A DNA stretch of 64,000 nucleotides from Massalongia carnosa. Lineage: Eukaryota. Below, piece after piece: positions 1 through 64,000 of this stretch. Made by a program: the position numbers and the translations under genes. The notes under the pieces were generated by a model that was given only the letters and a program-made list of their open reading frames with translations, had not been told where the DNA came from and did not search any database. The first letter of the stretch is position 1; the number at the start of each line of letters is the position of its first letter. The stretch spans positions 1,240,001 through 1,304,000 of the forward strand of contig OZ287069.1 in NCBI GenBank assembly GCA_965645245.1. Direction: 5' to 3'.

Positions 1-3000
1 ATGAAGTTATTTGATTGTTCGAATTCATCAGTTTTGTGAACTATGTCCGAAAGGGAGTGCAAAACACGAATAAGCTAACTAGGATGTCGTTTATTTGTTT
101 GTTTTTCGTCTTCGTTCCATTCGGCATATTTGTTGTTCCATAAGCTAGTATCAAAACCGATGTTCTCGAATTTCATCGAATATGTGTTTGAAATTCTTTG
201 ACAAATGGGATTATTTTCGGCAATCTTTAACAATCGAATAGCATATTTTTGATTTTTCATCAATAATCGTAGTTTGACAGGTAGAATATGTGATTGAATT
301 TCCATCGCCTGAACAGGTGTGGTTTTGAATTTTCCTAAAATCTTTCGAATCATACGATTTTGCAAATTCTGAAATAGTTTTTCATATTTCTGTTGACCTT
401 TGTACCAATTTCTGAACCATAATCCGAAATAGGAACTATGCATGACAAATAAAGCTGTCTACATGCAGTCGGTTTAAGACCCCACTCTGATTTCATCAAA
501 TTTTGAACCCCAAAGAATGACCGATTTGCAGAAGAAATTCGAGTTTCGACGTGTTTTTTGTAAATCAGTTTTCGGTCGAGCCAAATTCCCATCCATTTGA
601 CTACATTTTTCGGTTCCAGTATAGTTCCGTTTGGTAATTGTAGTGTGTCTTTCGATGCATTTCTTGTCTTTTCGAAGTGAATCAGTTCGGATTTTTCGTC
701 ATCATATTTGACATTATTCGATGCGGCCCAATCAAATGCAGTTTTAACTATGATTTCGATTTCTTTGCAATTCTGTTTTGCAGTTTTGTTTTTGATATAT
801 ATTGCAACATCGTCTATAAAACTAGGAGAATGTGTATTGAATTTCATTCCTATTTTCGGAAACAAGTGACGAATGTAAATCAGAAATAGAATAGGCGAGA
901 TTGGTGAGCCTTGTGGAATTCCTGATTCGACATTATAGGTTTTGCTTTTATTTTCATCGAATATTAGATTGACCGAGCGTTTTGTCATAAAATTTTCGAC
1001 CCATTGAATAACTATACAAGATATCTTCAGGTTTTTCATGATATTTAACAGCTGATTAATCGATACAAAGTCAAATGCGCCTTTGATGTCGAGTAATAAA
1101 CATGATAAAACGTTCTTTTTTCGGTTCGCTATTTCGATATCATGAACGACGGTCATTACTGCGTCAATTGCAGAGTGATTTTTGCGTCCGCCCATCTGTT
1201 CGATGTCTAATAAATTCGAATTTTCGCCGAAGTAGGCAAGGCGATTTGCAACGATTTTCTCAGCAATTTTACCAAGTCAGTTTAGTAAAGTGATAATCCG
1301 ATATGATTTTGGCAGCGAATAATCTGATTTATTAGGTTTTTTCAAAACTGCACCGAGTCCTGTTCGCCAGCATAACGGATGATAACCGGTTTGAATGAAT
1401 TTTGAATAAATCATAAAAAACACATTTTTCAACGATTGAAACGATTTTTGAACAGTTGTAAAATTGATTGCATCAGGTCCACATGATTTTTTCGGATTAA
1501 ACAAACTAATCGCATTTTGCAACTCGTTTTCGGTCAAATCCGGCCAATTATTGTCATCTTCGTTGTCTTTATTCGATAAGTCTTCGACATTATAGTCTAT
1601 AAATGGGTTTTTTGTGTACATTGCTGCAACAAATGCATCGCATTTGTCATCGAATTGAATATTTAACTTATTTTCATATTGAATTGGTGGTATTTTTCTG
1701 AATATGCGCGGTTTAGTGTATTTATATGCTGTAAATAGGTCTTTATTCGCTGCATTTTCTAGAAAAGTCAACCAAGTTTGTTGTTTTGCTTTTCGAATTG
1801 CATGAAAATATTCGATTCGGCTATGTTTAAAGGTTCTATGACTAAAATCTGAGGGATAATTCTTCCATTCTCGTCGATGTCTAGACATAATTTTTCGGAG
1901 TTCAGTTAAATCTTGCGACTACCAATTTTTTGATTTTGCACATATTTTGGTCTTCGGAATAAACATTTCAGCTGCGTCTTTAATAATATCTTGCAAATAG
2001 ATCGCTTCTTCGTCGAATTGATGATTATTCAATAAACTTTGAACCTGTGTTTCGTAGTTTATTGAATTTTCATCTAGAAACCTCGCGAACTTGTCCCAAT
2101 CGGCTTTATTGCAATTGTATTTGTTTGATAATGCGGTTGCATGTGTCGACAAATTCTTGAAAGATGCGATTAATTCAAATCGAATGACTTCATGATCTGA
2201 ACCTGTGACTGCGTTTTTATCGATTGACCAATTTGTTATAGCATTTTCGGATTTAGAATTTGCAAATGTTAAATCAATAACAGATGAAGAACTTCCAGAA
2301 TGGGCGTAAAATGTACAGAAATCAGACGTATTAATCGAACTACACTTTTTCTATTTAACCATTTCACTAGATTTTCAGATCGAATTGCATGCTGAATTTT
2401 TGAATTCCACCAGTTATGATGTGCATTGAAATCCCCACATATTACGAATTGATCATTGAATGTAGGTTGATATTTGACTATTAGTCGGTCGATTGTATAT
2501 GTTTCCAGATCGTTTTGACTTTTTTCATTGTAAATGTTGATAATCTGTACTTTTCGAATATCATCAATTGTAATCTGGATAATTTGCATATCGAAATCGT
2601 CAATAAGATCCGTTCTAGGCGTGCATTATAATTTCGAATTGCATTTAGTGACAAATACAGCTACTCTCAAGCGATAAGCTGCTATTTTCGGCATAATGCA
2701 TGTGAATGACGGATGAGAAATAGTTTTTTGATCGCGTGTCCAAGGTTCCCGAAATAAAACAATATCAATTTGATTTAATACTGCATATTCCAGACACGAA
2801 AAAATTGCATTCGTTGACTTTGCACAATTGTGTTGAATAAATTTGACATTTTGTGTATTTTCGATGTTTGTCAACGAATGTTGTCCTGCAATTACAACAC
2901 GGAAAATTCGTCAGTCGATTTCCGAACGTTTAACGATGCAATCATTTCACATCGTTCATCATTGGACTGATGATTTAGATTGCAATTGACGCATTTGACG

Positions 3001-4143
3001 ACGACATGTGCACACGCGATTTTGGATTTGCAAGTTATGCATTCATGATTGTGAGTTTCATGATTTTGTGCACATATATTGCATTTCGCTTGATTTTTGC
3101 ATTGATAATGCTTGTGTCCAAATTTTTGGCAATTGATGCATTGCGTATTTGGTCGAACGGAGGTAATATTTCCGTGTCAAAGTGTCTTCCCGCGATATTT
3201 ACTCCTTTCAACGCGTTCAAAGCCATATTTCGATCATTGAACGTCAAAACAAAAGACGATTTGATCTTGTTTTGACGATCACGTGCTAGCCATCTTGGAA
3301 TATCGCATAATTGCATGTTCGAATTGAACTTTTGAATTTCATCCTGCAAATATTGCATGTTTTTATCAATCGTTGCAATATTTATGCCATGCGCGATTAC
3401 TTTAAACCACGATTCATCCTTTCGAACTGTTCGTGGGTCGAATAAATGCTCCCATATTGATTTATTGTTCAATAAATCTTCAGCAGTGTTCTCTAGACTA
3501 GTAGTCAGAACGATGTTTTGTCCCGCTTTGGACTTTTCGACCGTGTTGACAACGATAGTCAATTTCGCGTCTTTAAAAAGCAAATTGATTTGGTTTCGAA
3601 GCAACAATGAATCGATATCGCCGATTTGAGCTTTAGGTGTAATTATTAATCGTCTTGATTTAATCGCGTTGAAATCGTCCGTATTATCGAATTTGTTCGA
3701 ATTATAATTAATATTCGATTTTTTCGTTCGAGAAACGGTGGTCCAATTTTCGGAATTAGCAGTTGCTCTTCCGAACATTTGACTCCATGTTTTAGTTGAC
3801 TCGTTGACCTGCAGCCCCGAGACCTCGGCGGTTCCCCTCCGAATGGCTTGTTTGACGTTTTTAGTCAAATTCGAATTTCCATTCGAATTTGCTTGCGTAG
3901 GTCGCACCGATTGTTCCGTTGTTTCTGGAATTTTGCTAGTTTGTTCTAGCACCCTATTAAATTTCCAATCAATCATTTCCAGCGTTGCTTTAGGCTTGAT
4001 TGTTTTCTTTGTCAGTAGAGAGTTGATGTTATCAATGAAAATAGCCGTTTCGGGATTTTGATCTAATACGAATGACTCCAATAGTGCGTTTTTAGCTGTA
4101 TTCAATAGTTGAATTAATTTCGTTCCATTGATGACTTCTTGAA
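1..4143 (-). mobile_element. Degenerate Tad1-like LINE (copy I), 5'-truncated within ORF1; runs off the window start inside ORF2
   Basis: ORF 3035-4162(-) matches ORF1 of the intact copy. Fragments 2626-2874, 2269-2589, 1919-2152, 1277-1888, 350-1195 and 75-443 are frameshifted APE/RT pieces (GDFNAHH, QGSPISP, FIDD). Confidence 0.93.
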
Positions 4144-6973
4144 CCCAAGGACCAAAGACCACCTATCGAAACACAAGTACCGGAACTTTTGATACTCTAT
4201 AACTTTCACAGTCAATTGAACATCTCTTTCTCAGTCATTTGAGCTCCTCCAGAGCAAAAACGGACTCAGATTGAGTTTAGGAGAGCTCTAGCAAAGCTCC
4301 AACAGAGATTTTCTGCTGGTCGCACGCGACAGACGTGATAAAGCGCGCTCAAGAAGTTATAAAAAACAACAAATACCAACAATATCACCAAAAATCGCTC
4401 TTTTTTCTCACTTTCTTCTGTTCTGTTGTCGCATTACCCTCAATTATTAACTACAAGAATTATCTACAAAAAATATCTACTGTCGCGGTACTGTACAACA
4501 ACTGTCGCGACGACCAACTTTTTTGAAGTTCATTTCTCATTTAAGGTTACAAATTTTTACAGTATATTTCACGTATAATTTCTGCATATACCATTTTAGG
4601 CTTTATCGATCTCAATTGAACGGCCGGTCAACAGATCACTGAAAAGAAGGGGAAAAACGTCTGGAATAGGATTATACCAAAGATCCTATTTCAGATTAAT
4701 CAGAATAGGAAGTCTCTTATTATCTTACCTTGCCTTAGATCTATTTTTATCGCAAAAAAGCAAAAAAAACTTTCATTATTTTCAACTATTGTAGTGTCTG
4801 GTAAAGGGTTAAATAAGATTTACTGCCTAAGCGAGGAACGGTCTATTTTAACTCGATTAGGATTTATTTGACGAGTTATTGTCATATAAATAGGGATAGG
4901 AAAGCAAGAGTCGTTAGACCTGTAAATTGGTGTAAATTTCTATTCTGATTAGTACGTCCGGGGAACATCAGAATAAATTATTTGGTGGTGATAAAAGGGA
5001 TATTGAAAAGGCATATCGATTTATTTATTAAATCATTTTCAATCCGGTACTCCCTAGGACTCGACGAATTATATCGAGAGCCTCCCCGGGAACACCCCTA
5101 AGCACTCCTCAAAACCCTCCCCAAATGGAATCTCCGGGGCTCTCGTCAGTAGGACTTATAAAAAAATCGCCTGTACTTGACGAGACTATGGATCAATCAC
5201 AAGAATATTCGTCCGCCCCGACTACGCCGACCCCAAAAGCAACCAAATTCCTATCTGGACAATTTACTACCAATCTACCCATGCCATCGTTAAATTCTAA
5301 TATAGAATTAAGCCCGCCTATCAAACGTAACAAACGAAAAACATTCGACGAACGAGTAGAGGAAAGCTAAGAAGCAATCAATCGAGCACAATCGATTTGA
5401 TTACTCAAAACGGCTAAAACTGCGTTATTGAAGTCATTTGTCTTAGATCAAAATCCAGAAACAGCAATGGTCATTGATAATGTCAATTCCTTATTGACAA
5501 AAAAATCAATTAATATAAAAACAACACTAGACATGATGAATTGGAAATTGGACAAGGTAATTGATCAGACTAGTAATCGAACCTCAGAAACATCGCGAAA
5601 ATCGACTCGGGTTCAACAAGTCAATACGACTGAAAATCCAAATAAAGTCGTCAACACGAACGCATGAAAGGAAACCGCCGGGGTTACGAGTACAAAGGTC
5701 AATAACACGCCTCCATCCTGTAGTCAAATGCTTGGAAAAGAAACTGCGAATTCCGAAAATTGGACCACTGTTTCCAGATCGAAAAATTCGAGTCAAACCT
5801 CGAACAAATTCGACAAAACCGACGAATTAAATGCAATCAAACTCAGACGACTGATAATTACACCAAAAATTCAAATCGGCGATATCGACTCATTGAAACT
5901 TCGAGATCAAATCAACGCGCAATTCAGCAATGCGAAGTTAGATATCGTAATCAACACGGTAACACGGAGTAAAAATGGGGAAAAATTGACGATACATAGA
6001 TGGGTTATAAAGGGTTGATTTATTTGTAATATAGAAACATATCCTAAAATAAATCACGTTTACTGCAAATTGAATCGAGCCCACGCCTGAACAACAAGAA
6101 ACACAAGTACCGCAACTTTTGATACACTATAACTTTAACAGTCAATTGAGCCTCTATTTCTCAGTCATTTGCGCTCCTCCAGAGTTAAAACGCTCACAGA
6201 TTGAGTGTAGGAGAGCTCTAGCAAAGCTCCAGCAGAGTTTTTCTGCTGGTCGCACGCGACCGACGTGATAAAGCGCGCTCTAGAAGTTGGAAAAAACAAC
6301 AGATACCAACAACCTCACCAAAAATCGCTCTTTTTTCTTGTTTTCTTCTGTTCTGTTGTCGCATGACCTTCAATTATTACTATAAAAATTATCTACAAAA
6401 ATTATCTACTCTCGCGGGACTGTACAACAACTGTCGCGACGTCAGAGTCTTCTAAAGTTCATTCCTCATTTAAGGTTACGGGAACTTCCGCAAGCACAAA
6501 TTTTCATAGCATATTTCACGTATAATTTTTGCACATTCCATTTTCGGCTTTATAGATCTTCGTTGAACGGCCGGTCAACAGATCACTGAAAAGAAGGGGA
6601 AAAACGTCTGGAATAGGATTATACCAAAGGTCCTGTTTCAGATTAATCAGAATAGGAAGTCTCCTATTGTCTTACATTGCATCAAAATTTATCTTTATTG
6701 AAAAAAGCAAAAAAAAAACTTTCATTATTTTCACCTATTGTAGTGTCTGGTAAAGGGTTAAATTAGACTTACTGCCTTAGCGAGGAACGGTCTATTTTAA
6801 CCCGATTAGGATTTATTTGACGCGTTATAGTCAAATAAATAGGGATAGGAAAGAAAGAGTCATTTGACCAGTAAACAAACAGGTGTAAATTCTATTCTGA
6901 CTAGTACGTCCGGGGAAAGTCAGAATAAATTATTTGGTGGCGATAAAAGGGATATTGCAAAGGCAAAAACACT

Positions 6974-8632
6974 ATGCTCAATCGAAGATTTAACCCGATA
7001 GGTCATAGACCAAATCGATTGATACCAACAACTCCTCCCCCAGGCCCCCCTCCACAACATCTATGGGTCCCCCCGAGTACTCCCCCGTGCCCCCCCCGAA
7101 CCGACTCCCCCACGCCATCTTCGGTAGCGATAATTGGGAGCAACCCCCTAACCGTAGAATCCACGGAGGCCATGGACCAAACGCGAGAATTTTCGTCCGC
7201 ACCGTCCACACCCACCCCAAAAACGAAACCTTTTGTCGCGCCATCTGGTGAATTCAGTACCAATCTGCCCATGCCATCATTGAATTCTGATATTCGACTG
7301 AGTCCACCAATTAAACGCAACAAAAGACGAACATTTGACGAACATTCGATTGAGAGTCAAGAAGTCATCAATCGATCAAAATCGATTCAACTATTGAATA
7401 CGGCAAAAAATGCATTATTAGAGTCATTCGTAATAGATCAAAACCCCGAAACGGCTATGGTCATCGATCACGTCAATTCTCTACTGGCAAAGAAATCGAT
7501 CAAGCAAAAAGCAACGTTAGAAATGATTGATTGGAAATTGAATAGGGTGCTAGAACAAACTAGCCAAATTCCAGAAACAAAGAGACAATCGGTGCATCCT
7601 GTACAGACAAAATCGAAGGGAAATTCAAATGGAAATTCGAATTTGACTCAAAACGTCAACCCAGAAATTCGGAGCGAAACCGCCGGAGTCCCAGGGCCGC
7701 AGGTCAACGATACAGCTAGAACATGGAGCCAAATGCTCGGAAAAGCGACTGTCAATTCCGAAAATTGGACTACCGTTCCTCGATCCAAAAAAACAAACAA
7801 GAACAACAACAATAATTCGAATGCGAACAAATTCGATAATACTGACGATTTCAAGGCGATCAAATCTCGACGATTGATAATCACACCGAAAGCTCAAATC
7901 GGCGATATCGATTCACTGTTGCTTCGAAACCAAATCAATTCGCTTTTTAAAGACGCGAAATTGACTATCGTTGTTAACACGGTCGAAAAGTCCAAAACGG
8001 ATCAAAACATCGTTCTGACTACTAGTCCTGATAACACTGCTGAAGATTTATTGAACAATAAATCAATATGGGAGCATTTATTCGACCCACGAACAGTTCG
8101 AAAGGACGAATCGTGGTTCAAAGTTGTCGCACACGGTGTAAATATTGCAACATTTGATGAAAACATGCAATATTTGCAAGACGAAATTCAAAAGTTCAAT
8201 TCGAACATGCAATTATGCGATGTTCCCAGATGGCTAGCACGTGATCGTCATAACAAGATCAAATCATCCGTTGTTTTGACATTCAATGATCGAAATATGG
8301 CCTTGAACGCGTTAAAAGGAGTCAATATCGCGGGCCGACATTGTGACACGGAAATATTTACCTCCGTTCGTCCAAACACACAATGCATTAATTGTCAAAA
8401 ATTTGGACACAAGCATTATCAATGCAAAAGTCAAGCGAAATGCAGCATATGTGCGCAAAACCATGAAACACGCAATCATGAATGCACAACATGCAAGTCA
8501 AAAATTGCTTGTGCACACGCCGTCGTCAAATGCGCGAATTGCAACAAGAATCATCAATCCAATGATGAAAATTGTGAAATGGTTATATCGTTAAATGTTC
8601 GAAAATCGACTGACGAATTAGCCGCTTTGTAA
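6974..8632 (+). CDS. LINE ORF1 (gag-like nucleic-acid-binding protein; Pro-rich N-terminus, C-terminal Cys/His knuckles)
   Basis: 552 aa open frame with CINCQKFGHKHYQC, CSICAQNH…C and CANCNKNH…C, as in Tad1-clade ORF1. Confidence 0.93.
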   Translation: MLNRRFNPIGHRPNRLIPTTPPPGPPPQHLWVPPSTPPCPPRTDSPTPSSVAIIGSNPLTVESTEAMDQTREFSSAPSTPTPKTKPFVAPSGEFSTNLPMPSLNSDIRLSPPIKRNKRRTFDEHSIESQEVINRSKSIQLLNTAKNALLESFVIDQNPETAMVIDHVNSLLAKKSIKQKATLEMIDWKLNRVLEQTSQIPETKRQSVHPVQTKSKGNSNGNSNLTQNVNPEIRSETAGVPGPQVNDTARTWSQMLGKATVNSENWTTVPRSKKTNKNNNNNSNANKFDNTDDFKAIKSRRLIITPKAQIGDIDSLLLRNQINSLFKDAKLTIVVNTVEKSKTDQNIVLTTSPDNTAEDLLNNKSIWEHLFDPRTVRKDESWFKVVAHGVNIATFDENMQYLQDEIQKFNSNMQLCDVPRWLARDRHNKIKSSVVLTFNDRNMALNALKGVNIAGRHCDTEIFTSVRPNTQCINCQKFGHKHYQCKSQAKCSICAQNHETRNHECTTCKSKIACAHAVVKCANCNKNHQSNDENCEMVISLNVRKSTDELAAL

Positions 8633-11600
8633 TGGCAGGACAGCATTCGTTGACAAACATCGAAAATACACAAAATGTTAAATTTATTCAACATAATTGT
8701 GCAAAGTCAACGAATGCAATGATATCGTGTTTGGAATATGCTTTATCAAATCAAATTGATATTGTTTTGTTTCAGGAACCATGGACACGAGATCAAAAAA
8801 CAATATCACATCCGTCATTTACATGTATTATGCCAAAAATAGCGACTTATCGCTCGAGAGTAGCTATATTTGTCACAAATGGCAATTCCAAACTGCAATG
8901 CACGCCTAGAACGGATCTTATTGACGATTCCGATATGCAAATTATTGAAATTACAATTGATGAAGTTCGAAAAGTGCAGATTTTCAATATTTATAACGAA
9001 AAAAGTCAAAGTGATCGAGAAACATACACGATCGATCGACTTTTAATCCAATTACAACCAAAATCAACTGATCAATTCGTCATCTGTGGAGATTTCAATG
9101 CACATCATAACTGGTGGAATTCGAAAATTCAACAAGCAATTCGATCAGAAAATCTTGTCAAATGGTTGAAATTAAACAGGTGTAGCTTGATAAACACACC
9201 TGACTTATGTACATACTGCGCCCATTCTGGAAGTTCTTCATCTGTTATTGATTTAACTTTTGCAAATTCTAAAATCGAAAATGCAATTACAAATTGGTCA
9301 ATCGATGAAAACGCAGTCACAGGTTCAGATCATGAAGTCATCCGATTTGAACTAATCGCATCTTTCAAAAACTTGACGTCACATGCAACCGCATTATCGA
9401 ATAAATACAATTGCAATAAAGCTGATTGGAATAAATTCGCGAAGTATCTAGACGAAAATTCAACCATCTATGAATCACAAGTTCAAAGTTTATTGAATAA
9501 TCATCAATTCGACGAATCAGCGATATATTTGCAAAACATTATCAAAAACGCGGCTGAAATGTTTATTCCGAAAACGAAAATTTGTGCAAAATCGAAAAAT
9601 TGGTGGTCGCATGATTTAACTGAACTTCGAAAAACCATGTGCAGACATCGTCGAGAATGGAAGAATTATCCGTCCGATTTTAGTCATCGGACGTTTAAAC
9701 ATAGTCGAATCGAGTATTTTCATGCAATTCGAAAAGCAAAACAACAAACCTGGTTGACTTTTCTAGAAAATGCAGCGAATAAAGACGTGTTTACCGCGTA
9801 TAAATATACTAAACCGCGCATATTCGAAAAAATACCGCCGATTCTACATGAAAACAAGCTAAATGTTCAGTTTGATGACAAATGCGATGCATTTGTGTCA
9901 GCAATGTATACAAAAAACCCATTTATTGACGATAATGAGGAAGATTTATCAAATCAAGACAGCGTAAATGATGATAATTGGCCAGATTTGACCGAAAACG
10001 AGTTGAAAAATGCGATTAGTTTATTTAATCCGAAGAAAGCATGTGGACCTGATGCAATCAATTTTACAATTGTTCAAAAATCGTTTCAATCGTTGAAAAA
10101 CGTGTTTTTCATGATTTATTCGAAATTCATTCGAATCGGTTATCACCCGTTATGCTGGCGGACAGGACTCGGTGCAGTTCTGAAAAAACCTAATAAATCG
10201 GACTATTCGTTTCCAAAATCATATCGAATTATCACATTATTAAATTGTCTTGGTAAAATTGCTGAGAAAATCGTTGCAAATCGACTAGCCTACTTCGGCG
10301 AAAATTCGAATTTACTCGATATCGAACAGATGGGCGGACGCAAAAATCATTCTGCAATTGACGCAGTAATGAACGTTGTTCATGATATTGAAATTGCAAA
10401 TAGAAATAAAAACGTCTTATCATGTTTATTACTCGATGTCAAAGGCGCATTTGACTTTGTCTCGATTAATCAACTGCTAAATGTTATGAAAAAGCTGAAA
10501 TTATCTCGCATAATAATTCAATGGGTCAAGCATTTCATGACAAAGCGATCGATCAATTTGATATTTGATGAAAATTTAAGCAAAACATATTATGTCGAAT
10601 CAGGAATTCCACAAGGCTCACCAATCTCGCCTATTCTATTTCTGATTTACATTCGTCACTTGTTTCCGAAAATACGAATGAAATTCAATGCACATTCTCC
10701 CAGTTTTATTGACGATGTTGCAATATATGTCGAAAATAAAACTGCAAAACAGAATTGCAAAGAAATCGAAATCATAGTCAAAACGGCCTTTGATTGGGCC
10801 GCATCGAATAATATCAAATTTGATGACGATAAATCCGAGCTGATTCACTTCGAAAAGACAAGAAATGTATCGAAAGACACATTGGAATTACCAAACGGGA
10901 CAGTACTAGAACCGAAAAATGTAGTCAAATGGTTGGGCGTCTGGTTAGACCGAAAACTAAATTTCAAAAAACACGTCGAAACGCGGATCTCTTCTGCGAA
11001 TCGATCGTTTTTTGCAATTCAGAATTTGATGAAATCCGAATGGGGTCTGAAACCGACCGCATGCAGACAGCTCTATATGTCATGCATTATTCCTATTTCG
11101 GACTACGGCTCAGAAATTTGGTATAATGGTCAAAAGAAATATGAAAAACTATTTCAGAACCTACAAAATCAAATGATTCGAAAGATTTTAGGAACTTTCA
11201 AAACCACACCTATTCAGGCGATGGAAATTGAATCACATGTTTTACCAGTTAAACTTCGATTATTAATGAAAAATCAAAAATACGCAATTCGATTATTGAA
11301 GATTGCCGAAAATAACCCTATTTGTCAAAGAATTCCAAACACATATTCGATAAAATTCGAAAATATCGGTTTTGACACAAGTTTATGGAACAACAAATAT
11401 GCCGAATGGAACGAAGACGAAAAACAAACAAATAAACGTCATCCTAGTCAGCTTATTCGCGTTCTTCATTCCGTTTCCGATATAGTTCACAAAACTGATG
11501 AATTTGAACAATCAAATCATTTTATTAAACCTTGGAAATCGCCTTGCAAAATCAAATTTCAAATCGAAAATACAAAGGAATCTGCTAAATCAAGTTATTA

Positions 11601-12645
11601 TTCGACCTTATCCAAAATTAAATCAATGAACTCCGATAAATCCCGAGTTTTACTTTATACAGATGGATCGAAAATCGAATTTGCAACGTCTGCAGTCACA
11701 TTTGCGCCAATTATGAGGAATTGGAGTAGTATTATCAATAATTTTGATCGATTTATCGAAAAAGATTGTCTGATCAAGTATCATACGATTTCGAAAAGCT
11801 GGAAATTAAGCAAACAGTCAAGCATTAAAAATGCTGAACTGCATGCAATTTTACAAGCAATGAAATGGGTCTATAAATTGTCTAATACTAATATTTTATC
11901 GAACTTGGAAAAAACGATTTGGATTTTTTCTGATAGTATAAACGCGATAAACGAAATTCAGAACTTGAAAAATCATATTTTCGCAAGACAAATTCGAAAG
12001 CTCGCAAAACGCTTATTTGAAAGCAATTATCAGGTGATTTTGCAATGGGTTCCGAGTCATTCGAATATTACCGAAAACGAAATTGCAGACAAAATAGCAA
12101 AGACGGGCCATAATCAAATCCTAGTCGAGTCCTCGGCTATAACATTTGATTATGTAAAAGATCAAATAAATCAAAATATGCTAACCACATGGACGAATCA
12201 ATGGCAACAATGCAAATCAAAAGGCAAATACTACGAGAAATTCGAAATGAAACCTGGCATATCGAGATTTTATTATTTATCAAACAACTGTTCCAAATTG
12301 ATATTTGCTACTATTATGCAATTAAAATTCGGACACGGCTATTTTCGATCATATTTACATCGATTGAAAGATTATAATTCGTCAAAATGCTCAAATCGAT
12401 GCAATCAACGACAAACGCCAGAACACTTGTTATTGAATTGCATTCACTATTTCGATGAAATTCAAAACATGAAACAAACCATCGATACTACGATCAACTT
12501 GAATATGTTGTTTAATACAAAAATCGGAAATGACATTTTGATTAAATTCATTGTCAATAACAAAATCGCGACTAGAAAATGGATACTAGGTCAGCTTGAT
12601 GACGAGATTTTCGAAACTGGAGGTTGGGGAGAGATCGAACAGTAA
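8632..12645 (+). CDS. LINE ORF2: AP endonuclease, reverse transcriptase, RNase H and C-terminal zinc knuckle
   Basis: 1337 aa. APE motifs QEP, GDFNAHH, IDLT, SDH; RT motifs YRIITLLN, QGSPISP, FIDD, WLG; RNase H motifs YTDGS, AELHAI, FSDS, WVPSH, NEIAD; C-terminal C…C…H…C. Confidence 0.97.
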   Translation: MAGQHSLTNIENTQNVKFIQHNCAKSTNAMISCLEYALSNQIDIVLFQEPWTRDQKTISHPSFTCIMPKIATYRSRVAIFVTNGNSKLQCTPRTDLIDDSDMQIIEITIDEVRKVQIFNIYNEKSQSDRETYTIDRLLIQLQPKSTDQFVICGDFNAHHNWWNSKIQQAIRSENLVKWLKLNRCSLINTPDLCTYCAHSGSSSSVIDLTFANSKIENAITNWSIDENAVTGSDHEVIRFELIASFKNLTSHATALSNKYNCNKADWNKFAKYLDENSTIYESQVQSLLNNHQFDESAIYLQNIIKNAAEMFIPKTKICAKSKNWWSHDLTELRKTMCRHRREWKNYPSDFSHRTFKHSRIEYFHAIRKAKQQTWLTFLENAANKDVFTAYKYTKPRIFEKIPPILHENKLNVQFDDKCDAFVSAMYTKNPFIDDNEEDLSNQDSVNDDNWPDLTENELKNAISLFNPKKACGPDAINFTIVQKSFQSLKNVFFMIYSKFIRIGYHPLCWRTGLGAVLKKPNKSDYSFPKSYRIITLLNCLGKIAEKIVANRLAYFGENSNLLDIEQMGGRKNHSAIDAVMNVVHDIEIANRNKNVLSCLLLDVKGAFDFVSINQLLNVMKKLKLSRIIIQWVKHFMTKRSINLIFDENLSKTYYVESGIPQGSPISPILFLIYIRHLFPKIRMKFNAHSPSFIDDVAIYVENKTAKQNCKEIEIIVKTAFDWAASNNIKFDDDKSELIHFEKTRNVSKDTLELPNGTVLEPKNVVKWLGVWLDRKLNFKKHVETRISSANRSFFAIQNLMKSEWGLKPTACRQLYMSCIIPISDYGSEIWYNGQKKYEKLFQNLQNQMIRKILGTFKTTPIQAMEIESHVLPVKLRLLMKNQKYAIRLLKIAENNPICQRIPNTYSIKFENIGFDTSLWNNKYAEWNEDEKQTNKRHPSQLIRVLHSVSDIVHKTDEFEQSNHFIKPWKSPCKIKFQIENTKESAKSSYYSTLSKIKSMNSDKSRVLLYTDGSKIEFATSAVTFAPIMRNWSSIINNFDRFIEKDCLIKYHTISKSWKLSKQSSIKNAELHAILQAMKWVYKLSNTNILSNLEKTIWIFSDSINAINEIQNLKNHIFARQIRKLAKRLFESNYQVILQWVPSHSNITENEIADKIAKTGHNQILVESSAITFDYVKDQINQNMLTTWTNQWQQCKSKGKYYEKFEMKPGISRFYYLSNNCSKLIFATIMQLKFGHGYFRSYLHRLKDYNSSKCSNRCNQRQTPEHLLLNCIHYFDEIQNMKQTIDTTINLNMLFNTKIGNDILIKFIVNNKIATRKWILGQLDDEIFETGGWGEIEQ

Positions 12646-13215
12646 AATCAGAAACGATTTATGCTGAAACATTCACGAACTTACAAAGACAAATTTTAAA
12701 ATCGATATTCTTCGATTACTATAGGTTGTTACTAACACGGAGTAAAAATGGGGAAAAATTGACAATACATAGATGGGTTATAAAGGGTTGATTTATTTGT
12801 AATATAGAAACATATCCTAAAATAGTTTAGTGTCATAACCTTAGGTTGAATACACTTAATGAATAAATAAAAAAAAAAAAAAAAATATCCTAAAATAGTT
12901 TAGTGTCATAACCTTAGGTTGAATACACTTAATGAATAAATAAATAAAAAAAAGTAATCAACACGGTCGAAAAATCGAAAACCGGTCAGAATATCGTTCT
13001 CGCTACTAGTTCGAAAAACACTGCTGCAGAATTGTTGGAAAACAAATCTATATGGGAACATACGTTCGATGCACAAAGAATTCGAAAAGACGAATCCTGG
13101 ATTAAAGTGATCGCATATGGAGTAAATATTGCAACGTTTGATCAAAATATGCAATATTTGCAAAATGAAATCCAGAAATTCAACCTTAACATGGAATTAT
13201 GCGATTTACCCAGAT

Positions 13216-13653
13216 TGTCATGGACTGGGTTGGGAATTGAGCTAATTTTCCTAGGAATTGGATTTGATGATCAAGATGTCTTTATTAATGAGGCTATAGC
13301 TAGGAGGTAGTTTGCTATACAAGACGTCGGACGAGGAGTCAACTATCTACAGGATATGTCCTCTTATTATAACTGAGTGAGCCCCTTCTTTCTCATGTTT
13401 TACCTTCACCCTAGATGAGAGATTTTGGTGATGGTGGCGGCGATAAGGTGGAGCGATAAGTGGGCCCGTGGATGTGATCGTTCTAGCGATAAGAGGGTAT
13501 AGTGGAGTGAGGAAATTGGTGGAGTGGAGTAAGGGGTTTATTCAGACTCATACCGAGGATGAATCTGAATAGGCTTTCAGGTGGCTTTTACCTCGATCGC
13601 CGCTTGACGGTTCGGTAATCATTAGGTTTTAACTCAAACTTTATTTCATGACA
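13216..13653 (-). repeat. G1 3' LTR
   Basis: TGTCATG…CATGACA ends; near-identical to 33162-33599; adjacent PPT-like gaagggggag on the minus strand. Confidence 0.95.
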
Positions 13654-13693
13654 GTAGCTCCCCCTTCGAAGGCTGAGCTCCTGCGATCCTGGT

Positions 13694-15382
13694 TCAGTCA
13701 TGACACTGACATCTAGGAATGAGACAAGGGATTATGTGAGGCCCTATGGCATGAGGGTAAGCTTCATGAAATTTATCGATTGCTTGCTGACAATTGGTTA
13801 GCAGGTTAAAAGGTTCCCATGTCATAGGATGTCCTTCCCAATTCACAAGATATTTGAGGAGCGGTAGTTGATAACGTCGATCCGTCTTTGAGTTGAGAAT
13901 ACTGTTGACATACCACTCGCGTTGACCGTCTGTACCGACTATAGGGTTTCGAGGTTCGTGAAGTTGGCCAGAAAGAGGATCGTCTGCATCGTGCTGCAGA
14001 AGGTTGACATGAAAAACGGGATGAACTTGTAGCGTGTCGGGAAGTTCAAGCTGAACGATAAGAGGATAGGAAGATACTTTGGTGACCCTATAGGGGCCGG
14101 CGTGTCGATCGTTCAGTTTGGCTGCCGGTCGGGCTGTCTGAATGTTTCGAGTATTTAACCATACCATATCATCCACGAGATAGCGGGGGCACGGGCGACG
14201 ATTCTTGTAAGCGGTGGCTTCGTAGGAGGCTTGTGCGATTAACATTTCGTCATGAAGATGAGTATCTACATCCTTCATCTTATCCACGAACTGATTAGCG
14301 GCAACTAGGTTGGCTCTTCCTTGAGCGGTCAGATCATGGGGTAGAGGTTCTTCCGGCTCGAATCCTACTCGGGGATGTTGTCCGTGATTGGCTAGGAAGG
14401 GAGATGCGAGGATACTGGAGGAGTCGGTATTGTTGCTAGCGAATTCAGCACCTGGTAAGTACTGAGCCCAGTCGTCTTGCATATAATTGACATAGGCTCG
14501 AAGATAGTGCTCCATGGTCGTATTAGCCCTTTCGGTTTGGCCGTCGGTTTCAGGGTAAAAGCTGGTTGATAACCTAGCATCAATCTTAAGACGTTTACAC
14601 ATGAGTTCCCAGAAGTCGGAGGTGAACTGAGTGCCTCGATCAGAAGTCAAGGCGTCGGGGAGTCCGTGTAATTTCCACACGTTCTGATAGAAGGAGTTGG
14701 CAGCTTCTTCTGCCTCCATGGAGGTGTTAGGGACAAAGTGTCGCATCTTGGAGAGACGGTCGATGAAGACCAGTACATATCGATAGGTGACACCCATGAA
14801 GGTACTAGGAGGCAGTGGTCCTATATAGTCCATAGAGACATCACGCCATCGACGTTCAGGCGGGGATAGAGGGCGCAGCCAACCTTGTTATAGTTGACGG
14901 GACGGTTTGGATCGCTTACAGGTGTGACAGTTGCGAATAAATCTTTTTACGGTTTGATGCATATTGGGCCACCAGTACGATCGACTCATCAACTCATAAC
15001 ACTTGGAGCGGCCAGGATGACCACCCGCTACACTGTCGTAGGCATGCTGGATGAGACGAAGTCTTAGGCGATCTGACTTGGGTACGTACTTGCGATCCTG
15101 AAAATAAAGAACTCCATCTCTATTCTCACACTCGGCTAGCTGAATTTTAGGATGATAACGGACGTTGTTATGGAATGCGTCTAGGATTTTTGATGCGAAT
15201 TGATCTCGAAGTTGAGCCTGTTCCCATAACAGTTGAGTGGGGACATCTAGAGGGTCTTGATCGGGATTGACTTGATCGGTAGGTTGATCCAACTGGGGTT
15301 CGTCAGCTCGGTCGGGTTCGATGAACTCGGGATCGGGTTCAATGAACTCGGGGTCGGGTTCGATGAACGTAGGGGCTAGCAT
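13694..15382 (-). pseudogene. G1 integrase (HHCC, DDE, GPY/F) with chromodomain
   Basis: GHPG…YWW…C..C, SDRGTQF, TDGQTER, GPY, HPVFHV and YLVNWEG motifs; internal stop at 14888. Confidence 0.92.
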
Positions 15383-16560
15383 TATGGTGGAGAGGAAGCT
15401 TGCTGCAACTTTATCATCTAGGTTGTGAGTTTTCAGTATGGTTTGATGCTGGTATTTTTGTCTTTCGTCGGTTTCATCCCCCTCTTTAGGGAGATCTCCT
15501 GATCGACGAGTTAATGCATCTGGCTTTCCTCCTGCTTTTCCGGGTCGATAGACTATTTTAAAGTCAAAAAGTCAAAACGAGACAAGAATTCAGACCAACG
15601 GGCCTGTCTGCGACTGAGCTGCTGGGTAAAAGCGAAGTATTCCAAGTTTTTATAGTCTGAAATTACGCTAATGGGAAAAGCAGAGCCTTCCAACTCGGGT
15701 CTCCATTCTTCAAAGCAACGGACGATGGCCATTAACTCTTTGTCGTAGATCTCGTAGTTGCATTCGGCCGGATTGTGTTTTTTAGAGAAGTAGGCGATGG
15801 GGCGCAGCACGTTTTCATCATCATATTGCGAGAGAATACTAGCGGAGACATAATCGGAAGCATCAGTTTCGACGATGATGGGTTTGTCAGGGTTGAAATG
15901 CAGAAGCACTTTTTCGGAGGTAAAAGCCTTTCTGAGAGTATTGAAAGCTTGCTGACATTGATCAGCCAGTTGAACTCGACTTCCTTCTTGGTTAGATTCG
16001 TTAGTGGACTGGCTATATTACTGAAGCCATAGATGAATCTTCTATAGAAGTTAGCGAATCCCAAAAAGGTTTACACATCCTTTATGTTGATCGAGGTTGG
16101 CCAGTTGGTTACGTTTTCGACTTTGGCAGGATCCATTCTGATACCCTCGGTGGTTACGATTAATCCTAGATATGCAACCTCTTTAACATTGAATTTAGAT
16201 TTGGTGATGTCGCATAGTAGCCCGTTTTCTATCAATTTGTTGAGAACTCTTCTGACATGGATCTCGTGTTCGCCTTCGATTTCACTATAGATAAGAATAT
16301 CATCGAGATAGGCTGTACAGAAATCGTCAAGAAATTCTCGAAGAATGTCGTTGATGAAATGTTGAAAAGAGGCGGGTCCGTTGCACAGACCGAAAAGCAA
16401 GACCAGGGATTTGAATAGGCCGAAACGAGTTCAAAAGGCGGTGAGTTCCTCATCCCCCTCTTTGATTCGAAGGCGATTAAAGGCTGCAATGATATCTAGC
16501 TTGGTGGATATCTTGGCCCTGGCTAATCGATGCAGGGTTTCAGCAATCAGGGGAAGTATA

Positions 16561-17098
16561 TGTCAGGGCATAGAAGGAATAAGGGCTAAGCTAACTAAGC
16601 GGGGCTTAGTTCTACGGCTAGGCTTAGTCATATGGAAAGCAGTTGGTCTGCGTTACGCGGCTGGTATCTACTGCCGAGAGTATAGTACGAGCGATCGAGA
16701 TATACGAGGATGCTCGTACGATTAGTGAGCGGATGGTACGATACAGTCAGCACAGTGTCCACGATACAGTCAGTACAGTGTCCACGATACAGTCAGCACA
16801 GTATCTACGATACAGTCAGCACAGTATCCACGATGCAGTCAGCAGAGTGTTTAGCCGGCTTATCCGGTAGGAGTAATAGGCGGTCAAGATAGTTACAGTA
16901 TCAAGGGCCCAGAGGGTCAAGGGCTTCGGTCCGGGTATATAAGGAGGCTGCTCGAGGGAGATGCAATCTTCAACGATTAGTCTTCCGCTTTACCTACATA
17001 CTTCTTTTAGAATATTAGTATAGCAAATCATTAGTGTCTTGATATTGTCACATATCCCTAGGCCTGGTGTCTGATAATCGCCAGGTCTGACTCTTACA
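16561..17098 (+). repeat. G2 5' LTR, with a 23-bp tandem array (acgatacagtcagcacagtgtcc, ~4.5 units, ~16738-16850) and TATA box at 16936-16942
   Basis: Direct repeat of 22633-23170 with TG…CA ends. Confidence 0.95.
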
Positions 17099-17174
17099 AT
17101 TCTAATCGTTCTATCCTCAAGGAGTGACGATCCGTTGACACATTTATACACCTTCTATACACTATCGTCCCGCC

Positions 17175-18392
17175 ATGTCCGCGCAAGAAGTTGCCTCTGA
17201 TACCATGATGCCGGAGGAGCGGATCGAAGAACTTTCGAATTCTGAGGGCCCTGGAAGAGGAGCCCTGACCCCAATGGAAAAAGTAGTCGAACCCATTCAA
17301 CCCCTGACTTTGGACGAACAGATAGCGCAAGCTGAGCGCAGGCGTAGTGAACTTAAGAAGGAAGTTCGTCTGAGGAATTTGGAAGCCAGTATTGAGCAAC
17401 TGCAAGAACAAACTCAAAAGCCTTCGAAACCTCCAAACCCTACCGGATCATCCAAGGAACCGGTAATGAGAGGAGCCATTAACCCTCGTTCTGACGACGA
17501 TGTAGAGATGACGAGTAGCCAGTCGGTACATGTTGTTGTTTACAGGAGACGCGCTGCTAGACCCGAGAAAGTCAGTCCCTATCATGGAAAAACGGTCAAG
17601 GAACATCTGGATTATGAGCGGAACTGCAGAGTGGCGTTTCGCGTGGCAAAAGAGGACTTCCCAGATGATGAATCCAAGATCGCTTTCGCAATGCAATCGC
17701 TGGAAGGGGAGCCTAAGGAAGCTTGGCATCGATATGAGGCAGACGGTGAAATGCACAATTATACCTTCGAAGAGTACTTGAAATTCTTGTTAAATATTGT
17801 CGAGGACCCAGTTAATCGAGGTCTGCATATGGCCCAATTATTTGCCGAAGCCAAGCAAGGAGAAAAGCAAACGGTAAGAGCTTTCGAGGCGCACTTGAGT
17901 AGCCTCGAGGACCAGTTGCCCTCCTATACCGAAGAACAAAGAGCGACTCATCTGTTTACTAAGTTGCGGCCGTCTATTAGAGCAGCTATAGGCAACTATC
18001 AGAATATACCAAGGACTAGAGAAGCTCTGGTGACTCTGGCCAGTAGGCTGGAAAACAATCAGAAAAGAGAAAACGATGTCTAAACGACGTCGAAGCATGA
18101 GCGTCCAAATGGTTCTCACCCCCCTCGCACTAAATCATATAGAGATAAGAGGAACGAGGAGATAAAGGACACTGACAAACCAAAACCTACGAAAGACGGT
18201 AAAAGGGGTCAGAAAAGAAAGCATGCTGAGACAAAGGAAAGTACCGACGAGGTGACATGTTATCGCTGCGGAGAACAGGGGCACTACGCCAACAAGTGTC
18301 CCAACCCTCCTAAAGACGACAAGGAGCCGAAGCACGGTGTGAACGCCGTCGCAAAGTCGGGAAAAGCCAAACCTCCACGGAAAGCTCGCTAG
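17175..18392 (+). pseudogene. gag: G2 gag with one premature stop (18081-18083) and a CCHC knuckle
   Basis: The frame continues past TAA to CYRCGEQGHYANKC and ends at TAG 18390-18392. Confidence 0.88.
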
Positions 18393-21300
18393 CCGATGGA
18401 GGGAAAAGATCAGTAGAAAGCGAGCCAAGCCTAATTCCTAAGGGGACTATAACGAGCGGAGGCCAAAAATACCCGGCGACAGTGTTGCTTGATGGAGCAG
18501 CCGAGATTAATGTGATTAATCAGGGATTCGCCGTCGCTTCAGATCTTAGACCTATTGAAAGCGAACTACCTGCTCCTCAATTCATGGATGGTAAAGAGGT
18601 TTACTGCTATGGAGCTTATGAGGTAGTAATGGCTCTCGAGGATACTTGGGAACGACAGCGCACCTTTACCAGCTTGTTTTACGCAATTGACAAACAGGGC
18701 CCTGACTTGGTGTTGGGTCTCCCTGGTCTCAAACAGCTGGGTATCGTAATCGATTATGGAGCGAAGCGCTGGCGTTATGGCTTTCAGTCTGATATGTTCG
18801 AGTTGTGCAAGCCTAAACAGTTTGCGAAGACCCTGGATTCCGGGGCACCACTCTATGCTATAATGGCTCAATACATTGCAACTTCTTCCGAAAGACAACC
18901 TGTTAATGTTGGCGCTGTTGATGAGAACAACAGCCGGAACACCAACGAAACGCAGGGGATACCTGTGGAATTTGCTGAATTCCAGGATGTTTTTTCTAAG
19001 GACAGAGCCAATCAATTAGCCACGCACAAGGACTGTGACCACGCTATCGATTTAGAAGGCGGTGATCCACCTTATGGTCCTTTATACAACTTATCGAATA
19101 CGGAGCTTAAGACTCTTCGGGAATATCTTGACGACGCCCTGGCGAAGGGTTGGATCCGGCACTCCACCAGTTCTGCTGGTGCACCAATACTATTTGTGCC
19201 TAAGAAGGACGGTACTCTGCGCCTCTGCATTGACTATCGAGGATTGAATAAGGTAACCAAAAAGAATCGTCATCCGCTCCCTCTTATCACGCAGATACTG
19301 GATCAGTTAAACGGGTGTTCCTATTTTACCAAAATGGATTTGCGAGATGCTTATCATCGTCTCCGAATCCGCAAGGGCGACGAGTGGAAGACGGCATTTC
19401 GATCCCGTTACGGACACTACGAGTATATGGTTATGCCTTTTGGATTAGCCAACGCCCCTGCAAATTTTCAAGCTTACATCAATAAAGCTTTATCTGGGAT
19501 CGTGGATGTTTTCTGCGTAGTCTATCTGGACGATATATTGGTATTTTCCAAAGATAGAACCAGCCATGTAGAGCATGTTAAAGAGGTGTTACGTCGTCTA
19601 AGGAAACACGATCTCTATGCAAATCTTAAAAAGTGCGAGTTCTTTGTTCCGGCCGTGGAATATCTAGGGTTTATCATTAGCAGCGATGGTATCTCCATGG
19701 ATCCACGCCGGGTTGAAACCGTGCGGGATTGGCCTGCACTTCAGTCCTTTCGAGACATTCAGGTCTTTCTAGGATTCGCCAATTTCTATCGACGTTTCAT
19801 ACGTCATTATTCTCAAATCACTAGGCCATTGACTGACATGCTGAAAGGCATGCAGGCTGGGATAAAAAGGGGTACTTTTTATCTTACGGCCGAAGGAGCG
19901 GAAGCGTTTAGCAAGCTGAAAGAAGCCTTTCAGGGCGCGCCCATCTTGGTTCACTTCGATCCAGAACTGCTCATTCGCCTAGAGACCGATGCATCGGATT
20001 TCGGAATCTCTGGCATTATCTCCCAGTTGCAGATGGATGGGCAATGGCATCCCGTCGCTTTCTACTCGCGGAAGATGATACTGGCCGAGCGCAACTATGA
20101 AACCCATGATCAAGAGTTGCTGGCCATTGTGATGTGTTTTAAACACTGGAGGCATTACCTGGAGGGTAGCCTGCACCCCGTTGAGGTCCTGACAGACCAC
20201 AACAATTTGAGGGGTTTTATGAATATTAAGGTGTTGAGTGGTCGGCAAGCGCGATTGGCTATGAAATTAGCCGCTTATGATTTCGTCATCATGCATCGCT
20301 CGGGAAAGACCAATCCTGCCGATGCACCGTCTAGGCGCCCTGATTATCAGAGCATCAACACCGAGGTGACGAGATTGTTGCCTACTCTTCAAAAGAAGCT
20401 GAGCAAAATAGATTCCTTATGCGTAGGCTATACGCCGGGGATTCGTACGTTGCTTGCCGCACTTAGGTATGATCTTCGATCAAAGATAGCTTCGTCCGGG
20501 ATTGAATCCCTGGAGAATTTAGAGGGTGAAACCTCTAAATCAATTACTTCTCTTGACGAAGAGAGTGATACTTTTGAAGTCGGCTTGACGCAATGTATTC
20601 CCCGGGCTGTAGCTGTTGCCTTATCAGATGAAGAAAAGCCTTTGGAAAGTGCTTCCAAGTCAGTGCTTGAACTCATCAATCCGCTACAGGGGAAAGACGC
20701 ATTCGTGTCTAGCAGGCGAGAGACCGTTGCTAAGTCTTTGAAGCGCAAGGGTGGTCGCTCCCCCGAAGCAATTTAGACTATAGATAGCAATGATCTTCTC
20801 AATCATCGTGGCAAAATTTACGTGCCCGATGAAGAATCTATTCGTGCGGACCTGTTGCGGCGTCATCATGACGACGAGCTCGCGGGTCATTTTGGTGCGG
20901 AGAAAACAGCTGAGTTGCTTACCCGCAAATACTATTGGAAAGGACTTAACAAGACTGTAAAGAAGTACACGGAATCCTGCGACATTTGTCAAAGGACGAA
21001 GGCGCCTAGGCACCGACCTTACGGGGTTATGCAATCGCTTCCACGTCCTTCCGGTCCTTGGAAAGAAATCACTATGGATTTCATAACTGGGTTTCCACCT
21101 AGCAAGCGTTTCGGCCGGGTTTATGACTCGTGCCTAGTAATTGTGGATAGATATACCAAAATGGCGCTATACATCCCGGTTACGAAAAAAATCAATGCAG
21201 TGGACCTTACGGAAATTCTGTTTGAATCGGTAGTATTACAGTTCGGCGCTCCTGAGGGCATAGTATCGGATAGAGGGTCGGTCTTTACCAGTGAGTACTG

Positions 21301-22081
21301 GTCAGAAATTTGTTTTCATTTAAAGACGAAACGCCGGCTTAGCACGGCCTTTCACCCTCAAACTGATGGCCAAACCGAACGACAAAACCAGACCCTTGAA
21401 CACTATTTAAGAGTTTACTGCACTGACAATCAATCCAACTGGGTGGCACTATTGCCCCTAGCACAATTTGTCTACCAAGTCAGTTATCAAAGTACGCTTG
21501 GGTGCAGCCCCTTTTATTGTATGTACGGCTATAACCCGGAGATTCGCTACGAAGTCGGGGACGACATCGCTGTGGAGAGGGTGCCCGCTGCGAAAGAACG
21601 AGTAAAGCAATTACACGAGTTCAGATATTCTTTAGAGGCACGCTGGAAAAGCGTATCCGAAGCGCAGGCCAAGTACTACAACAGGAAACATCTTGAGAAA
21701 GATTTCAATGAAGGGGACTTGGTAATGTTATCTGCCAAGAATCTAAAAAAAAAAAGGCCTAGTAAGAAACTTTCACATAACTTTTTAGGTCCTTTTCGCA
21801 TTCTAGAAGCAATCGGTAAGCAGGCATATCGCCTTGCTCTTCCTACGACTTATAGAATTCACCCGGTCTTTCATGTCTCTTACCTAGAACCTTACAAGCG
21901 AAGAGATGGTCAAGAGCATATACCGTTTCTACCCCCACCTGAAATTATTAACGATGAACAGGAATGGGAAGTGGAAGAAATTACAGGTAGAAGGTCTGAG
22001 AAAGGGGAAATATTCTATAAGGTAAAATGGGTAGGATACCCTGAAGAATATGATGAGTGGGTACCAGAGAAAGATCCTTAG
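18359..22081 (+). pseudogene. pol: G2 pol (PR-RT-RH-INT-chromodomain) in the -1 frame, with one premature stop at 20774-20776
   Basis: LLDGAA, YLDD, TDASD, GHFG…C..C, SDRGSVF, GPF and WEVEEI…KWVGY motifs. ORFs 18482-20776 and 20822-22081 are in the same frame. Confidence 0.94.
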
Positions 22082-22632
22082 AACTGAAGCAGGATTTCGA
22101 AGCAAAGCCGAAAGCAAAGCGCAGGCGAATCAAGAAACTACAGGTTACTCGCTGAATCCAGCGAAACCCTTCTTATTCGCCATCTCATTACCATCGGAAC
22201 CTTCTGCTTTCTCGTCCGGCACCTCATCATCACCATCAGTATCTTCTACTTCCTCGTCCGACTCCTCATCACCCTTTTCTTCCTTGAGACTCTCGCTGGA
22301 GGAGCTTTCGGAGACAACAGTCTTGTACTCCTCACCGTCTTCACCTAAATCAACAAACCCCCAACGCTAGCGTTACCGAGCTCGGATCTCTGCTGATAAT
22401 CGCTATCGTCCCCTTCTCCGCTACTTCTAGCGCTTGGAGCGGCATCGGCGACCCAGCATTACCGAGAAGCTAGTGATATTTACATCTACCTACGTCAAGC
22501 GCCAGGTATTCGCGCTTTCTACACAACAAACTTGCTATCTACGCGACATCAGCTATCACGTCCCTACACACTCCCTTCCGCGTTCGAGTACTATACGTGC
22601 TGGAGGACCAGCACTATAGGAGAGGAGGCAAT

Positions 22633-23170
22633 TGTCAGGGCATAGAAGGAATAAGGGCTAAGCTAACTAAGCGGGGCTTAGTTCTACGGCTAGGCTTAGT
22701 CATATGGAAAGCAGTTGGTCTGCGTTACGCGGCTGGTATCTACTGCCGAGAGTATAGTACGAGCGATCGAGAAATACGAGGATGCTCGTACGATTAGTGA
22801 GCGGATGGTACGATACAGTCAGCACAGTGTCCACGATACAGTCAGTAAAGTGTCTACGATACAGTCAGCACAGTGTCTACGATACAGTCAGCACAGTGTC
22901 CACGATGCAGTCAGCAGAGTGTTTAGCCGGCTTATCCGGTAGGAGTAATGGGCGGTCAAGATAGTTACAGTATCAAGGGCCCAGAGGGTCAAGGGCTTCG
23001 GTCCGGGTATATAAGGAGGCTGCTCGAGGGAGATGCAATCTTCAACGATTAGTCTTCCGCTTTACCTACATACTTCTTTTAGTATATTAGTATAGCAAAT
23101 CATTAGTGTCTTCACATTGTCACATATCCCTAGGCCTTGTGTCTGATAATCGCCAGGTCTGACTCTTACA
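22633..23170 (+). repeat. G2 3' LTR
   Basis: About 10 substitutions versus the 5' LTR, counted by eye. Confidence 0.95.
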
Positions 23171-24531
23171 GTAGATATCGATTTTTTACGGTGACTGCAT
23201 TGAGACCTCGATAGTCCACGCAAAAGCGAAGTCCTCCTCCCGGCTTTTTTACGAACATAACCGGAGACGCGGCGGGCGATTTGCTCGCTCGAATGAAACC
23301 TTTAGCCAGGTTCTCATCCAGATAGCGACGAAGTTCTTGAATCTCATCACGGCTCATGCCTTAAAGAGCTTGATTGGGTGCCAGAAAGCCTTCTTTTAGC
23401 TTGATGGCATGGTCATAGGGTCGATGATCGGCTAAGACGTCAGAGTCTTTTTTGGAAAAGCCGTGCAATAGGTCGTGGTATTGCTTGGGAAGGAGGAGCG
23501 CTGGATCGACGTTTTTCTGCTTGCGATATTCGTCTAATTCTTGGGCGGTCACTGATGTCTGCAGTGTCAGGGCTTGGTTCATGCGAAACAGGGCTAGATG
23601 AAGTTCCTTTTCACTAGGACTGTGAAGCGGGTTGGGTTGATAGGTTGGTTTCGGTTTATTCAGACTGCTATGGCGACTGAATTCGGTTGCGGATTGGATT
23701 TAGGTTTTAGGTTCGGTTGGGGTCTCTCCGAGGAAGCGATCGATTTCTTTCAAGGAGAGGCTAAACATCTCGTGGTTTTCTTTGCGTCCGAGACAATTGA
23801 AGTTCATGGCGCTTATCTCGCAGATATCCATGACTGAGAGTTTGAATTTTTGCTGAGCGGCGCGTCTTTCTACCGAAGTTCGTTTGGAGGAGGGGCTTCG
23901 GTATCGAATTTTTGGTGGGTTGCCTTGTTCAATCGCTTTTTCAATGCGACTGACGTCTTTCATCTCCTCCTTCACGGAGGTCTCCTGGCCGACGTTTTCA
24001 GGCGTGATTGTGATTGTTGAGGTTTCAATTGAGGCTTCAATTGAGGCTGGATTTATGTCGGATTTCCACACCTCCTGACTTTCAGCAGGCGAAAGAAATT
24101 CTTCCTCAGTACGAGCTTGTACTTTGACCGGACGAGGACAGCAGTGAGCGAGGGCAGAAAGGAGACGCCAATGATAGAGAGTTGGTGTTGAAATCGATAT
24201 GGGCTTGATGCCGACGCAGCCACGGGTGTCCGAGAACAATGGGGTATGTTTTCAATCCAGTTACGAAGAGAAACATTTTTTCCGTGTGTCCGTTTAGATC
24301 TATGATTACTTCGGCCGCATGAGTAATATTTCCAGTCAGGGCCGGTTGACCGTCAAAACCTTCGAGGCGTCGAGTGTATTTCAGAGGATGAAGAGGGATT
24401 TGATTAGTTTGCGCGAATTTCTTGTCAATGAATGCATAGCCAGATGCACCACAGTCAATCAAACTAAGAGTTTGAATTCGAGATCTACCGAGACGTAAAG
24501 TACCTGAAACCACTAAGTGGCTATCTCTAAA

Positions 24532-24794
24532 TGTCAGATGGTAGGGGCTACCATCATGGGCATTCATCTAGTGCTTATCTTCGGCGACTCTACCCCGGGG
24601 ACCGAGAAGACCTCCGGGGACCGAAATGACCTCCGGGGACCGAGATTCAGTGGACCGGCTGATTCCTTATGAAAAGGGTCGCCGAAAGGTCTCCAATGTG
24701 ACTGCTCTACAATGAAGTAGATAGCTCACATATAATCCATACCTTCAATGACAATCATGCTATTATACCTACACGTGAATTTTACTATTCATCA
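24532..24794 (+). repeat. Copia 5' LTR with three ~19-bp ccggggaccga repeats
   Basis: Direct repeat of 29248-29510. Confidence 0.93.
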
Positions 24795-24964
24795 GGTTAT
24801 GAGCCCGGCTCACTTCTACTTCGTCGAATAAGCCCCCACATTGATTGTCAAAACATACCTCCACCTCTCCATCTGCCCCATCCTTCAATATATATATATA
24901 TTCCCAGCTAGTATCCCCTCCATACCGGGAGACTCTTCCCTGCTTCTACACCACTTTCTCTGGC

Positions 24965-27900
24965 ATGGCTAAAGGAGAGAGTCTGTACACATTCCCCAAA
25001 CTCATGGGGAGTGGTAACTATAAGAAATGGTCTAGAGACATGGCCTTCGCCCTGCAGGAAGCGGAACTCTGGAGTTATGTGACTGGTACTCGGAAAATGG
25101 CCCGAGAGATTCCCCTTCCACCTAATAAACCTAGTGAGAAAGAGGGAGACCCTCCGGAGGAAACATCAGAAACAGATGAACAACTCGACAAAAGAGACCA
25201 AAGGGACCTTGAACGACTAGAGTTCTTGGAGAAACAAAGGAGGGTAGTTGGTAAGATAGGAAAGATGTGCACGGACGACGTGCAGCAAGAATTCCTGTCC
25301 ATGGGAGACCTAGCTAATGGAGCAGTCTGGGACCCAAAAGATCTTTGGGAACATCTAAAAACCCGGTACATTCTAAAGAATTGGAGTGCCAAATGGAGCA
25401 CCTTCAACCGGCTAGAGGAGATAAAATATGAAAAGTGCAAGTCCATCGAAGAATACGGAAGCCTTGTCAGGGACATCAAGGCCGAGATCACCGACATGGC
25501 CCTGACTGTCGAACAAATAGTTGTGCTCAGGCTCCTGAATGGACTAGGAAACTCGTTCAGCACCTATCTTACAATAATGAACGAGCAAGCCCGGCATGAG
25601 GATAAATTCCCTGCGCTGGATGCTTTGTTGAAAAACCTGGAGGACGAGGAAGCTCGCATGCGCCAGGACCCCATTGCCATAGCCAATGTGCTAAAGACAA
25701 AAGGGAAGACTAACAACAAAAAGCACCCCTCCGGAGCAAGGTCCGGAGAGGGTAAGACCAAATGCAAGTGTTGCGGGAAGTTTCACCCCGGAACATGCAG
25801 GTATATCGACTCCAAATGCAAAACATGTGGTAAAGTAGGCCATTTAGAAAGCGTTTGCGAGGAAGGAGGCCATGAAGCCTCAAAGCCACAAATAGTCTAT
25901 ATGATAAGGGAATGTTCCGGGAAAAGTACCCAGGAAACAACGCTTATTTGTATGGCAAAACCGTCCCAAAGCCCCCAACGTCTACAAAGCTTGTTACTCG
26001 ACTCCGGTGCAACCTCACATATTCTCTGCAATAAGGACTTCTTTCTCGAAGGAACCTTTCGGAGCGAGTAAAACTTTCTAGAGACAGGGTCCGGAGAAGT
26101 ACTACCAACAGAGGGCATAGGCTCTCTGCTTATCCCGCTGGACAATGGCAATGGGAGTCAAACTGACCTCATTCTGACCGATGTCCTATACTCCCCACGC
26201 CTAAAATTTAACCTCATCAGCACCATTAAGCTTGGTAAGAAAGGCATAGCAACATACCTGATGGCGGACGAGCAGCCCGCACAATTAGTGCATAAAGGAA
26301 AGGTGATTGGACTGGCCAAAACGATAGATAATCAATATATTTTGGAAACCACCATCGGCCCTATCGGTGCACGAGCCCTCACCACGACAAATTCTGCAAA
26401 GTCCCCTATTCAAATATGGCACGAACGACTCGGCCACCTCAGCTATCCAAACCTCCTAAAACTAAATCACATAGCTAATGGAGTCACCATCGAAGGGCCC
26501 ATACCAGAAGAAGTATGCGGCCCATGCATGATGGGTAGACAACAGCGGAAAATAAATCGCACTCCAAGGACCCGAGCAACAGAATTCCTGGGTCTAGTGC
26601 ATAGCGATTTGGGGGGACCATTCCCACTGATAAGGTTCGGTGAACGTTTTTATGCTACAATAAAAGACGATTTCTCCGGAGTAGTGTGGGTTTATTTGCT
26701 GAAAACAAAGGGTCAGACCTTTGAAATTTTTAAAGAGTTCAAAGCATGGATAGAGAATCAATCAGGAAAGAAAATAAAGCGCCTTCGAGCTGATAGAGGA
26801 GGAGAGTACACGGGTGGATACTTCCAGAATTTCCTAAAAAAGGAAAGCATTCAATGGGAAGCCAGGGCACCGAATGTGCCCGAGCAAAACGGAAAAGCCG
26901 AAAGACAGAACTATACTCTCATGGTCCCTACCCGGTCCATGTTGAAAGCAAAGAGACTTCCAAAGTCTCTTTGGGGGGAAGTCCTGAAGACTGCTGGGTA
27001 CATAAAAAATAGAAGTCCCGGGGTCGACGAGGTCACTCCATATGAACGCATGAACAATGCGAAACCCTTCCTCGGCCATATGAGAACGGTCGGGGCAAGG
27101 ACGTGGGTACATATCCCAAAGGAGAAACGAAAGAAATTGGATGATCGTTCCTGGCAAGGAATATTTGTCGGGTATGATGGAAACAATCAGTATCGAATCT
27201 ACGATCCTCTCACTGGAAAAGTCCATGTTTCTCGCGATATCACCGTCGACGAAGGCAATATATATGATCCCAAGGACAAAAAGGCCTGGGACCTAGCCGA
27301 CATTCCATGGGAGAAGAATGATGATTGTTTATTTGATGATCCGGACGACTTTGTCGAAAATGAAGTCGAAATCCCAAATTCGTTATCTCCGATAAACCCG
27401 AACTCCAAAATATCGAGAAGTTCGGAAGACCAACAGGTATCGGCCCCATCAACTCCACGAATAATGCTTCATCCAATGGGAGTAAATGCGTCGGGGGGAG
27501 GCTAAGCCGAGGAGAGTGAGGGGGAGGATGATCCAAGTGAAACGGAAGAAATTCCTTCACCCCTCATCGAACCTCGAAGATCTGGGCGATTAAGAGTTCC
27601 CAGTCAAAAGGCACTGGAGAGCTCCCGTCCCAGCATAAATATATTCAGGTCAAACCAGGTGCCAGAATCCCATAAACATATGGTACGAGTGCTAATCACC
27701 CTGGCAAGAGGCGAGGACACAGAAGGCCTCGATGAACCTCTGACATTGAAAGAGGCAATGTCCTCATCCCACTGGGAACAATGGAAAAAGGCCATGGAGG
27801 CCGAATACCAATCCCTAGTGGAGAATGAAACATGGACACTAGAAAAAGCACCGAGTGATCGAAAGGTGATCACTGGTCGCTGGGTGTTCAAACTAAAGAA

Positions 27901-29200
27901 AGACAGAAATGGGAAAGTACTAAAGTACAAAGCAAGATGGGTAGTTCACGGCTATAAACAAAAGGAAGGCCTGGACTACGTCGATACCTTTGCTACAGTG
28001 GTAAAACCAGTCTCCTACAAAGCATTGATGGGAATCAGTGTTAAAAAGGGGCTTTCCATTCACCACATGGATTTGGTGAATGCTTTCCTATATGGCTTCC
28101 TAGATGAAGCTATTTATGTCATACAACCCACCTTGTTCGAAAAAGGGGAGGACAAGGTCTGCTTACTACGAAAGGCCCTATATGGCCTAAAACAATCCCC
28201 TCGTGTATGGTACCAGATCTTGCAGGATTTTCTGCAAAAGATGGGGTTTAAACGGACATATTCGGACCATGGAGTTTTTGTATCGGACATATGTTTATAG
28301 CGATTTACGTCGACGACCTCCTCATCTTCGGCAAAGATACTTCAAAATTGCAGCAACTGCAACACGAATTGAAGTCTCGTTTCCGCATGACGGACTTGGG
28401 AGAAGTTTCCTATTATTTGGGAATTGAGGTGAACGTCAACACCGAAAAATCGATTATAACTCTCCGACAAACAACTTATCTGAAGAAGATATTGCAGCGA
28501 TTTAATATGGTCGACTGCAGACCTATTTCCACCCCCATGGTACCAGTCGGTGGTAGGCTCGCTCATGTGGCCAGCCATGCATACACGCCCCGACATCGCT
28601 TATGCAGTAGGAGTACTGAGTCGATATTGTTCGAACCCAGGCCCATTACACTTGCAAATATCTTCAGCGCATTATGCGCTATATCTCCAGTACCCTAAAT
28701 GCAGGCCTCGTGTTTAGAAAAGATACCGAGGATGATATTGTGGGGTACTCGGACTCCGACTATGCTGGAACGAAAGATGGAAGAAATCGACAGGGGCCTA
28801 TACATTTTTGTTAGCAGGCGCCCCGATTTCTCACTGTTCCAAGCTACAACCTACCGTCGCCCTATCCACCTGCGAGGCCGAATATATGGCCCTAACAGAA
28901 GCAGCTAAAGAGGCCATTTGGTGTGCACGATTTCTGACCGAGCTGGGATACCGGAAGAAGGGCCACCCAGTCCTACTTCGAGGGGACAATCAAGGGTCAA
29001 TTGCACAGGCCGAAAACCCGGAGTTTCACCGTCGCACCAAGCACATTGAAATCAAATGGCATTGGATACGGGAGGTGGTTGAATTGGGAAAGATAAAAAT
29101 CAAATTTATCTCGACCAAAGAGATGGTGGCAGATGGGCTTACGAAGCCACTGGCCGCTAAACCCTTTGAGGACTTTAAGTTAATGCTTGGCATGAACTAA
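24965..29200 (+). pseudogene. Copia gag-pol polyprotein disrupted by stops, frameshifts and an RT deletion
   Basis: CKTCGKVGHLESVC, LDSGATSH, WHERLGH, HSDLGG, QNGKAER, YKARWV, LYGLKQS, YVDD, HRRTKHI and ADGLTK motifs. Confidence 0.93.
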
Positions 29201-29247
29201 GCTCAAAGAGGTAATATTCGAATAGTCTCAAGATGACTGAATGGGAG

Positions 29248-29510
29248 TGTCAGATGGTAGGGGCTACCATCATGGGCATTCATCTAGTGCTTATCTTCGG
29301 CGACTCTACCCCGGGGACCGAGATAACCTCCGGGGACCGAGATGACCTCCGGGGACCGAGATTCAGTGGACCGGCTGACTCCTTATGAAAAGGGTCGCCG
29401 AAAGGTCTCCAATGTGACTGCTATATAATGAAGTAGATAGCTCACATATAATCCATACCTTCAATGACAATCATGCTATTATACCTAGACGTGAATTTTA
29501 CTATTCATTA
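29248..29510 (+). repeat. Copia 3' LTR (terminal CA mutated to TA)
   Basis: About 8 differences from the 5' LTR; preceded by purine-rich gaatgggag. Confidence 0.93.
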
Positions 29511-29685
29511 CTAAACGCCGCTTCAGACTAAAATTACTCCAAAGCGGTTGCTGCAGAAAAGCGAGTGTTTGATCGGAGGGGGGGAGAAAAAGAATTGGCT
29601 AGCAGACAAAAAGAAATGTGAAATGGTTCCTGCGCGCGACGATGCGCAGGACCTAGGCTTTTTTCGAGTCTTCGAGCTCGGAAAT

Positions 29686-31946
29686 TTTTTTTTTTATTTA
29701 TTCATTAAGTGTATTCAACCTAAGGTTATGACACTAAACTATTTTAGGATATGTTTCTATATTACAAATAAATCAACCCTTTATAACCCATCTATGTATT
29801 GTCAATTTTTCCCCATTTTTACTCCGTGTTAGTAACAACCTATAGTAATCGAAGAATATCGATTTTAAAATTTGTCTTTGTAAGTTCGTGAATGTATCAG
29901 CATAAATCGTTTCTGATTTTACTGTTCGATCTCTCCCCAACCTCCAGTTTCGAAAATCTCGTCATCAAGCTGACCTAGTATCCATTTTCTTGTCGCGATT
30001 TTGTTATTGACAATGAATTTAATCAAAATGTCATTTCCGATTTTTGTATTAAACAACATATTCAAGTTGATTGTAGTATCGATATTTTGTTTCATGTTTT
30101 GAATTTCATCGAAATAGTGAATGCAATTCAATAAAAAGTGTTCTGGCGTTTGTCGTTGATTGCATCGATTTGTGCATTTTGACGAATTATAATCTTTCAA
30201 TCGCTGTAAATAAGATCGAAAATAGCCGTGTCCGAATTTTAATTGCATAATAGTAGCAAATATCAATTTGGAACAGTTGTTTGATAAATAATAAAATCTC
30301 GATATGCCAGGTTTCATTTCGAATTTCTCGTAGTATTTGCCTTTTGATTTGCATTGTTGCCATTAATTCGTCCATGTGGTTAGCATATTTTGATTTATTT
30401 GATCTTTTACATAATCAAATGTTATCGCCGAGGACTCGACTAGGATTTGATTATGGCCCGTCTTTGCTATTTTGTCTGCAATTTCGTTTTCGGTAATATT
30501 TGAATGACTCGGAACGCATTGCAAAATCACCTGAAAATTGCTTTCAAATAAGCTTTTTGCGAGCTTTCGAATTTTTCTGGCGAAAATATGATTTGTCAAG
30601 TTCTGAATTTCGTTTATCGCGTTTATACTATCAGAAAAAATCCAAATCGTTTTTTCTAAGTTCGATAAAATATTAGTATTCGACAATTTATAGACCCATT
30701 TCATTGCTTGTAAAATCGCATGCAGTTCAGCATTTTTAATGCTTGACTTTTTGCTTAATTTCCAGCTTTTCGAAATCGTATGATACTTGATCAGAAAATC
30801 TTTTTCGATAAATCGATTAAAATTATTGATAATATTACTCCAGTTCCTTATAACTGGCGCAAATGTGACTGCAGACGTTGCAAATTCGATTTTCGATCCA
30901 TCTGTATAAAGTAAAACTCGGGGTTTATCGGAGTTCATTGATTTAATTTTGGATAAGGTCGAATAATAACTTGATTTAGCAGATTCCTTTGTATTTTCGA
31001 TTTGAAATTTGATTTTGCAAGGCGATTTCCAAGGTTTAATAAAATGATTTGATTGTTCAAATTCATCAGTTTTGTGAACTATATCGGAAACGGAATGAAG
31101 AACGCGAATAAGCTGACTAGGATGTCGTTTATTTGTTTGTTTTTCGTCTTCGTTCCATTCGGCATATTTGTTGTTCCATAAACTTGTGTCAAAACCGATA
31201 TTTTCGAATTTTATCGAATATGTGTTTGGAATTCTTTGACAAATAGGGTTATTTTCGGCAATCTTCAATAATCGAATTGCGTATTTTTGATTTTTCATTA
31301 ATAATCGAAGTTTAACTGGTAAAACATGTGATTCAATTTCCATCGCCTGAATAGGTGTGGTTTTGAAAGTTCCTAAAATCTTTCGAATCATTTGATTTTG
31401 TAGGTTCTGAAATAGTTTTTCATATTTCTTTTGACCATTATACCAAATTTCTGAGCCGTAGTCCGAAATAGGAATAATGCATGACATATAGAGCTGTCTG
31501 CATGCGGTCGGTTTCAGACCCCATTCGGATTTCATCAAATTCTGAATTGCAAAAAACGATCGATTCGCAGAAGAGATCCGCGTTTCGACGTGTTTTTTGA
31601 AATTTAGTTTTCGGTCTAACCAGACGCCCAACCATTTGACTACATTTTTCGGTTCTAGTACTGTCCCGTTTGGTAATTCCAATGTGTCTTTCGATACATT
31701 TCTTGTCTTTTCGAAGTGAATCAGCTCGGATTTATCGTCATCAAATTTGACATTATTCGATGCGGCCCAATCAAAGGCCGTTTTGACTATGATTTCGATT
31801 TCTTTGCAATTCTGTTTTGCAGTTTTATTTTCGACATATATTGCAACATCGTCAATAAAACTGGGAGAATGTGCATTGAATTTCATTCGTATTTTCGGAA
31901 ACAAGTGACGAATGTAAATCAGAAATAGAATAGGCGAGATTGGTGA
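29686..31946 (-). mobile_element. 5'-truncated LINE (copy C) inserted at the end of G1 gag
   Basis: Poly(T) at the left end; 13-bp TSD cgagctcggaaat (29673-29685, 31947-31959); sequence nearly identical to copy A from SPISP onward. Confidence 0.95.
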
Positions 31947-31974
31947 CGAGCTCGGAAATGAAGGTCGTATCAGA

Positions 31975-33083
31975 TCAGCGAAGACTGGTTTTCTTATTAG
32001 GACAGTCCATGGCTGTCTTCCCCGGGTGTTTTTGCTTGCAATAATGGCAGAGATTCCATTTATCACAGATATCCCTCACCCCTTCCGTTTTCAGCGATTT
32101 ACCTTTGACGGCTGCCATAGCCTGGCTCAGGTCCATGGGATCTCCGATAGAAGGAATTGGGACTGGTGCGGAAGGGATATCCGGTGTGCGAGCAAGGGGT
32201 GCGGCGAGAGTGATGGTCGCGTTATCCTTTCGCTGAGACGAGGTTGTTGTTGATGTCGGGGTAGTCCTGTTGTTGGGAGCCAGGTGTTTGATCTGGCGAA
32301 TTTTCCGATCGGTATTCAACCGCATTGCGACATGTTGATCGAAGCTGATTGGTTCCAAGCTGGTTCCGGGGACTCGATAGTGGACGGCGGCGGCTTGAAT
32401 GGCATAATTGATGTTGGACTTCATGGCATCAATTAGAGAAGCATCTCCATTTTGGAGCGATCCTTTTTCTGTGCGAAGAGGTTATAGAACTCTTCGAAAC
32501 TCAGAGTACCCTTTTTAAGGGTCTCGCGAAGATACTTGCGAGCATCTTCCTGCTCGAAGGGGTTACCGTAAGCCTTACGAAGAGCGGTACGCCATTTGAA
32601 GAAGGTCTTCAGCGTGCAGATGCCGTCTAATCGATAGGCGTTCATGAGGTTGTGAGCTCTTTTCCCAATGGTGAGTCAGTTCTCCGCATAGGCGATCATG
32701 ACGACGTCGGTTGGATAACGATCATGATTAACATGCATTCGTTAGATCAGGCTTTGCTCCCAGGAGTCCAATTTGGCTTCCTCACCATCGTATTCGGAGA
32801 TGTCAAGGAGCTTCTCGGAACAGATATCGACGGGTTTTTTGGCTAAGAGGATCTTCATCACCTCAGCCAGCTGAGAGTCCAAGGTGGGATTGATAGCAGG
32901 AGCGGGGACGGGAGCGGGGACAGGAGCCTGAGTCGACAAAGCATCGATTCGTCGATGAAGTTCCGCATTCTCGGCTTGCATGCGAGCGATGCTATCAACG
33001 AGTCCTTGAGGGTTGTCGTTCATATGTCCTTGAAGATATTCTGCGGCGGTTTGAGTTAATTTAGTATCTATTTGATCAGTCAT
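31975..33083 (-). pseudogene. gag: G1 gag, frameshifted
   Basis: Located after the 5' LTR; retrotransposon-gag-like core, DPMDL and CHYCKQKHPG…C motifs. Confidence 0.8.
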
Positions 33084-33161
33084 GACTATGGATTATGGGA
33101 GAGGAGATAGATGGAAGAAAAATGCTTTGGAGGGCACTTATAATGATCAGGTCCGACGTAA

Positions 33162-33599
33162 TGTCATGGACTGGGTTGGGAATTGAACTAATGTTCCTAG
33201 GAATTGGATTGGATGATCAAGATGTCTTTATTAATGAGGCTATAGCTAGGAGGTAGTTTGCTATACAAGACGTCGGACGAGGAGTCAACTATCTACAGGA
33301 TATGTCCTCTTATTATAACTGAGTCAGCCCCTTCTTTCTCATGTTTTACCTTCACCCCAAATGAGAGATTTTGGTGATGGTGGCGGCGATAGGGTGGAGC
33401 GATAAGTGGGCCCGTGGATGTGATCGTTCTAGCGATAAGAGGGTATAGTGGAGTGAGGAGATTAGTGGAGTGGAGTAAGGGGTTTATTCAGACTCATACA
33501 GAGGATGAATCTGAATAGGCTTTCAGGTGGCTTTTACCTCGATCGCCGCTTGACGGTGCGGTAATCATTAGGTTTTAACTCAAACTTTATTTCATGACA
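33162..33599 (-). repeat. G1 5' LTR
   Basis: Direct repeat of 13216-13653. Confidence 0.95.
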
Positions 33600-36500
33600 C
33601 AGATGGCTAGCGCGAGACCGCGAAAATAAAGTCAATTCTTCGGTCGTTTTGACTTTTAACGATTGAAATCAGGCCTTAAACGCGTTAAAAGGCGTAAATA
33701 TCGCGGGAAAACACTGTGACACGGAAATATTTACTTCCGTTCGTCCGAATACACAATGTATTAATTGTCAAAAATTCGGACACAAGTATTATCAGTGTCG
33801 AAACAAATCAAAATGCAATATTTGTGCAAAAAATCATGAAACACGTAATCATGAATGCATAATATGCAAATCGAAAACTGCGTGTGCACACGTTGTTGTG
33901 TAATGTGCAAACTGCAATAAAAATCTTCAATCAAATAATGAACATTGTGAAATGTTTACTGCATTAAATCCACGAAAATCGGCTGACGAATTATCCGCTT
34001 TGTAATGGCAGGACAGCATTTGTTGGCAATTATAGAAAATACTCACAATGTCAAATTTATTCAACACAACTGTGGAAGGTCAACGAATGCAATAACTTCG
34101 TGTTTGGAATATGCTTTATCAAATCAAATTGATAATGTTTTGTTTCAGGAACCATGGACACGAGATCAAAAAACAATATCACATCCGTCATTTACATGCA
34201 TTATGCCGAAAATAGCGACTTATCGCTCGAGAGTAGCTATATTTGTCACAAAATGCAATCCCAAACTGCAATGCACGCCTAGAACGGGTCTTATTAACGA
34301 TTCCGATATGCAGATTATTGAAATTACAATTGATGAAGTTCGAAAAGTGCAGATTTTCAATATTATAACGAAAAAAGTCAAAATGATCGAGAAACATACA
34401 CGATCGGTCGACTTTTAATCAAATATCAACCTACATCTACTAATCAATTCGTCATTTGTGGAGATTTCAATGCACATCATAACTGGTGGAATTCAAAAAT
34501 TCAACACGCAATTCGATCGGAAAATTTAGTCAAATGGTTGAAAATAAACAAATGTAGTTTGATAAACACACCTGATTTATGCACATTCTACGCCCATTCT
34601 GGAAGTTCTTCATCTGTTATTGATTTAACATTTGCAAATTCCAAAATCGAAAATGCAATTACAAACTGGACAATCGATAAAAACGCAGTCACAGGTTCAG
34701 ATCATGAAGTCATCCGATTTAAACTAATCGCATCTTTCAAGAATTTGACGTCACATGCAACCCCCATTATCGAATAAATATAATTGCAATAAAGCCGATT
34801 GGAATAAATTCGCGAAGTTTATAGACGAAAATTCAATCAACTACGAATCAAAAGTTTAAAGTTTATTGAATAATCATCAATTCGACAAATCAGCGATACA
34901 TTTGCAAAAAATTATCAAAAACGCGGCTGAAATGTTTATTCCGAAAACAAAAATATGTGCAAAATCGAAAAATTGGTGGTCGCAAGATTTAACCGAACTT
35001 CGAAAAATCATGTGCAGGCATCGTCGAGAATGGAAGAATTATCCGTCCGATTTTAGTCATCGGACGTTTAAACATAGTCGAATCGAGTATTTTCATGCAA
35101 TTCGAAAAGCAAAACAACAAACCTGGTTGACTTTTCTAGAAAATGCAGCGAATAAAGACGTGTTTACCGCGTATAAATATACTCAACCGACAATATTTGA
35201 AAAAATACTGCCGATTCTACATGAAAATAAGCTTAATGTTCAGTTTGATGACAAATGCGATGCCTTTGTGTCAGCAATGTACAATAAAAACCCATTTATA
35301 GCCGATAATATTGAAGATTTACCAAATCAAGACAGCGAAAATGATGATAATTGGTCAGATTTGACCGAAAACGAGCTGTAAAATGCGATTAATTTATTTA
35401 ATCCTAAGAAAGCATGTGGACCTGATGCAATCAATTTTACAATTGTTCAAAAATCGTTTCAATCGTTGAAAAGCGTGTTGTTCATGATTTATTTGAAATT
35501 CATTCGAATCGGTTATCACCCGTTATGCTGGCGGACAAGACTCGGTGCAGTTCTGAAAAAACCTAATAAATCGGACTATTCGTTTCCAAAATCATATCGA
35601 ATTATCACATTACTAAATTGTCTTGGTAAAATTGCGGAGAAAATCGTTGCAAATCGACTAGCCTACTTCGGCGAAAATTCAAATTTACTAGATATCGAAC
35701 AGATGGGCGGAAAAAAAAATCATTCTGCAATTGACGCAGTAATGAACCTCGTTCATGATATCGAAATTGCGAATCGAAATAAAAACGGTTTATCCTGTTT
35801 ATTACTCGATATCAAAGGCGCATTTGACTTTGTCTCGATTAATCAACTGCTAAATGTCATGAAAAAGCTGAAATTATCTCGCATAATAATTCAATGGGTT
35901 AAGCATTTCATGACAGAACGATCGATCAATTTGATATTTGATGAAAACAAAAGCAAAACATATTTTGTCGAATAAGGAATTCTTCAAGGTTCACCAATGT
36001 TGCCTATTCAATTTCTGATTTACATTCGTCACTTGTTTCCGAAAATAAGAATGAAATTTAATGCACATTCTCCCAGTTTTATTGACGATGTTGCAATATA
36101 TGTCGAAAATAAAACTGCAAAACAAAATTGCAAAGAAATCGAAATCATAGTCAAAACAGCTTTTGATTGGGCCGCATCGAATAATGTCAAATTTGATGAC
36201 GATAAATCCGAGCTGATTCACTTCGAAAAGACAAGAAATATATCGAAAGACACATTCGAATTACCAAACGGGACAATACTAGAACCGAAAAATGTAGTCA
36301 AATGGTTGGGCGTCTGGCTAGACCGAAAACTAAATTTCAAAAAACACGTTGAAACGCGAATCTCTTCTGCGAATCGATCATTTTTTGTAATTCAGAATTT
36401 GATGAAATCCGAATAGGGTCCGAAACCAACCGCATGCAGACAGCTCTATTTGTCATGCATTGTTCCTATTTCGGACTACGGTTCAGAAATTTGGTATAAT

Positions 36501-38248
36501 GGTCAAAAGAAATATGAAGAACTATTTCAGAATTTGCAAAATCGAATGATTCGGAAAATTTTAGGAACTTTCAAAACCACACCTGTTCAGTCAATAGAAA
36601 TTGAATCACATGTTTTACCAGTCAAACTTCGATTATTAATGAAAAATCAAAAATACGCAATTTCGATTATTGAAGATTGCCGAAAATAATCCCATTTGTC
36701 AAAGAATTCCAAACACATATTCGATAAAATATGAAAACATCGGTTTTGACACTAGCTTCCGGAACAACAAATATGCCGAATGGAAGGAAGATGAAAAACA
36801 GACAAATAAACGACACCCTAGTCAGCTTATTCGCGTTCTTCATTCCGTTTCTGACATAGTTCACAAAACTGATGAATTTGAACAATTAAATCATTTCATT
36901 AAACCTTGGAAATCGTCCTGCAAAATCCAATATCAAATCGAAACTACAAAAGAATCTGCAAAATCAAGTTATTATTCGACTTTATCAAAAATCAATCAAT
37001 GAACTCCAATAAATCCCGAAGTTTACTTTATACGGATGGATCAAAAATCGAATTTGCAACGTCTGCAGTCACATTTGCACCAATTTTGCGGAATTAAAAT
37101 AATATTATTGATAATTTTGATCGATTTATCGAAAAAGATTGTCTGCTCAAGTATCATACGATTTCGAAAAGCTGGAAATTAAGCAAACAGTCAAGCATTA
37201 AAAATGCTGAATTGCATGCGATTTTAAAAGCAATGAAATGGGTCTATAAATTGTTGAATACTAGTATTTTATCGAACTTAGAAAAAACGATTTGGATTTT
37301 TTCTGATAGCATAAAGGCGATAAACGAAATTCAGAACTGGACAAATCATATTTTCGCAAGACAAATTCGAAAGCTCGCAAAACGCTTATTGGAAAGCAAT
37401 TATCAGGTGATTTTGTAATGGATTCCGAGTCATTCGAAAGTTACCGAAAACGAAATTGCAGACAAAACAGCAAAGACGGGACCTAATCGAATCCTAGTCA
37501 AGTCCTCGGCGATAACATTTGACTATGTAAAAGATCAAATATATCAAAATATGCTAATTACATGGACGAATCAATGGCAACAATGCAAATCGAAAGGCAA
37601 ATACTATGAGAAATTCGAAATACAACTTAGCATATCGAGTTTTTATTATTTATCAAACAACTGCTCCAAATTGATATTTGCCACTATTATGCAATTAAAA
37701 TTCGGACACGGTTATTTTCGATCATATTTACATCGATTGAAAGATTATAATTCTTCAAAAAGCACAAGTAGATGCAATCAACGACAAACGCCAGAACACT
37801 TGTTATTGTATTGCATTCATTATTTCGATGAAATTCTAAACATGAAACCAAATGTCGATACTACTATCAACTTGAATATGTTGTTTAATACAAAAATTGA
37901 AAATGACCTTTTGATTAAATTCATTGTCAATAACAAAATCGCGACTAGAAAATGGATACTAGGTCAGCTTGATGACGAAATTGTTGAAACGGGAGGCTGG
38001 GGAGAGATCGAACAGTAAAATCAGAAATGATTTATGTTGAAACATTTACGAACTTACTAAGGCAAATTGTAAAATCGATAATTTCTCGATTACTATAGGT
38101 TCTTACTAACACGGAGTAAAACCGGGGGAAAATTGACGATACATAGATGGGTTATAAAGGGTTGATTTATTTGTATTATAGAAACATATCCTAAAATATT
38201 TAGTGTCGTAACCTTAGGTTGAATACACTTAATGAATAAATAAAAATA

Positions 38249-38512
38249 TGACAACAAGACGTACAATAGATAAAGGCAACTGACTAAAGGTTGACGAATA
38301 AAGACTAAAGAAACCAAAAAGTCGAATATTTAATCAACAAGATCTATTAGTCATCTCCCGATTTCCCGATGAGGATAGGAATTTCTTAGGAGTAGGATAT
38401 CAGAGAGGGGTATATATTAGTCGTTTCGGTTCTTATAGATAACTAGTTGTCAGTTTATCCATTCTATCCTCGCATGCCATAGCCCTATAGGGCTCCCTCC
38501 CATCGCCTGTCA
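38249..38512. mobile_element. Probable solo LTR (~264 bp)
   Basis: TGACA…TGTCA termini, internal TATA-like gtatatatta, near-TSD aaata/caata. Confidence 0.6.
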
Positions 38513-38525
38513 CAATAACCTTACA

Positions 38526-40035
38526 ATAGGTCGCACCGATTGTCTCATTGTTTCTGGAAGTTTGCTAGTTTGTTCTAGCACCCTATTCAATTTCCAATCA
38601 ATCATTTCTAACGTTGCTTTAGGCTTGATTGATTTCATTGCTAGTAGAGAATTGACTTGATCAATGACAATAGCCGTTTCGGGGTTTTGATCTAGTACGA
38701 ATAACTCCAATAATGCATTTTTTGCCGTATTCAATAGTTGAATTGATTTCGTTCGATTGATGACTTCTTGACTTTTAACCGAATGTTCATCAAAATTTCG
38801 TCTTTTGTTGCGTTTAATTTGTGGACTCAGTCGAATATCAGAATTCAATGTTGGCATGGGCAGATCAGTACTGAATTCACTAGATGGCGCGACAAAAGAT
38901 TTAGCTTTTGGGGAGGTGTAGACGGTGCGGACGAAAATTCTCGCGTTTGGTCCATGGCCTCCGTGGACTCTACGGTTAGGGGGGTGCTCCCACTTATCGC
39001 TACCGAAGATGGCACGGGGGAGTCGGTTCGGGGGAGGCCCGGAGGCGTAGTCGGGGGGACCCATAGATGTTTCGGAGGGGGGCCTGGGGGTGGAGTTATT
39101 GGTATTAATCGATTTAGTCTATGACCTATCGGGTTAAACCTTCGATTGAGCATAGTGTTTTTTGCCTTTGCAATAATCCTTTTTTTTATCGCCATCAAAT
39201 AATTTATTCTGACGTTCCCCGGACGTACTAGTCAGAATAGAATTTACACCTGTTTACTGGTTAAATAACTCTTTCTATACTATCCCTATTTATTTGACTA
39301 TAACGCGTCAAATAAATCCTAATCGGGTTAAAATAGACCGTTCCTCGCTAAGGCAGTAAGTCTGATTTAACCCTTTACCAGACACTACAATAGGTGAAAA
39401 TAATAAAAGTTTTTTTTCTTTTTTTCAATGAAGATAGATTCAATGCAATGTAAGATACTACGAGACTTCTTATTCTGATTAGTCTGAAACAGGACCTTTG
39501 GTATAATCCTAATCCAGACGTTATACCGCTTCTTTTTAGTGATCTGTTGACCGGCCGTTCAACGAAGATCGATTAAGCCAAAAATAGAATGTGCAAAATT
39601 TATACGTAAAATATACTGTGAAAATTTGTGCTTGCAGAAGTTCCCGTAACTTTAAATGAGAAATAAACTTTAGAAGACTTTGACTTCGCGACAATTGTTG
39701 TACAGTACCGCGAGAGTAGATATTTTTTTTAGATAATTCTTATAGTAGTAATTGAAGGTCTTGCGACAACAGAACAGAAGAAAACAAGAAAAAAGAGCGA
39801 TTTATGGTGATATTGTTGGTATTTGTTGTTTTTTCCAACTTCTAGAGCGCGCTTTATCACGTCGGTCGCGTGCGACCAGCAGAAAAACTCTGCTGAAGCT
39901 TTGCTAGATCTCTCCTACACTCGATCTGAGAGCGTTTTCGCTCTGGAGTAGCTCAAATGATTGAGAAATAGTGGCTCAATTAACTGTTAAAGTTATAGAG
40001 TGTCAAAAGTTGCGGTACTTGTGTTTCGATAGGTG
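38526..40035 (-). mobile_element. LINE 5' portion (copy H): full 5' UTR plus frameshifted ORF1 N-terminus, 3'-truncated
   Basis: Reverse complement of ~6098-7600; ORFs 38845-39198 and 38510-39064. Confidence 0.92.
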
Positions 40036-40271
40036 TGCTCAGCAGTGTTCCTTTTACTCCCTTTTTTGTGAGAAGATCAAGCGCAAGCTGACTGCCTCGC
40101 GCGGTAGACGACGGCGCGCCCTCAACGCTACGCCGGCTCAGCGTAAGCGTGACTGGTATAGGAGGCAGATTGCTCGAGTCCGGCCTGCTGACATGATAGA
40201 GGACACACTGACGTACAGAGGGCTAGCCAAGATCTTCAACAATCAGTAGAAACAGACCTAGCGCGTATCAG

Positions 40272-43200
40272 AGGATTGCCCCATCAGCAAAAAGCCAACC
40301 CCCAAAACATCGATACCCTATATTTTGATATACTGAAACTTTCCCAACTTATTCTCCTCATTCTTCTCATTCATTTGAGCCTACCAGAAGCTAAAACCCA
40401 TCAGAATTGGGTACAGGAGAGCTCTTCCACTGCTCCTGCAGAGTTTTCCTCGCGGTCTGTCCGCCCCTTCACCAAAAAGCGCGTCCAAAAAATCTACAAA
40501 ACACAAAAACACCAACAACAACGTCAAAAATCGCTCGATTTTCGATATTTCTTCGGTTTAATTGTCGCATAGATCTCATCTATTATCATAAAAATTATCT
40601 ACAAAATATCATCACTGTCGCGTGACTGTACAACCTGTTCTCGAGACAACAAAACTTCTTGGTGTTCATTTGAAATTTAAGGTTACCGGTACCGTATACA
40701 CTATTCCATTTTGGGTTTTTTCAATTTTCGTTGAACTGCCGACCAAAAATCTGCTGAAACGAAGGGGGAAAACGTCTGAAATAGGGTTAAACCAAAGGCC
40801 CTGTTTCAGGCTAACCAGAATAGGAAGTCTCCTCTCTCTCATTGTACTTGATTTTTATTTCTGGATCAAAAACATTTTTTTAAAAAAAAAAAATTTTCTG
40901 TTCGATCGTAAAATTCTTATTATATTCCATATATCGTAGTGTCAAGGTAAAGAGTTAAATAAGATCTATTGCCTAAGCGAGGAACGGTCTATTTTAACTC
41001 GACTAGGATTTATTTGACTTGTTATTGTCAAATAAATAGGGTTTGGAAAGCAAGAGTCTTTAGACCAGTAAATCGGCGTAAAAACTCTCTATTCTGACTA
41101 TTACGTCCGGGGAACGTCAGAATAAATTATTTGGTGGCGATAAAGGGGATATAGCAAAGGCAACATCGATTTATTTATAAATCCATGTTTAACGCGGTAA
41201 TGAACCGCCGGAATATACCAAGGACATCACCCCCAGCCGGTCCCGCCCCCCTATCGACCCCTTACCCGGCCCCCCCCCGACACTCCCCCGGACCATCTCC
41301 GGTGGCGTTGATAGGGAGCTCTCCCCGTCTTGAACCTATGGATCAAACTCGCGAATATGCATCAGCCCCGTCAACACCGACACCAAAGGCAACGAAATTC
41401 CCATCGGGTCCATTTTCCACTATCTTGCCGATGCCTTCATTGAACTTAAACATTGGATCAAGCCCACCAATCAAACGAAATAAAAGCCGCACATTTGACG
41501 AACATTCGAGAGATAGCCAAGAAGCGATCAATCGGGCAAATTCAATTGAGCTTCTAAAGTCGGCCAAAAAAGCATTATTGCAATCATTTGTACTAGACCA
41601 AAATCCACAAACGGCTATCGTAATTGACAACGTTAATTCGTTGATTTCGAAAAAATCAATCAATTTACAAACATCCTTAGATATGATTAACTATAAAATG
41701 GGCATAGTACTTGATCAAACTAGTTATCTTTCCTCAAAAACGTCACAACAACAAACGACTCCACTACAGAATGGTCCAAAAATCTAAAAACCTGTTGTTA
41801 AATTGAACGAAAATTCAAATATCGAAAATCAGACCATTCGCAAAGGAGCCACCGGGGTCTCTGGTAACAATGTTAGCACAACCGGTACATGGAGTCAAAT
41901 GCTTGGAAAAGCAACCGAAAACTCCGAAAATTGGACTACTATTCAAAGGAAAAGTTCGAATCATAATTCGAACAAAGTCGATCGATTTGATGCAATCAAG
42001 GCCAGACGACTCGTGATTTCACCGAAAAATCCTGACGCTCAAATCGACTCTATGAAGTTGCGTGATCAAATTAACGCGCTATTAAAAAACGCAAATTTAA
42101 ACATCATCGTCAATACTGTTGAAAAGTCCAAAACCGGTCATAATATCGTTCTCACCACTAGCCCTGACAACAATGCCGAAGAATTTTTGAAAAATAAATC
42201 TTCATGGGAACACATTTTCGAATCACAAAGTATTCGAAAAGACGAATCCTGGTTTAAAGTCATAGCACACGGAGTAAATATCTCGTTATTCGATAATAAC
42301 ATGCAATATTTGCAAACCGAAATCGAAAAATACAATTCGAATATGCAACTATGCGATTTACCAAGATGGCTTGCTCGGGATCGTCAAAACAAAGTCACGT
42401 CGTCGGTAGTTTTGACTTTCAATAATCAAAATCAAGCGTCAAACGCGTTAAGAGGCGTGAATATCGCGGGTAGACATTGTGACACGGAAATATTTGCTTC
42501 CGTTCGTCCAAACACGCAATGTATTAATTGTCAGAAATTTGGACATAAGCATTATCAATGCAAAAGTCCGGCAAAATGCAATATATGCGCACAAAGTCAT
42601 GAAACGCATAATCATGAATGCACAACATGCAAGTCTAAAATCGCATGCGCACATGCAATTCTGAAATGCGTCAATTGCAACAAAAATCATCAATCGAACG
42701 ATATAGGTTGCGAAATGTTTATCTCGCTAAATCCTAGAAAATCGAATAATGAATTAATACTTGGTTAATGGCGGGACAACATTCGTTGACAAATAACGAA
42801 AATACACAAAATGTCAAATTTATTCAACATAATTGTGCAAAGTCAACGAATGCAATGATTTCGTGTCTGGAATATGCAGTATTAAATCGTGTTGATATTG
42901 TTTTATTTCAGGAACCATGGACGCGAGATCAAAAAACAATTTCCCATCCGTCATTCACATGTATTATGCCGAAAATAGCGACTTATCGGCCGAGAGTAGC
43001 TATATTCGTTACAAAATGCAATCCAAAATTACAATGCACGCCTAGAACGGATCTTATAAACGATACTGATCTGCAAATTATCGAAATTACAATTGATAAA
43101 GTTCGAAAAGTGCAGATCTTTAACCTTTACAATGAAAAAAGTCTAAACGATCGAGAAACATATACAATCGATCGACTTTTAGTTAAATATCAACCTATAT

Positions 43201-46200
43201 CAACTGATCAATTTGTCATATGTGGAGATTTCAATGCACATCATAGCTGGTGGAATTCGAAGATTCAAAATGCAATTCGATAAGAAAATCTAGTCAAATG
43301 GTTAAAATTAAACAAATTTAGTTTGATAAATACGCCTGATCTATATACATTTTTTGCTCATTCAGGAAACTCTTCATCTATTATTGATTTAACATTTGCA
43401 AATTCTAAAATCAAAAACGCAATTACAAATTGGTCAATCGATGAAAACGCAGTCACGGGTTCAGATCATGAAGTTATTCGATTTGAACTTATCGCGTCTT
43501 TCAAGAACTTGACGTCACACGCAACCGCATTATCGAATAAATACAACTGCAATAAAGCCGATTGGGATAAATTCGCGAAGTTTCTAGACGAAAATGCAAT
43601 AAACTACGAGTCCCGAATACAAAGTCTATTGAACAATTATCAATTTGATGAATCAGCGTTATATTTGCAAAACATTATCAAAAACGTGGCTGAAATGTTT
43701 ATTCCGAAGACAAAAATATGCGCAAAATCGAAAAATTGGTGGTCGCAAGATTTATCCGGACTTCGAAAAATCATGTGTAGACATCGTCGAGAATGGGAGA
43801 ATAATCCGTCCTTTTTTAGTCATCAAACATTTAGACATAGTCGAATCGAGTACTTTCATGCAATTCGAAAAGCGAAACAGCAAACTTGGTTTTTTTTATT
43901 TTATTTATTCATTAAGTGTATTCAACCTAAGGTTATGACACTAAACTATTTTAGGATATGTTTCTATATTACAAATAAATCAACCCTTTATAACCCATCT
44001 ATGTATTGTCAATTTTTCCCCATTTTTACTCCGTGTTAGTAACAACCTATAGTAATCGAAGAATATCGATTTTAAAATTTTTCTTTGTAAGTTCGTGAAT
44101 GTTTCAGCAAAAATCGTTTCTGATTTTACTGTTCGATCTCCCCAACCTCCAGTTTCGAAAATCTCGTCATCAAGCTGACCTAGTATCCATTTTCTTGTCG
44201 CGATTTTGTTATTGACAATGAATTTAATCAAAATGTCATTTCCGATTTTTGTATTAAACAACATATTCAAGTTGATGGTAGTATCGATATTTTGTTTCAT
44301 GTTTTGAATTTCATCGAAATAGTGAATGCAATTCAATAACAAGTGTTCTGGCGTTTGTCGTTGATTGCATCGATTTGTGCATTTTGACGAATTATAATCT
44401 TTCAATCGCTGTAAATAAGATCGAAAATAGCCGTGTCCGAATTTTAATTGCATAATAGTAGCAAATATCAATTTGGAACAGTTGTTTGATAAATAATAAA
44501 ATCTCGATATGCCAGGTTTCATTTCGAATTTCTCGTAGTATTTGCCTTTTGATTTGCATTGTTGCCATTGATTCGTCTATGTGGTCAGCAAACTTGGTTG
44601 GCTTTCCTCGAAAACGAAGCAAATAAAGACGTATTTACAGCTTATAAATACACTAAACCGCGCATGTTCGAAAAAATACCACCTATTCAATATGAAAATA
44701 AGTTAAATGTTCAATTCGATCACAAATACGATGCGTTTGTGTCAGCAATGTACACAAAAAACTCATTCACGGATGATAATATTGAAGATTTAACGAATCC
44801 AGACAGCGAAAATGACAACAATTGGCCGAATTTAACCGAAAATTAATTGCAAAATGCGATTAGTTTGTTTAATCCAAAGAAATCATGTGGACCTGATGCA
44901 ATCAATTTCACAATAATTCAAAAATCGTTTCAACCATTGAAAAACGTGTTTTTTACTAATTATTCTAAATTTATACAAATCGGTTATCACCCGTTATGTT
45001 GGCGAACAGGACTCGGTGTAGTTTTAAAAAAACTTAATAAACCAGACTACTCGCTGCCCAAATCATATCGAATTATTATCTTACTGAATTGTCTTGGTAA
45101 AATTGCGGAGAAAATAGTTGCTAATCGACTAGCCTACCTAGGCGAAAATTCGAGCTTGTTAGATACCGAACAAATAGGCGGAAGGAAAAACCATTCTGTA
45201 ATCTATGCGGTAATGAACGTCGTTCATGATATCGAAATCGCAAACCGAAACAAAAACGTTTTATCATGTCTATTACTCGATGTCGAAGGAGCATTTGACT
45301 TTGTTTCGATTAATCAATTACTAAATGTCATGAAAAAGCTGCATTTATCTCGCATAGTTATTCAATGGGTCAAGCATTTTATGACAAAACGATCGATCAA
45401 TTTGATATTCGATGAACACAAAATCAAAACGTACTTTGTCGAATCTGGAATTCCACAAGGTTCACCAATTTCGCCAATTCTATTTCTGATTTATATTCGT
45501 TACTTATTTCCGAAAATACGAATGAAATTCAATGCTCATTCACCTAGCTTTATAGACGATGTTGCAATATATGTCGAAAATAAAACTGCCACACAGAATT
45601 GCAAAGAAATCGAAATTATCGTCAAAACAGCTTTTGATTGGGCCGCAACGAATAATGTCAAATTTGATGACGACAAATCTGAGTTGATTCACTTCGAAAA
45701 GTCAAGAAATGCATCAAAAGACAAAGTGCAATTACTAAACGGGACAATACTAGAACCGAAAAATTCTGTCAAATGGTTAGGAGTCTGGTTAGACCGAAAA
45801 CTAAATTAAAAAAAACACCTCGAAACGCGAATTGCTTCTGCAAATCGATCGTTTTTCGCAATTCAAAATTTGATGAAGTCTGAATGGGGACTAAAGCCAA
45901 CTGTATGCAGACAGCTCTATTTCTCATGCATTATTCCTATTTCGGACTATGGCTCAGAAATCTGGTATAACGGTCAAAAGAAATATGAAAAGCTATTTCA
46001 GAATCTGCAAAATCGAATAATTCGAAAGCTTTTAGGCGCATTCAAAACGACGCCTGTTCAGGCGATGGAAATTGAATCGCATATTTTACCAGCCAAGCTA
46101 CGATTGTTGATGAAAAATCAAAAATACGCAATTCGATTATTGAAGATTGCCGAAAATAATCCTATTTGTCAAAGAATTCCCAATACCTATACGGTGAAAT

Positions 46201-47719
46201 TTGAAAACATTGGTTTTGACACTAGTTTATGGAACAACAGATATGCTGAATGGAACGAAGACGAGAAAAAATCGAGTAAACCTCATCCTAGTCAGCTTAT
46301 CCGTATTCTTCATTCCGTTTCGGATATAGTTCACAAAACTGATGAATTCGAATCAGTAAATAATTTCATCAAACCATGGAAGCCGTCTTGTAAAATCAAG
46401 TTCCAAATCGAAAGATCCAAAGAAACAGCAAAGTCAAGTTATTATTCGACTTTATCAAAAATCCAATCAATAAACGCCGATAAATCGCAAATTTTACTAT
46501 ATACCGATGGATCAAAAACCGAGTTTTCAACTTCCGCTGTCACATTTGCACCAATTACGCGAAATTGGAACAATTTCACCGATAACTTCAATCGTTTTAT
46601 CGAAAAAGATTGTCTCCTCAAATATCATACGATTTCGAAAAGCTGGAAATTAAACAAACAGTCAAGCGTTAAAAACGCTGAACTGTATGCGATACTACAA
46701 GCAATAAAATGGGCATACAAATTGACAATTGCGAATATTCTCTTCAATTTGGAAAAAACGATTTGGATTTTTTCCGATAGCATAAACGCGATAAACGAAA
46801 TTCAGAACTTGACAAATCATACTTACGCAAAACAAATTCGAAAATTCTCGAAATGCTTATTAGGAAACAATTATCAGGTGGTTCTACAATGGATTCCTAG
46901 TCATTCGAAAATCGTCGAAAATGAAATTGCAGATAAAGCAGCAAAAGCGGGACATAGTGGAATCCTAATCGAGTCTTCGATAGTAACATTTGATTATGTG
47001 AAGGGTCAAATAAATCGAAATATGTTAGCCACATGGGCGAATTAATGGCAACAATGCAAGTCAAAAGGCAAATACTATGAGAAATTCGAAATGCAGCCGG
47101 GTAAATCGAGTTTTTATTATCTGTCGAATAATTGTTCTAAATTAATATTTGCAACTATTATGCAAATGAAATTCGGACACGGTTATTTTCAATCATATCT
47201 GCACCGATTGAAAGATTATAATTCGTCAAAATGCACAGGGCGCTGCAACGAACGTCAAACGCCAGAACACTTATTGATGAATTGCATACATTATTCAAAT
47301 GAAATCCTAAACATGAAACAAAATATTGATACCACAATTACTTTAAAAATGTTGTTTAATACTAGGATCGGATAATATTTTGATTAAATTTATTGTTGAT
47401 AACAAAATCGCGACTAGAAAATGGATGCTAGGTCAGCTCGATGACGAAAATATCGAAACGGGAGGTTGGGGAGAGATCGAACAGTAAAATTAGAAATGAT
47501 TTATGCTGGAATATTTACGAGCTTTACAAAAACAAATTTTAAAATCGATATTTCGATTACTAAAGGTTGTTACTAACACGGAGTAAAAACGGGGCAATAT
47601 TGACGATACATAGTTGGGTTATAAAGGGTTGATTTATTTGTAAACTAAAACCATATCTTAAAATAGTTTAGTGTCATAACCTTAGGTTGAATACACTTAA
47701 TGAATAAATAAATAAAAAA
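40272..47719 (+). mobile_element. Full-length degenerate LINE (copy F, second subfamily), split by stub G
   Basis: 13-bp TSD tagcgcgtatcag (40259-40271, 47720-47732). ORF1 41185-42768 has one stop; TAATG junction; ORF2 42768-~47487 has stops; A tail present. Confidence 0.94.
43892..44585 (-). mobile_element. 5'-truncated LINE stub (copy G, A-type subfamily) inside ORF2 of copy F
   Basis: 14-bp TSD cagcaaacttggtt (43878-43891, 44586-44599) and poly(T). Confidence 0.94.
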
Positions 47720-50700
47720 TAGCGCGTATCAGGACGCTCATCAGCGTCATCACTCCGCTACGCTTACTGAGGATCTTTCGATAAAGAGATTCGGATTACA
47801 TAAAAACTTCAGCAAATCTGAAAAGAGCCTTATCATTCAAATGCGTACTGAGCGTATTGGCTTGTCGGATTATCTCTTCTCTCGTTGAGTTACTACGTTC
47901 GCTTCACCGGCGTGAAGCTGTGGATGGGCACGCCAGACGCTCAAGCATGTGCTACACAGCTGCCCCATGTTATGATCAACCTAGAGACAAGTCATAGTGA
48001 TGCTAGAAACGAATACAATAAATATGAAGAAGGAAAAAGACAATCGACAACCAGAACCTGCCCCTATATATCCTCTTTTTTTATTTTTTATTTATTCATT
48101 AAGTGTATTCAACCTAAGGTTATGACACTAAACTATTTTAAGATATGGTTTTATTTTACAAATAAATCAACCCTTTATAACCCAACTATCTATCGTCAAT
48201 ATTGCCCCGTTTTTACTTCGTGTTAGTAACAACCATCGATTTTACAATTTGTTTTTGTAAAGCTCGTAAATATTCCAGCATAAATCATTTCTAGTTTTAC
48301 TGTTCGATCTCTCCCCAACCTCCCGTTTCGATATTTTCGTCATCGAGCTGACCTAGCATCCATTTTCTAGTCGCGATTTTGTTATCAACAATAAATTTAA
48401 TCAAAATATTTTTTCCGATCCTAGTATTAAACAACATTTTTAAAGTAATTGTGGTATCGATATTTTGTTTCATGTTTAGGATTTCATTTGAATAATGTAT
48501 GCAATTCATCAATAAGTGTTCTGGCGTTTTACGTTCGTTGCAGCGCCCTGTGCATTTTGACGAATTATAATCTTTCAATCGGTGCAGATATGATCGAAAA
48601 TAACCGTGTCCGAATTTCATTTGCATAATAGTCGCAAATATTAATTTCGAACAAGTATTCGACAGATAATAAAAACTCGATTTCCCCGGCTGCATTTCGA
48701 ATTTCTCATAGTATTTGCCTTTTGACTTGCATTGTTGCCATTGATTCTCCCATGTGGCTAACATATTTCGATTTATTTGACCCTTTACATAATCAAATGT
48801 TATTATCGAAGACTCGACTAGGATTCCACTATGTCCCGCTTTTGCTGCTTTATCTGCAATTTCATTTTCGACGATTTTCGAATGACTAGGAATCCATTGT
48901 AGAACCACCTGATAATTGTTTCCTAATAAGCATTTCGAGAATTTTCGAATTTGTTTTGCGTAAGTATGATTTGTCAAGTTCTGAATTTCGTTTATCGCGT
49001 TTATGCTATCGGAATAAATCCAAATCGTTTTTTCCAAATTGAAGAGAATATTCGCAATTGTCAATTTGTATGCCCATTTTATTGCTTGTAGTATCGCATA
49101 GAGTTCAGCATTTTTAACGCTTGACTGTTTGTTTAATTTCCAGCTTTTCGAAATCGTATGATGTTTGAGGAGACAATCTTTTTCGACAAAACGATTGAAG
49201 TTATCGGTGAAATTGTTCCAATTTCGCATAATTGGTGCAAATGTGACAGCGGAAGTTGAAAACTCGGTTTTTGATCTATCGGTATAGAGTAACATTCGCG
49301 ATTTATCGGCGTTTATTGATTGGATTTTTGATAAGTCGAATAATAACTTGACTTTGCTGTTTCTTTGGATCTTTCGATTTGGAACTTGATTTTACAAGAC
49401 GGCTTCCATGGTTTGATGAAATTATTTACTGATTCGAATTCATCGGTTTTGTGAACTATATCCGAAACGGAATGAAGAATACGGATAAGCTGACTAGGAT
49501 GAGGTTTACTCGATTTTTTCTCGTCTTCGTTCCATTCAGCATATCTGTTGTTCCATAAACTAGTGTCAAAACCGATGTTTTTGAATTTCACAGAATAGGT
49601 ACTGGGAATTCTTTGACAAATAGGATTATTTTCGGCAATCTTCAATAATCGAATTGCGTATTTTTGATTTTTCATCAACAATCGTAGCTTGGCTGGTAAA
49701 ATATGCGATTCAATTCCATCGCCTGAACAGGCGTCGTTTTGAATGTGCCTAAAATCTTTCGAATCATTCGATTTTGCAGATTCTGAAATAGCTTTTCATA
49801 TTTCTTTTGACCGTTATACCAGATTTCTGAGCCATAGTCCGAAATAGGAATAATACATGACAGATAGAGCTGTCTGCATGCAGTTGGCTTTAGTCCCCAT
49901 TCAGACTTCATCAAATTTTGAATTGCGAAAAACGATCGATTTGCAGAAGCAATTCGCGTTTCGCCGTGTTTTTTGTAATTTAGTTTTCGGTCTAACCAGA
50001 CTCCTAACCATTTGACAGAATTTTTCGGTTCTAGTATTGTCCCGTTTAGTAATTGCACTTTGTCTTTTGATGCATTTCTTGACTTTTCGAAGTGAATCAA
50101 CTCAGATTTGTCGTCATCAAATTTGACATTATTCGTTGCGGCCCAATCAAAAGCTGTTTTGACGATAATTTCGATTTCTTTGCAATTCTGTGTGGCAGTT
50201 TTATTTTCGACATATATTGCAACATCTTCTATAAAGCTAGGTGAATGAGCATTGAATTTCATTCGTATTTTCGGAAATAAGTAACGAATATAAATCAGAA
50301 ATAGAATTGGCGAAATAGGTGAACCTTGTGGAATTCCAGATTCGATATAGTACGTTTTGCTTTTGTGTTCATCGAATATCAAATATGTCGATCGTTTTGT
50401 CATAAAATGCTTGACCCATTGAATAACTATGCGAGATAAATGCAGCTTTTTCATAACATTTAGCAATTGATTAATCGAAACAAAGTCAAATGCTCCTTTG
50501 ACATCGAGTAATAGACATGATAAAACGTTTTTGTTTCGGTTTGCGATTTCGATATCATGAACGACGTTCATTACCGCATCGATTGCAGAATGATTTTTCC
50601 GTCCGCCCATTTGTTCGGTATCTAACAAGCTCGAATTTTCGCCGAGGTAGGCTAGTCGATTAGCAACTATTTTCTCCGCAATTTTACCAAGACAATTCAG

Positions 50701-51940
50701 TAAGGTAATAATTCGATATGATTTTGGCAGCGAGTAGTCTGGTTTATTAGGTTTTTTTAAACAGCACCGAGTCCTGTTCGCCAACATAACGGGCTAAGAA
50801 TGATAAAATAGAGTTGACATCTCTCTCCTTCGTGAAGTCTCTATCCCAGTTTGCGTTCATCTCACTGGTGCGTTTTACAGCCCAAGATTATTGATGAATT
50901 CTACGATTGGGGTGAACGACGTCCCTTTCGCCCAGGTCAAACCCAGTTTACTCCTTAAGCATATATCAAGGGCGAGTCTAGCCGTAGCCCATGCGCCGGC
51001 GAACCGACGGGGTCTCGTTACGAGCGAGATAGACATTCCCTGCTCTATATACACCGACATGCGCATACTGTCCTCTCGGGCTATGCAGACGGTCTCCGTA
51101 CGGTGGCCGCCATTGCATACCACGCCTCACGGGTTTTTTACGCCCACTTCGCGTTATTCATAAAGGTCTCCCGTTTATGAACCGACCATGTCTCGCGGGG
51201 ATTTCGACCGCTATGCTCCTGACCAGGCAGTATAGTATCGATTTTCCGTCCCTACTAACCAAAACGAGTCGAGGACAACTCGGAGGGGTGCTCGTTTCAA
51301 ATTCGTCTATTAGCTCAGGGCCTAGACTGTTATCAATTAACGGGTTCCTCGTATATTGCCCTCTTCTTGTCCCAAGGGTGTCCTATTTGATGACTAGGTT
51401 GCCTCCACCATCCCCGGTACGACTCCGGTGCGGGCCGTGTTGCTCACGGTAGCCATCAATCGGATAGTTTTCATAACCCAAATCCCTTGTATCGTGTAGG
51501 GTGTGACCCTACACTATGTGTCTATATGTTTTATTTCTTTCAGCCGGAGGGCTCCGTGTTGTAGACGAAGGAGACCCGTGTGACAGACATAGCTGACCCG
51601 TGTCGTACGTCTTTAGCTCTCAGCCGATGACTCATGAAAGGACTTGAACCTTTAAGAGTATGACTGAACGTTGTTAACGAGGTCTATGAAAATCTTATTA
51701 ACGAGGTCTTCGAGAACAATATTAACGAAGTTCCGCTGAACTCTTTTCATTCGTTTTGTGATCCATCGAGGTCTACCCGTGTCAAATCCACACCATGCCC
51801 GTGTCAAAATGCATCATTTTCAGCTGATGACTGCTAGAAAGGACTTGAACCTCTAAAAATATGTACGCCGATATTAACGGGGTGCAGATCTGTCTTAACG
51901 AGCCCCCGCAGAACCCCCTTCACAGGGACGTGTTATTGAT

Positions 51941-52135
51941 TTGTGATTGTGTTTTTTGTGACTGTGTGTTTTGTGACTGTGTGTTTTGTGACAGTGTGTT
52001 TTGTGACTGTGTGTTTTGTGACTCTGTGTTTTGTGACTGTGTGTTTTTTGACTGTGTGTTTGTGACTGTATGTTTGTGACTGTGTGCTTTGTACAACGTG
52101 TGATTGATGACTATGTGTTTTGTGACTCTGTGTTT
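51941..52135. repeat. 15-bp minisatellite (tgtgttttgtgactg)n within element X
   Basis: Directly visible; a shorter inverse copy lies at ~54210-54340. Confidence 0.92.
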
Positions 52136-52575
52136 TCCTCGATTTTATTTAACAGGCCGGGCCTATTAAATGGGATATTGTTATTCTGCTCCGAGATGGA
52201 GTTTTCTTGAGGTGACAGCATTCGCCCCGGTGCCTTTACGCGTTCTGTTGATCCCAGCTGATGACTGCATGGGGAGACTTGAACTCTCAGGAGCTAGAAC
52301 GCGTGTCGATTGTGCCCGGGTGGGGGATGATGCGGCTCCTTTGGTCCACATCTTCTTCCAGCTGATGACTGCATGAAGGGACTTGAACCCTTAGAAGCAT
52401 GGTGCAGGGACGCGCGCATTCTACCCCCCGGCGGTTGTCCTTCGTATCCTCTTCCGTACGTACGTCTGCGACGCGTGTGAACGCGTTAAATTAGCATTGT
52501 TTTGATGCGAAAAGATAGGAGCAAATCTATGTTTGTCGGTCGCTCCACGGTGAGGCCTTTGGCGTCTCCGTGGTG

Positions 52576-52716
52576 AGGACCGATGGTGTAGAAGGAGGAC
52601 CGATGGTGTAGAAGGAGGACCGATGGTGTAGAAGGAGGAGGACCGATGGTGTAGAAGGAGGAGGACCGATGGTGTAGAAGGAGGAGGACCGATGGTGTAG
52701 AAGGAGGAGGACCGAT
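52576..52716. repeat. 23-bp tandem array (gaggaccgatggtgtagaaggag)n near the 5' end of element X
   Basis: Directly visible; also present at 53634-53760 (inverse) and 62815-62977. Confidence 0.93.
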
Positions 52717-53381
52717 ATATAATAATGTGATAGTAAATGTGATAGTAAATGTGATCCCTATATATCCTCTACTGCGCTAGTACACATGTGGTATAGTCGT
52801 CATGGAACCTTCTAGCAGCTGCGGGAACGAAATCGAAAGCGCCTGCGTGTTCCATCTACGATTGCCCTAGGCGGTGCCGAGTGCCGATGGCGTGCCGTGT
52901 AGAATCGTGGCACCCCAGGTTTGTTAATGGCTGAAGCAACATGTGCAGAGACACCGGAACGACGGATTATCGCCGCCTTCTGACCACCGAAAAGGGTTTA
53001 CGAGCCTCCACTCGCTGGCTTATGCGGACTATTCTACTGACACAGTTTTTCGCTAGCTGTAGAGTGTATTTCTTCCTCCACCTAATTATCGCGTAGTGAT
53101 AGTCACAAACTCTAGATATAACAGAGACAGAAGGTAGTATTTTGATAAGCATGTGCGTCGTAGACGTGGCGCTGGCGAAACGTAGCATTCGCCAAGTAAG
53201 GTCGAGCGATCACGTGAAGGTATACAGATGAAAGATTTTTCCCCTTGATGAGGGTTTTCCATCTTTGAAACTTTGATAGCTTTTCTCGCATGGGTCGGCT
53301 GTAGCTGATGTCACAACGAGTATGAATTTAATAATAATAATACATATTTATTTGCTGCATTTCCTAGAAAAATAAATCAGG

Positions 53382-53633
53382 TTTATTTTTTATTTTTTAT
53401 TTATTCATTAAGTATATTCAACCTAAGGTTATGATACTAAACTTTTCTAGGATATGTTACTATAATACAATTTTTTTATCTTGTATTCATTGAGTGTATT
53501 CAACCTAAGGTTATGACACTAAACAATTTTAGGATATGTTTCTATAATACAAATAAATCAACCCTTTATAACCCATATATGTATGTATCGTCAATTTTTC
53601 CCCGATTTTACTCCGTGTTAGTAACAACCTATA
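53382..53633 (-). mobile_element. Two tandem LINE 3'-end stubs (53382-53470 and 53471-53633)
   Basis: Each has a T tract followed by a variant of attcattaagtgtattcaacctaaggttatga. Confidence 0.85.
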
Positions 53634-54825
53634 TCGGTCCTCCTCCTTCTACGCCATCGGTCCTCCTCCTTCTACACAATCGGTCCTCCTCCTTCTACAC
53701 CATCGGTCCTCCTCCTTCTACACCATCGGTCCTCCTCCTTCTACACCATCGGACCATCGGTTCTCACCACGGAGACGCCAAAGGCCTCACCGTGGGGCGA
53801 CCGTCAAACATATAGATTTGCTTCTATCTCTTCGCATTAAAACAATGCTAATTTAACGCGTTCACACGCGTCGCAGAAGTACGTACGGAAGAGGATACGA
53901 GGGGCCAACCGCCGGGGGTAGAATGCGCGCGTCCCTGCACCATGCTTCTAAGGGTTCAAGTCCCTTCTTGCAATCATCAGATGGAAGAAGATATGGACCA
54001 AAGGAGCCGCATAATCCCCTACCGGGGCACAGTCGACACGCGTTCTAGCTCCTGAGTGTTCAATTCTCCCCATGCAGTCATCAGCTGGAATCAACAGAAC
54101 GGGTAAAGGCACCGGAGTGAATGCTGTCACCTCAAGAACACTCTATCTCGGAGCAGAATAACAATATCCCATTTAATAGGCCCGGCCTGTTAAATAAAAT
54201 CGAGGAAAACAGAGAGTCACAAAACACATTTTTATCAATCACACGTTATACGAAGCATACAGTCACAAAGCACACAGTCACAAAGCACACAGTCACAGGG
54301 CATACAGTCACAAACATACAGTCACAAACACACAGTCACAAATCAATAACACGTCCCTGTGAAGGGGGTTCTGCTGGGGCTCGTTAAGACAGATCTGCGC
54401 CCCGTTAATATCGGAGTACATATTTTTAGAGGTTCAAGTCCTTTCTAGAAGTCATCGGCTGAAAATAACGTATTTTGACACGGGCATGGTGTGGATTTGA
54501 CACGGGTAGACCTCGATGGATCACAAAACGAATGAAAAGAGTTCAGCGGAACTTCGTTAATATTGTTCTCGAAGACCTCGTTAATAAGATTTTCATAGAC
54601 CTCGTTAACAACGTTGGGTCATACTCTTAAAGGTTCAAGTACTTTTATGCAGTCATCGGCTGAGAGCTAAAGACGTACGACACGGGTCAGCTATGACTAT
54701 CACGCGGGTCTCCTTCGTCTACAACACGGAGCCCTCCAGCTGAAAGAAATAAAACATATAGACACATAGTTTAGGGTCACACCCTACACGATAAAAGGGA
54801 TTTGGGTTATGAAAACTATCCGATT
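53630..54825 (+). mobile_element. Element X copy 2 (inverse of 51458-52719), cut at its 3' side by LINE E
   Basis: Colinear reverse-complement match with scattered substitutions and repeat-number changes. Confidence 0.9.
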
Positions 54826-57800
54826 TTTTTCATTATTTATTTATTCATTAAGTGTATTCAACCTAAGGTTATGATACTAAACTATTTTAAGATATGTTTT
54901 TATTTTACAAAATAAATCAACCTTTTATAATCCATCTATGTATCGTCAATATTGCCCCGTTTTTACTCCGTGTTAGTAACAACCTTTAGTAATCGAAATG
55001 CTGATTTTACAATTTGTTTTTGTAAAGCTCGTTAATATTCCAGCATAAATCATTTCTAATTTTACTCTTCGATCTCCCCCCAACCTCCCGTTTCGATATT
55101 TTCGTCATCGAGCTGACCTAGCATCGATTTTCTAGTCGCGATTTTGTTATCAACAATAAATTTAATCAAAATATTATTTCCGATCCTAGTATTAAACAAC
55201 ATTTTTAAAGTAATTGTGGTATCGATATTTTGTTTCATGTTTAGGATTTCATTGGAATAATGTATGTAATTAATTCATCAATAAGTGTTCTGGCGTTTGT
55301 CGTTCGTTGCAGCGCCCTGTGCATTTTGACGAATTATAATCTTTCAATCGGTGCAGATATGATCGAAAATAACCGTGTTGGAATTTCATTTGCATAATAG
55401 TAGCAAATATCAATTTCGAACAATTATTCGACAGATAATAAAAACTCGATTTGCCCGGCTGCATTTCGAATTTCTCGTAGTATTTGCCTTTTGACTTGCA
55501 TTGTTGCCATTGATTCGCCCATGTGGCTAACATATTTCGATTTATTTGACCTTTTATATAATCAAATGTTATTATCGAAGACTCGACTAGGATTCGACTA
55601 TGTCCCGCTTTTGCTGCTTTATCTGCAATTTCATTTTCGATTTTCGAATGACTAGGAATCCATTGTAGAACCACCTGATAATTGTTTCCGAATAAGCATT
55701 TCGAGAATTTTCGAATTTGTTTTGCGTAAGTATGATTTGTCAAGTTCTGAATTTCGTTTATCGCGTTTATGCTATCGGAATAAATCCAAATCGTTTTTTC
55801 CAAATTGAAGAGAATATTCGCAATTGTCAATTTGTATGCCCATTTTATTGCTTGTAGTATCGCATAGAGTTCAGCATTTTTAACGCTTGACTGTTTGTTT
55901 AATTTCCAGCTTTTCGAAATCGTATGATGTTTGAGGAGACAATCTTTTTCGACAAAACGATTGAAGTTATCGGTGAAATTGTTCCAATTTCGCATAATTG
56001 GTGCAAATGTGACAGCGGAAGTTGAAAACTCGGTTTTTGATCCATCGGTATAGAGTAACATTTGCGATTTATCGGCGTTTATTGATTGGATTTTTGATAA
56101 AGTCGAATAATAACTTGACTTTGCTGTTTCTTTGGATCTTTCGATTTGGAACTTGATTTTACAAGACGGCTTCCATGGTTTGATGAAATTATTTACTGAT
56201 TCGAATTCATCAGTTTTGTGAACTATATCCGAAACGGAATGAAGAATACGGATAAGCTGACTAGGATGAGGTTTACTCGATTTTTTCTCGTCTTCGTTCC
56301 ATTCAGCATATCTGTTGTTCCATAAACTAGTGTCAAAACCGATGTTTTCGAATTTCACCGAATAGGTACTGGGAATTCTTTGACAAATAGGATTATTTTC
56401 GGCAATCTTCAATAATCGAATTGCGTATTATTGATTTTTCATCAACAATCGTAGCTTGGCTGGTAAAATATGAGATTCAATTTCCATCGCCTGAACAGGC
56501 GTGGTTTTGAATGTGCCTAAAATCTTTCGAATCATTCGATTTTGCAGATTCTGAAATAGCTTTTCATATTTCTTTTGATCATTATACCAGATTTCTGAGC
56601 CATATTCCGAAATAGGAATAATGCATGACAAATAGAGCTGTCTGCATGCAGTTGGCATTAGTCCCCATTCAGACTTCATCAAATTTTGAATTGCGAAAAA
56701 CGATCGATTTGCAGAAGCAATTCGCGTTTCGAGGTGTTTTTTTTAATTTAGTTTTCGGTCTAACCAGACTCCTAACCATTTGACAGAATTTTTCGGTTCT
56801 AGTATTGTCCCGCTTGGTAATTGCACTTTGTCTTTTGATGCATTTCTTGACTTTTCGAAGTGAATCAACTCAGATTTGTCGTCATCAAATTTGACATTAT
56901 TCGTTGCGGCCCAATCAAAAGCTGTTTTGACGATAATTTCGATTTCTTTGCAATTCTGTTCGCAGTTTTATTTTCGACATATATTGCAACATCGTCTATA
57001 AAGCTAGGTGAATGAGCATTGAATTTCATTCGTATTTTCGGAAATAAGTAACGAATATAAATCAGAAATAGAATTGACGAAATTGGGTGAACCTTGTGGA
57101 ATTCCAGAATCGATATAGTACGTTTTGCTTTTGTGTTCATCGAATATCAAATTGATCGATCGTTTTGTCATAAAATGCTTGACCCATTGAATAACTATGC
57201 GAGATAAATGCAGCTTTTTGATGAGATTTAGCAATTGATTAATCGAAACAAAGTCAAATGCTCCTTTTACATCGAGTAATAGACATGATAAAACGTTTTT
57301 GTTTCGGTTTGCGATTTCGATATCATGAACGACGTTTATTACCGCATCGATTGCACCATGATTTTTGCGTCCGCCTATTTGTTCGGTATCTAACAAGCTC
57401 GAATTTTCGCCGAGGTAAACTAGTCGATTAGAAACTATTTTCTCCGCAATTTTACCAAGACAATTCAGTAATGTAATAATTCGATTTGATTTTGGCAGCG
57501 AGTAATCTGGTTTATTAGGTTTTTTTTAAAACTGCACCGAGTCCTGTTCGCCAGCATAACGGGTGATAACCGATTTGTATTATTTTAGAATAAATAGTAA
57601 AAAATACGTTTTTAAATGGTTGAATCGATTTTTGAACTATTGTGAAATTGATTGCATCAGGTCCACATAATTTCTTTGGATTAAACAAACTAATCGCATT
57701 TTGCAATTCATTTTCGGTTAAATTCGGCCAATTGTTGTCATTTTCGCTGTCTTGCTTCGTTAGATCTTCAATATTATCGTCCGTGAACAGGTTTTTTGTA

Positions 57801-58112
57801 TACATTGCTGACACAAACGCATCGCATTTGTGATCGAATTGAACATTTAACTTGTTTTCATATTGAATAGGTTGTATTTTTTCGAACATGCGCGGTTTAG
57901 TGTATTTATAAGCTGTAAATACGTCTTTATTCACTGCGTTTTCGAGGAAAGCCAACCAAGTTTGCTGTTTCGCTTTTCGAAATGCATAAAATTACTCGAT
58001 TCGACTATGTCTAAATGTTTTGATGACTAAAATAGGACGGATTATTCTTCCATTCTCGACGATGTCTACACATGATTTTTCGAAGTCCGGTTAAATCTTG
58101 CGACCACAAATT
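54826..58112 (-). mobile_element. 5'-truncated degenerate LINE (copy E, F-type subfamily)
   Basis: Poly(T), 3' UTR and ORF2 fragments 55270-57955; no TSD found. Confidence 0.92.
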
Positions 58113-58254
58113 TTCCGTATTCTTCATTCCGTTTCGGATATATTTCATAAAACTAATGAATTGGAATCAGTAAATAATTTCATCAAACCATGGAAGCCGT
58201 CTTGTAAAATCAAGTTCCAAATCGAAAGATCAAAAGAAACAGCAAAGTAAAGTT
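58113..58254 (+). mobile_element. Internal LINE ORF2 fragment (F-type) adjoining the gap
   Basis: Matches 46301-46440 (RILHSVSDI…). Confidence 0.8.
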
Positions 58255-58454
58255 NNNNNNNNNNNNNNNNNNNNNNNNNNNNNNNNNNNNNNNNNNNNNN
58301 NNNNNNNNNNNNNNNNNNNNNNNNNNNNNNNNNNNNNNNNNNNNNNNNNNNNNNNNNNNNNNNNNNNNNNNNNNNNNNNNNNNNNNNNNNNNNNNNNNNN
58401 NNNNNNNNNNNNNNNNNNNNNNNNNNNNNNNNNNNNNNNNNNNNNNNNNNNNNN
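58255..58454. other. Assembly gap (200 N)
   Basis: Run of N. Confidence 1.
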
Positions 58455-61400
58455 AGGAGGAAAAAGTTCAGTCTTCGGTCTAAGTCGCGGCCGAAGACAA
58501 TTATCGAAAGGAGCTATTTCAATTTCGGCATTTTCCTTGTCCAAAGAGCCTCTGTCTGAAGAAAACCTAGATAGTAGGCATTTGGTTGTGTCTCTTGTTG
58601 TCTCCATAGGAACAATCAGAATCAAGACTTATGCATTGATTGATTGTGGAGTATCTGGATTTGCCTTTGTTAATTCTTCGTTCGCGCACTACCATCGCAT
58701 ACCCCTCGCCCCCATGAAGAAACCTCGTATTCTTGAACTCGCAGACGGTCGTCCCGTATCGTCTGGAAAACTTACCCACCTTGCTCGTCTGAACCTTGAC
58801 ATCGCCTCCTACTCCGAACCCGCCAACCTTCTCGTTACTAGTCTCGGTCATTATCCTATCGTTCTCGGCATTAAATGGCTACAAGTCCACGACGTCAGCA
58901 TACGATGGGCCATGAACTCTCTCACTTTCAACTCACCTTACTGCCGTCAGCACTGTCTTGACAACTCCGAGTCAAATACGGTGATAGGCATAACCAACGT
59001 TCCTGAACTTCGCGCGGAAAAGCCCCTCGTCGTTGAAAGTAGCGCTAGTCCCGACACGACTGCGCCAATTATCGCTCATAACACTAGTCCCGAGGCGGTT
59101 AGATTAAACAGGCCCGGCCGGTTAAATCTGCGCGTCAACTCCAATGCGGTCGCGTCCGCCGCCCCTTCGCCTATCTTGTCTTCGACCTTACCCGTTACGT
59201 CCCCGCTCGTTCCGCCGCCGACCAATCAGAGTCCACCATTGAGTATATGTATGATAGGGGCCGCCCCCTTTACCCGTCTAGCAAAGAAAAAAGAGTTTGA
59301 ACTCTTTACCGTGAACATGAGAGATATCGAGCGTGCCTTGAACCCTAAACCGGAAATTGGCCCTGCTACAGTGTTGCCACAGGAATATCATGAATTTCTT
59401 GATGTATTTTCCAAGAAAGAAGCTGATAAACTTCCTGAGCGACGTAACTATGATCATAAAATTCCATTGATGGAAGGAAAGGAACCCATGTATGGCCCGT
59501 TATACGGCATGAGTCGAGACGAACTGTTAGTTCTACAGAAGTATCTCACGGAAAACCTGAAGAAAGGTTTTATTCGATCCAGTTCTTCCCCCGCTGCGTC
59601 CCCGGTGTTGTTCGTTAGGAAACCAGGCGGAGGCCTGCGTTTTTGTGTGGATTACAGAGCATTAAATGCGATAACGATCAAGAACAGATACCCCCTACCT
59701 TTGATCAGAGAAACCTTGGACCGCTTGAGTAAGGCAGTTGTCTTTACTAAGTTGGATATTGTCGCGGCTTTCAACCGTCTCTGTGTAACTCATGGAGAGG
59801 AATAGAAAACTGCCTTTCGAACACGTTATAGATTATTCGAATATCTCGTCATGCTATTTGGGCTCTGTGGAGCGCCATCCTCGTCTCAGGAGTACATTAA
59901 TGATGTGCTTCGTGAATATCTAGACATCTTCTGTACCGCGTACATCGATGACATATTGATTTACAGCAATTCCATGAGCGAACTCAAGGGTCATGTGAGA
60001 AAAGTACTAACGGCCTTACGGAAGGCCGGACTACAACTCGACATCTCAAAGTGTGAATTCCATGTCACGGAGACCATTTATTTAGGGTTGATAATATCCA
60101 AAGATGATATAAGAATGGACCCTAAGAAAATTGAGACAATTCAGAATTGGAACACCCCCGAGAATCTAAAAGACGTGCAGGCTTTCATAGGATTCGCGAA
60201 TTTCTATCGTCGATTTGTCAAGGGTTTCTCTCGTATAGCCGGACCATTGACTGCTATATCAAAAAAGAAGACATCATTCGTATGGACCGCTGACTGCGCC
60301 AGGGCTTTCGAGGATCTGAAGGCTATTTTTACCAGTGACGTTGTTCTGCTGTATTTTGACCCCGATAAGGAAAGCGTGGTTGAAACTGACTCTTCTGATT
60401 ATGTCAATGCCGGAGTTCTCTCACAGTATGATGACAATGGAGTCCTTCGCCCCGTAGCCATTTTCTCGCGACGTTTGTCACCGGCGGAGTGCATTTACGA
60501 GATTTATGATAAAGAACTACTAGCCATAATACGTGCCTTCGAGGAATGGAGACCAGAACTCCAAGGAGCCGCATACCCGGTTAAAGTAATCACCGATCAT
60601 AAAAACCTGGAGTATTTCACAACCACCAAGCAGCTAAGCAGACGACAGGCCCGCTGGGCAGATATCTCTCACGTTTCGACTTCAAAATCACGTATAGACC
60701 CGGCAAATTAGGTGGAAAACCTGATGCTTTGACTAGAAGATCAGGAGATCTTTCTAAGGAAGGGGACGTGAGACTGGAACATCAGAATCAGGTGGTATTA
60801 AAACCGCATAATTTTGAACTTTATGCTAACAACGTGGTTCGTGTGACTGACGTGTCCGACTCTGAACCTGACATCGTCATTGAACCATCGAACCTTGCTC
60901 CCGCCTCCGACTCGGAAGACAAATCTATAGACGAACTCATTGATCTAGGATATGAACATGACCCTATGCCTAACAAAATCCTGACACTTCTCCGAAACGG
61001 TACTCGACACAGCAAGGATATCACCCTAGCCGAATGTGAAGACAGGAATGGAAGACTATACTACAAGGAAAGGCTATATGTCCCTGATTGGCATGAATTA
61101 AAAATGAGACTATGCAAGGAATATCACGACAGTCTAGTCGCCGGTCATCCAGGCAGATCTAAAACATTTAGTCTAATAGCGCGAGATTACTACTGGCCCC
61201 GATATCATTAGTTCATTCCCCGCTATGTTCAGCACTGTCACACTTGCTCTCGCAGTAAAGCTACTCATCATGCTAAGTACGGAGTGTTGAAACCTTTGCC
61301 TGTTCCTCAACAACGATAGAAGGACATATCCGTGGATTTCGTCACTGGCCTACCCGAAAGTAGTGATAAAAACGCCGTACTAAGCGTTGTTTGTCGACTA

Positions 61401-62788
61401 ACCAAGATGAAGCATTTTATTCCATGCAGAGAAACCACCGACGCTAAGGCCTTGGCTAGGCTATACGTGGAACATGTCTGGAAACTTCATGGCCTACCTG
61501 ACTCCATTGTATCGGACCGAGGAGGCCAGTTCATCGCTGACTTCTGGAAAGCACTATGTGAACGACTAAAGATCAACAGTCGGCTATCCATATCGTTTCA
61601 CCCGGAGACCGACGGTCAAACGGAACGATATAACGCGATCATGGAACAAGACCTCAGAAGCTATATATCCTATCAACAAGATGACTAGACCGACTGGTTG
61701 CCCATGGCTGAGTTCGCTAGCAATAACTCCGACTCCGAAACAACGTCCGTCAGCCCGTTCCTTGCTAACTATGGTTTCCACCCCCGTCTTGGTTTTGAAC
61801 CTGTTCGTCGCGACTCCCCTAATGCGCAGGTCATTAGCGCCGACGAATTCGCCTCCAAAATGCAAAGTATCAGTGAACACCTCGGCGACGAAATACGCCT
61901 AGTTCAAGCGCGTTATGAAGCATCTGCTAATGCAAACAGGACCCCGGCTCCCATATTTCATGTCGGTGACGAGGTATGGTTGGACGCTAGGCATATAAAG
62001 ACCAAACGACCATCACGAAAGTTGGATTGGAAAAAGCTTGGAAGGTTCATTATAAAGAAGGTTGTTAGCAAGTACGCATACGAGTTAGACATTCCCGCCC
62101 CTATGAAAGTTCATCCTGTGTTCCATGTCTCTCTTCTAGAACCTGTCTCTCAACACCCCCACGTCGGCCACATACCCGCTCCTTCTCCCCCTGTCGAAGT
62201 TGAAGGTGAAACAGAGTAGGAAGTCGAAGAAATTTTGGACTCCCGTTTCTTTCGAAGACGATTACAATACCTGATCAAATGGACTGGTTGGGACGCCCCC
62301 GACTGGACTGAAGCTAAGGACGTCACCCACTGCTCAGACTATTGGAAGACTTTCATCGATTGAGGCCTACCAAGCCTGGTGGTCCTCGCGGAGCTCGGAC
62401 CTAAAAGGGGAGCTGGTGTTATGGAGTGACTGGGCACCTGCCAGTTAGTTCATTGAACCAACCTTAGCTGCTTGAACGAAGCACTAGCCGGCTAGCCGAT
62501 CCGAAACGAACTAAGCTTAATCCGGTTTAGTCAGGGCAAAGGTAAGTGATCCGGCTGAAGGTAAGTGTTCGGACTGTCAATAGTGTCATAGCGATAGTTT
62601 CATGCCTGGGACTTGGGAAATTGGAGCAATGGCTGGATTGGGACTGGTTCCGTTCGCCAGAGTCTTATACTCGCCCACGTTGGATTTTCTGTTTCTTTTC
62701 TCCTTGTCGAACGTCTTGTCCACCTAGCTAGACAATCAAGTAATACGTTTGCACCATCTGAATTTCTACCTGACCTCGCACCGTGACA
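58455..62788 (+). mobile_element. Ty3/Gypsy chromovirus G3 (degenerate pol plus 3' LTR 62417-62788); the 5' part lies in or beyond the gap; inserted into element X copy 3
   Basis: DCGV protease, YIDD RT, TDSSD RNase H, GHPG/SDRGGQF integrase and chromodomain ~62210-62340; PPT aaaaggggag; TGTTATGG…CCGTGACA LTR. Confidence 0.93.
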
Positions 62789-63093
62789 GGTGAGGCCTTT
62801 AGCGTCTCCGTGGGGAGGACCGATGGTCCGATGGTGTAGAAGGAGGAGGACCGATGGTGTAGAAGGAGGAGGACCGATGGTGTAGAAGGAGGAGGACCGA
62901 TGGTGTAGAAGGAGGAGGACCGATGGTGTAGAAGGAGGAGGACCGATGGTGTAGAAGGAGGAGGACCGATGGTGTAGGATAGCAAATATTTATGATGTGA
63001 TAATAATAAAATAATGTAATAGTAAATGTGAGAGTAATTTAAATGATGCGGTAGTGCTTTAATAATATGGTGGTGGTTTAACGGTGCGAGCCT
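62789..63093 (-). mobile_element. Element X copy 3, 5' portion
   Basis: Matches 52549-52755 including the 23-mer array and the taatgt(g/a)atagtaaatgtga motif, and extends further. Confidence 0.85.
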
Positions 63094-63485
63094 TCGATCT
63101 TTTACATAATCAAATGTTATCGCAGAGGACTCGACTAGGATTCGATTATGGCCCGTCCTTGCTGTTTTATCAGCAATTTCGTTTTCGGTAATTTTTGAGT
63201 AACTCGGAACCCATTGCAAAATCACCTGATAATTGCTTTCAAATAAGCGTTTTGCGAGCTTTCAAATTTGTCTTGCGAAAATATGATTTGTCAAGTTCTG
63301 AATTTCGTTTATCGCGTTTTTACTATCAGAAAAAATCCAAATCGTTTTTTCTAATTTCGATAAAATATTAATATTGGACAATTTATAGACTCATTTCATT
63401 GCTTGTAAAATCGCATGCAGTTTAGCATTTTCAATGCTTGACTGTTTGCTTAATTTCCAGCTTTTCGAAATCGTATGATACTTGA
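63094..63485 (-). mobile_element. Internal LINE fragment (RNase H region)
   Basis: Reverse complement of ~11774-12164. Confidence 0.88.
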
Positions 63486-63521
63486 ATCAAAAGGAAGTAT
63501 AGTAGATAGAGGATAGAACGC

Positions 63522-64000
63522 TTTATTTATTTTTTATTTTTTTTATTTATTCATTAAGTGTATTCAACCTAAGGTTATGACACTAAACTATTTTAGGATA
63601 TGTTTCTATATTACAAATAAATCAACCCTTTATAACCCATCTATGTATTGTCAATTTTTCCCCATTTTTACTTCGTGTTAGTAACAAGCTATAGTAATCG
63701 AAGAATATCGATTTTAAAATTTATCTTTGTAAGTTCGTGAATGTTTCAGCATAAATCGTTTCTGATTTTACTGTTCGATCTCTCCCCAACCTCCAGTTTC
63801 GAAAATCTCGTCATCAAGCTGACCTAGTATCCATTTTCTTGTCGCGATTTTGTTATTGACAATGAATTTAATCAAAATGTCATTTCCGATTTTTGTATTA
63901 AACAACATATTCAAGTTGATCGTAGTATCGATATTTTGTTTCATGTTTAGAATTTCATCGAAATAGTGAATGCAATTCAATAACAAGTGTTCTGGCGTTT
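63522..64000 (-). mobile_element. LINE 3' end (ORF2 C-terminus, 3' UTR, poly(A)); continues beyond the window
   Basis: ORF 63768-63986(-) ends GGWGEIEQ; T tract at the left end. Confidence 0.92.

Follow-up and report, generated by a model that had tools for sequence, protein, structure and literature searches.

The stretch of DNA analysed here is 64 kb long (the window), and roughly half of it is LINE sequence. It contains a 4.7 kb minus-strand insert bounded by a perfect 15-bp target-site duplication (TSD), as the first-pass annotation had claimed (Table 1). The sequence CCCTATATATCCTCT occurs exactly twice in the window, at both outer ends of the insert (from 48062 and from 52756), and nowhere else on either strand. 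One copy of the TSD adjoins the A-rich tail of a LINE at 48077, and the other adjoins the end of a 1.96 kb non-coding repeat, X, at 52755. Between them a 5'-truncated LINE is fused directly to X. We infer that the sense strand of this copy of X is that of the LINE; positions 50791-50793 (CCC in sense) may be attributed to either partner. A contig from a public run (X1) corresponds to the empty site, and links 48037 to 52756 via 23 letters that equal 48039-48061 with three mismatches. The flank here carries one TSD copy and lacks the insert; the evidence consists of this one contig, with 30 letters on its shorter side.

Table 1. Features of the chimeric insert and of related elements in the window.
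Feature	Position	Strand	Basis or remark
TSD, left copy (CCCTATATATCCTCT)	48062..48076		Sequence present just twice in the window; adjoins LINE A-rich tail
TSD, right copy	52756..52770		Adjoins end of X
LINE subfamily B, 5'-truncated, from ORF2 residue ~511 to A-rich 3' tail	48077..50793	-	Alignment to window LINEs; Pfam
RT domain of the LINE part	49996..50748	-	RVT_1, E=2.9e-34, residues 16-266 of frame 49675-50793
RNase H domain of the LINE part	48834..49163	-	RNase_H, E=5.3e-09, residues 77-186 of frame 48297-49391
X copy 1 (non-coding, 1962 nt), forming the 5' part of the insert	50794..52755	-	No similarity to LINE/LTR elements; multi-copy in public runs
15-bp tandem repeat within X, 13.2 units	51940..52136	-	Tandem repeat in sequence; 6.1 units in copy 2
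23-bp tandem repeat near X 5' end, 6.4 units	52575..52716	-	Found in all three X copies
X copy 2, X positions ~33-1298	53630..54824	+	91-94.5% identical; 5' end adjoins antisense LINE tail fragment 53386-53629; LINE at 54825 cuts 3' side
X copy 3, 5' region to X position 207	62789..63092	-	Adjoins LINE fragment at 63093; LTR-type end cuts at 62788/62789
Near-full-length subfamily B LINE, ORF1 region, site joined to X 3' end	41323..41355	+	Run X7 contig; CCC overlap at 41323-41325
Full-length reference LINE of the window	6098..12882	+	ORF1 6947-8632; ORF2 8614-12645 with APE, RT, RNase H

The LINE partner

The 3' 2.7 kb of the insert had been described as the reverse transcriptase, RNase H and poly(A) portion of a LINE. 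Matches to RVT_1 and RNase_H upheld the two domains, while the tail proved to be A-rich (AATAAATAAAAAATAAAAAA) and not pure poly(A). In alignments, the LINE part scored 85.9% against positions 10146-12882 of the full-length LINE and 96.2% against another copy at 54825-57563. Its open reading frame is split into three pieces. The truncation lies at ORF2 residue ~511 of 1343, and the APE endonuclease of the full-length element occupies residues 34-243, in agreement with the earlier statement that the insert lacks both ORF1 and the endonuclease. The domain order of the full-length LINE (ORF1, followed by an ORF2 with APE endonuclease, RT and a C-terminal RNase H) fits a Tad1-like fungal LINE, which we take to be the candidate clade. 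The closest named relative of ORF2 is from Lasallia pustulata (42% identity), LINE proteins from other named ascomycete genera show 24-26% identity, and the nearest named relatives are ascomycete reverse transcriptases; on these protein comparisons the family is of fungal origin. Two simple 5'-truncated copies of the same LINE carry 12-bp TSDs (29685-31946, GAGCTCGGAAAT; 43890-44590, CAGCAAACTTGG), and the 15-bp TSD of the insert therefore fits integration by this LINE, and not by an LTR element or a DNA transposon.

Copies of X and searches for its identity

A comparison of X with the window identified matches at 53630-54825 and 62789-62977 only, and lowering the word size to 7 with relaxed scoring added none. 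This bore out both the recurrence of X near 53630-54825 and 62789-63093 and its dissimilarity to the LINE and LTR elements of the window. Of these three copies, only one retains the 3' end. The ragged ends of the other two had been attributed to 5' truncation during target-primed reverse transcription (TPRT), a view that their structure contradicts. In the LINE-sense orientation, copies 2 and 3 begin at X position ~33-40 or earlier, copy 3 extending past the 5' end of copy 1 by at least ~45 nt (63048-63092), and they end at X positions 1298 and 207, respectively. Copy 2 is cut on its 3' side by the 3' end of another LINE and copy 3 by an LTR-type end (...GTGACA at 62788). These 3' losses are due to nested later insertions, and not to TPRT truncation. 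The outer (5') ends of copies 1, 2 and 3 and of a contig from run X2 lie within ~100 nt of each other, which is what near-complete copying of one RNA would be expected to give. A 5' extension of X sought upstream of copy 2 gave a local alignment score of 15, which was not significant against a shuffle maximum of 21.

X is multi-copy in public runs, and many of the 13,439 run X1 contigs fall on it, though summed contig depths were not taken as copy numbers. The window copy deviates at many positions from the letter found in nearly all of the contig depth, indicating that a family consensus exists.

Apart from internal tandem repeats with units of 23, 15 and 24 bp, X offered few clues to its identity. 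It has no ORF, terminal repeats, A run or LINE-like tail, and Pfam searches with four of its reading frames at E<=1 gave no match. A search of Rfam with 47-64 kb at E<=1 returned only a chance-level match to a Streptococcus sRNA (E=0.071), and none was obtained with the whole window at gathering score. ARAGORN predicted no tRNA genes in the window. The GGTTCAAGTCC motifs resemble a tRNA T-arm, but their folding was no better than that of shuffles (z-scores of -0.08 to +1.33 for the X 3' end and four motif copies). A hammerhead suggested by a CTGATGA box on the antisense strand was dropped, as it had no support in Rfam. Fungal telomerase RNA is ~2 kb long and non-polyadenylated; a CCCTAA-type template is absent from both strands of X, and this candidate was rejected. 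No loci were found in metagenome scans, either with a 24-mer taken at the 3' terminus of X or with one unit of the 23-bp repeat. As far as these searches reach, the X sequence belongs to no described family, as had been proposed, and it could still be part of a known element.

Junctions between X and the LINE

The 3' end of X (...CTTAG followed by CC or CCC) is identical in all three readable junctions, while the LINE breakpoint is different each time: 50793 in the window, 50703, and the equivalent of 41326 in ORF1. The junction at 50703 is carried by record 9 of run X2 (3220 bp) and by one short run X1 contig. That in ORF1 is carried by record 24 of run X7 (8164 bp), in which 30 of 30 loose letters are identical to 41326-41355. 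The latter two junctions come from contigs of public runs that may represent the same organism, and even the source sample of the window. X and the LINE have the same relative orientation at all three and are fused without an A run or filler. At each junction the partners overlap by 2-3 nt of CC(C), and the LINE has CC or CCC exactly there. CC makes up 2.1-3.0% of dinucleotides in the sense LINE, and three such sites would be met by chance with a probability of ~1e-5.

Record 22 of run X3 contains a fourth X 3' junction with 82 unaligned letters, which was left out of the readable set. Short run X1 joints, such as 49937 to 51683, lie at GATC sites or carry GATC letters; they are probable proximity-ligation artefacts and were not counted. 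The window junction itself (50793/50794) was bridged by none of the 28 contig pieces listed out of 13,986. Joining of X to LINE sequence was thus seen again at other LINE positions, and the join at 50793 was not seen again among those pieces. Formally, the 50703 junction could be an 88-bp deletion of the window form between two CC dinucleotides.

Discussion

Taken together, these results make it likely that one event of target-primed reverse transcription, during which the LINE reverse transcriptase switched to X RNA, produced the 4.7 kb insert as a bipartite chimeric retrocopy. Capture of an RNA by template switching was one of the two readings put forward in the first-pass annotation, and it is the best supported, given the single TSD, the constant 3' end of X and the variable LINE breakpoint. 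Template switching has been reported for several LINE clades (PMC4476161). We infer the strand, the ends and the source gene of X. The LINE endonuclease would have nicked the target, and the reverse transcriptase would then have copied LINE RNA from the A-rich 3' tail back to ORF2 codon ~511, as the structure of the LINE part indicates. The enzyme would next have switched to the 3' end of a separate, non-polyadenylated X RNA of ~2 kb and copied it almost to its 5' end, and integration would have produced the 15-bp duplication that is seen at the target. The switch would use the X 3' terminus, ...CUUAG(CC/CCC), at a CC or CCC of the LINE RNA itself. Either the end of the nascent cDNA (GG/GGG) may pair with the X terminus, or the enzyme may quit the LINE template just past the C run. 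Splicing was discarded as the joining mechanism, AG acceptors being absent on the LINE sides.

On the evidence of the assembled junctions, X-LINE chimeras are recurrent in this fungus, with one X end joined to at least three LINE positions. This implies that LINE cDNAs have been the main or only vehicle for the spread of X, as they are for WEIRD in the MINE elements discussed below.

Could the insert instead be a secondary retrocopy, made when an existing X-LINE composite was expressed from an X-borne promoter and its LINE 3' end allowed mobilisation in trans? X-LINE would then be a true non-autonomous family, which would suit the multi-copy nature of X (three copies in 64 kb, besides the run X1 contigs) and its family consensus, as well as the presence of the 50703 junction in two runs, X1 and X2. 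MINE chimeras are, moreover, transcribed in Magnaporthe (PMC2104539). Against this, the window junction was not met again among the contig pieces listed, three readable junctions gave three junction types, and nothing points to a promoter in X. Each master copy would still require template switching, adding a step without replacing the mechanism, and we consider this origin unlikely. We think it less probable still that X is mobile in its own right, as a whole element or as part of one, and inserts into LINEs at CC(C), with read-through X-to-LINE transcripts retrotransposed later. The sharp ends of X, the LINE fragments beside the 5' ends of copies 2 and 3 and of the run X7 contig, and a possible role of the junction CC(C) as target microhomology for priming would agree with this. 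However, the 5' end of copy 1 meets the TSD and a flank of other sequence in place of the upstream part of a LINE, and chance alone would put LINE fragments beside X 5' ends in a window of which roughly half is LINE. X has neither an ORF nor a LINE-like tail, terminal repeats or an A run, and mobility would be required of it without visible means.

Under twin priming, X would lie antisense: its copying would have started from a second primer, on the opposite strand of the target, and its cDNA would have run head-on into that of the LINE. This mechanism accounts for opposite-orientation snRNA-L1 pairs within one TSD (PMC4476161), and the 23-bp tandem repeat at the outer end of X could be a 3' tail. 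The meeting point should then be arbitrary in both partners, whereas the internal end of X is identical in three of three junctions and its outer end is nearly constant, which makes such an event very improbable. We give even less credence to two unrelated adjacent insertions, or a misassembly, flanked by a chance direct repeat. Repeats are densely nested around the locus, a gap of 200 N lies 5.5 kb from it, and 50793/50794 is unbridged among the contig pieces listed; yet the two outer ends coincide precisely with a 15 of 15 repeat (a chance of ~1e-9 if the positions are fixed), an empty-site contig exists, and equivalent LINE-X contigs occur in other runs.

Chimerism by template switching has a close fungal parallel in MINE (Mixed Interspersed Nuclear Element) of Magnaporthe grisea, so that the kind of element, if not the X sequence, had already been described. 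In the account of MINE drawn on here (PMC2104539, which also cites Fudal et al. 2005), a full-length, 1.1 kb non-coding sequence, WEIRD, is fused to 230-5461 nt of the MGL LINE; the TSDs measure 10-20 bp, and a GCC motif is reported for the 28 chimerization sites. Three of the features by which bipartite chimeras are described in that account recur here: a 5'-truncated LINE 3' part with its own tail, one flanking repeat of 10-20 bp (15 bp in X-LINE), and a variable LINE breakpoint with a constant partner 3' end (three junctions, two of them from public contigs). Both systems are found in an ascomycete host, and in both the 5' part is a copy of a kilobase-sized non-coding RNA (putative in the case of X) without an assigned function, found mostly or only fused to a 5'-truncated LINE. 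The LINE part also varies in X-LINE (~2.6, ~2.7 and up to ~5.7 kb), and many chimerization sites share a C-rich motif, namely GCC upstream in MINE and CC/CCC at the overlap in X-LINE. The differences are that X is ~2 kb long with 23-, 15- and 24-bp tandem repeats, and that the C run is common to both partners, whereas the MINE authors found no microhomology at theirs. The window LINE also belongs to a different family, at 24-26% identity to those of other named ascomycete genera. Homology of X to WEIRD was not detected in a weak test confined to primers, in which two WEIRD primers (PMC3978060) gave no match to the window with up to three mismatches.

U6/L1 and other snRNA-LINE chimeras of mammals and other vertebrates, as outlined in PMC4476161, are similar in that reverse transcription begins on LINE RNA and then jumps to a nuclear RNA without poly(A), which is copied from its 3' end to its 5' end, so that the RNA copy and a 5'-truncated LINE lie inside one TSD. 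Their partner is a known Pol III snRNA of ~100 nt, in contrast to X, which is ~20 times longer and has no Rfam match. SINEs with a 3' tail in common with a stringent LINE also consist of a non-coding head followed by LINE 3' sequence and are mobilised by LINE proteins, but their LINE tail is short and fixed and their head is of Pol III type, unlike the kilobase LINE part with variable start seen here. The other reading of the first-pass annotation, in which a SINE-like parasite has borrowed a LINE tail with a fixed junction, lacks support in that form: the junction varies, the LINE parts are at least 2.6 kb, and neither Rfam nor ARAGORN found a tRNA-, 7SL- or 5S-like head in X.

A bolder possibility, which we hold to be doubtful, is that X is a non-autonomous retroelement that spreads solely by being picked up through template switching, its 3' terminus (...GCC/GCCC) having become adapted to accept LINE cDNAs with a G run at their end. 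If so, X would land 5' of truncated LINE copies and may supply a new promoter. This parasitic strategy would be distinct from SINE tail mimicry, and a hint that ascomycete LINEs may have it in common comes from the C-rich motif at the chimerization sites of MINE.

The literature searched yielded no fungal system of specific RNA-LINE fusion besides MINE, and X-LINE appears to be the second in which one kilobase-sized, putatively non-coding RNA has been fused repeatedly to a LINE. The CC(C) overlap at all three junctions bears on where a fungal LINE reverse transcriptase leaves its template and which RNA end it accepts, and may account for the unexplained GCC motif of MINE. For annotation, X is best recorded as a 5' module that belongs to chimeric LINE copies, and not as a new autonomous or SINE family. 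Such chimeras form new transcribed units, may inactivate genes, and exemplify the route proposed for the origin of SINE LINE tails, for which template switching is put forward in PMC4476161.

Boundaries of the insert

The 4.7 kb minus-strand insert, in which a non-coding repeat (element X) is joined at its 3' end to a LINE, had been described in the first-pass annotation as flanked by one 15-bp TSD, and this description held. Counting both strands, the window has just two copies of the 15-mer CCCTATATATCCTCT, at 48062 and 52756; the left copy directly adjoins the reverse complement of the A-rich LINE tail, and the end of X lies directly before the right copy. A 15-bp duplication fits integration by this LINE, since two simple copies of it that are truncated at the 5' end (29685-31946 and 43890-44590) carry 12-bp TSDs. 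One contig of the public sequencing run X1 joins 48037 to 52756 via 23 letters, which match 48039-48061 at all but 3 positions. This contig may represent the flanking repeat in uninterrupted form, holding a single TSD unit, which supports an empty site but, being one short contig, is short of decisive. We conclude that the insert is real and integrated as a single unit.

Many contigs of runs X1 and X3 match the target sequence, one of them showing it uninterrupted, and it is probably another repeat family. No second copy was present elsewhere within the window, and its two longest frames had no match in Pfam.

Coordinates of the features in the window. X is numbered along the sense strand of the LINE joined to it, with position 1 at 52755 and position 1962 at 50794.
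Feature	Position	Strand	Detail
TSD copies	48062-48076, 52756-52770		15 bp
LINE part of chimera	48077-50793	minus	second subfamily
X copy 1	50794-52755	minus	1962 nt, ~48% G+C
X copy 2	53630-54824	plus	X ~33-1298
X copy 3	62977-62789	minus	X 40-207, then ~113 nt further 5' to 63092
~45-nt motif, X copy 1	51618-51661, 51818-51863, 52252-52297, 52356-52401		dispersed
~45-nt motif, X copy 2	53941, 54419, 54620		
Target sequence	47720-48061, 52771-53385		
Reference LINE	~6098-12882	plus	apparently intact, full-length; ORF1 561 aa
Reference LINE ORF2 (residues)	34-243, 526-777, 1011-1165		1343 aa; APE endonuclease, RT, RNase H
Reference LINE fragments	29685-31946, 43890-44590, 63524-64000		98-98.6% identical to reference
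Second LINE subfamily	40364-47719, 48077-50793, 54825-58121		~86% identical to reference
LINE 3' tail fragment	53386-53629	antisense	82-bp tandem duplication (1.8 units)
Inverted LINE copy	58111-58254		144 nt; 95% complementary to 56112-56255
Gap	58255-58454		200 N
Gypsy-type polyprotein frame	58174-62219		
Direct repeats	13216-13653, 33162-33599		97.5% identical; regions 12960-13653, 33162-38246

The LINE partner

The LINE part of the chimera is 85.9% identical to positions 10146-12882 of the reference LINE and 96.2% identical to the second-subfamily copy at 54825-57563, and comes from that second subfamily. Its alignment to the reference places its first residue at about 511 of ORF2, and its frames match RVT_1 and RNase_H; the earlier reading of an RT/RNase H segment lacking ORF1 and the endonuclease was thus confirmed, whereas the proposed poly(A) proved to be an A-rich tail and not pure poly(A). 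ORF1 of the reference LINE had no match in Pfam. The best named relative of ORF2 was from the lichen-forming fungus Lasallia pustulata (42%), with other ascomycetes at 24-26%, and the LINE is, on sequence grounds, fungal. We take it to be Tad1-like from domain order, not from a tree. The nearly identical fragments suggest that the reference LINE may have been active recently.

Composition steps are sharp across the window, with LINE at ~34% G+C and LTR-retrotransposon regions at ~46-48% G+C. The direct repeats are bounded by LINE sequence that stops at reference position 8231 and resumes at 8227, and the regions containing them look like a ~20 kb LTR-retrotransposon nest in an older LINE, with a 5-bp TSD. 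The inverted copy on the 5' side of the LINE at 54825-58121, which derives from the LINE's own sequence and directly precedes the gap, would reflect a 5' inversion of the twin-priming type or else a fault in the assembly.

Element X and its copies

A search at word size 7 with relaxed scoring found only two partial copies of X elsewhere in the window, in agreement with the earlier statement that X is unlike the window's LINE and LTR elements. None of four X frames matched Pfam, no tRNA was found in X, and no Rfam family reached the gathering score anywhere in the window; at E<=1 the sole match was a bacterial sRNA, at chance level. Within X lie tandem repeats with units of 23, 15, 24 and 12 bp, present in different numbers from copy to copy, and a dispersed ~45-nt motif with GGTTCAAGTCC, reading ...RGGTTCAAGTCCYTTC..GCAGTCATCRGCTG on the sense strand. 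This motif, as we see it, is similar to the T arm and acceptor strand of a tRNA; the likeness had no ARAGORN or Rfam support, and folding was no better than that of shuffled sequence. Two metagenome scans found nothing. A sampled-word search placed X or part of it in nine runs from seven studies, including a lichen and a freshwater metagenome, none of them recorded as RNA.

The first-pass annotation had X recurring at 53630-54825 and 62789-63093 with ragged 5' ends from TPRT. The partial copies are there, but in both the 5' region is retained and it is the 3' region that is missing. Copy 2 ends where the A-rich 3' end of the LINE at 54825-58121 starts. Copy 3 ends at ...GTGACA, after the Gypsy-type frame and ~570 bp that would be the 3' LTR of that element, a reading we infer because the 5' LTR would fall in or beyond the gap. 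As both copies lose their 3' side and meet LINE or LTR-type ends, the large truncations are 3'-side nested insertions and not 5'-side TPRT truncations. The 5' extension of copy 3 in part matches the beginning of copy 1, with a significant alignment score of 26 (the best shuffle scored 17), which puts the 5' end of copy 3 at least ~45 nt beyond that of copy 1. The true 5' ends of X lie within ~100 nt of one another (copy 3 at -45 or beyond, copy 1 at 1, a run X2 contig at ~13 and copy 2 at ~33).

The short LINE tail fragment adjoining the 5' end of copy 2 may have arisen by nested insertion or by an event resembling twin priming, and we saw no clear TSD around it.

X-LINE junctions in public contigs

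Contigs of four runs (X1, X2, X3 and X7) were aligned to 47900-53000, and the following comes from 15 of 54 joints, 15 of 330 loose ends and 28 of 13,986 pieces. Record 9 of run X2 (3220 bp) runs through the LINE from 48106 to 50703 and straight into X at 50792, the same architecture as in the window except that the LINE part is 88 nt shorter; this joint also occurs in one short contig of run X1. At its other end, X departs at 52743 into a flank with no match within the window, so this record is another locus. Record 24 of run X7 (8164 bp) carries X from position 169 through its 3' end (50791), followed by letters that differ from the window at this place; these 30 letters equal 41326-41355 exactly, on the sense strand in the ORF1 region of a near-full-length subfamily-B LINE. 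This record is X fused to a much longer LINE part. In run X3, record 21 is uninterrupted LINE past 50793 (matches at 44960 and 57564), and in record 22 X stops at 50791, followed by 82 unaligned letters.

Other X copies are joined to a LINE, as records 9 and 24 attest. The end and orientation of X were identical at all three readable 3' junctions and the LINE position differed each time; what recurs among these three is the X end, not the LINE breakpoint at 50793 that the earlier annotation had singled out. Since the runs may include the window's own source sample, these count as further copies and not as independent species.

Each of the three junctions holds a run of 2-3 C attributable to either partner. 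In the sense orientation, chimera and uninterrupted LINE read CTTAG-CCC-GTTATG and ATCA-CCC-GTTATG in the window, CTTAG-CC-TTACTG and ATTA-CC-TTACTG in run X2, and CTTAG-CCC-CGTCTTG and CTCT-CCC-CGTCTTG in run X7. With CC making up 2.1-3.0% of dinucleotides and CCC 0.07-0.56% of trinucleotides in the sense LINE, the chance of a C run at all three is ~1e-5.

Origin of the chimera

The chimera belongs to an already described kind of element. Gogvadze et al. (2007, PMC2104539) describe MINE of Magnaporthe grisea, in which a full-length copy of the 1.1 kb non-coding RNA WEIRD is followed, with nothing in between, by 230-5461 nt of the MGL LINE, both parts co-oriented, with direct repeats of 10-20 bp; its 31 copies show 28 distinct chimerization sites, solo WEIRD is absent, and the authors attribute MINE to template switching during LINE reverse transcription. 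Of the five defining features given there, X-LINE shares three: the LINE is truncated at its 5' end, the truncation site varies, and repeats flank the whole. As in MINE, the two parts are joined directly. X would correspond to a cellular RNA copied in full and oriented like the LINE. No relationship between X and WEIRD is shown; the window contains neither of two published WEIRD primers (PMC3978060), which is a weak test. Literature searches, together with a term search of one Peltigerales TE preprint, turned up no such chimera described from lichen-associated fungi.

The LINE reverse transcriptase probably left LINE RNA for the 3' end of a putative X RNA by switching template, the mechanism that Doucet et al. 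(2015, PMC4476161) give for U6-L1 chimeras and LINEs of other clades and set against twin priming. Twin priming is unlikely here, and we reject it since the internal X end does not vary. The main rival, that the window copy is a secondary retrocopy of a pre-formed X-LINE composite, is less likely; that X is an independent element inserting into LINEs is unlikely, as is an origin by chance or misassembly. Splicing as the joining step is also unlikely, since the LINE sides have no AG acceptor.

In a template switch, an X RNA ending in ...GCC(C) could pair with the nascent cDNA, which ends in G; alternatively, the enzyme might quit the LINE template immediately after copying a C run. In MINE, a GCC motif lies in the LINE RNA immediately upstream of the switch (PMC2104539). 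Of most interest in the chimera are the CC(C) overlap and its resemblance to this Magnaporthe motif.

Follow-up and report, generated by a model that had tools for sequence, protein, structure and literature searches.

Eight copies of a compact motif in Massalongia carnosa appear, from comparison with their relatives, to encode a real and conserved RNA fold with three stems and a tRNA-like loop. They lie in a 64,000-nucleotide stretch of DNA, hereafter the window (assembly GCA_965645245.1, contig OZ287069.1, forward-strand positions 1,240,001 to 1,304,000; coordinates below are those of the window), within a non-coding leader that stands in front of a 5'-truncated LINE. The motif may be a structural module that works at the RNA level in the leader of fungal LINE-linked retroelements, a reading that is plausible and falls somewhat short of probable.

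A sequence-only reading of the window had placed four motif copies on the minus strand within 51617-52397 and four on the plus strand within 53945-54666; all eight are found there, and the sequence at these places reads as described. The word GGTTCAAGTCC, with at most one mismatch, occurs six times in the window (0.85 expected), and GCAGTCATCRGCTG, with at most two mismatches, eight times (0.38 expected); 0 of 100 shuffles reached either count, and every match falls at one of the eight sites. A covariance model trained on copies from outside the window scored the eight at 48.9-64.6 bits, and its sole other match in the 64 kb reached 11.1 bits (E 0.58). Word counts and covariance model agree that the window holds no further copies.

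On the minus strand, copy 1, with the three-way junction of an outer stem P1, a T-arm-like P2 and a P3, occupies 52355..52397 (model match 52346-52406, 64.6 bits), followed by copy 2 at 52252..52292 (52242-52302, 63.2 bits), copy 3 at 51816..51860 (51808-51868, 61.1 bits) and copy 4 at 51617..51658 (51608-51667, 48.9 bits). Copy 3 has CGTTAA-type boxes on its upstream side and GACACGGGCA boxes on its downstream side, and copy 4 has lost one base of GCAGTC, in the P3 region, which is present in other genomic copies. The plus-strand counterparts are copy 1' in the right inverted copy at 53945..53987 (53936-53996, 59.4 bits), with two changes within P3; copy 2' at 54050..54090 (54040-54100, 52.1 bits), with the loop altered to TTCAATT; copy 3' at 54422..54466 (54414-54474, 58.9 bits); and copy 4' at 54624..54666 (54615-54675, 57.1 bits). 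The copies of the right arm show TTCAATT, GTAC and GCAATCATCAGATG. The motif copies in the window are thus slightly decayed.

P1, the closing outer stem, is free in sequence; its inner 4 bp are always there, and in some families it extends to at least 11 bp. A single U directly after P1 leads to P2, which has 5 bp and a loop UUCAAGU closed by a G-C pair. A linker of 4-5 nt separates P2 from P3, a near-invariant hairpin CAGU-CAUCR-GCUG that continues directly into the 3' strand of P1. The junction is compact, with about 19 near-invariant nucleotides, and is reiterated up to four times per leader examined. The outer stem and the TTCAAGT hairpin had been recognised from the letters alone, and the stems listed at that time do pair, with G-U pairs solely on the strand then named. 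The piece described then as a short linker and conserved GCAGTCATCRGC is predicted to form a third helix, a 4-bp hairpin in which CAGU and GCUG close a 5-nt loop, which makes the motif a three-way junction. The P2 hairpin matches what we take to be the consensus of the tRNA T-arm and T-loop, a 5-bp stem with a 7-nt loop UUCRANN. The loop reads TTCAAGT in alignments A1 and A3, and the closing G-C pair is present in 49 of the 50 copies of A1 and 36 of the 40 copies of A3. Through ascertainment, the T-loop and P3 look more conserved than they are: the first motif search required GTTCAAGT and AGTCATCRGCTG, and the covariance-model search shares this bias.

Compensatory changes and a strand-specific excess of G-U pairs uphold the earlier proposal of an RNA fold under selection on the strand inferred to be transcribed. 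The fold is kept by 130 motif copies, spread across 46 fungal-type metagenome loci and the window. These 130, out of 149 model matches, score at least 27.3 bits and are confined to fungal-type loci and the window; matches in unrelated contigs stay at or below 22.2 bits, and the 8 loci matched by pattern in collections of viruses and prokaryotes at or below 21 bits. In 40 representative copies with less than 85% mutual identity, pairing holds in 93.1% of the cells of 13 core pairs, against a mean of 81.1% in shuffles, a baseline already this high because transition-type stem variation mostly pairs anyway. None of 500 shuffles reached the observed value, and sliding the partners gave 57% at most. 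The stem variation consists mostly of transitions, is asymmetric in purines and pyrimidines between the strands, and leaves three of the four combinations paired regardless; RIP mutation in fungi yields transitions. Many of the motif copies are paralogues and are therefore not independent.

Changes on both sides occur in 9 of the 13 core pairs in these 40 copies. Fully paired haplotypes make up 19 of 32 in P1 and 19 of 31 in P2; one fully paired haplotype is the transversion pair GAUGG/CCAUC, and the first pair of P3 is swapped from C-G to G-C in two copies of locus L060. RNAalifold gives the three-way junction as the predicted fold. Cells with G-U outnumber those with A-C in the inner part of P1 (15 vs 7), in P2 (29 vs 5; 44 vs 12 for the two combined) and in P3 (53 vs 0), where a U-G pair is invariant. 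Thermodynamics is not counted as support, since single-sequence folding z-scores are near zero for both strands: the window copies range from -0.82 to +0.36, no better than shuffles, and the three-way junction is the minimum-energy fold in two of the eight, one being copy 1 (52355..52397). Support for the predicted fold comes from the comparison among copies. Of 28 substitution sites listed across 51400-52560 from read contigs of four runs, one falls within the 171 nt of motif cores, where about four are expected, a deficit that gives a weak hint of constraint on the cores. The leader recurs in many fungal-type contigs, in the sequencing runs of four organisms and in one lichen metagenome. Summed contig depth over 51400-52560 is very high, a depth figure that does not represent a copy number.

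The region around the motifs had been described as a single "element X". A blastn comparison and a target-site duplication instead resolve it into two oppositely oriented insertions of a leader-LINE chimera. Their inverted arms span 51458-52719 and 53630-54825; single blocks are 93-97% complementary, and the figure over 1269 aligned bases is 88.7%. The left insertion is a chimeric retroelement made of a 1.96-kb non-coding leader with four motifs and a 5'-truncated LINE. The leader, which resembles the WEIRD RNA discussed below, covers 1962 nt of the minus strand (50794..52755); its 5' end (52755) is set by the target-site duplication and its 3' end by the LINE homology that begins at 50793. 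From 5' to 3', it comprises tandem 23-mers, motifs 1-2, a 15-mer minisatellite, motifs 3-4, conserved structured blocks and the end ...CTTAGC. Between the motifs and the ends of the leader lie 358 nt on the 5' side and 823 nt on the 3' side. The ORF list has no entry of at least 200 aa in 50794..52755, where stop-to-stop frames reach 139 aa at most. Two segments, 51014-51263 and 51371-51521, are about 70-76% identical to the leaders of metagenome loci, and the 3'-terminal region is similar across loci. A second structured leader domain is predicted downstream of the motifs at 51360..51530 (minus strand), where RNAalifold on 15 sequences gives 43 pairs, 23 of them with compensatory changes.

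Behind the leader, the 5'-truncated LINE body (48077..50793, minus strand) contains the C-terminal part of the reverse transcriptase, RNase H and an A-rich 3' tail, with Pfam RVT_1 and RNase_H in ORFs 49675-50787 and 48297-49295. It corresponds to positions 10146-12882 of a full-length copy at about 5960-12954, to which it is 85.8% identical over 2739 bases (blastn). A perfect 15-bp target-site duplication brackets leader and LINE as a whole and abuts both ends, with its left copy CCCTATATATCCTCT at 48062..48076, next to the LINE 3' tail, and its twin at 52756..52770. The target-site duplication test concerns the window copy, the LINE 3' ends lying outside the metagenome loci. The other insertion comprises a second, partial leader copy, inverted relative to the first (53634..54825, plus strand; about leader positions 38 to 1300; 88.7% over 1269 bases to 51458-52719), and a LINE 3'-terminal fragment head-to-head with it (53383..53633, minus strand; blastn to LINE positions 12720-12957, 86.9%). 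Together, these two parts look like an inverted insertion of the twin-priming type. A reading of the palindrome as a foldback transposon was rejected on the target-site duplication and the LINE junctions.

The same arrangement extends to the metagenome loci. The leader is about 1.4 to 2.1 kb long where both ends can be placed. In one family group, a sharp 5' end is seen in every one of 11 rows and a constant 3' end in every one of 18, the latter reading ...TTGGC with the variants TTAGC, TTGGT, TTGGA and TTGAC. An end of this type occurs in the window and in eight of the nine loci inspected; the contig of L060 stops earlier, and L052 has two candidate ends. The points at which the leader joins the LINE number at least 12 among 18 loci. 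Junction letters common to the LINE template are found in all seven mapped junctions (GC in five, GT in one, GA in one), and the window's own junction has just 1 nt of microhomology. Wherever a locus has both motifs and LINE ORF2 pieces (12 of 12), the motifs are placed upstream on the same strand, as they are in the window. The attached ORF2s share just 25-34% protein identity among LINEs while the leader is about 70-76% identical at the nucleotide level, which argues that the leader does not co-evolve with one LINE lineage. No solo leader was found among the loci examined. Splicing was rejected as an origin of these junctions because AG is missing from the end of their LINE side. Judged by their sequence architecture, the products belong to the MINE/WEIRD kind of chimeric retroelement.

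The fold is new to Rfam 15, where it has no entry. Among the Rfam 15 families, which include ribozymes, xrRNA, SRP, telomerase RNA and snoRNA, none matched the window at gathering score, and at E up to 10 just four and three weak, unrelated matches appeared, none on the motif. The Rfam tRNA model likewise had no match at gathering score in the window, nor at E up to 10 on 51400-54900. For the self-cleaving ribozyme or nuclease-blocking element suggested by the sequence-only reading, no known Rfam family matches. No published description of the fold, or of AGTCATCAGCTG, was found in the literature searched. A C/D-box snoRNA, which UGAUGA might recall, was ruled out by the lack of a D box, and a primer-binding site complementary to a tRNA 3' end by the sequence after the hairpin, which does not fit. 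The SRP Alu domain and telomerase CR4/5, which we take to be topological parallels with an outer stem and two hairpins, were dropped when the Rfam SRP and telomerase models gave no match.

The favoured role starts from the fungal LINE reverse transcriptase, which would add the leader to the front of a 5'-truncated LINE cDNA through a microhomology-assisted template switch. The three-way junction would serve as a docking handle that imitates the T-arm or elbow of a tRNA, and its partner might be a host factor recognising tRNA arms, the ribosome or a LINE protein. Docking would stabilise the leader RNA and hold it near the LINE ribonucleoprotein, and the leader 3' end would become the preferred acceptor once the enzyme runs off its template. 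This docking handle, with its binding and its effect on template switching, is put forward tentatively, as a possibility rather than a probability. A wider conjecture, which we consider unlikely, would make the leader a widespread and ancient fungal non-coding RNA that survives by attachment to LINE cDNAs. Its reiterated tRNA-elbow mimic would bring it to the LINE ribonucleoprotein or the translating ribosome, the reverse transcriptases of unrelated LINE lineages would pick its ...TTGGC end, and the leader would give a promoter to dead 5'-truncated copies.

The motif may instead act at the DNA level, its GGTTCAAGTCC core being a Pol III B box, an extra-TFIIIC site or a monomer of an internal promoter, and the hairpin a by-product. 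The B-box fit seen in the sequence-only reading holds, as GGTTCAAGTCC is present six times with at most one mismatch, and the DNA word agrees with GGTTCRANNCC, which we take to be the B-box consensus. Mouse L1, with its promoter monomers, offers a parallel. Several loci have tandem units at 183-nt spacing, and CGTTAATAC-type boxes upstream (13 of 40 copies) and ACACGGG-type boxes downstream (12 of 40) fit a promoter monomer equally well; a retro-copied leader would also require an internal promoter to remain active, and the Magnaporthe chimeras are transcribed according to PMC2104539. However, the B box spans only the loop and two stem pairs, whereas covariation also involves the three remaining pairs of P2 and the four inner pairs of P1, and the excess of G-U is strand-specific. 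An A box with at most two mismatches was found in 3 of 40 copies, in a scan up to about 97 nt upstream, against 137 of 800 shuffles, and a run of five or more T, as a Pol III terminator, follows within 150 nt downstream in 1 of 40. A DNA-level role by itself is therefore rather doubtful; by analogy with tRNA genes, it could coexist with one in the RNA. The collinearity of leader and LINE (12 of 12) and the absence of solo leaders among the loci examined also suit a leader that is simply the LINE's own 5' UTR, with junctions binding a protein as the 5' RNA of R2 does and the copies arising by internal deletion. In the longest copies, L016 and L013, the leader stands 350-620 nt before the ORF2 endonuclease start on the same strand. 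Such deletions would need one end fixed at ...TTGGC and the other varying over at least 12 sites, and this 5'-UTR explanation is improbable in view of the junction microhomology to the leader end, of one leader joined to LINE lineages with ORF2s just 25-34% identical, and of the full-length LINE of the window (about 5960-12954), which has its own ORF1 and no motif.

With its compact build and many near-invariant nucleotides, the junction could also be a place where the leader RNA is cut, either by itself as a ribozyme or by RNase P or RNase Z acting on a tRNA-like signal. Ribozymes are reported from R2, L1Tc and Penelope-like retroelements, and the opposite strand of the motif has the hammerhead core word CUGAUGA. 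An antisense hammerhead was nevertheless rejected: CUGAUGA lies within the P3 hairpin, no helix II and no conserved GAAA are present on that strand (GAA itself is not conserved, as in the copy at 52252-52292), G-U pairs become A-C mismatches there, and no Rfam ribozyme or tRNA matches even at E up to 10. The motifs are internal and intact in every retro-copied leader examined, and 5'-truncated copies begin at L013 coordinates 1382, 1525, 1727 and 1764, well away from the first motif (2117). Efficient self-cleavage, tRNA-type processing and an Xrn1 stop are all disfavoured by these internal, intact motifs and by truncations that start elsewhere, and cutting of the leader RNA at the motif has only a slim chance of being right. 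Hardly any more credit is due to a neutral relic, in which the head of a tRNA-derived SINE or the 3' half of a tRNA is kept by recent copying, or to an exonuclease block of the xrRNA kind; both are very unlikely. The T-arm consensus is matched perfectly, and fungal tRNA-derived SINEs do join such chimeras (Mg-SINE, PMC2104539). However, compensatory changes across 40 divergent copies are not expected of a relic, and ARAGORN found 0 tRNA genes in the 64 kb. A tRNA-derived SINE head, named beforehand as one case that would speak against the proposal, is thus not what the window contains, and the early remark that neither cloverleaf nor A box is evident was borne out, the A box not being enriched. 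For the exonuclease block, Rfam has no xrRNA match, and no pile-up of copy 5' ends at the motifs was seen.

The closest known system is MINE of Magnaporthe grisea, a fusion of the WEIRD non-coding RNA with a 5'-truncated MGL LINE (Gogvadze et al. 2007, PMC2104539, whose reference list cites Fudal et al. 2005). The two systems share a whole non-coding leader at the 5' side, joined directly and in the same orientation to a LINE truncated at many sites; target-site duplications, 15 bp here and 10-20 bp in Magnaporthe; a short common word at the junctions, mostly GC here and GCC upstream of the switch site there; and the absence of solo leaders (PMC2104539). The leaders differ in length: WEIRD has 1113 nt, against 1.96 kb for the leader of the window, about 2.07 kb for that of one family and about 1.4 kb for that of L016. 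PMC2104539 reports no WEIRD-like sequence in other genomes, whereas the leader described here occurs in many fungal-type contigs with different LINE lineages. No RNA motif is described in its text from abstract to Methods, and the likeness to WEIRD is one of architecture, by description. Mammalian U6 snRNA-L1 chimeras, as presented there (PMC2104539), likewise carry a full small RNA fused by template switching before a 5'-truncated LINE, with target-site duplications. Their partner is an snRNA of known cellular function, unlike the kilobase-long structured RNA found here. U6 snRNA measures 107 nt. The leader seems specialised for fusion with a LINE, or at least very prone to it.

With the tRNA T-arm or B box, in what we take to be its consensus form, the motif shares a 5-bp stem, a 7-nt loop U-U-C-R-A-N-N and the G-C closing pair. 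Unlike a tRNA, it lacks acceptor, D and anticodon arms as well as an A box and a terminator, it is negative with ARAGORN and the Rfam tRNA model, and its insert, P3, is attached 3' of the hairpin, a mirror-image arrangement relative to tRNA. Box B of brome mosaic virus RNA was reportedly characterised by Baumstark and Ahlquist in 2001 as a T-arm mimic that acts as a replication-recruitment element. The likeness is one of principle only, a T-arm mimic in a longer non-tRNA RNA as a handle for protein recognition; box B belongs to a viral plus strand, is present once per RNA and lacks a three-way junction with a second invariant hairpin. Penelope-like elements and retrozymes have hammerhead ribozymes (PMC4209133), which are also small three-way junctions in the non-coding part of retroelements, and CUGAUGA on the antisense strand adds to the likeness. 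In the motif, however, this word is in the P3 hairpin and not at the junction, GAAA and helix II are missing, and the wobble pairs point to the strand opposite this word.

A small RNA fold with so many compensatory changes is rare among eukaryotic repeats. Leader-LINE chimeras were previously reported only from Magnaporthe, with a leader said to lack relatives and a known function. The same architecture recurs here with a conserved structured leader and offers a handle on this old puzzle. If it is the junction that brings the leader to the LINE machinery, one could directly test how the template-switch partner is chosen, a choice that also underlies the mammalian U6-L1 chimeras. Even as a mere promoter monomer or stability element, the motif would still be a useful annotation marker for this repeat family in fungal genomes. 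If the tRNA-elbow reading is true, it would reveal a new way for retroelements to live as parasites or mutualists and a novel class of RNA motif that mimics tRNA, and would account for the "WEIRD" RNA of Magnaporthe, unexplained since 2005.

The window is a retroelement-dense stretch of eukaryotic DNA, in which Pfam recognises genes of Ty3/gypsy and copia elements as well as LINE ORFs with endonuclease, reverse transcriptase and RNase H domains. All eight motif copies reported in the sequence-only reading are present at their positions. In the window, GGTTCAAGTCC with at most one mismatch occurs six times against 0.85 expected, and GCAGTCATCRGCTG with at most two mismatches occurs eight times against 0.38 expected. 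Every one of these matches lies within 51617–52397 (minus) or 53945–54666 (plus), and the two motif groups sit in inverted arms at 51458–52719 and 53630–54825. ARAGORN finds no tRNA gene in the window. Rfam 15 gives zero matches in the window at gathering score and, at E up to 10, none on the motifs, in 51400–54900 or in one related locus. As far as Rfam 15 and the literature searched show, the motif is undescribed.

Real copies recurrently fold as a three-way junction in RNAfold. The outer stem P1, which reaches up to 11 bp with G-U pairs in some families, is followed by one U; P2 is a 5-bp hairpin with the loop UUCAAGU, followed by a linker of 4–5 nt; and P3 (CAGU-CAUCR-GCUG) abuts the 3' strand of P1. 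The outer stem and hairpin recognised earlier stand, and what had been described as a linker and a conserved word is, given this recurrent fold, the third helix.

The fold was scored over 13 core pairs in 40 rows less than 85% alike. Copies are paralogues and thus not independent. Pairing holds in 93.1% of the core-pair cells; shuffles average 81.1%, with 0 of 500 as high, and sliding the partners by 1–3 columns leaves at most 57.2% paired. Both sides have changed in nine of the 13 core pairs. Of 32 inner-P1 haplotypes 19 are fully paired, as are 19 of the 31 found for P2; transversion-type stems (GAUGG/CCAUC, AAUGG/CCAUU) are among them. RNAalifold, run independently, arrives at these three helices too. 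G-U cells exceed A-C cells in inner P1 (15 v 7), P2 (29 v 5) and P3 (53 v 0), which identifies the RNA strand as the one originally named. Stem variation consists mostly of transitions, with one purine strand against one pyrimidine strand, so that three of four stem combinations pair; fungal RIP mutation gives the same transition pattern. The invariance of the T-loop and P3 is partly ascertainment, since both were required by the search. Folded singly, the window copies do no better than shuffles (z −0.82 to +0.36); two of the eight have the junction as their minimum-energy fold. The earlier proposal of an RNA fold under selection, here with a mimic of the T-arm, gains support from the pairing relative to shuffles, the both-side changes and the G-U strand bias, and the fold and its context can be accepted with high confidence.

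Metagenome contigs were scanned with the pattern GTTCAAGTN{6,12}AGTCATCRGCTG, yielding 97 matches in 68 loci, about 46 of which are true relatives; the others are chance matches on unrelated contigs. A covariance model from 50 distinct copies, searched against the window plus 66 loci (without L038 and L041, which overlap L016 and L031), gave 149 matches at E up to 1. Of these, 130 score 27.3–77.9 bits (8 in the window, 122 in fungal-type loci), and the other 19 score at most 22.2 bits. Elsewhere, the motif pattern occurs in one viral and seven prokaryote loci, all at 21 bits or less and all without P2. The original pattern does not match 42 of 88 distinct real rows; these rows reveal variation in the P3 loop (CAUCA, CAUCG, CAUUA, CACCG, CAUUU, CAACA), and two L060 copies have G-C in place of C-G as the first pair of P3. 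The ORFs flanking the motifs in these loci are fungal (Fungal_trans_2, DUF3723, GH20), many copies have a RIP-mutated appearance, and one of the sequencing runs listed as carrying the sequence is labelled lichen metagenome.

The motifs are carried by a non-coding leader fused ahead of 5'-truncated LINEs. LINE ORF2 pieces follow the motifs on the same strand in all 12 loci having both, and their ORF2 start positions differ widely between loci. The leader 5' end is sharp, with unrelated flanks (11 of 11 rows), and the 3' end is a constant ...TTGGC, with variants TTAGC, TTGGT, TTGGA and TTGAC (18 of 18 rows). An end of this type is found in the window and in eight of nine loci inspected; the L060 contig ends before the leader 3' end, and L052 has two candidate 3' ends. 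Behind the leader end, one LINE body forms a nested truncation series with at least 12 junction points in 18 loci. At all seven junctions mappable on a longer copy, the letters of the leader end also end the LINE template just upstream (GC five times, GT and GA once each); such shared letters are the mark left by a template switch assisted by microhomology. The ORF2s of the leader-joined LINE lineages share only 25–34% identity, whereas blocks of the leader itself reach about 70–76% at the nucleotide level; the leader thus behaves as its own entity. In the window, the blocks 51014–51263 and 51371–51521, left of the inverted repeat, have 67–76% nucleotide identity to motif-adjoining sequence in most loci.

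Downstream of the motifs, a second covarying leader domain, formed by the latter of these blocks, lies at 51360–51530 (minus) and also in L009, L012, L016, L017, L022 and others. For it, RNAalifold predicts 43 pairs from 15 sequences, and 23 of these pairs show compensatory changes. It is followed by a conserved 3'-terminal leader domain of about 250 nt containing GCTTAAGGAGTAAAC. A 15-mer minisatellite (GTGTGTTTTGTGACT-like) separates motifs 2 and 3 (51940–52110, 54220–54340), and 23-mer tandem repeats lie close to the leader 5' end (52575–52716, 53630–53755); repeat numbers vary among contigs of other genomic copies. In a contig from sequencing run X1, the edge of motif 4 is joined to that of motif 1 (51663 to 52398, 734 bases skipped), which looks like recombination between motif copies inside one leader. 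Up to three motif units with a 183-nt period stand in tandem in L013, L064 and relatives (~2050–2600), reminiscent of mouse L1 promoter monomers. At many copies, CTCGTTAATACYGG-type boxes occur directly upstream of the junction, with GTTAATA in 13 of 40, while the boxes directly downstream are of YRACACGGGCA type, with ACACGGG in 12 of 40; the boxes are often doubled. Examples are 51861–51900 and 51780–51815 in the window, and L022, L016 and L060. Such boxes may bind proteins as DNA or belong to an internal loop of the RNA, and one family has ATAGGAG and CTCCTAT, which could pair around them.

In the window, 48076–50793 (minus) corresponds by blastn to positions 12882–10146 of the full-length LINE at ~5960–12954, so the leader, which runs from 52755 to 50794 (minus), is fused to a LINE truncated at its 5' end. 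A perfect 15-mer, CCCTATATATCCTCT, at 48062–48076 and 52756–52770 borders the A-rich tail of the LINE at one end and the first leader base at the other, and this target-site duplication around both shows that leader and LINE were inserted as one retro-copied unit. The right arm is a partial leader (53634–54825, plus; leader positions ~38 to 1300), head-to-head with a LINE 3' fragment (53383–53633, minus). The layout of 53383–54825 is as expected if leader-LINE RNA of this kind had been inserted in inverted form by twin priming, which is the probable reading; its A/T-rich flanks show no demonstrable target-site duplication. What was formerly regarded as a single element X is therefore two insertions about 610 bp apart, not a foldback element. 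A third leader 5'-region fragment at 62780–63035 (GTGAGGCCTTT..., 23-mer tandem repeats, AT-rich start) has 85–99% identity to 52549–52754 and diverges at 62780, with no motif after that point within the window. The AT-rich, apparently full-length LINE at 5960–12954 encodes ORF1 (552 aa) and ORF2 (1337 aa; endonuclease, RT, RNase H). Its 3'-terminal unit of ~75 nt is repeated, a similar stretch occurs at its 5' end, and at least six more copies lie in the window. An assembly gap (N run) at 58255–58450, inside a nest of LINE copies, makes the arrangement right of the second leader copy not resolvable.

The leader-LINE fusion itself is already known. In MINE of Magnaporthe grisea, the MGL LINE, truncated at 28 different sites in 33 elements, is joined to full-length WEIRD, a non-coding RNA of 1113 nt; these chimeras have target-site duplications of 10–20 bp, and the word GCC marks their switch sites. 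Solo WEIRD copies were not found, and WEIRD is described as having neither a counterpart in other genomes nor a known function (PMC2104539). The leader-LINE chimera shares this architecture, a likeness of organisation, and is a variant of a known but obscure retroelement kind.

A role of the junction in cleavage, processing or exonuclease stopping, which the sequence-only reading had suggested as a ribozyme or nuclease block, is not supported: the motifs lie inside the leader (358 nt from the 5' end, 823 nt from the 3' end) and are retained in every retro-copied leader examined, and 5'-truncated copies start far from them. Membership in a Pol III gene is counted against by the lack of an A box, as had been noted (here 3 of 40 copies vs 17% of shuffles), and by a downstream T5 run in only one of 40. 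A contribution at the DNA level would fit the 183-nt tandem units and the conserved boxes around many copies (CGTTAATAC-type upstream in 13 of 40, ACACGGG-type downstream in 12 of 40).

The favoured reading, held tentatively, is that the junction is a putative RNA docking handle mimicking the tRNA T-arm. The closest working parallel is the box B element of brome mosaic virus. Candidate partners are a host factor that binds T-arms, the ribosome and the LINE protein, and such a handle would hold the leader close to the reverse transcriptase.
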